Shown: in pieces, positions 1 to 64,000 of the stretch
Position numbering within the stretch: the stretch's first letter is position 1
How the letters are laid out: each line of letters starts with the position of its first letter
From: Candidatus Delongbacteria bacterium
GTDB lineage: Bacteria; UBA4055
Direction: 5' to 3'
Assembly (NCBI GenBank): GCA_016937995.1
Contig: JAFGVM010000024.1
Location: forward strand, 309 to 64,308
Length of the DNA stretch: 64,000 nt
The notes under the pieces: model-generated
The model's database searches: none
Seen by the model: only the letters and a program-made list of their open reading frames with translations
Told to the model about the DNA's origin: nothing
Translations under genes and position numbers: made by a program

Positions 1-260
1 TCCTTGGGATCCATATCTCTTCGCAATATACCCGCTTCCTCTAAAGATGCTACAATTCTTGTCACTCCCCCTGATGTAATATTCAAGCGTTCAGCCAAAT
101 CTTTAACCGATAAAATATCTGCATCAAAATATTGTTTTAAGCAATTTAGTTCTGAACAGGTGACTTTTAATTTTGCTGCGATCTTTTTATCCTTGAATTG
201 ACAATTGATCTTCATCATATTCATTATTTGAGATATTATAGCTATTTTATTTTTATCCAT
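1..260 (-). CDS. MarR-family winged-helix regulator, 5' part (gene runs off left edge)
   Basis: Hand translation from ATG at 260: MDKNKIAIISQIMNMMKINCQFKDKKIAAKLKVTCSELNCLKQYFDADILSVKDLAERLNITSGGVTRIVASLEEAGILRRDMDPK. By hand count 57/86 residues are identical to the MarR ORF at 24045-24530. Track ORF 4..201(+) is its antisense shadow. Confidence 0.8.
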   Translation of the reverse strand, partial: MDKNKIAIISQIMNMMKINCQFKDKKIAAKLKVTCSELNCLKQYFDADILSVKDLAERLNITSGGVTRIVASLEEAGILRRDMDPK

Positions 261-288
261 ATTTTGCGCCTTTTTTAATTCACGATGT

Positions 289-317
289 AATTTATTGACA
301 CTCTCAACTATTGTCAA
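289..317 (-). promoter_or_regulatory. Sigma70-type promoter / putative MarR operator of the left MarR paralog
   Basis: Minus strand reads TTGACA (317-312), a 17-nt spacer, then TAAATT (294-289), about 30 nt before the ATG at 260. The spacer holds the inverted repeat TTGACA-N11-TGTCAA. The sequence is nearly identical to 24557-24585. Confidence 0.55.
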
Positions 318-380
318 GTGAAATATTTGACATTTTAACTTTGTTTTATTTTCGCCTCTCCGTTTTTTCTCATTTTACAC

Positions 381-409
381 TTGACTTTTGCACATATGTT
401 CATTATATT
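381..409 (+). promoter_or_regulatory. Sigma70-type promoter for the DUF134 operon
   Basis: TTGACT (381-386), 17-nt spacer, TATATT (404-409). It lies 23 nt upstream of the ATG at 432, which has a GGAGA RBS. Confidence 0.5.
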
Positions 410-431
410 TCTTCTAAACAACGGAGAATGT

Positions 432-875
432 ATGTCAAGACCTAAAATAAATAGAAGTGTTTTAAAACCACCTATGTTCACTGAATTTAAACCGGTAGGA
501 GTACCGAGCAGGATACTCTCACAGACATTTTTAAGCTTAGATGAATATGAGGCTTTTAGATTAGCTGATCACTTAGGTTTTGGGCATGAAGAAGCATCTG
601 AAGAAATGAATATTTCACGATCAACTTTTACAAGATTGATAGAACAGGCAAGAAAAAAAGTTGCGGGAATGTTGATCAATGGAAACATTCTAACAATCGA
701 AGGCGGGAATATCCATTTCAGAAAAAATACTATCCGCTGTAATTCATGTGGGCATACGTTCATTATAGACATTAATGCAAACATAGTCAAATGTCCGGAA
801 TGTAATTCTGACAGCTTACAAAACTTTGCAGGAAATTTTGGACATGGCAGATGTTGCAGAGGAAGAAATAGATAA
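432..875 (+). CDS. DUF134/UPF0251 family putative DNA-binding protein with C-terminal zinc ribbon
   Basis: MSRPKINRSVLKPPMFTEFKPVGVP...LSLDEYEAFRLADHLG...ISRSTFTRLIEQARKKVA matches the DUF134 sigma70-region-4-like HTH. There is an extra RCNSCGH...KCPECNS ribbon. GGAGA sits at 423-427. The track start at 381 falls inside the predicted -35 box. Confidence 0.8.
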   Translation: MSRPKINRSVLKPPMFTEFKPVGVPSRILSQTFLSLDEYEAFRLADHLGFGHEEASEEMNISRSTFTRLIEQARKKVAGMLINGNILTIEGGNIHFRKNTIRCNSCGHTFIIDINANIVKCPECNSDSLQNFAGNFGHGRCCRGRNR

Positions 876-910
876 AACTGTGCCATTCGTTTGACACAAA
901 GGAGGTAAAA

Positions 911-1219
911 ATGCCAAGAGGTGACAGAACGGGTCCAAACAGTGAAGGCCCAATGACAGGAAGAAGAATGGGATATTGCGCAGGCAACGATCGTCCCGGT
1001 TATACTGAAAGTAACCAATACTTCGGAAGAGGCGGTGGTGGTTTCAGAAGAAGAGGAGGAAGAGGTTTTGGCGGTGGTTTTGGTTTCCGAGGTGAAAATT
1101 TCAACTCTGATTTCACTACAAATGTATCTGAAAAAACATTGCTGGAAAATGAAATAAGAATTCTTAAAGATCAACTGAGTTCGTTGGAGAAGAAACTTAG
1201 TGAGTCGGGAGATAGATAA
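911..1219 (+). CDS. DUF5320 family protein (Gly/Arg-rich, C-terminal coiled coil)
   Basis: The N-terminus MPRGDRTGPNSEGPMTGRRMGYCAG is typical of DUF5320. It has an RGG-like stretch GRGGGGFRRRGGRGFGGGFGFRG and the tail LLENEIRILKDQLSSLEKKL. GGAGG RBS at 901-905. Confidence 0.75.
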   Translation: MPRGDRTGPNSEGPMTGRRMGYCAGNDRPGYTESNQYFGRGGGGFRRRGGRGFGGGFGFRGENFNSDFTTNVSEKTLLENEIRILKDQLSSLEKKLSESGDR

Positions 1220-1220
1220 A

Positions 1221-1469
1221 ATGAGTCTTTTTGGCAATGGTAATCGTAGCGGTAGTAGAAGAGGCCAAGGCAGATCCGCCCAGGGTCAAGATTTAGGTAA
1301 AGGCGGTGGAAAAGGTAGAAATAATGGTAGTGCCTTGGGTACAGGTGGTTCTTGTGCCTGTGCAAAATGCGGTGCTAAAATACCTCACCAGCAAGGGACA
1401 CCATGTACTCAGTTAAAATGCCATGAATGCGGGAACACACTGGTCAGAGAAGAATTATTGAATAAGTAA
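1221..1469 (+). CDS. Small Gly/Arg-rich zinc-ribbon protein (uncharacterised)
   Basis: MSLFGNGNRSGSRRGQGRSAQG...GGSCACAKCGAKIPHQQGTPCTQLKCHECGNTL contains CxCxxC...CxxxxCxxC. The start is abutted to the previous stop (1219). GGGAGA lies upstream. The alternative start at 1200 overlaps the previous gene. Confidence 0.6.
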   Translation: MSLFGNGNRSGSRRGQGRSAQGQDLGKGGGKGRNNGSALGTGGSCACAKCGAKIPHQQGTPCTQLKCHECGNTLVREELLNK

Positions 1470-1476
1470 ATAATTT

Positions 1477-1517
1477 AAACCGTCAGTCTTGAAGGCTGAC
1501 GGTTTATAATTTTTTCT
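1477..1517 (+). terminator. Rho-independent terminator
   Basis: Stem AAACCGTCAG (1477-1486) pairs with CTGACGGTTT (1496-1505), followed by ATAATTTTTTC. Confidence 0.7.
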
Positions 1518-1596
1518 TTGTATAAAAGTAAGAGAGTTAATGTCATTGGTTAAGAAATTGATCAGTGGAATTTAAAAAATTATAAAAGGAAACAAA

Positions 1597-1959
1597 ATGA
1601 AAAAATTATTCGCGGTTCCAACAGAAAACAAAAAGTTATGTGCTCATTTCGGTCATTGCGAGAAATTCGCAATAGTCGAAACTTTTGAAGGTAAGATCGT
1701 AAAAGAAGAATTTGTTGAACCACCTGAGCACCAACCTGGAACATTTCCTAAATTTTTAGCTGATATGGGAGTCAATACTATTATCGCGGGTGGAATGGGG
1801 CAAAAGGCGCAGGATCTCTTCGCAATGAACAATATAGAAGTTTATATGGGTGTTAATTCTGAAGATCCTTCTAAACTGGTTTTAAACTATTTGAACGATC
1901 AGCTTGAAACTGGAGACAATCAGTGTGGACATGGACCTGATCATGTATGTGAACATTAA
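1597..1959 (+). CDS. NifX/NifB-C-terminal-like (dinitrogenase FeMo-cofactor-binding domain) protein, paralog 1
   Basis: The core HFGHCEKFAIVE...TIIAGGMGQKAQDLF is typical of the PF02579-type fold. It has a Cys/His-rich tail GDNQCGHGPDHVCEH. Confidence 0.75.
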   Translation: MKKLFAVPTENKKLCAHFGHCEKFAIVETFEGKIVKEEFVEPPEHQPGTFPKFLADMGVNTIIAGGMGQKAQDLFAMNNIEVYMGVNSEDPSKLVLNYLNDQLETGDNQCGHGPDHVCEH

Positions 1960-1961
1960 GT

Positions 1962-2028
1962 CAGAAGTTAGAAGTTAGAAGTCAGAAGTTGATAACATAT
2001 CTAAAATCTAAATTCTAAAGTCTAAAAT
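1962..2028. repeat. Two blocks of 4 tandem heptamers in an intercistronic spacer
   Basis: (C/T)AGAAGT x4 at 1962-1989 and CTAAA(A/T/G)T x4 at 2001-2028. Confidence 0.7.
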
Positions 2029-2048
2029 AGTATTTGAGGTTAAATATA

Positions 2049-2915
2049 ATGAAAATAGCTATAGCAAGTGGTAAAGGAGGAACTGGAAAAACGACACTTT
2101 CCACCAACTTAGGAAGCTTTTTAGCTGAAAACAATGATGTCGTTTTAGTAGATCTTGATGTTGAAGAACCTAATTCAGGGTTATTTCTAAAAAGTACATT
2201 GATCAAGAAATATGACAAATTTAGAATGGTGCCTGAATGGGATCTTACAAATTGTACTTTATGTGGAAATTGTCAGAAAGTTTGTAATTTTCATGCAGTT
2301 ATTACTCTGAAAACAAAAGTAATGGTCTTTCCTCAGCTTTGTCACGGATGTTATGCCTGTAGTGAGCTATGTCCGAACAATTCTCTTCCTATGAAACAGG
2401 AGAAAATGGGAGAACTAAAACATTTCAAAGTTGGAAAGCTTAATTTTGTTGAGAGCAGATTGGATGTCGGTCAGGAACAAGCTGTCCCACTTATATCCCA
2501 AACGCTTGAATTTGTTGATGAAAAATATACGAAAGAAACAATTAAGTTATATGACTCTCCCCCGGGAACATCTTGTCCGGTGATCGAAGCAACTAAAGAT
2601 GCTGATTTTGTTATCCTCGTAACAGAACCAACGCCCTTTGGATTTCATGACCTGAAACTCGCAATAGATACAATGAGAGTTTTGAAAAAAGAGATTGGAG
2701 TTGTTGTCAATCGTTATGGTATAGGCAATAACGATGTAATTGATTACTGTGAAAAAGAAAATATTCCTGTAATAGCCACTATACCCAATGATAGGAAAAT
2801 TGCAGAACTTTATTCCCGGGGAGAATTATTATACGATAAAATTACTGAAGTAAAAAAAGAATTAGAAAAAATAAGTAAATTTATTTTTGATAGAAATATC
2901 GGAGGTAACAAATGA
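2049..2915 (+). CDS. MinD/ParA-type P-loop ATPase with inserted 2x[4Fe-4S] ferredoxin domain (COG1149-like), copy 1
   Basis: Deviant Walker A IASGKGGTGKTT. Ferredoxin motifs CTLCGNCQKVC and CHGCYACSELCP. ATG at 2049 follows TGAGGT. Confidence 0.85.
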   Translation: MKIAIASGKGGTGKTTLSTNLGSFLAENNDVVLVDLDVEEPNSGLFLKSTLIKKYDKFRMVPEWDLTNCTLCGNCQKVCNFHAVITLKTKVMVFPQLCHGCYACSELCPNNSLPMKQEKMGELKHFKVGKLNFVESRLDVGQEQAVPLISQTLEFVDEKYTKETIKLYDSPPGTSCPVIEATKDADFVILVTEPTPFGFHDLKLAIDTMRVLKKEIGVVVNRYGIGNNDVIDYCEKENIPVIATIPNDRKIAELYSRGELLYDKITEVKKELEKISKFIFDRNIGGNK

Positions 2916-3787
2916 AAGAAATTGTAGTAATCTCCGGTAAAGGTGGAACTGGTAAAACATCTATCACTGCTTCTTTTGCGTATTTAGGCGGAAAAGATGT
3001 TGTTGTTGCTGATTGCGATGTCGATGCAGCTGATATGCATCTTCTGATGGAACCAAAAAAGTCTACTGCTGAAGATTTTTATAGTGGTGTTCTTGCAGAG
3101 ATAGATCAAAATTTATGTGTTAAATGCGGTAAATGTTCAGAAGTTTGTCGCTGGAATGCAATACCTTGTAAAAATGATGAATATACAGTTAACCCATTAG
3201 ACTGTGAAGGATGTGGATATTGTGCTCGTGTTTGTCCAATGGAAGCTATTAGTATGAATGAGCAAAATGTTGGAGAATGGTTTATATCTGAAACAAGAGT
3301 AAACAATACCATGATACATGCAAGACTTGGCATCGGCTCTGAAAACTCTGGAAAACTTGTTGCACATGTTAAGAATAAAGCAAAAATGTTAGCTTTAGAA
3401 ACTAAAAAAGATTTCATTATTGTCGATGGTTCTCCCGGTATTGGTTGTCCTGTTGTATCATCTCTTTCAGGTGCTCATTTTGTGGTTCTTGTAACCGAAC
3501 CTACTGTGGCAGGGCTACACGATCTGAGAAGAGTTTATCAACTTGTAAATAAATTTCAAATTCCTGCAGGATGTATAATTAACAAGGCTGACTTGAATAA
3601 TGAAGTTTCTGATGAAATAAAAGAATTTCTTGATGAGGAAAAAATTGTACATTTAGCTGATCTTCCATATGATGAAAATTTCACTAAGGCTATGACACTG
3701 GGTAAAACAATAGTAGAATATGATAAAAGTAAGTTAAGAGAAACTCTGACAGATACTTGGAACGAGATAAAAAGAATAGTTATGTAA
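2912..3787 (+). CDS. MinD/ParA-type P-loop ATPase with inserted 2x[4Fe-4S] ferredoxin domain (COG1149-like), copy 2
   Basis: ISGKGGTGKTS, CVKCGKCSEVC and CEGCGYCARVCP motifs. There is a 4-nt ATGA overlap with copy 1. Confidence 0.85.
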   Translation: MKEIVVISGKGGTGKTSITASFAYLGGKDVVVADCDVDAADMHLLMEPKKSTAEDFYSGVLAEIDQNLCVKCGKCSEVCRWNAIPCKNDEYTVNPLDCEGCGYCARVCPMEAISMNEQNVGEWFISETRVNNTMIHARLGIGSENSGKLVAHVKNKAKMLALETKKDFIIVDGSPGIGCPVVSSLSGAHFVVLVTEPTVAGLHDLRRVYQLVNKFQIPAGCIINKADLNNEVSDEIKEFLDEEKIVHLADLPYDENFTKAMTLGKTIVEYDKSKLRETLTDTWNEIKRIVM

Positions 3788-3914
3788 GGAACGCAGGGAT
3801 GCGTTCCACAGCGTCTCTTTTTTACGACCAGCAAATGGATCTCCGTATTCCCGATAAATCGGGATAAACCGATGCACGAAGATGACAAAATGTAAGGGCG
3901 TTATTTATAACGCC
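3788..3914. repeat. Cluster of three GC-rich hairpin elements (dispersed family)
   Basis: GGAACGCA-ggga-TGCGTTCC (3788-3807). TCCCGATAAATCGGGA (3849-3864), flanked by an ATGACA box at 3882-3887. GGCGTTA-ttta-TAACGCC (3897-3914). Copies of each type recur elsewhere in the window. Confidence 0.7.
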
Positions 3915-3941
3915 AACTTATTAAAAAAAAGGAGAAATAAA

Positions 3942-4280
3942 ATGAAAATAGCATTTACTACGCAGGGAACTGAATGGGATTCAAAAATGGATCCCCGATT
4001 TGGTAGAGCAGCCTGGATACTTGTATATGATGAAGATACTGACAAATTCTCATCAATAGACAACTCTGATGTTGCCGGGGAAGCTCACGGAGCCGGTCCG
4101 AGAACAGCGCAAAGATTATTCGAATTTCAACCTGATGTTTTGATCACAGGTAATGGTCCGGGTGGAAATGCGGGTACAGCTCTGAAGGAAGCAGGAATTG
4201 TTTCTTACATAGGAGCCGGAGATATGACTGTTAAAGAAGCTTTTAGTGCTTTTAAGAATAACAGTCTTAAAAAGGCATAA
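3942..4280 (+). CDS. NifX/NifB-C-terminal-like protein, paralog 2
   Basis: MKIAFTTQG...DPRFGRAAWILVYD...VLITGNGPGGNAGTAL. AAGGAGA RBS before the ATG at 3942. The track start at 3882 lies in a repeat element. Confidence 0.75.
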   Translation: MKIAFTTQGTEWDSKMDPRFGRAAWILVYDEDTDKFSSIDNSDVAGEAHGAGPRTAQRLFEFQPDVLITGNGPGGNAGTALKEAGIVSYIGAGDMTVKEAFSAFKNNSLKKA

Positions 4281-4344
4281 AAATCAATGAATTTAGAAGA
4301 TGTATATATTCTAAATAGTATAAATAAAATTAGAAGGTAACAAA

Positions 4345-5694
4345 ATGAAGACGGATGTAGTAGTTATAGGCAGTAGCGCAGCCGGAATGGTTGTAGCTGC
4401 AACAGGTAAGAGAGTTCATCCTGAAAAAGATTTTACTGTGGTTACAAAACAACCAAAGACAATGATTCCATGCGGAATTCCATATATCTTTGGTTCTGTT
4501 GAAACCTCGAACAATAATATTCTTCCTGCAGAAAAAGTTTTTGAGCAGGCTGGAATTAAGGTAATACATGATGTGATTACTAAAATTGATCGAAAAAACA
4601 AAACTTGTGAATTAAAAAGCGGGGATAAATTAGAATACGATAAATTGGTCATCGCTACTGGTTCTACACCCCACAAACCTACGTGGCTAAAAGGACTTGA
4701 GAAAAATAATGTTTTCTTTGTTCCAAAGGATAAAATTTATCTTGATGATATGCAGGATCAATTAAAAGATTGTAAAGATATTGTTACGATCGGTGCAGGC
4801 TTCATTGGAGTTGAAATGTCTGATGAACTGAATAAAAACGGTAAGAATGTAACATTGATAGAAAAAATGCCTAATATTCTGGGATTAGCATTTGACAAAG
4901 AAATTTCAGAAAAAGTTGAAAAGATTTTAAAGGAAAGAGGAGTTAATCTTCTGACAGGAATAAGTGTTAAAGAAATTGTAGGATCAGAATCAGCTGAAGG
5001 TGTGCTACTCGATAATGGTGATATTTTAAAAGCAGATGCCATAATTATTTCGATGGGTTACAGACCAGATGTTAAATTAGCTAAAAAAGCAGATATTCCG
5101 TTAAACGATCAAGGATTTATTCGGGTGGATGAATATATGAGAACTTCAGACCCAGATATTTTTGCTATTGGTGACTGTGCTGAAAAAAGAGACTTTGTAA
5201 CTAGAAAACCAAATCCCGTAATGCTTGCTTCAACTGCTTGTGCGGAAGCTCGTACGGCTGGAATGAATCTATTTAAACTTTCTGTTATTAAAACTTTTAG
5301 CGGAACTATCTCTATCTTTTCTACAGCTATAGGAAATAGCGGTTTCGGAGTGGCCGGATTAACAGAATCTCAGGCGATTGCTGAAGGATTTGAAATTGTT
5401 ACAGGATATGCTGAAGGTATTGACCGACATCCAGGTTCTCTTGCAGATTCACACCAGCAGTGTGTTAAATTGATCGTTGGTAAAGAATCAGGTGTAATTC
5501 TCGGTGGAGAAGCTTGCGGTGGTTTATCAACAGGAGAGCTTGTAAATATGATCGGAATTGTTATTCAAAACAGAATGAATATCAATTCACTATTTACTGC
5601 TCAAATAGGTACTCACCCACTCCTAACAGCTTCACCTGCAGGATATCCGTTGTTGAAAGCAGTAGAAAATGCATTAATAAAATGGAGAAAGTAA
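4345..5694 (+). CDS. FAD-dependent pyridine nucleotide-disulfide oxidoreductase, CoA-disulfide reductase / NADH oxidase / NSR-like
   Basis: VVVIGSSAAG FAD fold and TIGAGFIGVEMSDEL NAD(P)H fold. There is a single Cys43 in MIPCGIPY, at the position of the redox-active Cys of the CoADR/Nox family. GDCA motif present. Confidence 0.8.
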   Translation: MKTDVVVIGSSAAGMVVAATGKRVHPEKDFTVVTKQPKTMIPCGIPYIFGSVETSNNNILPAEKVFEQAGIKVIHDVITKIDRKNKTCELKSGDKLEYDKLVIATGSTPHKPTWLKGLEKNNVFFVPKDKIYLDDMQDQLKDCKDIVTIGAGFIGVEMSDELNKNGKNVTLIEKMPNILGLAFDKEISEKVEKILKERGVNLLTGISVKEIVGSESAEGVLLDNGDILKADAIIISMGYRPDVKLAKKADIPLNDQGFIRVDEYMRTSDPDIFAIGDCAEKRDFVTRKPNPVMLASTACAEARTAGMNLFKLSVIKTFSGTISIFSTAIGNSGFGVAGLTESQAIAEGFEIVTGYAEGIDRHPGSLADSHQQCVKLIVGKESGVILGGEACGGLSTGELVNMIGIVIQNRMNINSLFTAQIGTHPLLTASPAGYPLLKAVENALIKWRK

Positions 5695-5730
5695 TTATTT
5701 AAGATATAATATTTGTAAATCGGAGACTAA

Positions 5731-6126
5731 ATGGAATTAATAACAGCATTTGCAACTGATGACGGTAAATTATTTATGGACAGGCATTTCGGTGATGCGA
5801 AGTACTATGATATTTATAGGATTTCTGCATCTGGTATGGAGCTTATTAAAAGAATTGATAATACCACTGAAGAAGAGGAAGAAGAAATTCATGCTGATCC
5901 AAGGAAAGCTAAAGACATTTCAGGGTTACTGAAAGAAGAAAATGTACAAGTTGTTGTTTCTAAAGTTTTTGGTCCGAATATTAAAAGGATAAAGAAAAAT
6001 TTCGTTTGTGTCGTTATGGAGAAAGAAAAAGAAATTTTTGATAGTATCGCGAAAATGCAAAGTTTTTTTGACATTATTGTTAGGGAATGGGAAAAAGGTG
6101 AAGACAGATTGATCTTTAAAATTTAA
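5731..6126 (+). CDS. NifX/NifB-C-terminal-like protein, paralog 3
   Basis: DRHFGDAKYYDIY...VQVVVSKVFGPNIKRI, with an acidic insert TTEEEEEEIH. Confidence 0.65.
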   Translation: MELITAFATDDGKLFMDRHFGDAKYYDIYRISASGMELIKRIDNTTEEEEEEIHADPRKAKDISGLLKEENVQVVVSKVFGPNIKRIKKNFVCVVMEKEKEIFDSIAKMQSFFDIIVREWEKGEDRLIFKI

Positions 6127-6139
6127 TTCAGGTGACAAA

Positions 6140-6583
6140 ATGAAAACTAAAGTCGGTATTATAATTTGTGACCGGTATAAAAGTTGTGCCGGTGGAAAAT
6201 GCTTTAGATCTTTACAGGAAAGAGATGGGGCATTCAGTATTTATCCTAAAGAAGAGGATGTTCAAATAGTTGGATATACTTCTTGCGGTGGTTGTCCCGG
6301 TGGGAATATTGAATATACTCCTGAAGAAATGATCAAGAACGGGGCAAATGTAATTCATCTTGCAACAGGAATGGTTGTCGGATATCCTCCATGCCCCTTT
6401 ATTGATCATTTTAGAAAATTTATTACTGAAAAATATGGAATAAAAGTTATTGTGGGGACTCATCCGATACCTGAGAAATATTATAAGACTCATCATGAAC
6501 TGGGTACATGGAATTCCCCTGAATGGCAGGAGATGATATCTCTTGTTTTACCTGATCAAAAAACCAGATTAAAGTACGATTAA
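6140..6583 (+). CDS. CGGC-domain protein
   Basis: Contains CDRYKSCAGGKC...YTSCGGCPGG. The CGGC signature and many conserved Cys/His fit the PF08821-type family. Confidence 0.8.
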   Translation: MKTKVGIIICDRYKSCAGGKCFRSLQERDGAFSIYPKEEDVQIVGYTSCGGCPGGNIEYTPEEMIKNGANVIHLATGMVVGYPPCPFIDHFRKFITEKYGIKVIVGTHPIPEKYYKTHHELGTWNSPEWQEMISLVLPDQKTRLKYD

Positions 6584-6640
6584 GCTAATCTATTAAAATG
6601 AATTTGTATTTCAGCAGAAACAAAAATTGATATTTAGTGA

Positions 6641-6669
6641 AAAAAGCCCGAAACATTTCGGGCTTTTTG
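6641..6669. terminator. Bidirectional Rho-independent terminator between convergent genes
   Basis: AAAAAGCCCGAAAcaTTTCGGGCTTTTT, with A/T runs on both sides. Confidence 0.8.
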
Positions 6670-6693
6670 CTATTGCAAATATTTTAAAAATAT

Positions 6694-9600
6694 TTACTTC
6701 TCAGAATTTGTAGATTCTATAACCATTCCTTTACTCGAACTACCGGCAGTAACACGATAAAACTTCTTACTATCGCTATGTGGTTCTGACCACGAATTTG
6801 TCGTAAGTTGTAAACCAACTGCTGTCCAGCTTGCTGGGAATACTGCTTCAGGATCTTCACTGCTGTAAACGGTGTAAACAATACCTTTTGTATTGATTGG
6901 CATCTCATCCCAAGTCAAGTTCACATTAGCACCATCATCTGTGATGCTGACACCTGAAGGAGGAATAACTGTGATAAAGGACTGGATCGCTGACCAGTCT
7001 GAAACCTGAGAATCAGCATCAATAGTCTTAATATGGTAATAATATCTGTATCCACCATCTAGAGAGGGAGTTAGCTGAGTAAATGTCTCCCCTGCTTCAG
7101 TTGTATCTGAAAATAAAACAGAGCTGAAAGTATTTACACTGTCAAGTTCGATCGTATATCTAAGATCTTCTGCATGACCGTCAGGATCAGTCGCATTTCC
7201 CCAGCTGATCATAGGAGAACTGTCTGCAATATCATCATTTGCAGGAGAAAATCCTGAAATAGGAGCATTTGGCAATGACCCACCTGTAGTTGGCTTATAT
7301 ATGAAACTAGCAGGAGTCTCTGAGAATATCGTAAACCTGTTTATTCCAAGATAAACCGGCTTCATTCTCCAGTAGTAAGTTGTATTATTAACTAAACTGT
7401 CGAACTGACTTAGAGAATTCAAAGCCTGTCCGATGTAGAATGTTTTACCCTCATTTGTGATCTTACTGCCGGAATTCTTATCAAGCAGCATTGTTTCTTC
7501 GATTGGATTTGAAAACTCAGGATCCTCATCTATCTGAATAACATAATAGTCAAGATACTCGGGATATACATATTCCCATTGAAGCATATCAGCTTCAGTC
7601 ATTCCATCTTTTGAAGTGATCTCAAGATCTCTTGGTGATGGAATAACGAAAGTCGGTGATGAAGCGAATTCAGAACCTGCAAAAGCATGATCAATTGCCT
7701 GAACTTTCCATGAAACGGTTTTCCCACCCTGAGGTAAGAATGTGTAAAAGCCATTTATATTGTAGAAGGTATTTTGAGAAGCATTTCCTATATCAACAAC
7801 TTTTCTATAGCCATCTGTAAGATCTGACATTCCGGCATTAATACTCTCACCTGTAACTTGTACATCAATGTTGTATGATAATCCGTTTTGAGGTGTTTCG
7901 AGATCTAAAGCAGGATTAAAAGATAATTTTAATGAATCATTTTCAATTTTAGTGATCAATCTACTAGGCTTTGAAGGAATAGTATTTGAAATTTCTGAAT
8001 TGTTTCTATATATCTTAGTAATTCTAACATCAGATTCCGTATTTCCTTCAATTAATATGTCAAGGTCACCATCATTATCATAATCTCCCCATAAAGCATG
8101 ACAACTCCTAATTCCAGTTATGCCTGTATTGATACCATTAAAAACACCTGAATCATTTCTATACACTTTGGATACATAACCACTGCCTGAATCACCCGCC
8201 AATATTATGTCAAGATCGCCATCGTTATCAAAATCTCCCCAAGCAGCTGAACAAAGGGAAACGCCTGTTAAACCAGCGTTTATGTCGGTAAAAACACCTG
8301 AATTATTTTGATAAATTTCTGAAATACTATATGGATCTGAATTTATACCACCAGCCAACAAAACATCCAAATCACCGTCATTATCATAATCTCCCCATAC
8401 TGCAGAACCTATAAATACACCTGCCAATCCTGCTCCAATATCTGTAAATTGTCCTGAATCGTTGCGATATATCTTTGAAATATACTCAGATCCGGTATTG
8501 CCGGTTAATAAAATATCAAGGTCTCCATCATTATCATAATCGCCCCAGTCTACTGAACTTTTAGAAACTTCAATTAAACCTGCATTGATATCAGTATATG
8601 TTCCTGAATCATTACGATATACATTCGAAATCATTCCTGAGTTTGCATATCCTGTCAATAAAATATCAAGATCACCATCATTATCATAATCACCCCAGGC
8701 AACAGCCCCGACAGTCACATCTTCTAATCCTGCATTGATATCAGTAAATACTCCTGAATCATTACGATAAATTTTTGAAACATCTCCAGACCCTGTATAT
8801 CCGGTCAATAAGATATCCAAATCTCCGTCATTATCATAATCGCCCCAAGCTACGGAACTCGCATAAACTCCTTCTAATCCTGCATTTATATCGTAAAATA
8901 ATCCCGAATCGTTGCGATAGATTTTTGAAATATCTCCAGACCCTGTATATCCAGTCAATAAAATATCAAGATCACCATCATTATCATAATCACCCCATTC
9001 AGTTGATCCGGTTGCTCCCATTAAACCCGCTTCGATATCATCAAAAGCTCCTACGAATGTAAATGATTGTTCCGTTCCAAAAACTGATCCAGCAAATCCG
9101 TTATCCACAGCCTGAACACTCCAATAATATGTTCCTGAACGTAGATCATGGATCGTGTATGATGTATTCTGATTAATATTTCCTAAGCTTACAACTTTTC
9201 TGTAACCGTTGGAAGCATCGCTCATTGAACTTTTTATTTCATCATTTCCGCTTGTTGTACTAATGTAAAGATTATATGATAGTCCATCCTGAGGAGTTTG
9301 TGCATCCGTTGATTTGTTCCAGGTTAGCGTTGCATCAAATCTGTCCGATACTACAGATAATCCTGTCGGTGCGCTTGGAGGAGTATTCTTTGGTGCAGAA
9401 TTATTTCTGTATATCTTAGAAATACTCCCTGATCCTCCTGTATCACCGCTTAATAAAATATCCAGGTCGCCGTCATTATCATAATCTCCCCAGGCAGCAG
9501 AACTATACTCAACACCTACTAATCCCGCATTTATATCGGTAAATACTCCTGAATTATTACTATATATTTTAGTATAATAAGAACCTGTTAACAAGATATC

Positions 9601-10950
9601 TAAATCTCCATCGTTATCATAATCTCCCCAAGCAGCTGACCCCTCCCATACTCCTTGTAATACAGCATTTACATCATTAAATATACCTGAATCATTTCTG
9701 TAGATTTTTGAAATATAATGAGCAGTTCCTTCATAATAATAACCAGTCAGTAAAATATCAAGATCGCCATCATTATCATAATCTCCCCATGAAACTGAAC
9801 CAGAAGAAACACCTGTTAATGCAGCATTGATATCTGAGAAAACTCCGTTATCATTTCTATATACCTTTGAAATATTACCGGAAGTTATACTTCCTGTAAG
9901 CAATAAATCTAAGTCTCCATCATTATCATAATCTCCCCAAGATACTGAGCTATAAACAGCACCTTGTAAACCTGCATTTATATCAAAAAAACTACCTGAA
10001 TCGTTTCTATATATCTTAGTAATCTTACCTTCAGATTCTGTATAACCTGACAGTACTAAATCAAGATCACCATCATTATCATAATCTCCCCAAGCAACTG
10101 ATCCGGAAGCAGCTCCTGGTAATCCTGCATTTATATCTGTAAAAATTCCAGAATCGTTTCTATATATTTTAGAGACATATACTGACCCTGTATAACCTGA
10201 CAGTACAACATCAAGATCTCCATCGTTATCATAATCTCCCCAAGAAACTGAACCAGAAGAAACACCTGTTAATGCAGCATTGATATCTGAGAAAACTCCG
10301 TTATCATTTCTATATACCTTTGAAATAAATCCTAAATCAGTTATTCCGGTCAATAAGATATCAAGATCCCCGTCATTATCATAATCTCCCCAAGCAACTG
10401 AGCTATCACTTACATCATCTATTCCAGCTTCTATATCTGTAAAATCTCCAAAATATCCTGTAACTATCACATCATCAATATACCAGTCATCACCATCAGT
10501 ATTAGCATAATTCCATCCTAAATACACATCTTGTCCCATATATGCATCAAGTGATATAGTGACCTGCTGATAAGTATCTTCGGGAGGAAGATCTGAATAC
10601 AGACTTGTCCAATGAATCTTATCTGTAGAAACACAAAAATCATGAACATCAGCATGATAATCATAATCAATATTCTCCCAAAATGTCACTTTTACAGAAT
10701 CATATATATCTATAGATATAAGAGGTGTAGTAACCCAGTCATCACTAGTACCCTGACCAGTATGGATCATTGAATATGTTCCTTTATAAGGTCTGTTCGC
10801 ACTTTTGGTAAATCCTCCACCAGTTGTTTGAAGTGACCAACCTGTAGGAGGAAAAGTTCCCTCAAAAGTTTCGAATATCAACTTAGAAGTACCACTTGCC
10901 ATTAAAAAAGTCACTGAACTCATCAGTAGTAGTATTAATGTTTTTTTCAT
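6694..10950 (-). CDS. Secreted 1418-aa FG-GAP/VCBS repeat protein with two 7-bladed propellers, FN3-like domains and an N-terminal choice-of-anchor-J-like domain
   Basis: It has a signal peptide. There are 14 copies of WGD(Y/F)DNDGDLD in two groups of seven, each followed by a module of the form GLSYN...GYRKVV...QA(V/I)D..FAGS. C-terminal FN3-like repeats follow. No T9SS CTD is recognisable. Confidence 0.9.
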   Translation of the reverse strand: MKKTLILLLMSSVTFLMASGTSKLIFETFEGTFPPTGWSLQTTGGGFTKSANRPYKGTYSMIHTGQGTSDDWVTTPLISIDIYDSVKVTFWENIDYDYHADVHDFCVSTDKIHWTSLYSDLPPEDTYQQVTISLDAYMGQDVYLGWNYANTDGDDWYIDDVIVTGYFGDFTDIEAGIDDVSDSSVAWGDYDNDGDLDILLTGITDLGFISKVYRNDNGVFSDINAALTGVSSGSVSWGDYDNDGDLDVVLSGYTGSVYVSKIYRNDSGIFTDINAGLPGAASGSVAWGDYDNDGDLDLVLSGYTESEGKITKIYRNDSGSFFDINAGLQGAVYSSVSWGDYDNDGDLDLLLTGSITSGNISKVYRNDNGVFSDINAALTGVSSGSVSWGDYDNDGDLDILLTGYYYEGTAHYISKIYRNDSGIFNDVNAVLQGVWEGSAAWGDYDNDGDLDILLTGSYYTKIYSNNSGVFTDINAGLVGVEYSSAAWGDYDNDGDLDILLSGDTGGSGSISKIYRNNSAPKNTPPSAPTGLSVVSDRFDATLTWNKSTDAQTPQDGLSYNLYISTTSGNDEIKSSMSDASNGYRKVVSLGNINQNTSYTIHDLRSGTYYWSVQAVDNGFAGSVFGTEQSFTFVGAFDDIEAGLMGATGSTEWGDYDNDGDLDILLTGYTGSGDISKIYRNDSGLFYDINAGLEGVYASSVAWGDYDNDGDLDILLTGYTGSGDVSKIYRNDSGVFTDINAGLEDVTVGAVAWGDYDNDGDLDILLTGYANSGMISNVYRNDSGTYTDINAGLIEVSKSSVDWGDYDNDGDLDILLTGNTGSEYISKIYRNDSGQFTDIGAGLAGVFIGSAVWGDYDNDGDLDVLLAGGINSDPYSISEIYQNNSGVFTDINAGLTGVSLCSAAWGDFDNDGDLDIILAGDSGSGYVSKVYRNDSGVFNGINTGITGIRSCHALWGDYDNDGDLDILIEGNTESDVRITKIYRNNSEISNTIPSKPSRLITKIENDSLKLSFNPALDLETPQNGLSYNIDVQVTGESINAGMSDLTDGYRKVVDIGNASQNTFYNINGFYTFLPQGGKTVSWKVQAIDHAFAGSEFASSPTFVIPSPRDLEITSKDGMTEADMLQWEYVYPEYLDYYVIQIDEDPEFSNPIEETMLLDKNSGSKITNEGKTFYIGQALNSLSQFDSLVNNTTYYWRMKPVYLGINRFTIFSETPASFIYKPTTGGSLPNAPISGFSPANDDIADSSPMISWGNATDPDGHAEDLRYTIELDSVNTFSSVLFSDTTEAGETFTQLTPSLDGGYRYYYHIKTIDADSQVSDWSAIQSFITVIPPSGVSITDDGANVNLTWDEMPINTKGIVYTVYSSEDPEAVFPASWTAVGLQLTTNSWSEPHSDSKKFYRVTAGSSSKGMVIESTNSEK
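7998..9033 (-). repeat. Intragenic repeat array: FG-GAP blades 8-14
   Basis: Approximate bounds from residues about 640-985. Neighbouring blades are near-identical at the DNA level (for example 8761-8850 versus 8881-8970). Confidence 0.8.
9393..10443 (-). repeat. Intragenic repeat array: FG-GAP blades 1-7 (about 150 bp period)
   Basis: Approximate bounds from protein residues about 170-520. Includes an exact 84-bp duplicate (9791-9874 = 10244-10327). Confidence 0.8.
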
Positions 10951-10962
10951 GTCTAGCTCCGA

Positions 10963-12153
10963 TTATTTAATTTCTTCTAGTTCTGTAAGAATGTATTCCA
11001 GATCTCCAAAAGGAGATGATTTTTCAACTATTGTCTTGGCATATACTCCTGGTTTATCATTTATCATCCAGTATTTCACTTTATCTTCTCCGTTGAATCC
11101 TTCAGTTACCGTACAAGTGAACTTACCTGCCGGAACTTCAACATCCTCTACTCCGATTATCTTGTAGTCATAATCAGTAAGTTTTTCTTCAGGGAAAAAG
11201 ATATTGTCGGATTCATTCGATTCATCTTTGATCTTATCTGAGATTTCTGTTGTATCATTTTTTGTTAAACTGAAATTTGTGAAATTAACTCTATAATTTT
11301 CTTCATCGACAATGACTTTAGAAAGAATAGTACTCTTTTTAAAAGCATTAATTTTTTCTATCAATACTCCTCTGCTATACTTTAAATATTTTACACTCTT
11401 TAAATAATTTATCATCTCCTGAAGATCGACCCATGGTAAACTAATCTCGCTGATCTGCTCTTCCTCAAAATCCTCGTAAACAAAAGTTAATCTTTCCAAT
11501 TCGCCGGCATCTGAATTATCCTTCACTGCATTTAAGACAGTACCTTTGCAATCAATAGTCAATTCTGAAGCAGTAATTTTCATTATATTATTCTTCCCTT
11601 TCAAATAACTGTTAAATCCCAACATTGTAAGAGAATTTTCTTTAGGATCAAAAATCCATGTTCCGTTGGTGGTTGAAGTTTCATTTTCATTGTAACTTAT
11701 CATAACAAATTCATCAGGCTCTGTAAATTTCAGCAGATTAGTATATCCGTCATTATCGTTAAACTTCCAAAGACCGAAAAGACCTGATTTTAAATTATTA
11801 AGCTTAATTTTATCCTGATCGATCTTGATGTAAAATAATTTCGCTTCATCTTTAGTCATTATTAACTCAGCATCGGTGTTTTTAATTATTTTGCTCTCAC
11901 CGTTAAAATCTTTATCCAATTCAGATTCAGTAATAATACTATTATCTTCTTTATTGAATTTCCATGTACCGGCATCCATACCCATAATGATCATTTTTCC
12001 GTCGACCTGATATTCTGTAATGTAATAAGGTTCTTGAACATCACCACCTACTTCAGCTTTGGTCATCAACCAGCTTCCAACTATTTTTGCTTCTTGTGCG
12101 TTGATCATGACCGCTAAGATCATTACCGTTAATAGTATTACTGTTTTTTTCAT
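10963..12153 (-). CDS. Secreted protein with repeated lipocalin-like modules (hypothetical)
   Basis: Signal peptide MKKTVILLTVMILAVMINAQ. Recurrent motifs GSWLM / GTWKFNKEDNS / GLWKFNDNDG / GTWIFDPKENS. It ends 12 nt upstream of the FG-GAP gene, so it is probably in the same operon. Confidence 0.6.
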   Translation of the reverse strand: MKKTVILLTVMILAVMINAQEAKIVGSWLMTKAEVGGDVQEPYYITEYQVDGKMIIMGMDAGTWKFNKEDNSIITESELDKDFNGESKIIKNTDAELIMTKDEAKLFYIKIDQDKIKLNNLKSGLFGLWKFNDNDGYTNLLKFTEPDEFVMISYNENETSTTNGTWIFDPKENSLTMLGFNSYLKGKNNIMKITASELTIDCKGTVLNAVKDNSDAGELERLTFVYEDFEEEQISEISLPWVDLQEMINYLKSVKYLKYSRGVLIEKINAFKKSTILSKVIVDEENYRVNFTNFSLTKNDTTEISDKIKDESNESDNIFFPEEKLTDYDYKIIGVEDVEVPAGKFTCTVTEGFNGEDKVKYWMINDKPGVYAKTIVEKSSPFGDLEYILTELEEIK

Positions 12154-12212
12154 TTGTTACATCCTTTTATTAATAATTTTTGAATAATATAAATACTTTT
12201 ATCCCTAAGTCC

Positions 12213-12228
12213 TGTGACTTTAGTCACA
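12213..12228. promoter_or_regulatory. CRP/FNR-family consensus palindrome TGTGA-N6-TCACA
   Basis: TGTGActttagTCACA is a perfect match. On the minus strand its centre lies 29.5 nt upstream of a TATATT -10 candidate (12191-12186), which gives class II (-41.5) geometry ahead of the ATG at 12153. Confidence 0.45.
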
Positions 12229-12372
12229 ATGTTTAGATTATTTTTTTTAAAATAACACATTTTCATTTTAATCAACATTTCGATAATCACACCATCTATC
12301 TATATCAATAGGCTGGAGAATATAAGCATATTTATCAATATTAGGAATTGAAAATTTTAGAATAAATGACAT

Positions 12373-12397
12373 AAAAAATAGCCCCAAATGGAGCTAT
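12373..12397 (-). terminator. Rho-independent terminator ending the Mbx-like operon
   Basis: Minus strand reads AATAGCTCC-attt-GGGGCTATT followed by TTTTTT. Confidence 0.6.
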
Positions 12398-12413
12398 TAG
12401 AAGTTAGATGTAG

Positions 12414-12464
12414 GGGCACAACATCTTGTGCCCGGAAGCGCAAAGGGTTCAAATTGTTGAACCC
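12414..12464. repeat. Two GC-rich hairpin elements (dispersed family)
   Basis: GGGCACAA-catc-TTGTGCCC (12414-12433, preceded by GTAG) and GGGTTCAA-attg-TTGAACCC (12445-12464). Confidence 0.7.
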
Positions 12465-12510
12465 GTACATATTATTTAATTGTCAATTGCAAATTGTCCA
12501 TTATCAATTT

Positions 12511-12957
12511 TTATATATTGATCCCGTAAGGATTTTGAATATATTCCCTGAGTTCTTTCACTTCAGTCTCTGACTGCTCAAGAACCTGTTTTAGAACATC
12601 ACCGATGGATAATATTCCAATTAGCTTTCCATCTTCAACTACAGGAAGATGCCTGACTCTCTTGTTGATCATCACATCCATTGCATAGCTTAATCTTTCA
12701 TCTTTAGTTGCAATGATGAGATCCTCTTTCGGAGTCATAATATCTTTGATCTTCATTGTTTCAGGATGACCGTCACATTTGTAAAGAACATCTCTCTCAG
12801 TTACGATACCCTGAAGTTTTGAACTGCCGTCAGTAACAACTAAAGATCCAACTCTATGTTTTCCGAATAACTCAACCGCTTCTTTTGCAGTACTGTTAAT
12901 ATCGATATTAAAAGTCTCTGTACTTTGTTTCTTCTTTAGTAAATCTGTTAATTTCAT
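12511..12957 (-). CDS. CBS-pair domain protein
   Basis: Two CBS motifs (VGSLVVTDG..LQGIVTERDV and VRHLPVVEDGKLIGILSIGDV). It is the last gene of the Mbx-like operon, 14 nt after the previous stop. Confidence 0.85.
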   Translation of the reverse strand: MKLTDLLKKKQSTETFNIDINSTAKEAVELFGKHRVGSLVVTDGSSKLQGIVTERDVLYKCDGHPETMKIKDIMTPKEDLIIATKDERLSYAMDVMINKRVRHLPVVEDGKLIGILSIGDVLKQVLEQSETEVKELREYIQNPYGINI

Positions 12958-12971
12958 ATCACATCTCCTGT

Positions 12972-14765
12972 TTATTTACTGCTCAAATATTCATCTATAC
13001 CTTTTGCTGCAGTATGACCGTTTGCAATACCGTTGATAACATCAGGACCTTTTATAATATCTCCACCAACGAATAACCAAGGAAGTGATGATTGATATTT
13101 TTCATTAACAACAATCCTGCCTCTATCGCTGAATTCAAGTTTATCTTTAATAGATTCTAGGTAAGATAAGTCCATACCCTGACCGATTGATTCAACAACC
13201 ATATCTGCCGGGAAGAATTTCTTTTGAGCTTCATCAAATTTAGGACTGAATCTTCCTTCTTCATCGAATACTGAAAGACATTTAACAACATTTAGACCTG
13301 TTACTTTACCGTTTTCAATTACAATCTCTTTCGGTCCCCATCCGGGATCAATGATACATTTTTCTTCTCTTGCTTCAACAACCTCTTCCCTGTCAGCAGG
13401 CATAATATCTTCAGTCTCAAGTGAAGTTGCAGTCACATCTACCTTACCATATTTTTTATTCTGCAGTCTTGCTAACGATCTGGTGATATCCATCGCAACA
13501 TTACCACCACCGATAACAACTACTTTTTTATCAACGCGGATCTCATTTCCAAGAGATATCTCTCTCAGAAGATCAGTTGCAAAGTAAACATTCTCATGTT
13601 CAGAACCCGGTATTCTTGTACTTCTACCAAGGTGCAAACCTGTGCCTGAGAAGACCGCATCATAATCTTGTTCAAGTTGTTCTATTGTAATATCTTTACC
13701 TATACGAACATTATATTCTATCTCGACACCGCAGGATAAAATATAGTTAATATCTTTATCGATCTGGTCGTAAGGAAGACGATATTCAGGAATACCGTAT
13801 CTCATCATTCCACCTGCAGCAGGAAGTGCTTCAAATATCTTAATTGCATATCCCATTCTTGATAAGTAATAAGCAGCTGAAAGGCCTGAAGGTCCTGAAC
13901 CTATTATTGCTACTTTTTTACTCTTTGGAGTGATCTCTAAGCCTCGTTCAAGAACTTCTTTATATTTACTCTCAGGAACTTGATCAGCGATATATCTTTT
14001 TAACCAACGAATAGATAAAGGTTCCCCTTTGTGACCGATCGCACAGACAGTTTCACACCTATGAGTACATATTCTACCACATATCTCCGGCAATGGATTA
14101 GTTTCATACATTATTCTGAGACCTTCTTCCATATCGTCATTTCTGATAGCTTTGATATATTCAGGGATAGCCATATGAGCAGGACAAGTTGCAGTACAAA
14201 GGCCACAATCAATACATCTGTCCGCTTCCGCTTCCGCCTGTTCTTTAGAATAACCTTTTACGAATTCAATGAATGATTTATCCCTTTCTTCAGGATGAAG
14301 CTCAGCCATGTCAACTCTATCGTAATTGTTAAGATCATAATTTTTAGGTTTAGTCCACCCAAGTTCATTATTATCCCACTCTTTTTTGTCATATCCGGGA
14401 ATAAATCTGAAAACATCCGGATCAGAATCGATCCAGGTATATTCGTTAGATAAAGTCAGAGAATTTGTCGAACAAACATCAACACATAAAGCACACCAGC
14501 AACACCTGCCGTAATCAACCATTGGCCTTAATCCACTGTCACCGTCTTTAGTTTCAATACCTTCAACAGGAACCATATCTATAGCAGCATTCTGACAAAT
14601 CTCTTCGCATGCTCCACAACCAATACATTTATCCAGCTCGTTTTTGTGGAATCCTCTATATCTTGGAGCACCCGGTCTGTCATTGAACGGATCTTTAACA
14701 GTAACCGGATCCTTAAATACTTTCTTCCAAGCTAAAAATGGTGATAATACATCTTTTATACTCAT
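12972..14765 (-). CDS. Fusion of a NuoI/MbxN-like 2x[4Fe-4S] ferredoxin with a GltD/SudA/NfnB-like NAD(P)H-FAD oxidoreductase
   Basis: N-terminal part: PRYRGFHKNELDKCIGCGACEEIC...YGRCCWCALCVDVC (NuoI-type). The rest: DRCIDCGLCTATCP...NPLPEICGRICTHRCETVC...KVAIIGSGPSGLSAAYYL...AAGGMMRYGIPEYRLP...VVVIGGGNVAMD...FVGGD (GltD-type). Confidence 0.85.
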   Translation of the reverse strand: MSIKDVLSPFLAWKKVFKDPVTVKDPFNDRPGAPRYRGFHKNELDKCIGCGACEEICQNAAIDMVPVEGIETKDGDSGLRPMVDYGRCCWCALCVDVCSTNSLTLSNEYTWIDSDPDVFRFIPGYDKKEWDNNELGWTKPKNYDLNNYDRVDMAELHPEERDKSFIEFVKGYSKEQAEAEADRCIDCGLCTATCPAHMAIPEYIKAIRNDDMEEGLRIMYETNPLPEICGRICTHRCETVCAIGHKGEPLSIRWLKRYIADQVPESKYKEVLERGLEITPKSKKVAIIGSGPSGLSAAYYLSRMGYAIKIFEALPAAGGMMRYGIPEYRLPYDQIDKDINYILSCGVEIEYNVRIGKDITIEQLEQDYDAVFSGTGLHLGRSTRIPGSEHENVYFATDLLREISLGNEIRVDKKVVVIGGGNVAMDITRSLARLQNKKYGKVDVTATSLETEDIMPADREEVVEAREEKCIIDPGWGPKEIVIENGKVTGLNVVKCLSVFDEEGRFSPKFDEAQKKFFPADMVVESIGQGMDLSYLESIKDKLEFSDRGRIVVNEKYQSSLPWLFVGGDIIKGPDVINGIANGHTAAKGIDEYLSSK

Positions 14766-14802
14766 GTTAATCCTCTATATAAAAACTTTCTATTCTTGGT
14801 TT

Positions 14803-14879
14803 AGAGTTTTGAGTTGTTGGTTTTGAGTTATTGGGAACTTATCCTCACAACTCACAACCCGCAACTCACAACTATCTCT
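14803..14879. repeat. Long imperfect hairpin built from heptamer repeats (TTTTGAG / CTCACAA) in an intercistronic spacer
   Basis: The left arm agagttttgagttgttggttttgagttattggg is approximately complementary to the right arm cctcacaactcacaacccgcaactcacaactatctct. It overlaps the stop codon of the NuoD-like gene. Confidence 0.6.
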
Positions 14880-16050
14880 CAATTTCCGGTGGGCATGTAG
14901 CTAATGATACCATCAACGATGAAACATCTGATATATTAGCGTTTACCAATATTTTTTCAAGTAACACCATTGCTGAATTATAACTTGGTCCTCTAAGATT
15001 TATTCTTCTAGGGTATTCAGTACCGTCAGTTACCATATAGAAACCGTATTCACCTCTGGATGATTCTATTCTTTTGTAAGTTTCACCTTTAGGTATTTTC
15101 CAATGAAGAACATTCGGTGTCTTGGCTCTGATCTCACCTTTTTCCGGCATTTTAGCCATGATCTGCCTTATAAGATCTACTGACGCTTGAAGATCATGCC
15201 ATCTTACCCTTGATCTTGCATAAATATCTGAATCTTTCTCAGTATGAGGTTCAAAGTCTAATTTATCATATTTCAAATACGGATAATCTTTTCTGACATC
15301 TCTCATTATTCCAGCTGCTCTGGCATTAGGACCAACAACACTGTATTTATCGATCCAATCCTTTTCAATTACTCCAACACCTTTTGTTCTCTTCTTGAAA
15401 ACAGCATTACTGAACATCAAATTATCTATATCAACGACAAATTCATCAATTTTTTTTAATACTTCTTCCATTCTTTCTTTGAATCCGGAAGGTAATAGTC
15501 CTCTAACTCCACCAGGTGCAATATACATGTGATAAACCCTGCCACCTGTAAGTTCTTCAAATCTGTCCAGCATCAGGTCCCTGATATAAACACCCCACTG
15601 AACTCCCATTCCAAGACTCATAGTCCCACCTTGTCCGGGAACTCCTCTAAGCAGTATAGTTACTCTTGCCATTTCAAGCACTAATGTTCTTAGCCATTCT
15701 GCCATCTCTGGGACCTCAATACCTCCAAGTTCTTCAACAGATGCAGCAAGCAAATATTCATTAATATCAGGCTCGGGAACGCACATTCTGATGCAGATAG
15801 GAAAACACTGGATGAATTTTCTTCTTTCCATCAATTTTTCAAAAGCTCTGTACAGATAACCTACATGTGTCTTTGATTTAATAACTTCATCACCGGAAAC
15901 TGTAAGTTCAAGTGCCATATTTCCTGTAACTCCAGGATGGTTCGGCCCTTGCCAGATCTTTACATATTTTTGGGAATCAAGATCGAAATCTAATGTTCCG
16001 TCATCTTTCATAGTAGGAAATTTTGATCTGTCTTCTTTTATATTGAACAT
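14872..16050 (-). CDS. NuoD / MbxL-like large subunit without canonical NiFe-binding motifs
   Basis: Group-4-hydrogenase/NuoD fold: HVGYLYRAFEKLME, ELTGGRVYHMYIAPGGV, SRGEYGFYMV. The L1 position reads PICIRMCVPEP, not RxCGxCxxxH. The C-terminus reads SLATCPPEIER, not DPCxxCxxR. Confidence 0.8.
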   Translation of the reverse strand: MFNIKEDRSKFPTMKDDGTLDFDLDSQKYVKIWQGPNHPGVTGNMALELTVSGDEVIKSKTHVGYLYRAFEKLMERRKFIQCFPICIRMCVPEPDINEYLLAASVEELGGIEVPEMAEWLRTLVLEMARVTILLRGVPGQGGTMSLGMGVQWGVYIRDLMLDRFEELTGGRVYHMYIAPGGVRGLLPSGFKERMEEVLKKIDEFVVDIDNLMFSNAVFKKRTKGVGVIEKDWIDKYSVVGPNARAAGIMRDVRKDYPYLKYDKLDFEPHTEKDSDIYARSRVRWHDLQASVDLIRQIMAKMPEKGEIRAKTPNVLHWKIPKGETYKRIESSRGEYGFYMVTDGTEYPRRINLRGPSYNSAMVLLEKILVNANISDVSSLMVSLATCPPEIER

Positions 16051-16081
16051 CTACTGTCCTCTAATTTTGTTTTATTATTAT

Positions 16082-16120
16082 GTGCTGTGAGACGTTGCGG
16101 GGCAACGTCTCTACGAGCAC
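16082..16120. repeat. Strong GC-rich hairpin element between the nuoC-like and nuoD-like genes
   Basis: GAGACGTTGC-ggg-GCAACGTCTC (16089-16111), extended by GTGCT/AGCAC. It shares GCAACGTCTCTAC with 24032-24044 and TGTGAGACG with 56412-56420. Confidence 0.75.
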
Positions 16121-16684
16121 CTAACCCTGATCCGGATACAATTTTGATTTCATGTATTCCTTTGTATCATAACTCTTCCTTCCTTCTCTCGGGAAGAAAT
16201 TATCTGTAGCATATTTCAATGTATCAAAATCTCTTCTCATAGGTGGGATATCATCCCAGTCTTCCAGTACAAAATCATCATTAACACCGGGACTGCCGGG
16301 AAAATCGATGCCGAATAATTCTTTAATTTCTCTCTGATCTGTTTGTGCATGTATCCATAGATGATGAATAGAATCCATAACAGGATTATCTCTGTCAATA
16401 TCAACTCGGATAGCAATATCATATTTGTTTACAGGATGATTTAAAATGTATGTCAGCTGAAATTTGTTCTCTTCCAGCCAGTCAACACTTGACAGCATTA
16501 TCAAATGTGTAAAACCTTCAAGCTCTTTCAGATAATTCAGAATATCGACAAGTAATTTTTTCCCGATAGAAAAAAACAGCAGATCATCCCTTTTCTGAAG
16601 AACATCCGTGATCTCATATTTACTTTTTATCTTTTCTAATATTTCATTCATATCTTTTAATCCTATTTTAATTCCTATATCCAT
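16121..16684 (-). CDS. NuoC / MbxK-like subunit
   Basis: LTYILNHP...DIAIRVDI...FGIDFPGSP...DWDDIPPMRRDF is typical of the 30-kDa NuoC family. An alternative start is at 16651. Confidence 0.8.
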   Translation of the reverse strand: MDIGIKIGLKDMNEILEKIKSKYEITDVLQKRDDLLFFSIGKKLLVDILNYLKELEGFTHLIMLSSVDWLEENKFQLTYILNHPVNKYDIAIRVDIDRDNPVMDSIHHLWIHAQTDQREIKELFGIDFPGSPGVNDDFVLEDWDDIPPMRRDFDTLKYATDNFFPREGRKSYDTKEYMKSKLYPDQG

Positions 16685-16814
16685 ATAATCCCAAAATTGC
16701 TTTAAACGAAGATTTACAAGGAAGAGTGATATTACTTCGAAATGGAGCTTGGTTAACCCAAGTGACTTGAGAAGGAATTCACTCTGACGAAGTAAATCAA
16801 AGTTTAAAAAATTT
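16685..16814 (-). other. 130-nt structured spacer inside the operon (crossing complementary segments)
   Basis: On the plus strand AGAGTGA (16723-29) is complementary to TCACTCT (16779-85). TTACTTCG (16732-39) is complementary to CGAAGTAA (16788-95). A CTTGG-ttaac-CCAAG hairpin lies between them. Confidence 0.4.
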
Positions 16815-17459
16815 TTACCAGTTGTAATCGGGCATATCCCATCCTTTGATTACCTTCTTTTGATTAGCCTTATACCAGTCAAATCTCTCAGCATAATCAT
16901 TTGCACCTTCGGCTTTACCTGCTCTGATCCTTTTCTTCAGCTCTACAAACCCTGAAAGAATTGCTTCAGGTCTTGGCATACATCCCGTGATATAAACATC
17001 TACCGGAATATAGTGATCCAGTCTGTTGATAGTATTAAAACTATCATAATACATTCCACCGTTAATCGTACAACTGCCTAATGCTATTATATACTTAGGA
17101 CCCTGCATTTGCTCATAAGCTCTGATAACTCTTTTCAAAGTTTTCACAGCCAAATATCCTGAAATAATAAACACACCTGCTTGTCTTGGAGTAGGTCTCA
17201 TCTGAACACCGTATCTGAACATATCAAATCTTGGAGTTGTCAAAGGCGGTAATTCAATACTACCACACCCTGTTCCCCATCCAAGTACCCATAGAGAATT
17301 CGATCTTGCCCAGTTGAAGAATTTTTCAAGTAACGGATGTGCAGGCTCCTGAACTTCAGGTCTTTTATCACAAAAGTATTCTTTCATCGGATCAACTGTA
17401 AATACTTCACCATCAGGTGCGGTTACAGTTCTCTTTTTTAAATCATCCATTCGAGTCAT
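16815..17459 (-). CDS. NuoB / MbxJ-like small subunit
   Basis: Contains WGTGCGSIEL, LGSCTINGG and ITGCMPRPE (NuoB-type motifs). Only one Cys is present where NuoB has CC. Confidence 0.85.
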   Translation of the reverse strand: MTRMDDLKKRTVTAPDGEVFTVDPMKEYFCDKRPEVQEPAHPLLEKFFNWARSNSLWVLGWGTGCGSIELPPLTTPRFDMFRYGVQMRPTPRQAGVFIISGYLAVKTLKRVIRAYEQMQGPKYIIALGSCTINGGMYYDSFNTINRLDHYIPVDVYITGCMPRPEAILSGFVELKKRIRAGKAEGANDYAERFDWYKANQKKVIKGWDMPDYNW

Positions 17460-17474
17460 TTATTTAAACCTCTA

Positions 17475-18395
17475 TTAGTTAATATATGTCGCATAAATCA
17501 CACCTAAAACACCAATTACTAAAGGTACTTTCACGAACCATGCCACTGATTGATCTACTCTGTATCTCGGAAATACTACTCCAACGAACACTGTGGTAAA
17601 GTATATGAAGAAAGTTTTTACTATAAATTCTATCCAGTTCGTAGCTCCACCAAAGAATAAATTCATAAAAAGTGCAGATTCTACAATATGAAGGATAGCT
17701 CTGTTGGATTGAAGCATTCCAAGATAAGTAGAGTGATATTCAGTTGGTGGACCGATCGGTATTTCCTGAGGTGCCATTACTACATTAAAAGGAGCATGTC
17801 GCATAATTCCGAGAAAAGATAACATTCCTGCTAGAGTCGCAACGGGATTCTGAAATAATGTCCAGTGAAGGATTCCACCTTGTTGTGCTGCTACTATATT
17901 ATAAACTGATAATGTTTGATATTGAATTGCAATAGCAATTATAGCGAGTGTAAATGAAATCTCAACAGTCGTAAATTGTGCAAGCCCTCTACTGATCCCG
18001 ATAGTAGAATTAGGATGTCCCGCTTCTCCGGCACCTAAAGCCATTCCAAGCATTCCGAAAAATTGGAAGTACATTAGTAATACAATATCACCTGTGAATG
18101 AAAAATTCTTAAAATATATTGAACCGAATATCATAGGCATGAATAAGAAAAGTCCTATTCCGCCACCCAATCTGAAAATTGGTCCAAGATAAAACATAAT
18201 ACCATGAGTTATTTGTGATCTTTTAGCCAAATTTTTAATAATGTCAAAATATGACTGATATACCGGAATCCCATATCTTCCTGCTACTCTGGCAACTATC
18301 TTCCTCATAACCCCTGACTGAAGAAGCCCGTAGTTAAAAACTATGAATAAACCTAATAGGGAATATAGTATTCTTGATGTAAGTGTCAATTCCAT
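17475..18395 (-). CDS. NuoH / MbxM-like membrane subunit
   Basis: Polytopic 306-aa protein at the NuoH/HyfC/MbhM-type operon position. It overlaps the upstream gene by 1 nt. Confidence 0.75.
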   Translation of the reverse strand: MELTLTSRILYSLLGLFIVFNYGLLQSGVMRKIVARVAGRYGIPVYQSYFDIIKNLAKRSQITHGIMFYLGPIFRLGGGIGLFLFMPMIFGSIYFKNFSFTGDIVLLMYFQFFGMLGMALGAGEAGHPNSTIGISRGLAQFTTVEISFTLAIIAIAIQYQTLSVYNIVAAQQGGILHWTLFQNPVATLAGMLSFLGIMRHAPFNVVMAPQEIPIGPPTEYHSTYLGMLQSNRAILHIVESALFMNLFFGGATNWIEFIVKTFFIYFTTVFVGVVFPRYRVDQSVAWFVKVPLVIGVLGVIYATYIN

Positions 18396-21300
18396 TAAAA
18401 TATCCCTCCGTTAAGAATAAAGTAGAAAAATACGACAAAACCGATTATGTGCATAATATATACCTGTGCATTACCGTTATAGAATTTTCTGAAGAAATCT
18501 GAACTCGAATGAAAAAGATCAGTTATAAAATTCCAGAAATTTGTTACTAGTGGCAAGACAAGAAAACCAAGAGCTTTTCTGTAATGTGAGAACATATTAT
18601 ATGAAAAATGTGCAGTTTGAGGACTTTCAGGTCTTTCGGCAGAATATACAATGTTGAACATTTCAACTTTTGTTGCTTTCCTGCTTGCAAATAATAGGAA
18701 TCCTAATAAAACAGCGAACATGACACATACTATTATCATTATATAGAACGGATCCCAAACACCGAATAATTTACCATTTACAAAAGTTGATGCGGCATCA
18801 CCATTCCAGACAACAGTGTTCTCAGGTAATATTTCTTTAAAATATAAACCTACTTTCTCCAGTATCATCCTTGGTTTTGATGATAAGACCATCAGAGTAG
18901 CTATTATCAAATATTGAGGTATCAAATACCAAACTGATACTTCTGTCATTTTTCTATGCTTATCTTTTATAGGTCCTAAGAAAATCGAATATATTAGTTT
19001 GAAAAGATATAAGAAAGCTACAACTCCAGAGAAGGCAATAATTGCACCCTGGAAATACCATCCTTTTAAGATAAAAGCGTTATAAAGAAGCCATTTTCCA
19101 CCGAATCCTGCCAATGGAGGAACACCTGACAATGCAATTATACCGATAAGAACTGAAATAAAAGACATCGGCATTTTTTTTATCAAACCACCCATTTCAT
19201 ACATTTTATGAGTTTTGAGTTTTAATACTATCGCACCTACTGCAAGGAATAATAAGGCTTTATACAAGAAATGAGTGATCGAATACCAAATTGCTGCCAG
19301 CCAGCCTACATTTGTCATTATTGCTAGAGCAAATAAGATATAACCTAACTGAGCTATACTTGAATAAGCCAGTAATTTCTTCGCATCTTCCTGGAATGAA
19401 GCTATTAAATTTCCAAGTAAAGCTGTAATTGCTCCTACCCAGCCTAATATGTAAAATAGATTTGAAACATCGTTATTTCTCATTGCTATGAATAGAATTA
19501 TCAGTCCGAATACTCCGGCTTTTAGTAGTACTGCAGAAACCATTGGAGAAACATCACTTTCTGCTTCAGCGTGAGCTCCCGGCAACCAGATATGAAGTCC
19601 GATAGAAGCAGTTTTTGTCATAAAACCCAGTGCAAGAAGTATAAATACCATAGTTGCATAAATATGAACCTCCGACAATGAAGTTAATAAAATACTTCCG
19701 GTTTCAGCTCCGGATAAAGCAAATCCGAATAAGATCAGATAAGCACCACCTGCAGAGAATAATATATAACTCAATGCGTGAGACATTGATCTTTTACCTC
19801 TCAGGATCAGGAAGTACGAACCTGCTGTCATTATTTCCCAGGCAAAAAAGAATTGAAAGAAAGTTTCAGCTTCGATCAATCCGATCAGTCCTACATACAT
19901 CATAGCAGCAACAGGATAGAATCCTATTCTCTTCCCTTTTACGCTATAACCGGGAATAAATGTTAATATTCCACCGACTAAGAATATCAAAGCGAATATC
20001 AGCTTTAAAGTATCTAAACCGGGAACAAGTATATATCCATAGTATGATACGGCGATCATAACCAGTGTATTCTTAATATATACTGGTAAGAAGTCTATTA
20101 AGAATAGTATTCCCACAAATGCTAAAGGTATGAAATTAATTGACAGACCAGCATCAAATGATCTGGTAATATAGAACCCTGCGACATAAAGCAATAGAGT
20201 AACAATATAGACCGGATGTAACTGATGTTGAGGTTTTTCTACTTTTTCTTCACTGTCTTCCAGTTTAAGAATGTAACCGAACCATCTGAATAAATAAAGG
20301 ACTTCAAGTATCGATGCTAATATCACCAGACTTATCCATAAGAACGATCCATTCTCAGCCAGTATCATTACTAAAGACCATTTTGCGGCTAAAGATGGAA
20401 ATGGAGGGAAACCCATCAGTGCTAAGATAAATGTTCCGAACATGAAAATCAGAATAGGATGTTTCTTTATCTTTACCCAGTCTTGAATTTTCTCAGCTTT
20501 TACAATTCCTGACAACCAGAACAAACCTGCTTTAGCTAAGAAATGACTGATAAGTAATCCAAAGAATATTTTCTCAAAATTATCACCGAGTATATCTTTT
20601 GATGCTATTACAAATACCAATAATCCGATCTGACCTATCGAAGAATAACCTAACAATCTATTCGTACTCTTCTGCATAATTGCGAAAAGGTTTGATACTA
20701 CAAAAGTAAGCACACCGATTATAACGATCATCTTTGTTAGATCAATTGATGCTAAAGGAAGTACTTTGTATAGAACAAATAACAAAGCCGTTGCAGATGT
20801 TGCTGAGATCATTGCAGAAATGCCTGTATCAGATCCTTCATAAACATCTAAGGCCCAACCGTTAGCAGGGAAAACTTTTAATTCAATTACAACAGAGAAT
20901 ATCAGTATGAATACGCCAACAAATAATATTTGTGATGAACCTGCAGCTGATACAGCAGCGATCATTCCATCTAAGTTCAAAGTTCCTGTTTTAGAATATA
21001 TAAGGATTATACCAAGAAGTAAAAATACTGATGCAATCCCACCTGCAATCATATATTTAAATCCTGCAGACAGAGATTTTAATCTTAAGTCCATACCTAT
21101 AAGGATATACGTTGCAATTGATGTAATTTCCAGGAAAACAAAAATATTGAATATATCTCTGGTCAATACTAATCCGTTCATTCCGAGTATGAAGAGTAAA
21201 AATACTACTAATGCCTGAATTCCGTTCTCTGCAAAATATTTAAACGAATAGATCGCTCCAAGTAAAGCACCAAAATTGATCAATGTAATTAGAACCGCTT

Positions 21301-21538
21301 CATTTAACCCCATCTGTAAATTGATCGACATCGGAGGTTTAAATCCGGCAGTGAAGATCTGTACAGCTTGTTGACCATCGATCAGAAAAGCTGACAACCA
21401 TTGGTAACTGATCGCAGTAACTGCTATTATTCCTAAAAAGAATATTGTTACTGTTACTTTTATTCCGGCCTTATTTATTGACGGCAATAAAAATCCAAGA
21501 CCTAGTAAGATTGCTATTATATATATTGGATTTACCAT
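18395..21538 (-). CDS. Fused double MrpD/NuoN-type antiporter-like subunit (MbxH+H' equivalent), 1047 aa
   Basis: There are two proton-conducting-transporter modules. The first has GWALDVYEGSDTG...LLGYSSIGQIG. The second has WLPGAHAEAESDVSPMVSAVLLKAG...LLAYSSIAQLG. Confidence 0.85.
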   Translation of the reverse strand: MVNPIYIIAILLGLGFLLPSINKAGIKVTVTIFFLGIIAVTAISYQWLSAFLIDGQQAVQIFTAGFKPPMSINLQMGLNEAVLITLINFGALLGAIYSFKYFAENGIQALVVFLLFILGMNGLVLTRDIFNIFVFLEITSIATYILIGMDLRLKSLSAGFKYMIAGGIASVFLLLGIILIYSKTGTLNLDGMIAAVSAAGSSQILFVGVFILIFSVVIELKVFPANGWALDVYEGSDTGISAMISATSATALLFVLYKVLPLASIDLTKMIVIIGVLTFVVSNLFAIMQKSTNRLLGYSSIGQIGLLVFVIASKDILGDNFEKIFFGLLISHFLAKAGLFWLSGIVKAEKIQDWVKIKKHPILIFMFGTFILALMGFPPFPSLAAKWSLVMILAENGSFLWISLVILASILEVLYLFRWFGYILKLEDSEEKVEKPQHQLHPVYIVTLLLYVAGFYITRSFDAGLSINFIPLAFVGILFLIDFLPVYIKNTLVMIAVSYYGYILVPGLDTLKLIFALIFLVGGILTFIPGYSVKGKRIGFYPVAAMMYVGLIGLIEAETFFQFFFAWEIMTAGSYFLILRGKRSMSHALSYILFSAGGAYLILFGFALSGAETGSILLTSLSEVHIYATMVFILLALGFMTKTASIGLHIWLPGAHAEAESDVSPMVSAVLLKAGVFGLIILFIAMRNNDVSNLFYILGWVGAITALLGNLIASFQEDAKKLLAYSSIAQLGYILFALAIMTNVGWLAAIWYSITHFLYKALLFLAVGAIVLKLKTHKMYEMGGLIKKMPMSFISVLIGIIALSGVPPLAGFGGKWLLYNAFILKGWYFQGAIIAFSGVVAFLYLFKLIYSIFLGPIKDKHRKMTEVSVWYLIPQYLIIATLMVLSSKPRMILEKVGLYFKEILPENTVVWNGDAASTFVNGKLFGVWDPFYIMIIVCVMFAVLLGFLLFASRKATKVEMFNIVYSAERPESPQTAHFSYNMFSHYRKALGFLVLPLVTNFWNFITDLFHSSSDFFRKFYNGNAQVYIMHIIGFVVFFYFILNGGIF

Positions 21539-21894
21539 TTTAAGTCCTTGTAATCGTTAATTGACAATGATTTCTTCTGTTGGTATAATCTTATTACGAA
21601 GGTTAGCATCAGAGCATTTACCGCCACGCCAATAACAATAGCTGTAAGAACCAGTGCCTGAGGTACAGGATCAACTATTAACGAAGATGCCTTGCTAAGC
21701 TCTACCGCAGAGTCTAAGATAGGAGCAGTTCTTCCGTCTATAAATCCAAAAGCGACCATCACAAGCTGAACACCTGTCTCTACTATTGCTAATCCTAAAA
21801 TTATCTTTATCATATTCTTTTGGGTCAACATTCCCCAGAAACCTATCAATATGAGAGCAAATCCTGTTATATGAACTATAGTTGTTATATTCAT
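21532..21894 (-). CDS. MrpC/MnhC (NuoK-like) subunit
   Basis: 120 aa with 3 TM segments, including GLAIVETGVQLVMVAF. The operon position fits MrpC. Confidence 0.75.
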   Translation of the reverse strand: MNITTIVHITGFALILIGFWGMLTQKNMIKIILGLAIVETGVQLVMVAFGFIDGRTAPILDSAVELSKASSLIVDPVPQALVLTAIVIGVAVNALMLTFVIRLYQQKKSLSINDYKDLKW

Positions 21895-22592
21895 TCAAGC
21901 TCCCCCTTCATATTGTCCAATATACTCGCCAGTTCAGTTCCTACTTTCAATCCTACAAGTGTATAGATCAGTGGTATAGTTCCAGCACTTAAAATAGTTC
22001 CAAAAGTTCCAAGTGGTAAAATTCTATTATCCAGGAAGTTATCTGCTCCGAGTATAACGAGACCTAAAACACCGATAAGGACATAGAAGATTCCCGAAAA
22101 TGATTCTATTAAAACAAATACTTTATGATTGATCTTAAATGAACTATCTGCCAAGAACATTAACATTACAGCAGATGCTATAGCTGCTCCACCCTGAAAT
22201 CCACCACCAGGTGATAAATGCCCATTTATGAATATATATGCACCAAACATTGTTATTATTGGTACCAACAGTTTTGAACCTGTCTTCAATATTTCACTGG
22301 CTGCTCTATTCTTTATTCCTGAATCATTTTTCTTTTTCTTTCTTCTGAGTAATAAAGCAATACCAGTTCCTGCCATAAATAATACAGTAACTTCACCCAG
22401 TGTATCTAAGCCTCTATAAGTTACAACAATTGCAGTAACCAGATTCATTGCTCCAAGATCTGATGCTCCCTGTTCTGCATAAGTCTTTGCAACACCTGTC
22501 AGATCATAATTCGGTGCAACATTCGTCGCTACTTTTAATAATATGAAAAACAGTGATATTACTAATAATAAAGGTATCAGTCTTTTAATCAT
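21891..22592 (-). CDS. MrpB/MnhB-domain subunit
   Basis: NLVTAIVVTYRGLDTLGEVTVLF is the MnhB signature. ATG at 22592 is preceded by GGAGGA. The track start at 22628 overlaps the previous gene more deeply. Confidence 0.75.
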   Translation of the reverse strand: MIKRLIPLLLVISLFFILLKVATNVAPNYDLTGVAKTYAEQGASDLGAMNLVTAIVVTYRGLDTLGEVTVLFMAGTGIALLLRRKKKKNDSGIKNRAASEILKTGSKLLVPIITMFGAYIFINGHLSPGGGFQGGAAIASAVMLMFLADSSFKINHKVFVLIESFSGIFYVLIGVLGLVILGADNFLDNRILPLGTFGTILSAGTIPLIYTLVGLKVGTELASILDNMKGELE

Positions 22593-22845
22593 TTTCTTCC
22601 TCCACATCTTTTGTTTTGTGAAGTGCATATAAAAATATCAAAGTAGATAAACCTGCACCGATAGCAGCTTCTGTCATTGCAACATCAGGTGCCTGCATCA
22701 ATAGATACAATATACTTGCAAATAAACTTACTACTCCTACTGCGATGATCGAAGATATCAAATCCTTCACATGCATTGCTAATACTGCCGCAATGATCAT
22801 TGCTAAACCCATCAGTATGAAAATGCCTTGTTGTAATTCCATCAA
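22585..22845 (-). CDS. MrpB N-terminal-like (DUF4040/MbhD-like) subunit
   Basis: 86 aa with 3 TM segments, including LLMQAPDVAMTEAAIGAGLST. There is a 4-nt overlap with the mrpG-like gene. Confidence 0.7.
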   Translation of the reverse strand: MMELQQGIFILMGLAMIIAAVLAMHVKDLISSIIAVGVVSLFASILYLLMQAPDVAMTEAAIGAGLSTLIFLYALHKTKDVEEEND

Positions 22846-23186
22846 TCTACCTCCACTTCGGTACTTTCTTTCTCTTTCAGCTTATCAGCTACAGAACCTT
22901 TTGTCAAAGGAATTCCTTTGAAATGTGCTGCTCTAGCTAATGCATGACTTGAAATAGGATTTGTTAAAGCTATGAACATTATTATTACGAGTATCTGACC
23001 GATCCATTCGTAATGACAGATTCCGATTCCTAATAATGTTAAAATTGTTCCTAAAGTAGTTGCTTTAGTTCCTGCCTGCATCCTGTTGTAAAGATCTGGC
23101 ATTCTAAATACTCCCAAAGCTCCGAGAAATAAGAATATTGAACCTATTAATGTTATTATTGATCCTAAAATTCTGTACCATTCCAT
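22842..23186 (-). CDS. MrpG/MnhG subunit
   Basis: Contains GALGVFRMPDLYNRMQAGTKATTLG...ISSHALARAA. Confidence 0.8.
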   Translation of the reverse strand: MEWYRILGSIITLIGSIFLFLGALGVFRMPDLYNRMQAGTKATTLGTILTLLGIGICHYEWIGQILVIIMFIALTNPISSHALARAAHFKGIPLTKGSVADKLKEKESTEVEVD

Positions 23187-23187
23187 T

Positions 23188-23457
23188 TTATAGCCCCCCT
23201 TCTAAATAACGGGCTACTGCGACTACACCTATGAAACTTAAGATAGCATAGACCATTCCTACATCCAGGAATATCACCCTTTCTGACATACACGCTATCA
23301 GTGTAATTAATGAAATGGAAATCACTGTAAATGTATCCAGCGCTACGACTCTATCTGCCATACTTGGACCTATGATCAGTCTCAGTGTCGCAAGTATTAT
23401 CCCTGCTGATACAAAATAAGTTGATATTTGTAATAATATCTCCGGTAAGTTAGCCAA
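23188..23457 (-). CDS. MrpF/MnhF subunit
   Basis: Contains LRLIIGPSMADRVVALDT...VVAVARYLE. Confidence 0.8.
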   Translation of the reverse strand: MANLPEILLQISTYFVSAGIILATLRLIIGPSMADRVVALDTFTVISISLITLIACMSERVIFLDVGMVYAILSFIGVVAVARYLEGGL

Positions 23458-23938
23458 AGATCACCTCCAGATATTTTTCGAAATTTGCCACGATTTTCTC
23501 TGTTGCTGTTTTTTCATCGATATTAGTAACATCGATCCAGTGTATATATAATATATCTTCATCTATATCTACTGTCAAAGTTCCGGGAGTTAATGTTATT
23601 GAATTTGCCAATATCATTCGACCCATTGCTGATTTCAATTTTGTTTTCACTGTAACTATCCCTGGATTGATAGGGATCTTAGGAGAAACAACTCTTCGAG
23701 CTACATCGAAATTTGCCTTTATTATTTCAATGAATAGGAATATTACATACCAGATAGAATATATCCACTTTTTGGGAGACAACATTGGTTTGAACAACGA
23801 TCTGTTATAGATAATACTGATAACTAAAGCTATGAAGGCAATTATCAATATATTATACAAATCAGTAGTACCTGTCCAAATAAAATAGAACAATGTGAGA
23901 ATCCCCGTCGAAAATATCACCTTTATAATTCTATCCAT
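23450..23938 (-). CDS. MrpE/MnhE subunit
   Basis: Contains ANSITLTPGTLTVDI..ILYIHWI. ATG at 23938 follows GAGGT. The longer track ORF (to 24076) reads through intergenic repeat elements. Confidence 0.75.
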   Translation of the reverse strand: MDRIIKVIFSTGILTLFYFIWTGTTDLYNILIIAFIALVISIIYNRSLFKPMLSPKKWIYSIWYVIFLFIEIIKANFDVARRVVSPKIPINPGIVTVKTKLKSAMGRMILANSITLTPGTLTVDIDEDILYIHWIDVTNIDEKTATEKIVANFEKYLEVIFG

Positions 23939-23967
23939 ATATACCTCTAAATCGTTATTTGTTGTTT

Positions 23968-24044
23968 TGTCATTGCGATCCCGATAAATCGGGAGTGGCA
24001 ATCTTGTTTTCGTAATTGTAAGACCTTGCAGCGCAACGTCTCTA
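23968..24044. repeat. Two hairpin elements in the MarR-mrpE spacer
   Basis: TGTCATTGCGA-[TCCCGATAAATCGGGA]-GTGGCAATC (23968-24003) and AGACcTTGC-agc-GCAAcGTCT (24021-24041), which abuts the MarR stop codon. Confidence 0.75.
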
Positions 24045-24530
24045 CTAACAATTATCGTTTCCTGACAAATTCTCACTGAATTTTTCTTTGTCCCTTTGCA
24101 ACTTTGATGACCACACTTTATTAAGAAGATTTAGACCATTATATATTGTATCCTGATCTTGTTCATTAACTTCATCAAAGAGATCTTTGCAATAATTTAT
24201 GGTTATCTTTTTTAATTCTTTAACAAATACATTTCCTTTATCGGTCAGAGTAACATTTATTCCTCTTCTGTCATCTGGGGCCATATCTCTGCGCAATAGA
24301 CCTGCTTCTTCCAAAGCAGCAACGATCCTTGTAACTCCACCGGAAGTTATATTCAATCTCTCGGCCAGATCCTTGACAGATATACTTTCTGATTCAAAAT
24401 ACTGCTTCAGACAATTTAATTCAGAGCAAGTAAGATCCATTGATCTTGCAACTTTTTTATCTTTTAATTGACAATAAAGCTTCATTGAGCTTATTATGTT
24501 TGAAATTTCGTTTACCCGACTTTGATTCAT
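24045..24530 (-). CDS. MarR-family regulator heading the Mbx-like operon
   Basis: wHTH segment SVKDLAERLNITSGGVTRIVAALEEAGLLRRDMAPDDRRGINVTLTDKG. Three N-terminal Cys (LYCQL, TCSELNC) are conserved with the paralog at 1-260. Confidence 0.85.
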   Translation of the reverse strand: MNQSRVNEISNIISSMKLYCQLKDKKVARSMDLTCSELNCLKQYFESESISVKDLAERLNITSGGVTRIVAALEEAGLLRRDMAPDDRRGINVTLTDKGNVFVKELKKITINYCKDLFDEVNEQDQDTIYNGLNLLNKVWSSKLQRDKEKFSENLSGNDNC

Positions 24531-24556
24531 TTTAGCACCTTAATTATTTACCAACT

Positions 24557-24585
24557 AATTTATTGATCTGCTCAACAATTGTCAA
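24557..24585 (-). promoter_or_regulatory. Sigma70-type promoter / putative MarR operator of the Mbx-like operon
   Basis: Minus strand reads TTGACA (24585-24580), a 17-nt spacer, then TAAATT (24562-24557). By hand count 23 of 29 positions are identical to 289-317. Confidence 0.55.
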
Positions 24586-24633
24586 GTTTTTATTTTACTT
24601 TTTTTAATTGTTGTTTTGAAAATATTTTCACAC

Positions 24634-24662
24634 TTGTAAAATTCATACTTAAGAATTATATT
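24634..24662 (+). promoter_or_regulatory. Candidate promoter for the sigma54-EBP/lptE pair
   Basis: TTGTAA, 17-nt spacer, TATATT. It lies 42 nt before the ATG at 24705. Confidence 0.35.
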
Positions 24663-24704
24663 ACATACCTTACTTATCGCGACAATTAAAATTAGAGAAA
24701 CAAC

Positions 24705-25859
24705 ATGGCTCACGATTCATCGAATACAGATTTTGGTAAAAATTTCAATGATCTTGATATAATCGGAAAATCCGAACGTATTAACGAGGTTGTAACTATA
24801 GTGAAAACTATAGCACCAACTGATATTTCTGTACTCATTACAGGTGAAAGTGGAACAGGTAAAGAAGTTTTTGCTAACTTGATCCATAAATTAAGTCCCA
24901 GAAAAAATGAAAAATTCATCCCTATCAACTGTGGAGCCATACCGGAGGGATTAATTGAAAGTGAACTTTTCGGTCATGAAAAAGGATCTTTTACAAGTGC
25001 ATCGGATAAAAGAAAAGGTTATTTTGAGTCTGCTGACAAAGGAACGATCTTTCTTGATGAGATAAGTGAGCTCCCTCTTGCAAGTCAGGTCAAACTTCTA
25101 CGTGTTCTGGAGAATGGTTCCTTTATGCGTGTTGGAGGTTCAACGAACATCAATGTTAATGTAAGGATCGTAGCAGCTTCAAACAAAGTTCTTGCCAGAA
25201 TGGTGGAAAAAGGTACTTTTAGAGAAGACCTTTATTTCCGTTTAAAAGCTGTTTCGATCGAATTACCTCCATTGAGAGAAAGACTTGAGGATATACCGTT
25301 ATTTGTAAGTATTTTTTCAAAATTCTCTGCAGAAAAGCACAACCGTAATCAACTTATTTTCGAAATGGATGCTATATCAGAACTTGTAAACCATCCCTGG
25401 AAAGGTAATATCAGAGAATTGAAAAATTTTGTTGATATGCTCACTGTAATGGAAACAATGAAAGTAATAAACGGTGATACTATTAGAAAATATTTCAAAG
25501 GTAGGCCGAACTCTTCAAATCTTCCCGTAAAGCTTAATAAATTTGGTGAAGAGAATGAGAGAGAACTTATTTTCAGAACTTTGCTGGAAATCAAGAACGA
25601 TCTCAACCAGATCAAAAGGTATATTTTAAAATCAGGTAAAAAAGAAATCATTTCTGACTATTCATATGAAGATGAACTTAATGGTTATTCAGATGATAAT
25701 GTTATTATAACTCCCTACGAACATGGAGACAGTGAGAAAGAGGAAATTATCTCACTTCTGAAAAAATATCGTGGCAACAGAAGAAAGACTGCTGAAGAGA
25801 TGAATATATCTGAAAGAACACTTTACCGTAAGATCACTAAACACGGGATCACTTTATGA
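24705..25859 (+). CDS. Sigma-54-dependent transcriptional activator (AAA+ plus Fis-type HTH, no N-terminal sensor domain)
   Basis: GESGTGKE Walker A. ESELFGHEKGSFTSA, where the GAFTGA loop reads GSFTSA. FLDEI Walker B. The C-terminal HTH is RRKTAEEMNISERTLYRKI. Confidence 0.85.
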   Translation: MAHDSSNTDFGKNFNDLDIIGKSERINEVVTIVKTIAPTDISVLITGESGTGKEVFANLIHKLSPRKNEKFIPINCGAIPEGLIESELFGHEKGSFTSASDKRKGYFESADKGTIFLDEISELPLASQVKLLRVLENGSFMRVGGSTNINVNVRIVAASNKVLARMVEKGTFREDLYFRLKAVSIELPPLRERLEDIPLFVSIFSKFSAEKHNRNQLIFEMDAISELVNHPWKGNIRELKNFVDMLTVMETMKVINGDTIRKYFKGRPNSSNLPVKLNKFGEENERELIFRTLLEIKNDLNQIKRYILKSGKKEIISDYSYEDELNGYSDDNVIITPYEHGDSEKEEIISLLKKYRGNRRKTAEEMNISERTLYRKITKHGITL

Positions 25860-26356
25860 GATCTGTAATTCCAGTAATAATTTTCATGATCTTTCTTCAA
25901 TCGTGCACATACTATTCTTTCACGGGTAAAAGTATTCCGCCTCATGTAAAAACCGTTCAAGTTCTTCTTTTTGATGATAATACAAGCAGGTATGATCTAT
26001 CACTCCCACAGGTCATCAATGAAAAAATACTTTACTACATAGATGATTACAGATTAATGGACATCGATGATTCTAAAGATGCTGACTCTAAGGTTTTTGG
26101 TACTATTCAATTATTCGATGAATCAATAGCATCCCAGACAGATGATGAGGTTGCTCAACAAAGATCTTTGAGAATAAGGTTGTCAATAAGCTTTTATGAT
26201 AATATCAAAGAGGAATTTATTGTAAAGGACTATTCAGTAACACATACAGAGAATTATGACGAAAATGGTGGAGATACTGCAAGAGAAGAAGCATTTCAAG
26301 AGCTAATCGAGAGAATTGGAGAGAACTCAGTAATTGCACTCAGTTCGAATTGGTAG
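25856..26356 (+). CDS. lptE: LptE-like LPS-assembly lipoprotein
   Basis: Lipobox FLQSC followed by TYYSFTGKSIPPHVKTVQV, as in FCB-group LptE. There is a 4-nt overlap with the EBP gene. Confidence 0.6.
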   Translation: MRSVIPVIIFMIFLQSCTYYSFTGKSIPPHVKTVQVLLFDDNTSRYDLSLPQVINEKILYYIDDYRLMDIDDSKDADSKVFGTIQLFDESIASQTDDEVAQQRSLRIRLSISFYDNIKEEFIVKDYSVTHTENYDENGGDTAREEAFQELIERIGENSVIALSSNW

Positions 26357-26359
26357 TCA

Positions 26360-26545
26360 TCTGTCACGATGGCATAAGTATTATCACCCTGAATTTATTT
26401 CAGGGTCTAAACGATTTAAAAGATAGATACTGTCCCGATGTATCGGGATCAGCATGTCAGAACAGTAAATCCAACTGTCATCCTCGTGCTTGACACGGGG
26501 ATCCACTTTTTTATGGATATCCGGATCTAGTCCGAATATGACAAA
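26360..26545. repeat. Array of four hairpin elements, including a 68-nt composite palindrome
   Basis: Hairpins at 26386-26406, 26433-26448 and 26476-26504, plus an inverted partner at 26515-26543. Confidence 0.75.
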
Positions 26546-26574
26546 CATTAACTACATCACAAAGGAGTCAAACC

Positions 26575-27057
26575 ATGCATACAGAAATTGTTAAATTAGA
26601 TTTCCCTGAAGATGCAAACATCATCCTGGGCCAATCACATTTTATTAAAACTGTCGAAGATATTTATGAAGCTATGGTAAATACAGTACCAAATATAAAG
26701 TTCGGTGTTGCTTTCTGTGAAGCTTCAGGTGAATGTCTGGTCAGATATCACGGAAATGATGAAGAACTTACAAAGATAGCTACAGATAATGCTTATAAAA
26801 TTTCAGCCGGTCACAGTTTCATAATTGTTATGAGAGATGGTTTCCCGATAAATGTTTTAGGTAGGATCAAAGATGTACCTGAGGTATGCAGGATATTCTG
26901 TGCAACTGCTAATCCAACCGAAGTGATAATTGCTTCTACTCATCAAGGTCGTGGAATTATGGGAGTTATTGACGGTTTTGCACCAAAGGGTATTGAAAAG
27001 GAAGATGGGAAAAAATGGCGAAAAGATTTTTTGAGAACTATCGGGTATAAATTATAG
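26575..27057 (+). CDS. Adenosine-specific kinase family protein (PF04008-like)
   Basis: Contains [44 protein letters not shown]. Confidence 0.65.
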
Positions 27058-27088
27058 TTGTGGGTTATGGATCTTTGGTTGTGAGTTT

Positions 27089-27114
27089 AGGTTGCATTAA
27101 TGCAACCTTTTTTT
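27089..27114. terminator. Bidirectional terminator
   Basis: AGGTTGCAT-ta-ATGCAACCT followed by TTTTTT. It lies between convergent genes. Confidence 0.75.
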
Positions 27115-27115
27115 A

Positions 27116-28072
27116 TTAAAAAATCGCTTTAGCTATCTTTTTAATATTCCGACTCATCCCCAAAGTATAATAATGCAACCCCGGAACACCAGCCTCAGCC
27201 AATTCCTTCGACTGCATAATAGCCCATTCAACTCCTACGACTCTGGCTTCTTTATTCGTCTTGCACTTCTTTACCTCAGAAACAAGTTCTTCAGGTAGAT
27301 GTATCTTAAAAGTAGGTTCAAGTAAATTAATATCATTTATAGCTGAAATAGGCTTAATGCCAGGTATAATAGGAACAGTGATCCCGATATCTCTGCAGGC
27401 TTTTACAAAATTGAAATAATCTTTATTATCAAAGAACATCTGAGTTACAATATAATCAGCACCTTTCTCAACTTTCATTTTAAGAAATTCAAGATCAGAT
27501 TGCATATCCAAAGCTTCTTTATGTATCTCAGGGTAACCCGCAACACCGATGCAGAAATCAGTTTTGATCATATCAAATATTTCTTTTGTGAGATATTCAC
27601 CATTATTCATCTTAACGATCTGCTCAACAAGCTCACTTGCGTTTGAATAACCATTTTTCTCAGGTATAAACTCAGCACTTCTTTTTGAATCACCTCTCAA
27701 TGCAAGTATGTTTTTTACTCCGAGAAAATTGAGATCGATTAAAGTATCTTCAGTTTCATCCTTATTAGTTCCGCCGCAGATCAAATGAGAAACGACAGGG
27801 ATTGTATATTTGTTCTGTATAGCTGCAGCTATAGCTACAGTCCCCGGTCTTTTTCTTATCAGTTTATTTATGACCGAACCGTCATTTTGTGTGACCTGCA
27901 TTATTTCTGCCTGATGGTAAGTAATGTTTATATAAGCAGGGTTAAATTCTATGAGAGGATCAATTGAATTATAAAGTTTCTCAATACTATGACCTTTCAC
28001 AGGAGGCAATAACTCAAATGTAAATAACGGTTTTCCGGAATTATTATTATTTATTAGATCGATCACTTTCAT
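27116..28072 (-). CDS. metF: Methylenetetrahydrofolate reductase
   Basis: Contains FTFELLPPVKGHS...HLICGG...ILALRGD...GVAGYPE...DYIVTQMFFD. Confidence 0.9.
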   Translation of the reverse strand: MKVIDLINNNNSGKPLFTFELLPPVKGHSIEKLYNSIDPLIEFNPAYINITYHQAEIMQVTQNDGSVINKLIRKRPGTVAIAAAIQNKYTIPVVSHLICGGTNKDETEDTLIDLNFLGVKNILALRGDSKRSAEFIPEKNGYSNASELVEQIVKMNNGEYLTKEIFDMIKTDFCIGVAGYPEIHKEALDMQSDLEFLKMKVEKGADYIVTQMFFDNKDYFNFVKACRDIGITVPIIPGIKPISAINDINLLEPTFKIHLPEELVSEVKKCKTNKEARVVGVEWAIMQSKELAEAGVPGLHYYTLGMSRNIKKIAKAIF

Positions 28073-28091
28073 TTTAATGCCTTGTTTTTCT

Positions 28092-28160
28092 TGTCATTGC
28101 GAGGATATTTAATCCGTGGCAATCTTTTTTTAAAAGAGGGGACGACTTGAAGGCGTCCCC
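28092..28160. repeat. Two hairpin elements in the metH-metF spacer
   Basis: TGTCATTGCGA-[GGATatttaATCC]-GTGGCAATC (28092-28124) and GGGGACG-acttgaagg-CGTCCCC (28138-28160, followed by TAC). Confidence 0.75.
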
Positions 28161-28193
28161 TACATTTTTAATTATTCATTATCAATTATTAAT

Positions 28194-31100
28194 TTATTTT
28201 CCCCTTACGGTAAAATATTTTGCTTCTTTATTTGCAAGGTACAATCCACATACAGACGAAACCGGATCCATTGCGTAATTTTCTGTCAATGTCACACCTA
28301 AATTCTCTGTTACACCTAAGAGATCAAATATTTTTCGCTTTTCACTATGGTCTGGACAACTTGGATAACCGTAAGCGGGACGAATTCCCTGCTCTTTATT
28401 TGGGGAATATCCCCATATCTCTGTTCTTATCTTTGTAAAAAGCAACTCTGAGAATGCTTCAACTAATCTATCTGCCAATGTTTGAAGCAATAGTGCTTTG
28501 TAGTTGTCGTTATCAGCCTTAAATTTATTTATCCATTTATCTAAACCTAAGCCCGTAGTGATAACAAATGCACCTATGTAATCTTTTTTATTTGCATCTA
28601 CTGGTGCAACAAAGTCAGATAAGCATAAATTCGGTTTGTCAACCAGAAACTGCTGATCCCTTTGATTGCTCAACACTGTTATAACCTTATCTCTATTCTC
28701 ATCTTTGAATATTTTAATATCATCTTCATCTGAGTTTGCAGGAAACAACCCGTAAACTGCATCTGCTGTTATCATATTATTTTCAATTATTTCAGAGAAC
28801 ATTTTATTTGCATCATTGATCAGTTTTGCAGCCTCTTCCCACTTAGCCGGGTCCTGTAGTATTTCAGGATATTTTCCATTTAATTCCCAGGCATGCAGAA
28901 ACTGAGTCCAGTTGATATGTTCTGAAATTTCTTTCAGATCATAATTTCTATGTATTTCAATTCCTAGTGGAGGTGTTTTTATTGAAAAATCATCCCAATT
29001 TATCTTAAATCTGTTATCTCTTGCTTCTGAGATAGTAATATATTTCTTATCCTGTTTTGAAAAGTAGTTTTCTCTGATATGTTTGTATTTGACCGCAAGA
29101 TCCTGAATATACTTATCTCTGTTAAAAGACATCAGTTCATTTACAACATTCACTGCCTGTGTTGCATCTCTAACATAGACTACAGGAGCATCATAAAGTG
29201 GATCGATCTTGATTGCTGTATGTATCTGAGAAGTTGCAGCACCACCTATCATCAAAGGTATATTTAAATTTGCTCTTTGTAATTCTGAAGCAAGGTGTGA
29301 CATCTCATTTAGAGATGGTGATATTAATCCGCTTAAACCGATAACATCCGGTTGTTCTCTGACAGCAGATTCGATTATCTTATCAGAAGTGACCATCACT
29401 CCAAGATCAATAATTTCATAGTTGTTACAAGAGAGCACAACTCCTACTATATTCTTCCCAATATCGTGAACATCTCCTTTCACAGTTGCCATTAATATCT
29501 TACCTGAAGTACTTGACTCCTTTGTTGATGATCTTTCAAGCTCGATCAAAGGAGTTAAATAAGCAACAGCTTTCTTCATAACTCTTGCACTTTTAATTAC
29601 TTGTGGAAGGAACATCTTCCCTGTCCTGAACAGATCTCCGACCTTGTTCATACCATCCATCAAAGGTCCTTCTATGACAGCATTGGAATCATTTAAACTG
29701 TTATATATTTCGTCAAGATCCTCCTCAATATGCTCAGTTATTCCACTTACCACTGAGTGAGCTATTCTATCATTAACTGTAAATGATCTCCATTCTTTTA
29801 TCTTTTCCTCAGCAGAAGCAGCTATGTCAATATTATTGGCATAAGATACAAGCCTTTCAGTAGCATCTTTTCGTTTATTGAGGACAACATCTTCAACCAG
29901 ATTTAAAAATTCTACAGGGATATCATCGTAAATAGTGAGAGACTCAGGATTTACGATTCCCATATCAAGACCTGCCTTTATGGCATGATGAAGAAATACT
30001 GAGTGCATCGCTTCCCTGACAACGTTATTTCCTCTAAAAGAGAAAGATAGGTTACTGACCCCGCCACTTACTTTTGAATAAGGAAGATTTTCTTTTATCC
30101 ATTTAGTGGCTTCAATGAAATTCACAGCATAATTATTATGTTCTTCCATACCTGTTGCTATTGAAAGTATATTCGGATCAAAAATTATATTTTCAGGTGG
30201 GAATTTTATCTTTTCTGTTAGTAGTTTATATGAACGTTCCGCAATTTTAATTTTTCTTTCATAACTGGCAGCCTGCCCATTTTCATCAAAGAGCATAACA
30301 ACTATTGCCGCACCGTAGTTATGGATCTTTTTTGCTCTATCCAAAAATACCTTCTCTCCTTCTTTCAGGCTGATGGAGTTTACTATAGACCTACCCTGAA
30401 CACATTTTAATCCTGCTTCGATCACTGACCACTCGGAAGAATCTATCATTACCGGAAGTCTGGACACTTCATGTTCAGTAGCTAAAAGATTTAGAAACTC
30501 TATCATTTTAGTCTCGGAATCAAGCATTGCATCATCCATGCAGATATCAATGACCTGTGCCCCGCCTTCGACCTGATCCCTGGCTACTGAAATGGCTTTT
30601 TCATAATTCCCTTTGGTGATCAATTTGAGAAATTTCTTAGATCCTGCAACGTTCGTTCTCTCCCCGATATTAACAAAATTACTTTCATGAGTAACATTCT
30701 GTGTCTCAAGACCGCAATATCTGCTTATTCTATTTTGTTGAGGGATCTTTCGCGGTTTATATTTTTTTGCTACGGATGCTATCTCTTTGATATGCTCCGG
30801 TCTTGTTCCACAACATCCACCGATTATGTTAACAAATTCATTCTGCATATAGTCTTCGGCAATAGCAGCCATTTCTTTACCGCTTTGGCTGTAATTACCA
30901 AGCTGATCAGGAAATCCTGCGTTAGGGTGAGCGCTAACATAACATTTGGCTATCTTTGACAATTCTTCAACATAAGTTCTAAGCTCTTTGGCACCGGTCG
31001 AGCAGTTCAGGCCAATGCTGAATAGATTTGCATGTTCAAGTGAATAATAAAATGCATCCAGAGTCTGACCTGCCAGTGTTCTACCTTCTGTCAGAGTACC

Positions 31101-31748
31101 TGATACCATTATGGGTAATTCAATATTTTTCTCTGTAAAAATATCAGTAATGACACTTAAGACCGCTTTTGCATTAAGTGTATCAAAAACAGTTTCAACA
31201 AGCAGAACATCAACACCTCCATCGATCAGTCCCTTTAACTGATCAGAGTATGCTTCCTTCACATCATCGAAAGTAAGATCCCTTTTTATCGGATCATCAC
31301 TTCCGGTCGCGATTGATAATGATTTACTTGAAGGTCCAACCGATCCTGCGACAAATTTACTTTCTCCGGGATTATCTTTGAGATAATTTTCAACAGATCT
31401 CCTTGCCAATAGAGCAGACTCGTAGTTTATTCTATAACACTGATCCTCTACCTTATATTCAAGCAAAGATATCTTATTGGAATTAAAAGAATTTGTTTCA
31501 ATAATATCAGCACCCGCTGACAAATATTTACTGTGGATCTCACAGATTATTGCTGGCTGAGTGATACTTAAAAGATCATTATTCCCTTTCTGATCTATTG
31601 GGACATCTGAAAATTCATCTCCACGAAAGTCTGGTTCTGTTAATTTATAAGATTGGATCATTGTTCCCATAGCTCCATCAAGAACAAGGATCCTTTTCTG
31701 TATTTCATCCCTAATATTCATAGACACTGATCTTTTTCGTGACATCAT
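28194..31748 (-). CDS. metH: Cobalamin-dependent methionine synthase (full length)
   Basis: [14 protein letters not shown] (Hcy domain), a pterin-binding domain, [12 protein letters not shown] (B12 domain) and a C-terminal AdoMet-activation domain. The start is uncertain (31748 or 31721). Either choice overlaps the upstream gene. Confidence 0.9.
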
Positions 31749-32865
31749 TGGTTACATAAAGCCTATTTCCAGAAAGCAGGAATGACTCATCCCGTCCTAC
31801 AACATCAAGAATAATTCTGTTCAGAAAGACTCCATCTTTAAAAAGATCAACATAATGAGTAGTTTCATTTTCCGCAGTTCTATTCAGAGAAGGGAGTGCC
31901 CATATACGGTCATATTTATCAACATAAATCATATTTACAGCTTTTTTATAATATGTTTTTGTAGTGTCAACAGGTGAACCACCGATTCTCGATATAAATT
32001 CGTTCATTTGCCCGACTTCATAAGAATTATAAGGTAATTTTTCATATTCCTTTTCGATGACATACTGCATATTACCTCTCGAATTTTTCACTTCTATTGA
32101 ATAACTGTCACTCTCATTATTTGCAATGTAGAAATTTCCATCTTTCTGAAAATAAGTCGTGAACATATCCGGAATGAAAAAATCAGGGTCTTCAATTGCA
32201 TATTTGATCTCTTTTATCACTTTTGTAACTTTAAATCTGTCGGATAATATGCATATATCGTTGTTCATATATCTTAAACTGTCGCTTTTATCTACATACT
32301 TAACTGATTGAAATGAAGCTAGATTTGTTTTCCCGTCAGATGTCATATATTGAGGAGTATTCGTACTCATCAGTATTTGAGCACTTATATATGTTCCATT
32401 AGTTAGATAACGGATAAACCTTCTGGGATTTTCATCATAAACGACCAAAGTATCATACATCAGGGCCATTTCAGTAGGATTAAAAAAATGTTCAACGTTC
32501 TTTCCTTTATTACCGATCAATTTATCAAATTTGCCAGAGTTATTATACTTCTTTATAACCGCTTTCTCTTTATCCAGAACATATATGTTCTCATTGTAGT
32601 CTGTTATGATCTTAGTTACAGCTTCAAAGCCTGAGCTTGAATCCGGTAAGCTTGGATCAGTACCGTCTATTTCGAACAGTTTAACAGGATCAATATTTAC
32701 CACTTCGGTTCCTTTGGCTTTGTTGTAATAATGTTTTACACCGTTGATTTCTTTAACAGTGTAATTAGGTTCAACAGAACATGACAAAACTAGCAATAAA
32801 GCTATAGCAGAAAAAATTATCAATAGGTTCTTATACATGATCCAACTCCTTTTAATTTTGTTCAA
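31711..32865 (-). CDS. Beta-propeller lipoprotein (6-bladed/NHL-like family, hypothetical)
   Basis: Lipobox LLLVLSCS. It is a distant paralog of 47006-48172. An alternative start is at 32838. Confidence 0.6.
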
Positions 32866-32945
32866 ATATATTCAAACTTGCCGATTTTTTCAAGTAAACA
32901 ATTATTTAAAGGGTAATACAAGATATTCGGGAAATGGTACAGATC

Positions 32946-35900
32946 TTAAAATTCCATCCTGATCTCTATTCTCAGTTCATGAAACGGTTTAGTATCATAG
33001 GAATAGTATCTACCTGTATAATAAAAATTTCCTTTGATACTTTTGCTGAAGTTATAGTTCGCAGTTGAATTCCAGCTGTAACTCAAACCTTTACCCAAAC
33101 CGCTATTCATCATGTAAGGAATATTTGCAGAATCCGTTGTGATATTGATAATTTTAAATGAGGATCTGATTATACCATTTCTGTGAAATGAAAATTTTAT
33201 CGAAGGGTTTAAGCTGACCTCCTGAGTTGTTATCTTTCTTATTAGTTCCTCTTCCAGTCCATATCCAAGATCGAACAAAAGTCTTATTTGCTTGTTGATA
33301 TCATAAAAAGTACTGATGTTCAATTTATTCCTGCTCAATTCATCGGTGATAAATCTGGGATTGATCTGATATTTTAAGTAATTGGATCTCTGAAAGTTCA
33401 AATTTATGCTGAGATCAGAAATTTTTGTTCTAAATTCTAATGTTTGATCGGTAATTTCGTCTTTTTCACCAGAGTATACATACTCATTCATAAGTTTTCG
33501 AAGGAATTTTACACTGTAATTAATTCCGGTCGTACCTTTTTTAATAAAATACAGTTTTGTATCAGATTCAATGATCCCGAAAACTGTCGAATCATTCTGA
33601 AATGTGGGTATTTTCAATAATACGATATCCAAAGGTGTTTCTGTCAGTGACCTTTCTTCAATATTAACATTTTGCTCCAGATCTATCCTGGATAACCAGT
33701 ACATTATGTTATCGTTATTCGCAATATCCGGTATGTCAAAAAAAGTTCTGAGGTTGAATTTTACTCCGGTCGCAGCCTTTGGATCATCTAAACTGATTAT
33801 ATAAAAATTATAATTTCCAAATTCATCCGGTATATATTCACCATCAACATACCTGTAATCTCCTGTACCATCCTCAACCTCGTAAAAATGTCTGATCTTG
33901 TTATAGACAAGCGTTCTCTCTGTCTCATAGCCCAAGAATATCCTGTAATTACTCTTATAGTTGTAGTTTGATCTGGCACTGATCAGATTATAGTAGCTGT
34001 CCGAGGAATCTTTAACTGTGTTCGAGACCCAGTTCCACATAACTTCAGATATAAGATTTGTACTGTATCTTCCCTTGTATTCCATCAAATTAGATATCTG
34101 ATATTTTTGCTCTTTCCAGGCATGGTCTTGTTCGCTGAAAATATTATACTCGATTCTGTTCTTCAAATTGTGTGAATCATGAGTAAAGTTCGTCAACAAT
34201 CCATATTTATCCTCCATACTCCCTGCTGTTAAAGTATCATTAACATTCAACTTCTTTTCTTTACCTGTGAAAGGGGTGATCCTGAATTGAAATAGGTCAA
34301 AGTAAATACCGGTATAGTATTTTTCTAAAGTATCTTCGTCGGTTCCAGACTTACTTATCCTGTTCGTATAGGCTAATTGGTAACCATACTTTTTAAAATC
34401 CCCCAAAAGGTCTAGATCCGCTTTCTGAGTCTCAATAGCTTCGGATAGTTTGTAGTAGGAAAGATCTATTTTATTATTAAGGAAAGTACCTAGGGTATGC
34501 TCTACAGAAAACATATATTTTTCATAGCTGATAGAATCCTGATCAATATCAATACCGAAATTATCATTAAAATTTGAATCAGATAATCTTTCAGGAAGAA
34601 TTAATTTATTATTGTAATATTTTCTTGAAATTGAAAATTTGTATTTACCTGTATTTTTATCAAATATTTTCAGATCTTTAGTTCGTAATGATATCTTTTC
34701 GTGATCACCGAAACCGTCAAAATTTACTTTTGAATTCTTTGCCAGCTTGTTTTTTTGATAGCTTGAAGATACTGTTTCAGCTGTAAAAGAAAAAACTTCT
34801 CCTTCGTAATTCAGATTTGCATGCAGTGTGCTTAGATCAGTAGGTAAAGGTAAATGCTTCAATGGTAAGTAATTACCGTTCAAAGGATCGTAAACGTAGT
34901 ATACAGTTCCAGTGCTGTCATATTCCATCACATAATCACCAGAATCTTCGAATCTGGAAAATACGATATCATACTCCCCCAGGTCTTTACCTGTATATTC
35001 GTAATATAATGAATCAGGTGAAATATTATAATCCCCTTTGTTCAAACCAAGAAAGGTTATTCCTGAGATATACGAATTATTCAAATCCGTTCCTGCATCT
35101 CTAATTATTTGTATTTCTTCTTCTGTACCATCGAAAGATAATGGATTTTTTTCATCATCGGTCTCGGTATAATAGTCTGTCTGAACAGTTAACTTATCGT
35201 TTATGAACTTGTTCTCTGAATATATTCCGTAAACATACTTTTTGTAATCCACACTGGTGAACTCGATATCCACTGTTACTTTGTCTCCCTGATGGACAGG
35301 TCTCAGAGGTGTGAAAAATATCTGATTACTGAAATAATCAATGTAGTAATCCGAACCTTTGATAAGCTTAACACCGTTCAGATAAACATCTTCACTTCCC
35401 GGGATGATCTCTTTCAGATCGATTATGTTATTATCCAGATCATACGGTCCCTGTATACCTTCAAGAACCGTAAGTTCAATACTCTTGTAAGAAGAACTCT
35501 CTGATGAAACAAAAGCATCCAAATTATTACTTTTATAGTTAGTCTTAAACAGCACTCCTGAAAGATCTTTATTGATATCCCCGAACTCACCTCTTGAGCT
35601 GTATTTTAAATTATAATTTCCCATCCTCGAGATAAAGTTAGGATGTTTGAACTGGATATAAATATTATCGATCTCTGATAAGATCTCACTTGTTCCCTCC
35701 TCGGTCATTGCAAGATTATCATCACTCAGAACTGCCTCAGCTTCTAAATTTTCACTCAACTCTCCATTAAGATTTAAATTAAACCCGGATACTATGTCCA
35801 CACCGGAATCAGCATTAAATTTCACACCTCTGTAAATTAAACCTGAGCGCTTCAATTTACTTTCACTCTGTTCATCTTCGGTCACGATAGAGAATTCCTC

Positions 35901-36053
35901 CTGTGACAGTGGGTCATTCAGAATTATCTCTTTGATCTCATACCTGCGGTATATTTTGTCAAAGTCAAGACCTACAACACCGGTGGAATCATTTTCACTT
36001 GCAATTGCAGATATCAGGTGGAATAAAATATTTAGAATGAATAATCTCTTCAA
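32946..36053 (-). CDS. Large putative outer-membrane beta-barrel protein (1035 aa, hypothetical)
   Basis: It has a signal peptide, alternating beta-strand-like sequence rich in Y/N/S, and a terminal ...ELRIEIRMEF with a C-terminal Phe typical of OMPs. I recognise no TonB-plug motifs. Confidence 0.55.
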   Translation of the reverse strand: MKRLFILNILFHLISAIASENDSTGVVGLDFDKIYRRYEIKEIILNDPLSQEEFSIVTEDEQSESKLKRSGLIYRGVKFNADSGVDIVSGFNLNLNGELSENLEAEAVLSDDNLAMTEEGTSEILSEIDNIYIQFKHPNFISRMGNYNLKYSSRGEFGDINKDLSGVLFKTNYKSNNLDAFVSSESSSYKSIELTVLEGIQGPYDLDNNIIDLKEIIPGSEDVYLNGVKLIKGSDYYIDYFSNQIFFTPLRPVHQGDKVTVDIEFTSVDYKKYVYGIYSENKFINDKLTVQTDYYTETDDEKNPLSFDGTEEEIQIIRDAGTDLNNSYISGITFLGLNKGDYNISPDSLYYEYTGKDLGEYDIVFSRFEDSGDYVMEYDSTGTVYYVYDPLNGNYLPLKHLPLPTDLSTLHANLNYEGEVFSFTAETVSSSYQKNKLAKNSKVNFDGFGDHEKISLRTKDLKIFDKNTGKYKFSISRKYYNNKLILPERLSDSNFNDNFGIDIDQDSISYEKYMFSVEHTLGTFLNNKIDLSYYKLSEAIETQKADLDLLGDFKKYGYQLAYTNRISKSGTDEDTLEKYYTGIYFDLFQFRITPFTGKEKKLNVNDTLTAGSMEDKYGLLTNFTHDSHNLKNRIEYNIFSEQDHAWKEQKYQISNLMEYKGRYSTNLISEVMWNWVSNTVKDSSDSYYNLISARSNYNYKSNYRIFLGYETERTLVYNKIRHFYEVEDGTGDYRYVDGEYIPDEFGNYNFYIISLDDPKAATGVKFNLRTFFDIPDIANNDNIMYWLSRIDLEQNVNIEERSLTETPLDIVLLKIPTFQNDSTVFGIIESDTKLYFIKKGTTGINYSVKFLRKLMNEYVYSGEKDEITDQTLEFRTKISDLSINLNFQRSNYLKYQINPRFITDELSRNKLNISTFYDINKQIRLLFDLGYGLEEELIRKITTQEVSLNPSIKFSFHRNGIIRSSFKIINITTDSANIPYMMNSGLGKGLSYSWNSTANYNFSKSIKGNFYYTGRYYSYDTKPFHELRIEIRMEF

Positions 36054-36333
36054 ATAAAACCTTGTTAAATTTCATTGATTCTGTCGGTATAGAGTATAGG
36101 AAACCTGTTTTAGTTTTGTATTATTGCCTATTTAACTTACAAAGTTCACGGTTTGTTTGTATATTTAATCCTTAATTGTAAATTATCCATTCCGTATTGT
36201 CAATTATTTTAACTTAATTTCTGATTTTAATTTTTCCTTGCTAAAAAAATAAAATTGAACTATTTTTGTCATGGAATAGTAATAGCATTAGCTACTGGCT
36301 CAAAATAATCAATAATGAATTAGAGGAAAAAAC

Positions 36334-37536
36334 ATGTTGAAACGAATATTATTACTGGCATTGATAACTGTTTCTATAGTATCTGCAAAAGTAAATGTGG
36401 GATTTTATTCCTTATCACAATCTTCCGGTAACCCAAACGGACAGTGGATGGGTTATGCTTTGATGGATATTATCACAGATAAGTTTTCTGGGATAGAAGG
36501 GATCAATATTGTAAGAGATGACGACATCTATGCTTTCTTGAAACAAAATGGTACTCCTTTTGTCAATACCGGCAATATTGCTTCTTTCGATACTGTGAAA
36601 GAACACTTTAAACTTGATTTCATTGTAACTGGAAGCTATACTCTAAACCCTGATCAAAGCTTACCTGTCAATATCTTAGTTCACAGCTTTCAAGACACAA
36701 CTACCTCAAGTCCAATTGTAATACAGGGTTATTCAAATGACCTTTTCACAATAGTTTCATATGTAGTTATGCCTATCGGAAAGAATTTAAAAATGGAACT
36801 TAATCCTACTCAGGTCGCTAAACTTAAAACTATTGACCTAACTTCAAACAAAGGAAACCTTTCAAATGTTTATAAGGGAAAAATGGCAATGAGACAAAAC
36901 CAGCCTCAAATTGCAATGTCTTTCTTTGAAGCAGCTTACAAGGAAAATCCTGAAAGCACTTTAGCAAAAAAACAATTTACTGAAGCTTTGGGAGCTTCTT
37001 ACGGAACAGGATTCTTTGCTTTTAACTTAATGGAAGCTGAAGGTGGAAATGTTTCAGGATTCAGAAAACAATTTCTATTATCAAATAAAATAATTCAGGG
37101 ATTCAGTGCTTTCGTAAAAGGATCTAATCTGATTCCTAAGAACGGAGCAACATATTTTGATATAGAATTAAACATTGGAATAGATCTTTCTGACTACGCT
37201 TATCAAATGGCAAAAACAACTATCCAGAATTTTTCAAGCGGAACAAGTGAGATCGATGATGGAGTCTATAATCCTAATGCTGGTAATATGACCAATGAGA
37301 CTGAAATGTTCGTAAAAAATATTTCAGCTGCAAAAATAGTTGTGACCCTACTGGACAATAAAGGCAATGCAATCTTAGCTTCTGAAAGATCGTTTGGTAC
37401 AGCATTTAATTTGACAAATATTGTTACCGTTAAGGACTTTGTTAAAAACACTAACCGTCAGGCAACTATTTATTTCCCTTCTATCGCACGCGAAGTTGTT
37501 AAAAATATTGACAAAGTGGAAGTCACCGTAAAATAG
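36334..37536 (+). CDS. Secreted hypothetical protein
   Basis: It has a signal peptide. The N-terminal VGFYSL.N.SGNPNGQWMGYALMDIITDKFS resembles LpoB/CsgG/TolB-N-like periplasmic modules. Confidence 0.5.
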   Translation: MLKRILLLALITVSIVSAKVNVGFYSLSQSSGNPNGQWMGYALMDIITDKFSGIEGINIVRDDDIYAFLKQNGTPFVNTGNIASFDTVKEHFKLDFIVTGSYTLNPDQSLPVNILVHSFQDTTTSSPIVIQGYSNDLFTIVSYVVMPIGKNLKMELNPTQVAKLKTIDLTSNKGNLSNVYKGKMAMRQNQPQIAMSFFEAAYKENPESTLAKKQFTEALGASYGTGFFAFNLMEAEGGNVSGFRKQFLLSNKIIQGFSAFVKGSNLIPKNGATYFDIELNIGIDLSDYAYQMAKTTIQNFSSGTSEIDDGVYNPNAGNMTNETEMFVKNISAAKIVVTLLDNKGNAILASERSFGTAFNLTNIVTVKDFVKNTNRQATIYFPSIAREVVKNIDKVEVTVK

Positions 37537-37549
37537 TTTTTTATAATCT

Positions 37550-37584
37550 GGACCGTTCATGTTTGTGAACGGTCCTTTTTTTTT
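37550..37584 (+). terminator. Rho-independent terminator
   Basis: GGACCGTTCA-tgtttg-TGAACGGTCC followed by TTTTTTTTT. Confidence 0.85.
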
Positions 37585-37783
37585 AGAGTATACAATGAAA
37601 ATCCGTAACTCATCATACTGCAGATCGGTCAAAAAGTCGCGAAGACTGAAAAAAATAAGATATCCTTAAGTATATTCCTCAATTAAATACACCTGCAAAA
37701 ACAAGCAATTTTTCTTTGTTCATTTATATATGATGATCAGAGATTTTCATAAACAATTTTAAATTTAATAAACGGAGTAAAAA

Positions 37784-39319
37784 ATGGCTTTAGTAATTGA
37801 TGGTTCAGGATTAACTATTGATAAAGTAGTAAGTGTTGCAAGATTCAATGAAAAAATTGAACTTCACCCTGATGCGATCGAAAGGATCAATGTTTGTAGA
37901 GCAATGCTTGAAAGAAAGATAGATGCTCACGAGATAATGTACGGGGTTAACACAGGTATCGGAGAATTTTCAGAAGTTGTACTGAACGATGATCAGGTTC
38001 AGGATTTTCAAAAATATTTGATCTATAACCATGCTGCTGGTATAGGTGATCCTGCCCCTATCGAATATGTTCGTGGTGCAATGCTTGGAAGAGTCAATGT
38101 TCATGCTCACGGAAACTCAGGTTGCCGTTTAGTGATAACTCAGACTTTGGTGGATCTATTAAATAAAGGTGTAACTCCATTCGTATGTCAGAAAGGTTCA
38201 GTCGGTGCATCAGGTGACCTTGCTCCAATGTCTCAGGTAGCTCTGCTTATGATGGGTGAAGGAAAAGCTTATTATCAGGGTGAATTAATGCCTGCAAAAG
38301 AAGCAATGGAAAAAGCTGGAATACCTGTTCCCGGTCTTCATGCAAGAGACGGATTGGCAACTATCAATGGATCGAACCTTTTAACTGCAATGAGCGCTAT
38401 CTTCTTATATGATGCTAAAAGATGGTTAAAACAGGCTGAAATAGCTGCTGCAATGTCTTTAGAAGCTCTAAAAGCTAATATGAAGCCTTACTCAAGATTA
38501 TTACATGAAGTAAGAGGTTTCAGTGGCGCTGTAAGAAGTGCTGAATCGATCAACAAGATAGTTTCAGGTGGTGATCTTAAAGAGCAAAAAGTAAAATGTA
38601 AAGTTCAGGATGCATATTCAATGAGATCTACTCCACAGGTTATCGGTGCTGCTCATGACGCACTTGCATATGCTCAGTCTCAAGTTGAGATCGAATTGAA
38701 CGGTGTCGGTGATAATCCTATCTTCTTCCCTGACAAGAATCTTCAACTGTCAGGTGCTAATTTCCAGGGAACTCCTGTTGCGGTCCCAATGGACATGGCA
38801 GGTTATTGTATCACTATGGTAAGTGTAATGTCTGAGAGAAGAATGAACCGACTTAACAATCCTGCTTTAAGCGTTGGTCTTCCTGCTTTCTTGACAAAAG
38901 GTGCTGGAATGTTCTCAGGTCTTATGCTAAGTCAGTATACAGCTGATATGCAGATCGTAGAGCAAAGGATTCTTTCAGCTCCTGCTTGTATCCAGTCTAT
39001 CCCTGCTGCTGCTGATCAGGAAGATTTCGTTTCTATGGGTATGAACACAGCAATCAAGAACTTCCAGATACTTGATAATGCTTATGGTATTCTTGGTATT
39101 GAATTCATGGCAGCTGCACAGGCCCTTGATTTCAGAAAAGAAGAATATTCATTCGGTCACGGAACTCAGAAAGCTAAAGATATAATCAGAAAGTATGTTG
39201 ATTTCCTTGATATTGACAGACCTCTTTATGATGATCATACCAATATGAAAGAACTTGTTAAGTCAGGTGAGATCCTTGATGAAGTTGAAAAAGTTACAGG
39301 TGATCTGGCAAAATACTAG
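37784..39319 (+). CDS. hutH: Histidine ammonia-lyase family (MIO-dependent) enzyme
   Basis: GSVGASGDLAPMS is the MIO-forming ASG motif. IYNHAAGIG lies at the substrate-selectivity region. 511 aa. Confidence 0.75.
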   Translation: MALVIDGSGLTIDKVVSVARFNEKIELHPDAIERINVCRAMLERKIDAHEIMYGVNTGIGEFSEVVLNDDQVQDFQKYLIYNHAAGIGDPAPIEYVRGAMLGRVNVHAHGNSGCRLVITQTLVDLLNKGVTPFVCQKGSVGASGDLAPMSQVALLMMGEGKAYYQGELMPAKEAMEKAGIPVPGLHARDGLATINGSNLLTAMSAIFLYDAKRWLKQAEIAAAMSLEALKANMKPYSRLLHEVRGFSGAVRSAESINKIVSGGDLKEQKVKCKVQDAYSMRSTPQVIGAAHDALAYAQSQVEIELNGVGDNPIFFPDKNLQLSGANFQGTPVAVPMDMAGYCITMVSVMSERRMNRLNNPALSVGLPAFLTKGAGMFSGLMLSQYTADMQIVEQRILSAPACIQSIPAAADQEDFVSMGMNTAIKNFQILDNAYGILGIEFMAAAQALDFRKEEYSFGHGTQKAKDIIRKYVDFLDIDRPLYDDHTNMKELVKSGEILDEVEKVTGDLAKY

Positions 39320-39337
39320 AAAATTATCCTAAAAATA

Positions 39338-39367
39338 CAAAAGCCGCAATTTGCGGCTTTTTTTTTT
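39338..39367 (+). terminator. Rho-independent terminator
   Basis: AAAAGCCGCAAtTTGCGGCTTTTTTTTTT. Confidence 0.85.
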
Positions 39368-39477
39368 AATACAATACCTTTTATTATCACTTATAAAAAA
39401 TCATTGCTCACTATATTGGCTTGTTAAAAGAAATTATTTCCTTCCATTTCACCTTAAATTCATTATATTTAATCCTG

Positions 39478-40068
39478 ATGAAAAACGAAACTCTAAAATA
39501 TATTATACCAATTATTTTTCTTTATATTGTATGCTTATCTGCTTTATCATTCCCTGATAATACAGGAAAGATCGTATTCAATGAAGATGATATGATCGTA
39601 CGTCTTATTGAGAAAAAAGGCTCAGACATTAAAACTGCTGAGGCATTATTTCTGGTTGATTCGTCACCGATAAAATGCCACAAGATCATTAATAACGTTC
39701 TTAATTACCCCAGCTTCATGCCTGATATTGAAAAGACCACATTTGTAAAAAAAACTGCCCGGGGTACAGAATACGACTTTGTTTACGATGCTCCAATATT
39801 CGACATAGAATATACTCTGCTGCTGAAAGATTCTCTTAAGAACGGAATTTACCATATTGAGTGGAGTTATATCAAAGGTGAACTGAATGAGAATAACGGA
39901 AGCTGGGAAATTATGACAAATCCGGAAGACAGCACTGAAACTTTGATCAAGTACAAAATATACCTTGACCCCGGAACTATCCTCCCTGACTGGCTTATGA
40001 ACCGGTTAACTGCAGGTTCAATACCAGATATGATCTATTCGATAAGAAAAAAGGTGAAGCAGAAATGA
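39478..40068 (+). CDS. SRPBCC/START-like lipid-binding domain protein with signal anchor
   Basis: The YPSFMPDIEKT...YTLLL...GSWEI...T.IKYKIYLDPG pattern fits the polyketide-cyclase/START fold. I chose the ATG at 39478. The track start at 39421 is a TTG. Confidence 0.5.
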   Translation: MKNETLKYIIPIIFLYIVCLSALSFPDNTGKIVFNEDDMIVRLIEKKGSDIKTAEALFLVDSSPIKCHKIINNVLNYPSFMPDIEKTTFVKKTARGTEYDFVYDAPIFDIEYTLLLKDSLKNGIYHIEWSYIKGELNENNGSWEIMTNPEDSTETLIKYKIYLDPGTILPDWLMNRLTAGSIPDMIYSIRKKVKQK

Positions 40069-40874
40069 ATTTCAAGACCTTAATTATAACTCTGATCATT
40101 TTCAATTCAGTATATTCCCAGAAAAAAGACCCTTATCTGGATAAATATGCTATGATATCACCTGATTATTACAAGAATTATCTTTTTGATAGCGGAGATC
40201 TTATTATTTCTCCTCTTGACTGGTCTTGGAAAAATTATGCAGTTCTCGGGCTTGTTACAGGTGCAGCTATGATAACTTATAACAATGATGAATATATTTC
40301 GGATATTTTCCGTTCAAATAAGAACGACATCAATGATAATATCGCTTTTGCAGCAGAAAAACTCGGGAACGGGTTCTATGTTACCGGAGGATTGGTAACA
40401 TCATATTTAGTATCCAACATGATCGATAATGATAGACTAAGAAGAACTTCTTTACTTGCTTTGGAAAGTTTTGCAATTACAGGTATATTCGCTCAATCAT
40501 TTAAACATTTGATCCACAGGCACAGACCTTATGAAAATGACGGTCCCTATGAATTCGATGGTCCATCATTTTCAAACAGTTCACTTTCACTTCCTTCCGG
40601 TCACTCAGCAACTGTTTTCTCAACTGCAAAGATCATAAACGGATGCTATAGTGAGAACAAGTTTTTACCGTATATAACTTACCCTTTGGCATTTATTACA
40701 GCTGTATCAAGGATTTATGACAATAAGCACTGGCCTTCGGATATTCTTCTGGGTGCAGCATTCGGGTATTATTCAGCATCAGTAATTCTCGATTCACAGA
40801 AAAAGAAAGCTTTTCAGTTTGCTCTGATCCCTTCCACTGAAAATGTAACATTAAACCTCAGCTATAATTTTTAA
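40065..40874 (+). CDS. PAP2-family phosphatase
   Basis: KHLIHRHRP, PSGHSA and SRIYDNKHWPSD are the three PAP2 motifs. There is a 4-nt overlap with the upstream gene. Confidence 0.8.
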   Translation: MNFKTLIITLIIFNSVYSQKKDPYLDKYAMISPDYYKNYLFDSGDLIISPLDWSWKNYAVLGLVTGAAMITYNNDEYISDIFRSNKNDINDNIAFAAEKLGNGFYVTGGLVTSYLVSNMIDNDRLRRTSLLALESFAITGIFAQSFKHLIHRHRPYENDGPYEFDGPSFSNSSLSLPSGHSATVFSTAKIINGCYSENKFLPYITYPLAFITAVSRIYDNKHWPSDILLGAAFGYYSASVILDSQKKKAFQFALIPSTENVTLNLSYNF

Positions 40875-40877
40875 GAT

Positions 40878-41864
40878 ATGAAAAGAGCTTCGATAATTCT
40901 AATATTCTTTACTGTTTTACTTTCTGGACAACTACTGAAAACAGTTGACAGATCGATGCTTTACAGACTATCCGACAACGAATATTACTCATATAATAAA
41001 CCCAACTGGGGCACTCCTTTCTCAAATGTTCCTGTTGATTTTGTAAAATTCTATGAAATTGGGTTCACTAAAAAGAATATTCCCGCTATGGTGCTGATCG
41101 GCGTTTCCACTGCTTTTATGATCATTAATGATGAGGACATTCTGGTAAGTGTTCAGGAATTCAGTGAAGATATTGGCCTTGACAGGGAAAATAATCTTAA
41201 GACCCTGATATCTATCGATGGTAAAAACATATTCCGGGCACCAACAGACCTTAGCTCTTCTTTATATTACATTGGTGACGGATGGTTGCATATTTCAATT
41301 GCGGCAAGCTTCCTGACTTACGGATCAATAACAAGTGATAACAGAGCACTGCAGACTGCAAGTCAGCTGGCTGAAGGACTGATGACCACAGGCATAACAA
41401 CACAATTCCTTAAACATATCACCGGAAGAGAAAGTCCTTCTGTGCGAACTCGGGATGGTGGTAGATGGATACCGTTCCCGAATCAGATCGATTATCATGA
41501 AAATGTACCTCATTATGATGCTTATCCTTCAGGACATCTGGCTACTGCAATGATGACCTACACCGTTATTCATGAAAATTATCCTGAGTATAAATTCATT
41601 AAACCGTTATCTTATATTGCAATGGGACTTCTATCTTATCAGATGATAAATAACGGGGTTCACTGGATAAGCGATTATCCTCTTTCAATTGGAATAGGGT
41701 ATCTTTTCGGGAAAATAGCTGTTGATAGAGGCCGGAGATCTGTAGCTGCAAATGAAATAAATGGTCGAAAGGTCGAAAATGAAGCACATTATGGGATAAA
41801 ATTGTTCCCTTACTTAAGCCCTTATGGTGATCTCGGTATCACTGCCACTTATTCTCTGCATTAG
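40878..41864 (+). CDS. PAP2-like membrane protein with a degenerate motif 3
   Basis: KHITGRESP and PSGHLA are present. The third motif reads YQMINNGVHWISD, so the SR is missing. Confidence 0.6.
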   Translation: MKRASIILIFFTVLLSGQLLKTVDRSMLYRLSDNEYYSYNKPNWGTPFSNVPVDFVKFYEIGFTKKNIPAMVLIGVSTAFMIINDEDILVSVQEFSEDIGLDRENNLKTLISIDGKNIFRAPTDLSSSLYYIGDGWLHISIAASFLTYGSITSDNRALQTASQLAEGLMTTGITTQFLKHITGRESPSVRTRDGGRWIPFPNQIDYHENVPHYDAYPSGHLATAMMTYTVIHENYPEYKFIKPLSYIAMGLLSYQMINNGVHWISDYPLSIGIGYLFGKIAVDRGRRSVAANEINGRKVENEAHYGIKLFPYLSPYGDLGITATYSLH

Positions 41865-41879
41865 AATCATCTAAAATTA

Positions 41880-42536
41880 TTAAACCACATCCCAGATCGG
41901 CACTTCTAAAAACTCAGCCAATAAATTCGCATCTTCTCTTAACTTTGCAAGATTTCCATGATCGACCACGTTTATCCTGCTGCTGTCCTTTAGAACAAGA
42001 TTCAGTTCATAGCTGTAATAATGACTTTTGTCTGTGTGACAATATTCTGATAATATCTGAATTGCATGAATCTGATCTAGCTCCGAGTGTACTTTGATCG
42101 AATCAATATTGAAAACTTCTCTGGGACTTTTCCTTCCCTTCCAGAAATATCCCTGATTTTTATCAAAAACTATCGGAGCCGTCATATGCCTGTACATAAA
42201 ATAACCTACTATAGTAAAAATAGTTCCAAATATAAATGGAATGATCATAGGGACTTCAAACTCAGTTTTACTAGTACTCATAAATACAGAAAAACCAATG
42301 AGTACACCAAGACCCGCCATGGCAAATACTAATGAAAATATTATTGCTGCTACAGAACCCTTAAATTCATACCTCTGATTTCCATAATTAATCAGTTTAT
42401 GAGTTCTGAAGTTAGACCCACCTCTTTTGGCCGGTCCCCACTCCGTTCTGTCAGCTACAGGATCTGCAAACCTTGAAGGATCAATAATAACTTTTTCACG
42501 ACGTCTAAGTAACGCTTGTTTTATCTTTTCAAACAT
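41880..42536 (-). CDS. Hypothetical 2-TM membrane protein
   Basis: Clean 218-aa ORF with two central hydrophobic helices. I recognise no family. Confidence 0.45.
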   Translation of the reverse strand: MFEKIKQALLRRREKVIIDPSRFADPVADRTEWGPAKRGGSNFRTHKLINYGNQRYEFKGSVAAIIFSLVFAMAGLGVLIGFSVFMSTSKTEFEVPMIIPFIFGTIFTIVGYFMYRHMTAPIVFDKNQGYFWKGRKSPREVFNIDSIKVHSELDQIHAIQILSEYCHTDKSHYYSYELNLVLKDSSRINVVDHGNLAKLREDANLLAEFLEVPIWDVV

Positions 42537-42741
42537 AATTTCTCCTTAAAATTAATGTAATAATTTATCGAACTGAAATAATATATTCTATTTAGTACTC
42601 ATAGTCAAAATCATAATAATAAAATTTTCATAAATATATGTTGCGTTTATTTATTTCATGATTTATATTACACGCTCGATGGGCTTAGGCATAAATTCCA
42701 TCCGAAAGGTAATTAATAATTTGAATAAATGAGGTTACAAA

Positions 42742-42972
42742 ATGTCAAAAGTATGTGATATTTGCGGAAAAGGACCTGTTTTCGGTGGTTCTGTTTGCAG
42801 AAGAGGTATGGCAAAGAAAAAAGGTGGTGTTGGTATAAATATCACAGGAAGATCAAAAAGAATGTTCTACCCGAATATTCAGACCGTTAGAGTTATGCAG
42901 GAAGATTCAAGAGTAAAATTAAATGTTTGTACAAGTTGTGTTAAAGCAGGAAAAACAATAGTAGTTAAATAA
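42742..42972 (+). CDS. rpmB: 50S ribosomal protein L28
   Basis: MSKVCDICGKGPVFGGSVCRRGMAKKKGGVG...RMFYPNIQ. GAGG RBS. Confidence 0.9.
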   Translation: MSKVCDICGKGPVFGGSVCRRGMAKKKGGVGINITGRSKRMFYPNIQTVRVMQEDSRVKLNVCTSCVKAGKTIVVK

Positions 42973-42973
42973 T

Positions 42974-43885
42974 TTATTGCGGTCTTGTTTTATATCTTTT
43001 ATGGATCCACCAGTATTGTGTTGGATCCTTTTTTATTTCAACTTCTATCATCTTTGTGTACCTGGTGACAAGTCTAAGTACTTTTTCATCTTTATCAATA
43101 TCCATATTTAAAATATCATCATACTTGACTTCAATAAAGTAATTATCATGCTTTGTAAGATCATCCTTCCTTCTTCTGGTTACCGCAAGTAACATGGGAA
43201 GTGAATATTTTATGGCCAGAACCGCAGGATTCTGATGAGTTGAGGCAAGTTTACCGAAAAATGGAACGAACATACCTTTTCTTCCTGCATTCTGATCGGA
43301 TAGAAGTGCTATAAAATATTTTTCTTTGATCGCTTTTATCAGAGTTCTCATTTCTTTTCTATGTATGACCAAGAAACCTGAATTCTTTCTTGGAATATCA
43401 ATTAATTCCTCTGTTAATTTGTTCTTCTGATTTGCAACAACAACAGCTGAGAGCAGACCTATACATGTTCCGTAATGTGCCCCACCTTCAAAGAATCCGT
43501 AATGACCTCCCACAACAATACACGATCTGTCAGTTTTAAGGACTTTATCCACATTTTCTCTACTTTGTTCATCCGTCAAAATATTTTTTAACTTTTCTTC
43601 TTTGGAAAGGTACATATATTTATAACTTTCGAACATGCTCATAAGTATCTGCTGATACATTTCATTTCTTATCTTTTTTTTAGATAAAATATCCATTTCA
43701 GGATAAGCAGTGGTAAGATTATCCAAAACCACTTTGTCTCTGACCTTATACAGAAAAGTTATCATCACAGCTAAATATTTTGCACTAAATACAACTAATT
43801 TTAAAGGTAATACTCTTATCATCCACTGAAATATAAGCATTACATAATATTCAAAATAATGAGAGGTTCTATACTTCATATTCAC
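42974..43885 (-). CDS. Lipid A biosynthesis (LpxL/HtrB-type) lysophospholipid acyltransferase
   Basis: N-terminal TM anchor. GGHYGFFEG is an HxxxxE catalytic motif. Contains LLSDQNAG. Confidence 0.7.
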   Translation of the reverse strand: MNMKYRTSHYFEYYVMLIFQWMIRVLPLKLVVFSAKYLAVMITFLYKVRDKVVLDNLTTAYPEMDILSKKKIRNEMYQQILMSMFESYKYMYLSKEEKLKNILTDEQSRENVDKVLKTDRSCIVVGGHYGFFEGGAHYGTCIGLLSAVVVANQKNKLTEELIDIPRKNSGFLVIHRKEMRTLIKAIKEKYFIALLSDQNAGRKGMFVPFFGKLASTHQNPAVLAIKYSLPMLLAVTRRRKDDLTKHDNYFIEVKYDDILNMDIDKDEKVLRLVTRYTKMIEVEIKKDPTQYWWIHKRYKTRPQ

Positions 43886-43888
43886 CTA

Positions 43889-43920
43889 TAAACAAAGAGA
43901 GCAGGTCGTTACCTGCTCTC
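43889..43920 (-). terminator. Terminator-like hairpin between gcvPA and the acyltransferase gene
   Basis: Minus strand reads GAGAGCAGGT-aacg-ACCTGCTCTC followed by TTTGTTT. Confidence 0.55.
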
Positions 43921-43928
43921 CTTAATCC

Positions 43929-45275
43929 TTAAAGTCCGTTCGACACTTCTTTTAAATATTTAACATAATCATCAATTTCTTCTTTGCTTCTTTTTTCAGT
44001 AACAGCGACCAGAAATTCATCATTGTTCATTTTGAAATCCTCTAGAGGGATTCCTGCAAAGATACCTTTTTCCACCATCTGAGCCATCAGTTTTTTAACC
44101 GGGAATTTTGTCTTGACTACAAATTCTTTAAAGAAAGGCTTCTTATATTTAATTTCAAAACCATCCACCTTCGCTATCTCGTTTGCAAGATAATGACTTC
44201 TCCAGTAACAATTCTCAGCAACCTCTTTCAGACCTTCCTCACCCATTGTACTTAGGTAAATACCCGCTGTTAATGCACAAAGGGCCTGATTAGAACATAT
44301 ATTTGAGGTAGCTTTATCTCTTCTGATATGCTGCTCTCTGGTTTGCATTGTCAGAACAAATCCTCTTTTACCATCGGTATCTTCAGTAACACCTACAACT
44401 CTTCCAGGTATTTTTCTCATAAGTTGCTTTGTAGTGGCAAATATGCCTAAGTAAGGACCTCCAAAACCCTGAGGCAGACCCAAACTTTGTCCCTCTGCAA
44501 CAACTATATCTGCACCATATTTACCCGGATTTTTGAATAATCCGATACTAATAGGATCAATGGATACAATTAATATCGCTTTATGTGAATGAACAAGATC
44601 AGCAAGACCTTCCATGTCTTCCAGATTACCATAAAAATTAGGTGTCTGAACGATCACACAAGCAGTTGTATCATCGATCTTATTTTCATAACTTTTCAAG
44701 AGAACAGTTCCCTCGTTCTCTTCTACGAATTCTATCTTATAATCCATTGAACTTGTAAAAGTTTTAACAACCTCAATATTGGCTGGGTTTACTGTGGATG
44801 CGATCAATATTTTGGTTCTTTTTGTTTGTCTGCAAGCTAATATAGCAGCTTCAGCCATTGAAGAAGCTCCATCATACATTGATGCGTTGCTAACATCCAT
44901 ACCGGTAAGGTTACAGATCATTGTCTGATATTCATAGATCGATTGAAGTGTTCCCTGACTAACTTCAGCCTGATAAGGTGTATAGGCTGTTTGGAATTCA
45001 GGACGACCTGCAATTGTACCTGTTATTGACGGAATGTAATGATCGTAAGATCCACCACCAAGATACGAAGTAATATTTGCAGTATTTAAATTTTTACCGA
45101 CTAACCTCCGCATTTCCTTTGTGATCTCATATTCACTTATACCATCAGGTAAATTGATCTTACACTCTTTTTTAAATTCTTCAGGGATATCCTTAAGTAG
45201 ATCGTTAAAATTTGAAACTCCGATAGCTTCGAGCATTTCTTTTCTGTCTTTGTCTGTGTTTGAAATATATGGCAT
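43929..45275 (-). CDS. gcvPA: Glycine dehydrogenase (decarboxylating) subunit 1
   Basis: Contains MPYISNTDKDRKEMLEAIGV...FQTAYTPYQAEVSQGTLQ. 448 aa. Confidence 0.9.
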   Translation of the reverse strand: MPYISNTDKDRKEMLEAIGVSNFNDLLKDIPEEFKKECKINLPDGISEYEITKEMRRLVGKNLNTANITSYLGGGSYDHYIPSITGTIAGRPEFQTAYTPYQAEVSQGTLQSIYEYQTMICNLTGMDVSNASMYDGASSMAEAAILACRQTKRTKILIASTVNPANIEVVKTFTSSMDYKIEFVEENEGTVLLKSYENKIDDTTACVIVQTPNFYGNLEDMEGLADLVHSHKAILIVSIDPISIGLFKNPGKYGADIVVAEGQSLGLPQGFGGPYLGIFATTKQLMRKIPGRVVGVTEDTDGKRGFVLTMQTREQHIRRDKATSNICSNQALCALTAGIYLSTMGEEGLKEVAENCYWRSHYLANEIAKVDGFEIKYKKPFFKEFVVKTKFPVKKLMAQMVEKGIFAGIPLEDFKMNNDEFLVAVTEKRSKEEIDDYVKYLKEVSNGL

Positions 45276-45303
45276 TTCTATTACCTGCTTTATGAATTTT
45301 AGA

Positions 45304-45681
45304 CTATCCTATTTTTTCTTCGTAAGCATCTGCTTTCAACAACCCTTCAAGTTCAGAAGTATCAGAAAGTTTGATCTTTACGATCCAACCACCTTCGTAA
45401 CAGTCACTGTTCACTAATTCAGGACTGTCTTCAAGATTTTCATTGATCTCAACAATTTCTCCCGAAACAGGAGAATAAATATCAGAGGCAGCTTTTACTG
45501 CTTCGATAACTCCAATGCTGTCACCTTTTGAAAAAGTATCTCCTACTGCAGGAAGTTCAACGTAAGTAATATCACCTAATTGCTCCTGAGCATATTCTGT
45601 AACTCCGATTACTGCAACATCACCTTCAACTTTACAATATTCATGATCCTCAGTGTAAAGAAGTCCCTGTGGAAAATTCAT
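45304..45681 (-). CDS. gcvH: Glycine cleavage system H protein
   Basis: The lipoyl-Lys motif is in [17 protein letters not shown]. Also contains YTEDHEY and GDITYVELP. Confidence 0.9.
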
Positions 45682-45709
45682 TTTTTACTCCTTAAAAATT
45701 AATTTATTA

Positions 45710-46837
45710 TTACTTTGAACCGTAATCACCTAATTCATAGTTATTACCGTCTGACGAATCAAGACCCTTTAATCTTCTTTCAAAATCGGTTGGTGTTGAA
45801 GATGCTTTCAAAGCTTCTTCATAGGATATTAATCCCTTGTCATACAATCTGAATACACTCTGATCGAAAGTATGCATTCCATAAATTGTTTCACCTTTTT
45901 CAATGGACATTTTAATGTCTGCTGCTTTTTCAGGATCGATTATAGCTTCTTTGATAGTTTCATTTGTTATCAATATTTCTGTTGCAGGAACACGGCCGTC
46001 ACCATCTCTTGTCTGGATCAATCTTTGAGAAACGATCGCTTTTAATGTTACTGCTAAAAGATTTCTGATCTCATTCTGAAGATCACCCGGGAAGAATGAT
46101 AGTATCCTGCCAATGGTTTGAGCAGCATCAGTTGTGTGTAAAGTTGTAAATACCAGGTGACCGGTATTTGCAGCTCTTATAGCTGTATACATACTTTCAC
46201 TGTCCCTTATCTCACCGATCATAATGATATCAGGGTCCTGTCTTAGCAAATATCTTAATGAACCTTCATATGATTCTGTATCACTTCCAACTTCTCTCTG
46301 ATGGATAATTGATTTATTATCTCTGAATAAAAACTCGATCGGATCTTCAATAGTTATAATATTTGCTCTTTTATTCTGGTTGACATATTCCAGCATGGCA
46401 GCAATAGTTGTGGATTTACCGGATCCAACCGTTCCTGTTACTATGACCAGACCTCTCTGGTTCATAGACACTTTTTTCAATACATCAGGTAAATGTAATT
46501 CATCTATGGTCTTAATGTCAAAAGGTATAGCCCTGATAGCGATTGCAATAGTACCTCTTTGCTTATAAACATTTACTCTGAATCGTCCAACTCCTTTTAC
46601 ACCGAATCCGAAATCGACCTCTTTCTTTTCTGCAAAAACCAACTTTTCCTTTTTACCCATAAGTTCATTTGCGATCGTGATCATTTCATCCATATTGACT
46701 GATTCCTCACCCCAGTCAATAAGTTCACTGTTAACTCTGAAGATAGGCTTGATACCAACCTTTAAATGAATATCAGATCCACCATTTTCTAAAAGTGCTG
46801 CGAACATTCTATTAAGATCTATCATATGGACTCCCAA
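45710..46837 (-). CDS. pilT: Type IV pilus twitching-motility ATPase PilT
   Basis: Contains GGSDIHL, GTVGSGKSTT, IITIEDPIEF, LRQDPDIIMIGEIRD and LVFTTLHT. The likely start is at 46825. Confidence 0.85.
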   Translation of the reverse strand: MGVHMIDLNRMFAALLENGGSDIHLKVGIKPIFRVNSELIDWGEESVNMDEMITIANELMGKKEKLVFAEKKEVDFGFGVKGVGRFRVNVYKQRGTIAIAIRAIPFDIKTIDELHLPDVLKKVSMNQRGLVIVTGTVGSGKSTTIAAMLEYVNQNKRANIITIEDPIEFLFRDNKSIIHQREVGSDTESYEGSLRYLLRQDPDIIMIGEIRDSESMYTAIRAANTGHLVFTTLHTTDAAQTIGRILSFFPGDLQNEIRNLLAVTLKAIVSQRLIQTRDGDGRVPATEILITNETIKEAIIDPEKAADIKMSIEKGETIYGMHTFDQSVFRLYDKGLISYEEALKASSTPTDFERRLKGLDSSDGNNYELGDYGSK

Positions 46838-46923
46838 TAAGGTTATTACTTAGAATACTGAATATAAATTCATATTAAACATTAATCAATGATATTTTAT
46901 TAAATTATGCACATAGTTAAAAT

Positions 46924-46950
46924 AAAAAAAAGAGCACTTTTTGTGCTCTT
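46924..46950 (-). terminator. Rho-independent terminator
   Basis: Minus strand reads AGAGCAC-aaaaa-GTGCTCT followed by TTTTTTTT. Confidence 0.8.
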
Positions 46951-47005
46951 AAATTCCACAATTGAACAATTAAAGATCTATGATTCTGAATTTATACTCC
47001 CGTTT

Positions 47006-48172
47006 TTAGAAGTCATATATTTTTACAGAGTTTGATTCCGTATCTGTTGAATAGATTCTGTTACCTTTGATCTGGATCATTCCTGTGATCATATTTCCTT
47101 CTGAATCCCTAAGTTCGATAGTATTCTGATATATTCCATCTTTAAATATTTCAAGCTTAACAAGTTCGATATCGTCACCATCTTTGATCTCCTGTGCTTT
47201 TGCCACCCATAACCTTCCTGCGCCATCAAAATACATACCGCTTATAACTTTTTTATAGGTTTCCTCGAATTTTACATCTTTCATAAATTGTTTCACATTT
47301 TCATCACCAAATGACTGTATCCTTTCATTTGCCATCTCAAGTTCTTTCTCGGTATATTTAACTTTTCTGTAAGGAGAGTGTATCTTGTATTTTTCATTTC
47401 CTGACAGATCGTAAGCTACGATCTCAAAATCATCGAGCCCGCTTTTTGCGACGAATATTTCCCTGTCGTTAAAAGCAATTGACGGAAAATCGTTACCCAT
47501 TGTCATCATCTTTGACATATCTGTTGGATCAAAATCTATGTCTTTTCCCCAGATCTTTTTCTTCTCATCAAAATTATCGCTCAATATCTTCAATGAATTT
47601 TTCAGAATGATCTTTCCATCCTTTTGTTCTACCTGGGTAACATAGCTTAAAATATCATCCGATGTCATTACCACAGGCATTGTCATCATACCTATACCTT
47701 TTGACATGGTATTGACCTTTTCGATAAAATTGCCGTCTGTATCGAATACATTAACTGATTGTGTCATCGGATCTGGTACATAGACCTTATTTTTACCTGC
47801 AGCAAAACCAACATTGAACATACTGAATTCACCTGGGCCTTTGCCCTGCTTGCCGAATTTTGTTACGAGCTTACCTTCTGTGTTAAACTTTCTTATTGAA
47901 AAAGTTCCTGCATCACCTGCGTAAATACTTCCATCATCAGATACGCTGATCATCTGTAATCTCTGAAAATTCTCAGTGCTGTCTTCAGCGATATCATTAA
48001 TCGTGATAATCAGTTCAGGTATAATTTTCAGGTCCGGATCAGCAGGTTCCAACGTATTTTTAAATACTTCTGTTTCACTAGCAACTTTCTTATTTTCTGA
48101 ACTATTTTTGTTACCGTTACTGCAGCTCATAATAAAAGCTATTATGCTTATGACAATTACAATTCTCTTCAT
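47006..48172 (-). CDS. Beta-propeller lipoprotein (6-bladed/NHL-like family, hypothetical)
   Basis: Lipobox AFIMSCS. Contains FGKQGKGPGEF and repeated D..GN.Y blades. Paralog of 31711-32865. Confidence 0.6.
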   Translation of the reverse strand: MKRIVIVISIIAFIMSCSNGNKNSSENKKVASETEVFKNTLEPADPDLKIIPELIITINDIAEDSTENFQRLQMISVSDDGSIYAGDAGTFSIRKFNTEGKLVTKFGKQGKGPGEFSMFNVGFAAGKNKVYVPDPMTQSVNVFDTDGNFIEKVNTMSKGIGMMTMPVVMTSDDILSYVTQVEQKDGKIILKNSLKILSDNFDEKKKIWGKDIDFDPTDMSKMMTMGNDFPSIAFNDREIFVAKSGLDDFEIVAYDLSGNEKYKIHSPYRKVKYTEKELEMANERIQSFGDENVKQFMKDVKFEETYKKVISGMYFDGAGRLWVAKAQEIKDGDDIELVKLEIFKDGIYQNTIELRDSEGNMITGMIQIKGNRIYSTDTESNSVKIYDF

Positions 48173-48289
48173 TTTTTTCCCTGTTTTTTTTAGGCTTTCA
48201 ATAAGCTAATAATTCCCGCGTCACAAATCAAGATAATTATGTTTTAAGATCGTGTGTATATTTTATTGCACAGGTCAATAAAATATTAT

Positions 48290-48315
48290 AAAAAAAGGCA
48301 GAATGATCTCTGCCT
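48290..48315 (-). terminator. Rho-independent terminator
   Basis: Minus strand reads AGGCAGA-gatcat-TCTGCCT followed by TTTTTT. Confidence 0.75.
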
Positions 48316-48338
48316 TTTATCTTAAAAGTTTTCGTCAT

Positions 48339-49847
48339 CTACTCACTCAAAAGTTTGTTCACACTGTCAAGAAGAAGTTTTTTACCTCTGATGTTCTTGT
48401 ATCGAATAATTCCATTCTTATCAACAAGGAATGTTGAAGGAATACCTGAGACCTTGAAATTTGCAACATTAGGATCCTTCCATGCCTGACCACTATAAAT
48501 ATGCTTCCACATAATTTTATTTTCGGTAACGTATTTATCAGCATCCTCTTTTGCATTATCAAGGTTTACACCGATAACTTCAAACCCTTTTTCATTCAAT
48601 TCTGTATACACTTCTATAACATTCGGCATTTCCATTTTACAAGGGCCACACCATGCTGCCCAGAAGTCGATCAAATAAACTTTACCCGCAAAAAAATTCT
48701 CATCGTATTCTGTCGAGTCTAAAAGTGTACCTGCTAATGATGGAACCTTTTCACCAATGGTCGGTGCACTGTTCTCAATCTCTTTCAGCATGTTTATATA
48801 CTTCATTTCTTTGTAAAGATTTTCTGCAAAGATCGCTTCAGTAACTCTGTATGATAAATATCTGTCCCCGGATGAAACATTAACATACTTTTCCAAAGAG
48901 TTCAATCCCTGTTTGATATTACCTAAAGACACCTGTATCTTGGCATCAACATAATCTATCAACGGGTTTAACTCATTATTTGCTTTTGCCTGATCGATAT
49001 AGTTTATAGCCTTGTCCGGCAGATCAAGATCAACATAATACTCTGCTATATCAGAGTTAGTTAAAGCATCAGGATTGTTCTTCATAAAAGTTTCCATCAG
49101 ATCCTGAGCTTTTACCTTGTCCTCTTTTTCAATATAATAACTGAAAAGAGCTGCAAAAGCATTGGTATTTGCAGGATTTTTTACAAGAATAATGCCGTTC
49201 AGCAAAGCAGATTCTTCCGGTTTGTTAAGCATCTTGAAAAGATAGCTTAAAATATCAAAACTGTAATTGTTAGTAGGGTCTTTGATTATTGACAGATATA
49301 TAAGTTTTGCAGGTTTGAAAAGGTCATCTTTCTGACCGTCAAGATAGATCATTGCAAGACCTAAATAGTTGTAAGCGTTCTCTTTGTCCTTCTTTAACTC
49401 ACTTACGAAATAATCTTTACCAAGATCAAAACCAAGGCTCATACCGTAAAGGTACTTATTGACAGCGTTCGTACTGTCTTTTTCGTAAGTTTCATTCGTA
49501 AATTTCTTTACTGCATCGTTACCCATTCTGCTCAAAAACTGAAGTTTTACTACTTTGAAAATATATGAGTCAGGATATTTTTCTAATAATGAGTCCAGGT
49601 CCTTATCAAGTTTTGCGTAGTCATCTTTGTAGCTTTCGAAGATAATCTGATCTTCGGGCACGACCATTAATTCTGTGTTTATTTTTGAAAGATCTATTTC
49701 GATATCACTAAGAAGTTTATCGATATACTGATCTGTTGTTAATGCAGACTCTTTTTTAGAACAACCGATTACCATTGTGATCAACAACAAAGTAACCAAC
49801 ATTCCTGTTAAAATATTTTTCATTTTTTCTCCGATTAATTTTTTCAT
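48339..49847 (-). CDS. TPR-domain lipoprotein fused to a TlpA-like thioredoxin (thiol:disulfide oxidoreductase)
   Basis: The C-terminal part has VYLIDFWAAWCGPCKMEMP (WCxxC). The N-terminal part has TPR-like repeats. The lipobox VIGCS favours the start at 49823. Confidence 0.8.
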   Translation of the reverse strand: MKKLIGEKMKNILTGMLVTLLLITMVIGCSKKESALTTDQYIDKLLSDIEIDLSKINTELMVVPEDQIIFESYKDDYAKLDKDLDSLLEKYPDSYIFKVVKLQFLSRMGNDAVKKFTNETYEKDSTNAVNKYLYGMSLGFDLGKDYFVSELKKDKENAYNYLGLAMIYLDGQKDDLFKPAKLIYLSIIKDPTNNYSFDILSYLFKMLNKPEESALLNGIILVKNPANTNAFAALFSYYIEKEDKVKAQDLMETFMKNNPDALTNSDIAEYYVDLDLPDKAINYIDQAKANNELNPLIDYVDAKIQVSLGNIKQGLNSLEKYVNVSSGDRYLSYRVTEAIFAENLYKEMKYINMLKEIENSAPTIGEKVPSLAGTLLDSTEYDENFFAGKVYLIDFWAAWCGPCKMEMPNVIEVYTELNEKGFEVIGVNLDNAKEDADKYVTENKIMWKHIYSGQAWKDPNVANFKVSGIPSTFLVDKNGIIRYKNIRGKKLLLDSVNKLLSE

Positions 49848-50030
49848 ATTGGCACAATATAAAACAACGTAGCGTATTATACAAAGGAAAAAGAAGTAAA
49901 TTAGTGGATAGTGCCCTTCTAAGACAAAAAAATAATTTTATGTTCTTGCCGCAATATTTCTTCTTTTTACCCTTTCTAATCACATATATATTATATATAT
50001 TCTCCTAATAATAAAACTAAGGGGGCAATT

Positions 50031-50186
50031 GTGTCTTATCGTAGAGAAACCATTAAAACTGGTATCAGCTTTGGTTCAGCTTTAGCTATCGCTATTTCGT
50101 TCACAGTTAATAAGTCGATATTATGGGCAATCCTTCACGGAATTTTCTCATGGTTCTATGTGATTTATTATGCGATAGTTTACTAA
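50031..50186 (+). CDS. Small 51-aa two-TM membrane protein, not in the ORF track
   Basis: GTG start 5 nt after AAGGGGG. Translation: MSYRRETIKTGISFGSALAIAISFTVNKSILWAILHGIFSWFYVIYYAIVY. It resembles small conserved 2-TM proteins, possibly Imm17-like, but the family is unverified. Confidence 0.55.
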   Translation: MSYRRETIKTGISFGSALAIAISFTVNKSILWAILHGIFSWFYVIYYAIVY

Positions 50187-50209
50187 CATAACCCAAGAAG
50201 AATCAGTCA

Positions 50210-52159
50210 ATGAAATTTATAAAATTTTTATCCGCTGTAATCTTATTAACAATAGTGTTTCTTTCCTGTACTCCAATGTCAGGAGAAAGACCTTTCTATA
50301 AAAAGAATGAATTAGAGATCCAGAACGATAAGTCCAATGATATTGTCAATCGGAACGGCCGGAACAGTATAGAGAAAGACCTTTTGCTTTCACTTAGGGA
50401 AGATCCTGAGAATCTTGATATCAAGAAAAAACTTGGACTGCTTTATTATAAAAAAAGCAATTATAAGACTTCCATGAAACTGTTCCAGTCAATTTTCAGT
50501 AAAGACAGTTCAGTATTCGATATAACATTGTCTCAGAAAAATTTTGACCATTACTATTGCTTCGTATCATCATTAATCAGACTGGGCAAGTATAATTCAG
50601 CAAGAAAATACCTTTTCAACAACTTGAACGTTGAGCTGTTGAACGAGGAGAACCTTGTAAAATATAACTTCCTTCTGATCGAACTGGATTATAAGACAGG
50701 TGCTTATTCAAATATTGCCGAGAGAATAAATTCGATACTATCAAAACAGTCTGTCAACAAAGACCTTAAACTCAACCTTTACTATATTCTTGCTGATTCA
50801 GAATTAAAAAGCAATAATCACTTACTCTCTCTAGACAACATTGATTACCTTATCGGGAACGATAAAAACGGTACTTATTTGAAGAAAGCAAAGAGGTTAC
50901 TTGACTCAATAGTCAGCAGTTCAACGGATTATTTTCTTAAAGTGTGGCAGGGCAGAATTACTGACACATACCGTCTGATAGCCTCAAAATCGGAAGCAAA
51001 TATTAGCTTTAAGAACAAAGTCATGAGAGCTATCAATATCCTGGAAAATTCTTCAGTTTCAGTAGAGACAAAGGTTGAAAATACTGACCGTTCACAACTT
51101 TCTAAGATCAGAATTTATACTGATAAAGATTACACAACGGTAATGTTCGCCTCCAATGATACAATTAACTATGTAAATCCTCCACATTTTGATGGTAAAA
51201 CTCTGACCTTAAAATTGAAGGATAAGGATATTTTCTCAGACAAGAAATCTATCACACCGCCTGAAGGTTCAGGAATAACAAAATTTACATGGACTGAAGA
51301 AAATAATTTGATCGTATTTAAGATCGAACTTTCCGAAAATTCTGAGATGAGCCTTGAACAACTTTCAGGTTATTTTGAAGAAAAAAAAGACGCAGATGAT
51401 AAATTCGCATTAAAATTAAGTATCAAACTTCCTGAGATGAACTATGCTGATGATCTTGATCCTGCATATCAGAACGATGACAGATATACAATAGTACTTG
51501 ATCCTGGACACGGTGGAGATGATTATGGGGCAATGGGTGTGCTAACTAAGGAAAACGGTGAAAAATATTCCGAGAAAGAAATGAACCTTATGCTTTGTCA
51601 GGAATTTAAAAAATATTTGGAAGCGAAAGGTTATCGGGTTTTCCTTACACGTGATAAAGATTATTATCCAAGTCTTCATGAAAGGAACAGGATCGCTCAG
51701 AACAGGAATGCTGATATGTTCCTGTCTATTCATTTAAACTCAGCGCATAAAAAATATAAGAAATACTGGCAGAGCGACCGTTATTACGGTTGTGAAATGA
51801 TCGTAAGGAATACCGAGGGTGTACAACCTCAATTTATAAATTTTGAAAATCTGAGTAAAAATGAATGGCAGAAGAAAAGGTCAAAAGCATTAAAAGAACA
51901 CAAAAGACTGTCAACTATTCTTAACAGAACTATCCCCGGAACACTTGATAAACCTTTTAACAAGCAGAGAAAAATAAAATACAAGAACCTGAGCATCTTC
52001 TCCGGAATGACAATACCCCATGCTTTGATAGAAACCGGATTTATAATAAATAACAAAACGGTGAAATATCTTTCATCAGAAAAAGGTCAGGAGAAACTGT
52101 TCCGTGGGATATTGAAGGGAATTGAGGAATACAGAAATACTTCCTTTGCTCAAAAGTAA
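50210..52159 (+). CDS. N-acetylmuramoyl-L-alanine amidase (Amidase_3) with N-terminal TPR/AMIN-like region
   Basis: Contains IVLDPGHGGDDYGA, FLSIHLNS and ALIETGFI. Confidence 0.8.
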   Translation: MKFIKFLSAVILLTIVFLSCTPMSGERPFYKKNELEIQNDKSNDIVNRNGRNSIEKDLLLSLREDPENLDIKKKLGLLYYKKSNYKTSMKLFQSIFSKDSSVFDITLSQKNFDHYYCFVSSLIRLGKYNSARKYLFNNLNVELLNEENLVKYNFLLIELDYKTGAYSNIAERINSILSKQSVNKDLKLNLYYILADSELKSNNHLLSLDNIDYLIGNDKNGTYLKKAKRLLDSIVSSSTDYFLKVWQGRITDTYRLIASKSEANISFKNKVMRAINILENSSVSVETKVENTDRSQLSKIRIYTDKDYTTVMFASNDTINYVNPPHFDGKTLTLKLKDKDIFSDKKSITPPEGSGITKFTWTEENNLIVFKIELSENSEMSLEQLSGYFEEKKDADDKFALKLSIKLPEMNYADDLDPAYQNDDRYTIVLDPGHGGDDYGAMGVLTKENGEKYSEKEMNLMLCQEFKKYLEAKGYRVFLTRDKDYYPSLHERNRIAQNRNADMFLSIHLNSAHKKYKKYWQSDRYYGCEMIVRNTEGVQPQFINFENLSKNEWQKKRSKALKEHKRLSTILNRTIPGTLDKPFNKQRKIKYKNLSIFSGMTIPHALIETGFIINNKTVKYLSSEKGQEKLFRGILKGIEEYRNTSFAQK

Positions 52160-52169
52160 TTTAATATTT

Positions 52170-53411
52170 ATGAAAAGTGCTATAATAATAAATATCGGGG
52201 ATGAACTTCTTTCTGGTCATACAGTTAACACCAATGCTTCCTTCATCAGTCTGAAATTATATAATGCCGGTATTATCACTTCTGAGATAAGGGTCCTACC
52301 TGATACTGAGGATGCTTTATTAGACATTATAGCTGAGGTTGTTGGAAATTTCTCAACAATAATAATAAGCGGAGGACTTGGTCCGACCCATGATGATAAG
52401 ACTAAGAGCATTCTTTGTAAATTTTTTGGATCTGAATTAAAATTCAATGATGAAATTTGGGACAATATACGATCTTTGTTCGCCAACAGAAATATCAAGA
52501 TATCAGAGATAAATAAGGAACAGGCATTATTCCCACACAACGCAAAACCGCTAAATAATATTTACGGAACAGCTCCGGGTATTCATTACTCTGCTAAGGG
52601 TTCAGAAATCTTCGCACTGCCTGGAGTACCGACTGAGATGAAAGCAATGATAACCGGTCATGTACTCCCTTTTTTGGTTAAGAGCAACAAGAATTATATA
52701 GTTTTCAGGGATATCAATACATACAACATTCCGGAAAGCACCCTTTACGAAATATTGTCGTCATACAAGGAATTCCCTTTCGGTACTGAGATCGCATTTC
52801 TGCCTAAAGGATATGGAGTTACCGTACGGATCAAAGCAATGGGAACCGATAAAGAACTCATTACTCACAAAGTTGATTCCGCAGTTAAAATAATTTCTTC
52901 AAGGATAGGCAACAATATAATTGGCTATAATATCGAAGAACCTGCATTAAGAGTTTATGAAATTTTGTCGGAAAGAGCTTTGACTATCAGTTTTGCTGAA
53001 AGCTGTACCGGCGGTCTGGTTTCTAAAAAGATCACTGACATACCAGGATCAAGCAGAGTTTTCAAAGAAGGTTTTATAACATATTCAAACGACAGTAAAT
53101 TCAAACAATTATCAGTTAATCCGGTTACTCTATCCCAGAATGGAGCGGTCAGTTATGAAACTGTGGATGAAATGCTTGACGGCTTACTTGCTGTGACCGA
53201 AGCAGATATTGTTTGTGCAATTTCAGGTATAGCCGGTCCGGATGGAGGAACTCCTGAGAAACCGGTGGGTACAATCTATATCGGTTGTGCTCTTAGAAAG
53301 AATAATAAAAGAACTGTTAAACTTCATTCTGTTCTTGGTGACAGAATGTCCATCAGGGAAAGATCAGCAAATAAATTGTTCATACAGGTAATAGAACTGC
53401 TAACAAAATAA
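52170..53411 (+). CDS. cinA: CinA family protein (MoCF-binding domain plus PncC-type nicotinamide-nucleotide amidase)
   Basis: Contains AIIINIGDELLSGHTVNTNA, ISGGLGPTHDD and FAESCTGG...ISGIAGPDGG. I chose the ATG at 52170. Confidence 0.85.
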   Translation: MKSAIIINIGDELLSGHTVNTNASFISLKLYNAGIITSEIRVLPDTEDALLDIIAEVVGNFSTIIISGGLGPTHDDKTKSILCKFFGSELKFNDEIWDNIRSLFANRNIKISEINKEQALFPHNAKPLNNIYGTAPGIHYSAKGSEIFALPGVPTEMKAMITGHVLPFLVKSNKNYIVFRDINTYNIPESTLYEILSSYKEFPFGTEIAFLPKGYGVTVRIKAMGTDKELITHKVDSAVKIISSRIGNNIIGYNIEEPALRVYEILSERALTISFAESCTGGLVSKKITDIPGSSRVFKEGFITYSNDSKFKQLSVNPVTLSQNGAVSYETVDEMLDGLLAVTEADIVCAISGIAGPDGGTPEKPVGTIYIGCALRKNNKRTVKLHSVLGDRMSIRERSANKLFIQVIELLTK

Positions 53412-53418
53412 GAGTATT

Positions 53419-54144
53419 ATGAAAAAAATATATTTCATATCAGATGTGCATCTGGCTCTGGACAGAGAGAAAGATACTATTGATAGAAAAAATAAACTGC
53501 TCTCGTTCCTGGAATACATAGAGGATGAAGCATCAAAGATAGTCTTTGCCGGTGACCTGTTTGATTTCTGGTTTGAATGGTACTATGTTATTCCCGGATT
53601 CCATTTTGATCTCTTTTCTAAATTTAAAGAAATGATAAAAAATGGAATAGAAATTGTTTATCTAACAGGAAATCACGATTTCCATTTAAGTGATTTTTTA
53701 ACCAAAGAAATAGGTATGAACTGTATTGATGAGACTTATACCTTTGAAGTTGGAGAAAAAAAATTCTTTGTCGCACATGGTGACGGTTACGCTAAAGTGG
53801 ACTCAGGATACAGGTTCCTTAAAAAGATATTAAGAAGTAAAATTTCAAATTTCCTTTTCAAAACCTTAATCCATCCCGACCTGGGTATTCTGTTCGCAAA
53901 ATTAACATCAGGATCAAGCAGAAAATACAGAACTATTGACAGATCAAAATGGAGAGATGAATACCTTGATTTTGCAAAGACCAAATTTATGGAAAATTTC
54001 AATTATGTTATACTGGGACATCTGCATGATCCTGTTATAGAAGAGGTAAATGGTAATTTTTATCTGAACACCGGTGACTGGATCAACCATTTTTCATATG
54101 GAGTCTTTGACGGTGAAGAACTGGAATTGAAATACTATAAATAA
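53419..54144 (+). CDS. lpxH: UDP-2,3-diacylglucosamine diphosphatase (calcineurin-like metallophosphoesterase)
   Basis: Contains FISDVHL, AGDLFDFWFEW, LTGNHDF and AHGDG. Confidence 0.7.
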   Translation: MKKIYFISDVHLALDREKDTIDRKNKLLSFLEYIEDEASKIVFAGDLFDFWFEWYYVIPGFHFDLFSKFKEMIKNGIEIVYLTGNHDFHLSDFLTKEIGMNCIDETYTFEVGEKKFFVAHGDGYAKVDSGYRFLKKILRSKISNFLFKTLIHPDLGILFAKLTSGSSRKYRTIDRSKWRDEYLDFAKTKFMENFNYVILGHLHDPVIEEVNGNFYLNTGDWINHFSYGVFDGEELELKYYK

Positions 54145-54145
54145 T

Positions 54146-54191
54146 TATCCCGGCGGGATATGACAACATAAACCGCAGGTTTAGATCTGCG
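54146..54191. repeat. Hairpin elements of the dispersed family
   Basis: TATCCCG-g-CGGGATA is followed by ATGACAA (reverse orientation of the TGTCAT box type). There is also CCGCAG-gtttagat-CTGCGG. Confidence 0.6.
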
Positions 54192-54208
54192 GAGATAAAG
54201 GAAAAACC

Positions 54209-56401
54209 ATGGCAGTAGAAAAAAAGAAGAAAGTAAATGTAATTAAAGCACTATTGGTAATGTTCTCGGGAGCAATAGTTCTGTCAGCTATATCAGTTTT
54301 AGCACTCTACATCTATATTTCAAGCCTGATGGCGGATCTACCTGAATTCAAAAAACTTGAAAAATATGAACCAAACCTGATCACTAAATTGTATTCTTCA
54401 GACGGTGTACTCATTAAAGAGCTATACTCTGAGAATAGAAATCCGGTTGACCTTGATAGTATACCTAAGCATGTAACTCAGGCTTTAATATCAACTGAGG
54501 ACAGAGCTTTCGGTGAGCATTGGGGCTTTAATACAAGAAGGACCGTACAGGCGGCCATGATGGCAATTCCCAGAAAGCTTGTAGGTAAAAATGTTCATGG
54601 TGCTTCTACCATAACACAGCAGCTAGCAAGAAACCTTTACAATGAGATCGGCTTTAAGAAAAATGTTGAAAGAAAGATCAAAGAGCTTCTAACATCTATT
54701 GAGCTTGAGAAAATGTATTCAAAGAAAGAGATCATGGAGATGTATCTGACCCAGTGTCTTTTTGGAGAAGGAACTTACGGAATTCAGTCTAGTGCAAAGA
54801 GAATGTTCGGTAAAAACGCCTCTGAATTACTTGTTGAGGAATCTGCTCTTTTGATAGCACAATTAAAAGCTCCGGCACACTATAATCCTTTCAAAAAACC
54901 TGAAAATGCTCTTAACAGAAGAAATCTTGTTCTCTACAATATGCTGACAATGGGATATATCGGTGAAGATGAGTACGACTCTGTGAAGCAGTTACCGATA
55001 GTTCTTAATGAAATAACGAGAAAAGAGATCGGCATTGCCCCTTATTTCACTGAGAATATCAGAAAAAAATTGAGGGATATGCAGGATGAATATGATTTTG
55101 AATATCTCAGGGACGGACTTAAGGTCTATACAACTTTGGATTCAAGGATCCAGGCAATAGCCGACACATGCGTTCAGGCTTATATTCCTATCGTTACATC
55201 AAGTACTAAACAAAGGTTCATAAAAGATACCCGTAAGGGTCTTAAGAAATACGTTCATGCGAATTATGATTCAACAAGATGGAAATTCAAAATGAGCGAC
55301 AGCCTGATGATAGACTCTCTGGTAGAGGCAAAACTTAAACCTCAAATGGCTCTGATGGCCATAAATCCAAAGAACGGTAATATTCTGGCAATGGTCGGTG
55401 GAACTGACTTTAAAAATCATAAATTCAATACAGCAACTCAGGCATGGAGACAACCCGGTTCGATCTTTAAACCAATAGTATATCTTACCGCTCTGGATAA
55501 CGGTTATTCTCCTGCAACAACTTTGATAAATCAGCCTGTTGTAGTTACGATGCCCGATGGTTCAAGATGGCAGCCTGGAAACTATGATAAGACCAACATG
55601 GGCGGCTATATATCACTGAGAGAAGCTTTAAGACAGTCACTCAACCTTATATCTGTAAGACTGATAATGGAGCTTATTACTCCAAGGGAAGTTATTACTT
55701 ACGCAAGAAAACTTGGAATTAATACAAAATATGTTATGGCGTATAATTCAATTGCACTTGGAGCAGGAGCTCTGAGACCGCTGGATATTCTGACTGCTTA
55801 TTCTACCATTGCAAACCGGGGAACACATATCAAACCTCTTGACATTTTAAAGATAGAAGACAAGAACGGAAATACAATTAGAGAATTCCAACCTGACAGG
55901 AACGTCGCTATTTCAAAGGAAACCGCTTACATGATAACCAACATGATGGAAGATGTTGTTAATGCAAGTGACGGAACCGGTAGAAGACTTAGATTCATGT
56001 ATGATTTTAGAAGACCTGTAGCAGGTAAAACAGGTACGACCAACGATTTTACTGATGCCTGGTTCTGTGGATTTACTCCACAGATAGCAGTAGTGGTCTG
56101 GGTCGGATTGCTGGATCCCGCTTTTAAGCTCGGGAACGGGGCTACTGGTTCTAATACGGCTTTACCTTTGTGGGGAAAATTTATAAAACAGCTTTATGAT
56201 GAGATGAACTGGCCCGTTGAAGATTTTCAGGTACCTGAAGGAATTGTTGAAGTAGAGGTTTGCAAAGACAGTATGAAACCTGCCGGTCCTTATTGTCCTA
56301 GAACATACAAGGAAATATTCAACGAAAAATATATTCCGTCTGAGAAATGTGATATACATACTCCAAGGAATATTGACAGCGACGATTCGGGTAGATTCTA
56401 A
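54209..56401 (+). CDS. mrcA: Class A penicillin-binding protein (PBP1A: transglycosylase/transpeptidase)
   Basis: Contains STEDRAFGEHWG, GASTITQQLA, SIFKP, SLN and KTGTTND. Confidence 0.9.
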   Translation: MAVEKKKKVNVIKALLVMFSGAIVLSAISVLALYIYISSLMADLPEFKKLEKYEPNLITKLYSSDGVLIKELYSENRNPVDLDSIPKHVTQALISTEDRAFGEHWGFNTRRTVQAAMMAIPRKLVGKNVHGASTITQQLARNLYNEIGFKKNVERKIKELLTSIELEKMYSKKEIMEMYLTQCLFGEGTYGIQSSAKRMFGKNASELLVEESALLIAQLKAPAHYNPFKKPENALNRRNLVLYNMLTMGYIGEDEYDSVKQLPIVLNEITRKEIGIAPYFTENIRKKLRDMQDEYDFEYLRDGLKVYTTLDSRIQAIADTCVQAYIPIVTSSTKQRFIKDTRKGLKKYVHANYDSTRWKFKMSDSLMIDSLVEAKLKPQMALMAINPKNGNILAMVGGTDFKNHKFNTATQAWRQPGSIFKPIVYLTALDNGYSPATTLINQPVVVTMPDGSRWQPGNYDKTNMGGYISLREALRQSLNLISVRLIMELITPREVITYARKLGINTKYVMAYNSIALGAGALRPLDILTAYSTIANRGTHIKPLDILKIEDKNGNTIREFQPDRNVAISKETAYMITNMMEDVVNASDGTGRRLRFMYDFRRPVAGKTGTTNDFTDAWFCGFTPQIAVVVWVGLLDPAFKLGNGATGSNTALPLWGKFIKQLYDEMNWPVEDFQVPEGIVEVEVCKDSMKPAGPYCPRTYKEIFNEKYIPSEKCDIHTPRNIDSDDSGRF

Positions 56402-56407
56402 TTTTAT

Positions 56408-56489
56408 CCGTTGTGAGACGCAAAGTGCTGCGTCAATTCGGAAACCCTTGAAAATTGGACATTCGTAAAGGAACGCATTCCTGCGTTCC
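56408..56489. repeat. Hairpin elements between convergent genes
   Basis: TGTGA-GACGCA-aagtgc-TGCGTC (56417-56434) and GGAACGCA-ttcc-TGCGTTCC (56470-56489). The second has the same stem as 3788-3807 but a different loop. Confidence 0.75.
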
Positions 56490-56506
56490 CTACTGTCCAC
56501 TAGTCA

Positions 56507-59500
56507 CTATTTAATAATTACAAATTTCCCGACAAATTCATAATCACTATCCACATCCTGTACGCTGAATAGATATATCCCAGATACTACTGCCTGATTG
56601 TTATCATTTATCAGATTCCAGTAAGCTCCGTTCTCTCCAAACATCCACTGAGCATTTATTCTTGCATTACCATTATGCCCTATAGTTTTTACCAGATCCC
56701 CAGCTAAAGTATAGATTTTTATAACACAATTCAACGGCAGGTTCATAAACACAATTTTTCTATCCTGCTCAACCCAGTAATCCTGACCGTCAAAGTTCTC
56801 CCATCCTAAATTTTCATAATCTGCATCATCACGATAAGGATTCGGTACAACTATGACTTCCTTTCTTCCTGATATCTTCGTTGGAATGATAGATATCCCG
56901 TTTATAGCTGGACTGGATTTTAATGCAGGAACTCCGCTCTTCGGTTCACCGTTATCTGAAGCTGTAACCGCAATAAATTTCTCTTTTGCATATAGCTGAT
57001 CATGCAGTATGAACTTATATCTGTGGAATTTTATCATCCGGACAGAATCAGAAATATTTATCTCAACAGAGTCAGGAGAAGATGAGTAGGAATACATCTG
57101 ATTAACGCTATGGTCTGAGTACAATGATGTGTTATCTCCGTAAGGAACAAGCTGCCATATCTTCCCTTCAGAGGAAAAGGTCCGAGGGTAATTATCGGGA
57201 TGAGCTGTCAGGCTGTCTTCGGGAAAAGGAATATCAAAGAATTCTTTATCATCCACAACATTGCTGTAGACATAATTTATTTTATCAACACCAAATATAT
57301 CAACATAGTTAATTGAATTGGAATTTGGTGATATCATTATCTGATAACCTTCAAAGTCTTTTCTTCTTGAGAAAGTATCGGTAAAATGCTCAGGTCCGGA
57401 TAATCCATAGCTTCCATCGTCTTTTAAATTGAATTCATGTGATGACCATTCAACTATTACATCATTTTTATCATAAGAAATTTTTATCTTGGGTGAAGGT
57501 GGAGGTGGCGGCCCTGTAAAATCAGGCACTCCGTCACCTGTATCTATTTTATCATTACCATAACCGTATCGAACCCATGTTCCCTGTGGTTGAAGACCAT
57601 TCAATTTATCATACTTTACCATATATCCATAACCATCACCGTTAAAGGAAGAACCCGTGATACCAAAGATACCTTCAGGATCTTCCGTTTTTCTTCCAAA
57701 AGGTAATAATTCGTCCTCATTATTTGCAGTATTCCCATAAATATCTGTAAATTCTGAAGAGAAAGTCGTGAGTTCAAAATCACCCTCTCCCTCATCTGCA
57801 CCTGTATAATTCCTTCCCAGCCACCAGCAGTATGTATCCTCAGATAACATAACATCCGAGAAAAGCCCGTCCTTACCAACATCTTCACCGAACCAGCCGT
57901 CAGTCTTTGTCGATCCATATTTTGTTACAGGTGTATCGAACATAGGAATATCATATACTCTTTCAGCCCATATAACGTTATTCAGTGCATCATACCAGCC
58001 TTTATCGTAAAGAGAAACATCCAGACCGTCATCAAGATCGACAATATTCTCATTGGCATAGTTAGGGTCCTGATCCAGAGAAGTATGGAAATTTTCATTG
58101 ACGATAAATGCCAAAGTAAGTTTTAGAGAGTCTCCGTAAGCAAACCGCCATGCTACTTTATCCAAAACTTCATCGACAACACCGTTCCGGTCAGAATCCT
58201 TTGCAACACTTATCGTTGATTCTGTACCTAATGGACCGAATGACAGCAGATATCTTTCATCCATACCGTTCGCAATATCATTTAGATCACTAATATCACC
58301 GTCGGGAACTTCACCTGCCTGCTCATCACCCGAAACTATCCATTTTTGCCATTTTGCTGCTTGAGCAAACGGAGTATTTTCCATATATGACGGGTCATTG
58401 TACGATCCATTATACACTTCCCTTATCTTCGTCTGATCATAATCGAACTCATCGTTCGACATTACCATATATTTACCACGGTCAGCTATTGGTCTTCCCT
58501 CAGTTCTCCCGTTATACATGAATTGACCTGCATCATTTACAAGACCGTCATAATTTGTATCATCATATCCTTTATGCTTAGGAGTAAGATCATAATTCCA
58601 GTCAGAATGCAATCCTGTTTTCCAGTGAGGACCCCAGTCCAAACTTTCATCATCAGAGTCATAAACGAATATATTGAATGAATATCTTAATGAAGGATTA
58701 GGATTTCTCAATACTCTAAGAGTTGCTACTCCGGTTGCACCGTCAAGAACAGAACCGGAACCCGGTTCAATAGGATTGTCATAACCACCTGTATAATTCC
58801 TGCCGTCGTTATCTGCTGACCATGCAAAGTTTAGATCAACAGTTTTTCTATCACTGGTGGCAGGATCAATGTAATTATCCCATTTTTGAATAAAACCGCA
58901 TAGATCATCTGCATGCCTCCAGTCCCAGTCTCCACCGATCATACCAATATCAGAATCAACGTACATGCCCATAAAAAAGTCATAAATATCCTTTCCATCC
59001 TGATTTCTATTGTAAAGTGTATAATCTATTATCACGAATTTTTTTGCATAATTGTATGACCATGCATAACTTTTCTGCCTTATTTCAAGACCCAAAGGAA
59101 TATGGTCCCTTTTATCATAGTCATCCTGACCGGTATAAGGATCCCGGAGAACGTATTTATCCGTGTACATTGTATTGAACTGCTCCTCTGCTGTCGCAGC
59201 AGGATCATAAACATCCTGGAACAAACAATTGATCTTTCCCTCAACATTGGATGTTTCTCTGATATGCCCTAAAGTTGTCCCGGCCGGATCCTCCTCGAAA
59301 TTTATCGGCCACATTTCCCTTGGCATTGGGTCTCCTTGCCATCCCTCATATGAAGTAGATACGAGAGGACCCTGAAAAACAGTTGCATCAACACCGTTAA
59401 TATTAACAGTTAATGAATCCAGATAACCTCCGCACCACAATGATCCCACCCAGATAAAATTAGTACCTGAACCACCGGGCATTTCTCCCATTACAACAGG

Positions 59501-59743
59501 TTTACCGGTACATGGATCATCATAATACAACCACGGGTCTCCGAACCAGCCTGAGTTCGATACATTCAACCATAATAATCCTGCTCTGTGAACACGGTAT
59601 TCATGAACCGGTTTAATGGCTTTTAATGAAAGTTCATTCCCGGAAATTACTTTTTTGTCAATGAGTTCAGATCTGTCAGCTACTCCTGACAGGTTATATA
59701 TAAAGAATAATAAAAGCAGTATAGTTGTCTTCAAAACATTCAT
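56507..59743 (-). CDS. Large secreted hypothetical protein with T9SS-type C-terminal sorting domain
   Basis: A signal peptide follows the ATG at 59743. It has a poly-Pro linker GPPPPPSP and an FN3-like segment. The C-terminus is VVPNPY...IKIYTLAGDLV...GIYLFSVQD...GKFVIIK. Confidence 0.7.
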   Translation of the reverse strand: MNVLKTTILLLLFFIYNLSGVADRSELIDKKVISGNELSLKAIKPVHEYRVHRAGLLWLNVSNSGWFGDPWLYYDDPCTGKPVVMGEMPGGSGTNFIWVGSLWCGGYLDSLTVNINGVDATVFQGPLVSTSYEGWQGDPMPREMWPINFEEDPAGTTLGHIRETSNVEGKINCLFQDVYDPAATAEEQFNTMYTDKYVLRDPYTGQDDYDKRDHIPLGLEIRQKSYAWSYNYAKKFVIIDYTLYNRNQDGKDIYDFFMGMYVDSDIGMIGGDWDWRHADDLCGFIQKWDNYIDPATSDRKTVDLNFAWSADNDGRNYTGGYDNPIEPGSGSVLDGATGVATLRVLRNPNPSLRYSFNIFVYDSDDESLDWGPHWKTGLHSDWNYDLTPKHKGYDDTNYDGLVNDAGQFMYNGRTEGRPIADRGKYMVMSNDEFDYDQTKIREVYNGSYNDPSYMENTPFAQAAKWQKWIVSGDEQAGEVPDGDISDLNDIANGMDERYLLSFGPLGTESTISVAKDSDRNGVVDEVLDKVAWRFAYGDSLKLTLAFIVNENFHTSLDQDPNYANENIVDLDDGLDVSLYDKGWYDALNNVIWAERVYDIPMFDTPVTKYGSTKTDGWFGEDVGKDGLFSDVMLSEDTYCWWLGRNYTGADEGEGDFELTTFSSEFTDIYGNTANNEDELLPFGRKTEDPEGIFGITGSSFNGDGYGYMVKYDKLNGLQPQGTWVRYGYGNDKIDTGDGVPDFTGPPPPPSPKIKISYDKNDVIVEWSSHEFNLKDDGSYGLSGPEHFTDTFSRRKDFEGYQIMISPNSNSINYVDIFGVDKINYVYSNVVDDKEFFDIPFPEDSLTAHPDNYPRTFSSEGKIWQLVPYGDNTSLYSDHSVNQMYSYSSSPDSVEINISDSVRMIKFHRYKFILHDQLYAKEKFIAVTASDNGEPKSGVPALKSSPAINGISIIPTKISGRKEVIVVPNPYRDDADYENLGWENFDGQDYWVEQDRKIVFMNLPLNCVIKIYTLAGDLVKTIGHNGNARINAQWMFGENGAYWNLINDNNQAVVSGIYLFSVQDVDSDYEFVGKFVIIK

Positions 59744-59892
59744 AAAATAACCTTCTTCATCTATTATGGTGGGTATATAAACAAATCTATGAAAACAAAA
59801 GAACAATTCAAATTAAAAAATCCATCATGTTAATAGTTGTAAAATAATTATATTAGTTGTATATTTTAAAAAAATATATTGGAATAGTAAAT

Positions 59893-60843
59893 ATGAAAAT
59901 CAACCCGATTGTTCAAGTAATTAAATATATTTATGCCTCTTTCAGAAAGGATATACGTACAAAGTTCATTTTTTTTATCATCGGTATAATCCTTTGGTTG
60001 AACATAAATCTGGAAAAGGATTTTGAAACTAATATTGTTGTGCCTATTAAGGTCACTAATCTTCCGTCAAATAAAACTCTATTGCATCCCATACCACAGC
60101 TTGCCAAGATCAAAGTCCGCTCAAAAGGAAAATCTCTGGTAATGACCGATATTAAGAATTCTTTATACTTTGAGATAGATCTTTCATCGAACAAAGATAC
60201 TGTTATTCAAAGACTGAACTCTGACCTTTTTGTTAATCTTACCTCCAAAGAACTTGAACCTTTATTCATATTCTATCCGCAAGAAGTTGTAGTAGTTCTC
60301 GACGATCTTTTAAAGAAGAAGGTCCCGGTAAAGTGCAATACAAAATACACTCTTGCTCCAGGTTATGTTTTCTCAGGTAAATTTAAACAGGATCCTGATT
60401 CGATCATAATTTCCGGACCTGAAGAAAAGGTCAGGCTGATAAACAATGTTCAAACCAAACTTGATATATCCGAACAACTTACTACTGATTATTCAAAAAA
60501 TGTAAATCTGATCCTAAGAGATACAAATTCGATCAAATATTCAAGAAAGACAGTTTCTCTGTTCCACAGGATCGTAAGGAAAGGATTCTACACTTTCAAA
60601 GTACCGGTTAAAATAGTTAACAAACAGCTTAACCAGAATGTTATTGTTAATCCTGTTGCAGTAGAAATTGAGATCTCAGGTCCTGTCAACGAACTTCAGA
60701 AGATAAATTCGAAGGACTTTGTAATCTTAGCCGATCTTAACAATATCGATGAAATATCCGAAACAGTCCCTCTTACTATCGAAACAGGGATCGAGCTTGA
60801 ATGGATAGCAAAAACTAAGGTGGCAAAAATAATCAAATATTAA
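59893..60843 (+). CDS. YbbR-like domain protein
   Basis: N-terminal TM segment followed by repeated VPIKV.N.P modules. Confidence 0.45.
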   Translation: MKINPIVQVIKYIYASFRKDIRTKFIFFIIGIILWLNINLEKDFETNIVVPIKVTNLPSNKTLLHPIPQLAKIKVRSKGKSLVMTDIKNSLYFEIDLSSNKDTVIQRLNSDLFVNLTSKELEPLFIFYPQEVVVVLDDLLKKKVPVKCNTKYTLAPGYVFSGKFKQDPDSIIISGPEEKVRLINNVQTKLDISEQLTTDYSKNVNLILRDTNSIKYSRKTVSLFHRIVRKGFYTFKVPVKIVNKQLNQNVIVNPVAVEIEISGPVNELQKINSKDFVILADLNNIDEISETVPLTIETGIELEWIAKTKVAKIIKY

Positions 60844-60886
60844 ATGTCAATACGGTCTTGACATTTGTCAATTTTTTGTTTAACTT
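60844..60886 (+). promoter_or_regulatory. Hairpin plus candidate promoter upstream of nfeD-floA
   Basis: ATGTCAA-tacggtc-TTGACAT hairpin. TTGACA (60858-63), 17-nt spacer, TAACTT (60881-86). Confidence 0.3.
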
Positions 60887-60925
60887 ACTGTCGTATCTAA
60901 GTTAGATCTTAATTTTGGAGGTAAT

Positions 60926-62230
60926 ATGAACAAAATATTTACACTGTTTGTAATGATACTTTCTTTTTCGCTTTTCGCAGAAAAGATTTACTGGGTGAAT
61001 GTGAGTGGAATGATCGATAATGGGGTTTCAACTTACATTGACAGAAGTATTGTGAGCGCAAAAGCAGATGATGCTGACTACATTATCTTTGAGATCAATA
61101 CATTTGGTGGTAGAGTTGATTCTGCAACAAAAATTAAAGACAGTATCATCAATTCGCCTATCCCCACAATTGCATACGTTAACAAAAGAGCGATCAGTGC
61201 TGGAGCTTTGATCGCATTAAGTTGTAAAACGATCATAATGACTGACGGCAGTTCTATTGGGGCGGCAACTGTAGTTGATGATAAAGGTGAAAAACAATCG
61301 GAAAAAGCACAGTCATACTTCAGGTCCGAGATCGGTTCTACCGCTGAGACAAATGGAAGAAGCAAGGAGATCGCAAGAGCTATGGTGGACGAGGATATCG
61401 AGATAGACAGTGTGATCACGAAAGGAAAATTACTCACTTTAACCTCCAAAGAAGCATTTAAATTATCAATGTGTGATACTATCGTCAAGAATACCGAAGA
61501 TCTTTACTCTTTCTTGAACATTTCGGATCCCACAGTGATAAAGGTAGAAATGACAATGGCTGACAGGATAGTAAGATTTTTAACAAATCCTATCGTCAGT
61601 TCATTACTGATGACCCTGGCTTTTTTAGGTTTGATCTTTGAAGTTAAAACAGCTGGTTGGGGTGTGGGTGGAACCGTAGGTATCATAGCACTTGTTCTCT
61701 TCTTCGGATCTCACTACATTTATAACCTAGCAGACCATATTGAGATAATAATCTTCCTTGTAAGTATAATACTGCTGTCACTGGAGGTATTCGTTATCCC
61801 GGGATTCGGAATTGCCGGAATTCTTGGTATCCTGGGAATATTCACTTCATTTTTTCTTACTCTTGTCGGATCAGATCCTTCAGGTGATGAACTTATAAAT
61901 GCCGGAGCTACGCTAAGTGGATCGTTCATTCTGTCAATAGTGGGAATATATATGATGACCAAATATCTGCCTGAGTCCAAATTCCTTGATTTCATTATAA
62001 TAAGGAACAAAGAGAAACGCGGTGACGGAGTTAAGAACACCAAACATTTTGAAGAGCTTATAGGTAAGAGCGGTATTGCTACAACAGATCTTCGGTTAGC
62101 AGGTAAGATAAAGATCGACGACACGGTATACCAAGCTGTTTCCAAGCATGAATATATTAACGCAAATGAATCTGTTACGGTCTCAAAAGTAGAAGGAAAT
62201 AAAATTTTTGTAATAAAAAAAGAAAATTAA
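60926..62230 (+). CDS. nfeD: NfeD-family membrane-bound ClpP-class serine protease
   Basis: N-terminal ClpP-like domain (IFEINTFGGRVDSA...AISAGALIAL), central TM helices and a C-terminal NfeD OB-fold. Confidence 0.8.
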   Translation: MNKIFTLFVMILSFSLFAEKIYWVNVSGMIDNGVSTYIDRSIVSAKADDADYIIFEINTFGGRVDSATKIKDSIINSPIPTIAYVNKRAISAGALIALSCKTIIMTDGSSIGAATVVDDKGEKQSEKAQSYFRSEIGSTAETNGRSKEIARAMVDEDIEIDSVITKGKLLTLTSKEAFKLSMCDTIVKNTEDLYSFLNISDPTVIKVEMTMADRIVRFLTNPIVSSLLMTLAFLGLIFEVKTAGWGVGGTVGIIALVLFFGSHYIYNLADHIEIIIFLVSIILLSLEVFVIPGFGIAGILGILGIFTSFFLTLVGSDPSGDELINAGATLSGSFILSIVGIYMMTKYLPESKFLDFIIIRNKEKRGDGVKNTKHFEELIGKSGIATTDLRLAGKIKIDDTVYQAVSKHEYINANESVTVSKVEGNKIFVIKKEN

Positions 62231-62245
62231 ACAAAGGAGAACAAA

Positions 62246-63220
62246 ATGCCAACACCAGTTCTAATTATCATCATTGGCGTAGTTTCACTGATCGGTTTCT
62301 CGATATTTATTTCATTCGTACCGATCCCGTTGTGGATCAACGCTCTCTTCGCAGGAGTTAAAGTATCTCTTGCATCTCTAGTGGGAATGAGATTAAGAAA
62401 AGTACCTCCATTCATAATCGTGAATGCCCTGATCACTGCTGTCAAAGCAGGATTGACGTTAACTACTAATGATCTTGAGACACATTATCTTTCAGGTGGA
62501 AATGTTCCGAGAGTTGTTAATGCATTGATCGCAGCTGATAAAGCAAATATCGAACTTGATTTCGGTATGGCCTGCGGTATTGACCTAGCAGGTAGAAACA
62601 TTCTTGAAGCAATTCAGACTTCAGTAAACCCGAGAGTTATCGATGCTCCTGTTACAGGCAAGATCGGTGCTGTTGCAAAAGACGGTATCCAGCTTTTTGC
62701 AAAAGCAAGGGTTACTGTAAGAACTAATATCCAGACATTGGTCGGTGGTGCTACAGAAGAGACTATCATTGCCCGTGTTGGTGAAGGTATCGTTTCTGCT
62801 ATCGGTTCATCAGAATCCTATAAAGTCGTTCTCGAGAATCCTGACAATATTTCAAAGAAAGTTCTTGCTAGAGGATTAGACGCCGGTACAGCATTTGAGA
62901 TCCTGTCGATTGATATTGCAGACGTTGATGTTGGAAAGAACGTTGGTGCTGAACTTCAAGCTGATCAGGCTACTTCTGACCTGAAAGTTGCACAGGCGAA
63001 AGCTGAAACAAGAAGAGCTATGGCAGTTGCTGAGGAGCAGGAGATGCAGGCAAGAGTGGTTGAGATGAAATCTAAAGTTGTAGAAGCTGAAGCTGAAGTT
63101 CCAAAAGCTATGGCTCAGGCTTTCAGAGAAGGTAATCTCGGTATCATGGATTATTATAAAATGAAAAATATTCAATCAGATACTAACATGAGAGATAACA
63201 TCGCAGATGTTAAAAGTTAG
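62246..63220 (+). CDS. floA: Flotillin-like protein FloA (YqfA/UPF0365)
   Basis: Contains [27 protein letters not shown]...[27 protein letters not shown]...[24 protein letters not shown]. Confidence 0.9.
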
Positions 63221-63237
63221 GGATCAGTGATATTTCA

Positions 63238-63266
63238 GGTAAGGGTGGAATACCTCTGCCCTTACC
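63238..63266 (+). other. Stem-loop after floA
   Basis: GGTAAGGG (63238-45) pairs with CCCTTACC (63259-66) around a 13-nt loop. There is no clear T tract. Confidence 0.4.
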
Positions 63267-63297
63267 GTCTTGTTTAAACTTATTAGAAGGTTCTATC

Positions 63298-63903
63298 ATG
63301 GAAAAAATAGTAATATTTGTAATAATAATGATCATTTCATCATATTTTTCAAAGAAAAAAAAGCAGGCACAGGTATCGAGACATGAATCCAGTACTACAT
63401 TCTATGATAGCAATGGTAATATAATTTCCAAACCTCATACATCATCAAAACAGCAGCATTCATATCCTTCCAAAACGGTAAAATCTAATACTCAGCAACC
63501 TCAAAATATGAGTGAAGCTTTGAACGAACTTAAAAACATTTTCACAAATACAACACAGCAAAAACCTGTTCATAAACCTACTTCGGTATTTGAGAATTCT
63601 GATACGGTTTACGAAGTACATAATCATCCAGTTTCAATTGAAGATAATAATTCAGAGTATTCCGAAAATAAATATCAACAAGTTGAGTCTAACTACGATA
63701 CTTATATGCAGAAAAACAAAACAGACAGGATCAACAAAGAAAATTCTGCATTTAATCCTCCCATTAAAGAAAAAAATAGTTCATACACTATTAAGGCTAA
63801 AAGCGTTACTCATAAAAAAGATATCCTTTCTAATTTATTTGACAGTAGAAACAACCTGAAAAAAGCGGTTATAATTACTGAAGTTTTCAACAAAAAATAT
63901 TAG
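63298..63903 (+). CDS. Membrane-anchored low-complexity (Q/N/S/K-rich) hypothetical protein
   Basis: N-terminal TM segment MEKIVIFVIIMIISSYF followed by a disordered-looking sequence. Third gene after nfeD-floA. Confidence 0.5.
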   Translation: MEKIVIFVIIMIISSYFSKKKKQAQVSRHESSTTFYDSNGNIISKPHTSSKQQHSYPSKTVKSNTQQPQNMSEALNELKNIFTNTTQQKPVHKPTSVFENSDTVYEVHNHPVSIEDNNSEYSENKYQQVESNYDTYMQKNKTDRINKENSAFNPPIKEKNSSYTIKAKSVTHKKDILSNLFDSRNNLKKAVIITEVFNKKY

Positions 63904-63914
63904 GAATTGACATA

Positions 63915-64000
63915 ATGTACATTGAAGAGAGACCATGGGGATCGTTCACCATTCTGGAAGATACCGATACTTACAAGACCAAAAGGATTACAGTAAGACC
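63915..64000 (+). CDS. Cupin-type mannose-6-phosphate isomerase-like protein, 5' fragment
   Basis: MYIEERPWGSFTILEDTDTYKTKRITVRP matches the ERPWG.F...K.I.V.PG start of type II PMI/cupin domains. It is truncated by the window edge. Confidence 0.55.
   Translation, partial: MYIEERPWGSFTILEDTDTYKTKRITVR

Follow-up and report, generated by a model that had tools for sequence, protein, structure and literature searches.

The two MarR-family regulators encoded in the Candidatus Delongbacteria DNA analyzed here, a 64-kb stretch referred to below as the window, somewhat more probably than not represent a narrow, previously unnamed MarR subfamily, the members of which would act as dedicated, cysteine-dependent autorepressors of Mbx/MBS-like operons. 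Judged from its sequence and genomic setting, the regulator that heads the operon within the window, MarR_R, is a good candidate for a redox or sulfur switch that turns on Mbx/MBS complexes. Bacterial complexes of this kind occur widely in uncultured phyla of sediments. In our literature search, no paper linked a MarR regulator to mbx (text matches were to the author name Marreiros or to MBX drug names), and none paired Delongbacteria or Caldithrix with Mbx.

MarR_R and the second regulator, MarR_L, are paralogs: BLASTP aligned them without gaps at 57 of 85 identical residues (67%; 87% positives; E = 1e-42), in line with the 57/86 that an earlier note on this DNA had counted by hand. Both belong to the Pfam MarR family PF01047 (47.9 bits for MarR_R and 35.3 bits for the partial MarR_L, with a gathering score of 24.6). 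The full left paralog, whose recovery that note had proposed, was found in a protein collection as P0012, a protein of 160 aa from the same 69,025-nt contig. Identity is distributed unevenly along the two proteins, reaching 86% in the winged helix-turn-helix (wHTH; residues 48–96) and 37% in α5–α6; with near-identical DNA-reading parts and diverged dimerization helices, the paralogs probably read the same type of operator as separate homodimers.

As the earlier note had recognized, one paralog opens an Mbx-like operon; we found MarR_R directly upstream of MnhE, and Pfam assigned the remainder of the operon. The genes run in the order MnhE, MrpF, MnhG, MbhD, MbhE/MnhB, a NuoK-like subunit, a double antiporter subunit (1047 aa), NuoH-, NuoB-, NuoC- and NuoD(MbsL)-like subunits, an MbsN-NfnB (NuoI-NfnB) fusion (597 aa) and a CBS protein. 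The true start of MnhE is probably the ATG at 23938, giving a protein of 162 aa (P0327), and no terminator was found between MarR_R and MnhE. The Mbx label is right, because the NuoD-like subunit is nearest to MbsL of P. furiosus (6u8y_L, E = 5e-86, as against 5e-34 for MbhL, 6cfw_L). Its only cysteines are C82, C86, C90 and C386; it lacks the NiFe CxxC pairs and ends in CPPEIER, as does MbsL. The NfnB-type FAD/NADPH module fused to the MbsN-like subunit (5jca_L, E = 6e-78) hints at a connection with NAD(P)H instead of a ferredoxin donor, and sulfur reduction by these bacterial complexes is itself putative. No operon RNA was found in the metatranscriptomes from the same study; in one marine-sediment RNA run, three short fragments covered MbhE/MnhB, MnhG and the MrpF-MnhE junction, with identities ranging from >99% to ~94%; these fragments are uninformative as to regulation.

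Table 1. Positions of the regulators, the operon and the promoter elements in the 64,000-nt window
Feature	Position	Strand	Description	Basis
MarR_R	24045..24530	(-)	161 aa; 4-Cys MarR-family regulator; first gene of type-A Mbx-like operon	ORF, Pfam, AF2, Foldseek
MarR_L	1..260	(-)	N-terminal 86 codons of P0012; rest of gene beyond left window edge
Type-A Mbx/MBS-like operon	12511..23938	(-)	13 genes, probably co-transcribed with MarR_R	Pfam
Intrinsic-terminator-like hairpin and T-run	12377..12398	(-)	After CBS gene; likely operon end
MarR_R/operon promoter, sigma-70-type	24557..24585	(-)	-35 TTGACA 24585-24580, 17-nt spacer, -10 TAAATT 24562-24557	Promoter scan
Candidate operator box 1, MarR_R	24563..24575	(-)	TTGAGCAGATCAA; 13-bp inverted repeat inside promoter spacer
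Candidate operator box 2, MarR_R	24547..24559	(-)	ATTAGTTGGTAAA; over end of -10 and likely transcription start
MarR_L promoter, sigma-70-type	289..317	(-)	-35 TTGACA 317-312, 17 nt, -10 TAAATT 294-289	Promoter scan
Candidate operator box 1, MarR_L	295..307	(-)	TTGAGAGTGTCAA
Candidate operator box 2, MarR_L	279..291	(-)	ATTACATCGTGAA
DUF134 own promoter	381-409		At least 74 nt from nearest operator box	Promoter scan

The association of regulator and operon extends well beyond this contig. A genome scan was carried out with the closer alignment A4, the very divergent alignment A3 being too variable. In every Delongbacteria-group locus with enough flanking sequence (L002/L004, L006/L007, L009=L010 and L011-L015), a MarR gene is directly followed by MnhE through NuoI-NfnB; Candidatus Delongbacteria and allies make up a small four-cysteine clade. 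A wider clade is represented by the 21 distinct loci of the scan from which a MarR gene was extracted; of these, 15 (from Calditrichota, Latescibacteria, Krumholzibacteriota and Caldisericaceae) have MarR at the head of the same operon. Left-type orthologs elsewhere always head a (second) Mbx operon, with varied upstream neighbors, and each paralog probably heads one of two paralogous Mbx operons, that of MarR_L lying beyond the left window edge. No DNA left of the window was recovered by an exact-protein look-up with P0012 or by scanning JGI metagenome contigs for exact 60-mers; the Logan contig that carries the left edge ends 271 nt past the window, ~48 nt beyond the MarR_L stop codon, and the only MnhE of the 69,025-nt contig matched by a type-B MnhE query was the window's own P0327.

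Stand-alone relatives were also observed. In the wider clade, their contexts are redox-related but do not discriminate between readings: genes for a sensor kinase, a TonB receptor and an Rrf2 regulator lie close to L017/L018, an FAD/CCG (HdrD-like) oxidoreductase gene comes after L053, and L069 is preceded by a multiheme cytochrome and an Fe-S flavoprotein. Many Ignavibacteria relatives with the cysteine pair described below stand alone in housekeeping contexts, beside an Impact_N gene; that they keep the pair indicates that it is not specific to Mbx control, and, given this setting, we rejected these two-cysteine members as a guide to the signal.

The three N-terminal cysteines to which the earlier note had drawn attention, C20 (..C-Q-[LF]-KDKK..) and C35 and C40 (T-C-SELN-C), are indeed present in both paralogs ahead of the wHTH. 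A fourth conserved cysteine, overlooked at that time, is the very last residue of the protein (…G-x-x-N-C-COOH; C161 in MarR_R, C160 in P0012). Among 43 close homologs, C40 is present in all, C20 in 41, the last-residue cysteine in 38 and C35 in 32; the remaining 11 have T or V in place of C35, and eight of these have C12 instead. All full-length members have C40 and the terminal cysteine, the latter being retained even though the tail varies in length (proteins of 152 to 161 aa). MarR_R additionally carries C114 on α5, which is specific to its nearest clade. The earlier note had named a lack of cysteine conservation in orthologs as a refuting condition, and its proposal passed this check: a 14-sequence alignment reaching down to 25% identity shows no exception at C20 or C40, and the pair is found across phyla in most wider-clade loci. 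The wider Mbx-linked clade keeps only this pair, C35 and the terminal cysteine being missing, and C40 is also missing from two of its Mbx-linked proteins (L052 and L055), so that no one chemistry involving several cysteines can apply to all members. The core sensor is probably the pair formed by C20 on helix α1 and C40 on helix α2, and we consider cysteine-dependent sensing moderately likely.

The AF2 model of MarR_R (pLDDT 86.8) has the six-helix MarR fold (helices 3–30, 35–42, 52–59, 63–75, 97–117 and 123–147; strands 79–83 and 91–95), in which α1, α5 and α6 form the dimerization domain and α3, α4 and the β-wing form the wHTH. The model places C20 on α1, C35 and C40 on α2, and C161 on a tail with pLDDT <50; the C-terminal tail of the Delongbacteria clade is predicted to be a disordered stretch of 14 residues with the cysteine at its tip. 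In a Foldseek search of the PDB, the top 50 matches were all MarR-family or related winged-helix regulators, each with a probability of 1.00. MarR_R does not belong to the OhrR/SarZ-type peroxide sensors (NCBIfam OhrR 38.7 bits, cut-off 200), its conserved cysteine being at position 20. By hand alignment, C20 lies ~10 residues after the equivalent of OhrR C15 (about residue 10 here), and C30 and C62 of MexR correspond to non-cysteine residues; the MarR_R cysteines do not occupy the positions on which the characterized OhrR, MexR and SarZ sensors rely.

Conserved cysteines could serve a different chemistry. The four cysteines, or C20 and C40 of both protomers, might ligate a metal or an Fe-S cluster, in which case a repressor of the same architecture would report Fe-S/metal status, O2 or redox poise and not the oxidation of thiols by sulfur. 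Four conserved cysteines per protomer, with C40 and the terminal residue invariant in full-length members of the Delongbacteria clade, would fit such a site just as well, the regulated complex and its neighbors are rich in Fe-S proteins, and metal-binding MarR proteins exist (AdcR and LdtR); in a hand alignment to AdcR, C20 and C40 fall within a residue or so of E24 and H42, which we regard as a lead only. However, the wider Mbx-linked clade does without the third and fourth cysteines, C35 is replaced in the 11 close homologs noted above, and MarR_R matched neither the AdcR-type family (AdcR/ZitR, NF038251; 29 bits, cut-off 175), whose His/Glu set it lacks, nor the Rrf2 (IscR/NsrR) family (PF02082; 19.1 bits, cut-off 30, covering the HTH alone). 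We know of no characterized Fe-S-binding MarR protein, and we regard a metal or Fe-S site as unlikely.

It is less likely still that the cysteines are no sensor at all and that MarR_R is an ordinary MarR protein binding a small organic molecule or nucleotide cofactor, or an effector-free autoregulator. [quoted passage not shown] The CBS-domain protein that ends the operon, a typical nucleotide sensor, could carry a metabolic signal instead. Against this, cysteine is a rare residue, C20 and C40 persist to 25–30% identity and across phyla, and the last-residue cysteine survives variation in tail length; persistence at such divergence is hard to explain without function.

Candidate operators are evident at both promoters. 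Two predicted 13-bp palindromic boxes lie within and just after the −35/−10 elements of the regulator's own promoter (Table 1), a layout that is the classic autorepressor arrangement. The two 29-nt segments at which the earlier note had expected regulator binding do each contain one of these boxes; the segments themselves are −35/−10 promoters, with the second box downstream, and we rejected the idea that these 29 nt are an operator and nothing else, since the promoter scan calls a promoter at exactly those positions. CTTGACAA and TAAATT show little or no variation across 10 Delongbacteria-group promoters. The box 1 position is occupied in relatives by either TTGAG-N3-CTCAA or TTTAC-N3-GTAAA, so that both half-sites change together, and the half-sites likewise differ two-sidedly between clades (TTGA…TCAA versus TTTA…TAAA). 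Box 2, with the consensus (A/T)TTA(C/G)-N3-GTAA(A/T), is kept in Calditrichota, Latescibacteria and other loci. Overall, 23 of 29 unique upstream regions have a 13-bp inverted repeat within 75 nt of the start codon (500 shuffles: mean 3.2, maximum 8), and these repeats are concentrated at about −46 and −31. We consider it very probable that MarR_R is an autorepressor of the Mbx operon.

The earlier note had also placed MarR_L opposite a cluster with a CoADR/NSR-like flavoprotein and had suggested, by analogy with SurR, that the arrangement could be a redox or sulfur switch. The placement was confirmed: the cluster, divergent from MarR_L, comprises DUF134, DUF5320, NifX-like, MinD/Fer4 and CGGC genes and the flavoprotein, whose best solved-structure match is an NADH oxidase (6pfz, E = 5e-49) and whose second-best is a CoA-disulfide reductase (4fx9, E = 4e-48). 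That both paralogs co-control the Mbx operon and this cluster, as SurR does mbs and nsr, is highly improbable, because, although the MarR_L and DUF134 genes diverge from a common intergenic region of 170 bp, the flavoprotein resembles CoA-disulfide reductases, and S0 induces nsr together with mbx in T. maritima (PMC9431562), DUF134 has its own promoter apart from the boxes, no operator-like site was detected in or before the cluster, elsewhere in the 64-kb window beyond the MarR boxes or in nine related loci, and the neighborhood is not conserved, with none of the cluster genes within 10 kb of MarR in any Delongbacteria-group locus and left-type MarRs elsewhere constant only in the Mbx operon that they head.

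The preferred reading, cysteine-dependent autorepression, can be outlined as follows. A MarR dimer would sit on the 13-bp palindromes TTnA(C/G)-N3-(G/C)TnAA; with box 1 in the spacer and box 2 over the −10 element and start site, the bound dimer would block RNA polymerase, and, since the regulator is encoded by the leading cistron, repression would be self-limiting. If the thiols of C20 and C40, supplemented in the Delongbacteria clade by C35 and the tail-tip cysteine, are oxidized, the resulting bridge (disulfide, persulfide or polysulfide) would shift the DNA-binding lobes, release the operator and thereby induce the Mbx/MBS-like complex. Cysteine-bearing MarR proteins commonly sense reactive oxygen species and sulfane sulfur via disulfide or persulfide formation (PMC11211675). 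MBS acts on sulfane sulfur or polysulfide, and this substrate class would also supply the most plausible oxidant; as the physiological signal, sulfane sulfur is a possibility to which we give less than an even chance, a general thiol oxidant being another candidate.

A more specific and still more tentative version sees in these proteins a non-homologous bacterial counterpart of SurR, in which the tail-tip cysteine might take up sulfane sulfur, bridge to the α1/α2 cysteines and so induce, in Delongbacteria, sulfur-respiring complexes of the MBS type that are linked to NAD(P)H; a simpler two-cysteine version would operate in Calditrichota, Latescibacteria and Krumholzibacteriota. Such a swinging C-terminal cysteine resembles the cysteines on the C-terminal arm of DsrC/TusE. 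If the counterpart reading is true, bacterial mbx operons have gained the S0-responsive regulator that they had lacked. It would also add to the MarR family a cysteine architecture, an α1/α2 pair plus a terminal-residue cysteine, distinct from the OhrR, MexR and SarZ types. Should the cysteines be irrelevant, MarR_R would simply be one more operon-specific MarR autorepressor. A conserved, cysteine-bearing, first-gene repressor with a clear candidate operator offers a testable handle on what Mbx-like complexes respond to and do.

Among known systems, the thiol-based MarR sensors (OhrR, MexR, SarZ/MgrA and, for sulfane sulfur, E. coli MarR) resemble MarR_R in fold and size: all are wHTH repressors that act as dimers at palindromes over their own promoters and carry conserved cysteines on or near dimer-interface helices, and the formation of a disulfide or persulfide lifts their repression (PMC11211675). 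MarR_R differs in having four cysteines, one of them at the C-terminal tip, and in its probable target, an energy-conserving respiratory complex rather than a detoxification or efflux gene. AdcR/ZitR and LdtR likewise place sensing residues on α1 and α2 (plus α5) at the domain junction, the region of C20, C40 and C114. Their ligands, however, are mainly His/Glu (in AdcR E24, H42, H108 and H112, on α1, α2 and α5) or, in LdtR, Cys28 and Thr43 at the two-domain junction, and neither has a multi-cysteine set. The operon itself shares with that of P. furiosus MBS (formerly MBX, 6u8y) the 13-gene Mrp-plus-NuoBCDHI-type layout and an MbsL-like subunit with RxCVPEPD and a C-terminal CPPxIxR, without NiFe CxxC pairs; it differs in the MbsN-NfnB fusion, the fused antiporter-like pair (1047 aa), the CBS protein in last position and a host that is bacterial and mesophilic.

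The bacterium T. maritima responds to S0 or thiosulfate by inducing mbx, and to S0 by inducing nsr, the regulator being unnamed in the paper concerned (PMC9431562). In the Thermococcales, SurR sits over the mbs (mbx) promoter, represses when reduced and lets go once S0 oxidizes its cysteines (PMC12162507). SurR is an archaeal protein with two ArsR-type wHTH domains and a CxxC motif, recognizes GTTn3AAC, acts as a global activator and repressor and is encoded away from mbs (PMC12162507). MarR_R, in contrast, is a 161-aa protein of the MarR fold with a CX14CX4C…C pattern (C20-X14-C35-X4-C40) and no CxxC, its candidate operator is TTnAS-N3-STnAA, with no other site detected, and its gene is the first of the operon. 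With this fold, the lack of the motif and the different operator, MarR_R is an analogue of SurR, not a homologue. What the two have in common is a cysteine-bearing wHTH regulator at an Mbx/mbs promoter, and MarR_R could follow the same logic, that of a repressor freed by an oxidant or by sulfur, for which SurR provides a reasonable analogy.

The two MarR-type genes at which the earlier note pointed, MarR_R and MarR_L (the right and left paralogs; see the table), encode related proteins that both exceed the Pfam MarR gathering score and align by BLASTP with 57 of 85 identities and no gaps (E 1e-42). As both also have C20, within C-Q-[LF]-KDKK, and the pair C35 and C40, within T-C-S-E-L-N-C, the paralogy and the three shared N-terminal cysteines described in that note are confirmed. 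The full MarR_L, for which it had called, was recovered from the protein collection as P0012, a 160-aa protein encoded on the same 69,025-nt contig. Identity between the paralogs is 86% in the wHTH (residues 48-96), 53% in helices a1-a2, 37% in a5-a6 and 50% in the tail; this combination of a shared DNA-reading surface with diverged dimerisation and pocket helices suggests that they form separate homodimers, which would recognise the same operator type and may be differently tuned.

Features of the window, with position, strand and content
Feature	Position	Strand	Content
MarR_L	1-260	-	partial ORF, first 86 residues; remainder beyond the window
DUF134 cluster	381-6583	+	conserved-looking anaerobe cluster, divergent from MarR_L
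Mbx-like operon	12511-23938	-	genes after MarR_R; first part MnhE, MrpF, MnhG, MbhD, MbhE/MnhB, NuoK-like, 1047-aa double antiporter subunit; second part NuoH-, NuoB-, NuoC- and NuoD-like, 597-aa protein, CBS protein
MbsN-NfnB fusion	12972-14765	-	597 aa, final enzyme gene of the operon
Double antiporter	18395-21538	-	single 1047-aa protein, two Proton_antipo_M domains
MarR_R	24045-24530	-	161 residues
Sigma-54 activator	24705-25859	+	AAA+ domain, lid and Fis-type HTH; divergent from MarR_R

The clade to which MarR_R belongs is narrow. When 5.8 billion proteins were searched by a word index, no more than 43 close relatives (E 3.5e-33 or better) emerged, mostly from Candidatus Delongbacteria MAGs, and matches beyond these fell to E 1e-8; among 1.84 billion cluster representatives searched exhaustively by HMM, only five reached E 1e-30 or better. 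Loss of the cysteines in orthologs, which would have spoken against the original proposal, was not what we found: C40 is present in all 43 relatives, C20 in 41 and C35 in 32, the other 11 having T or V at position 35 and, in eight cases, a cysteine at position 12 instead. A fourth conserved cysteine, absent from the earlier note, is the C-terminal residue itself (38 of 43), which closes a tail of variable length ending in G-x-x-(N/S)-C-COOH; among the 37 full-length sequences, both it and C40 are invariant. Relatives at 25-50% identity retain C20 and C40 and lack C35 and the terminal cysteine. Cysteine occupies both the C20 and C40 columns in 46 of the top 148 representatives, a count that is biased upward because the query profile rewards cysteine at those columns. 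An equivalent pair (C-x-E-K-E and A-E-F-R-C-L-R) is also kept by MarR proteins of 150-152 aa that form a large clade in Ignavibacteria (P0084, P0195-P0313; L071-L074); these abundant proteins are encoded by stand-alone genes, always after an Impact_N (YigZ-like) gene and not near Mbx, and may be global redox regulators.

The operon that follows MarR_R was correctly labelled Mbx-like, since its NuoD-like subunit is closest to P. furiosus MbsL (6u8y_L, E 5e-86, compared with E 5e-34 for MbhL), lacks the NiFe CxxC pairs and shares RxCVPEPD and the C-terminal CPPxIxR. Its 597-aa protein joins an MbsN/NuoI-like N-terminus with two [4Fe-4S] clusters (6u8y_N, E 7e-23) to an NfnB/GltD-type FAD-NADPH module (5jca_L, E 6e-78); this fusion, kept in related loci at 588-597 aa, suggests that the complex exchanges electrons with NAD(P)H, instead of or besides ferredoxin. 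Two antiporter-like subunits (MbsH/H'-like) likewise appear to be fused, judging from the paired Proton_antipo_M domains of a protein that measures 1047-1052 aa in relatives; in one related locus (L007, 12953-14402) the type-A version is truncated to 342 aa, and a Y1 (IS200-like) transposase comes after it where the contig ends. The mechanical call for MnhE (GTG 24076, 208 aa; disputed region 23939-24076), which overlaps the MarR stop, is probably too long, the true start being ATG 23938: this start has a GAGG ribosome-binding site and gives the 162 aa of the MnhE orthologs and of P0327. The MarR-MnhE spacer is then 106 nt and includes a hairpin, CCCGATAAATCGGG, at 23980-23993 that is not followed by a T-run; no terminator was predicted in the MarR-MnhE interval, and one was predicted after the CBS gene.

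In every Delongbacteria-group locus with enough flank (L002/L004, L006/L007, L009=L010, L011-L015), MarR is followed immediately by the same Mbx operon, and on one contig two MarR-Mbx units stand in tandem (L006, then L002). Two operon types, A and B, exist in the lineage; their core subunits are 44-65% identical and their small Mrp-type subunits 93-95%, a disparity that suggests gene conversion. A scan with Calditrichota-type relatives gave 23 locus records, of which two (L066, L067) repeat the L018 and L017 contigs; the sources are Calditrichota, Latescibacteria, Krumholzibacteriota, Caldisericaceae and unclassified MAGs. MarR lies directly upstream of an Mbx operon in 15 of the 21 distinct loci from which the MarR gene was extracted, and adjoins other redox genes or regulators in the remainder. 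The sigma-54 activator, whose AAA+ domain starts at residue 19 and which therefore has no N-terminal receiver or sensor domain, is not kept beside MarR in related loci.

The 29-nt sites at 289-317 and 24557-24585, which had been proposed as targets for regulator binding, were misread: a promoter scan calls a minus-strand promoter (TTGACA, 17 nt, TAAATT) at exactly those positions. When the upstream sequences of all Delongbacteria-group loci are aligned, CTTGACAA is invariant and the -10 conserved, and two predicted operators emerge. Box 1, a 13-bp inverted repeat within the promoter spacer, has the form TTGAG-N3-CTCAA in one group but TTTAC-N3-GTAAA in another, so that its half-sites have changed jointly; box 2, (A/T)TTA(C/G)-N3-GTAA(A/T), lies over the end of the -10 and over the start region, and occurs in Calditrichota-type loci as well, including those with stand-alone MarR genes. 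Of 29 unique upstream regions, 23 have a 13-bp inverted repeat of this kind no more than 75 nt from the start codon, with positions clustering near -46 and -31; in 500 shuffles the number averaged 3.2 and never exceeded 8. With a matrix that combined box 1, the -10 and box 2 but left out the -35, each locus gave a single site, in every case at the MarR promoter, and no further site appeared in the 64-kb window or in the nine related loci scanned. A possible third box, similar to TTGAGCAGGTAAA, lies about 16 nt past box 2 and overlaps the ribosome-binding region in L014 (7275-7306) and L015 (974-1005); a weaker counterpart, TTAAGGTGCTAAA, is found at -13 before MarR_R. The predicted boxes are arranged as is usual for MarR autorepressors that block RNA polymerase, and this architecture makes it very probable that MarR_R is an operon-specific autorepressor.

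The proposed link to the DUF134 cluster and its NSR-like flavoprotein is very probably wrong. This cluster (DUF134, DUF5320, NifX/NifB-like, two MinD/ParA-type ATPases with ferredoxin (Fer4) domains, NifX-like, CoADR/NSR/Nox-like flavoprotein, NifX-like and CGGC-domain protein) is served by a separate promoter at 381-409, which lies over 70 nt away from the operator boxes; the matrix scan detected no operator within it, and no Delongbacteria-group locus has any of its genes within 10 kb of MarR. The DUF134 protein has a zinc-ribbon-like Cys-rich C-terminus, and the flavoprotein an active-site-like C43 in PCGIPY. Left-type MarRs elsewhere (P0014, P0017, L011) all head Mbx operons, with varying upstream neighbours. 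Furthermore, in the assembly graph of the source metagenome, the MbhD-MnhG-MrpF segment (about 22580-23175) is broken into short contigs of 116-247 nt. Two versions that are about 95% identical occur here as alternatives, each with the roughly 16x depth of the genome itself (summed, about 30-35x), and the 9.3-kb and 1.8-kb contigs on either side are clean at about 16x. Such a pattern would be expected if the genome contained a second, near-identical copy of this module, like the type-A/type-B pair of relatives, and from both observations we infer another Mbx operon past the window edge, with MarR_L at its head.

An AlphaFold2 model of MarR_R from the family alignment (pLDDT 86.8) has the canonical MarR fold, with C20 on helix a1 (3-30), C35 capping and C40 inside helix a2 (35-42), C114, confined to the nearest clade, on a5, and C161 at the end of a tail (148-161) whose pLDDT of about 50 drops below 50 in the last four residues. 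Foldseek and PDB sequence matches are generic MarR proteins (e.g., FabT, MexR, HsmR, TM0710), among which no characterised subfamily stands out, and NCBIfam equivalog models (OhrR, AdcR, MarR, SlyA and others) all score far under their cut-offs; membership tests likewise rejected placement in the SurR, OhrR, AdcR or Rrf2 groups. In hand alignments, C35 presumably corresponds to Y40 of B. subtilis OhrR, and C20 and C40 presumably fall within about one residue of AdcR E24 and H42. As a lead, this would set all three cysteines in the a1/a2 pocket where the dimerisation domain meets the DNA-binding domain, the site at which AdcR and LdtR bind metal.

Two deeply conserved, rare cysteines and a terminal cysteine on a flexible tail support sensing through cysteines, which we consider somewhat probable. 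Cysteine-bearing MarR proteins can sense oxidants and sulfane sulfur via disulfide or persulfide formation (PMC11211675), SurR responds to S0 by forming a CxxC disulfide that frees the mbs promoter (PMC12162507), and S0 induces mbx and nsr in T. maritima, the regulator not being named there (PMC9431562); by analogy, sulfane sulfur would be the most attractive, if tentative, signal. It is unlikely that the cysteines instead bind a metal or an Fe-S cluster; the metal-binding MarR proteins AdcR and LdtR speak for this reading, and the AdcR model, which scores far under its cut-off, speaks against it. A ligand that bypasses the conserved cysteines is quite improbable.

The MarR_R finding is real, with support from conservation, synteny and the fourth cysteine that goes beyond the original observation, and it ties a variant of a familiar type of regulator to a respiratory complex that has received little study. 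On the cysteine-sensing reading, MarR_R would work much as SurR does, yet it lies outside the SurR family.
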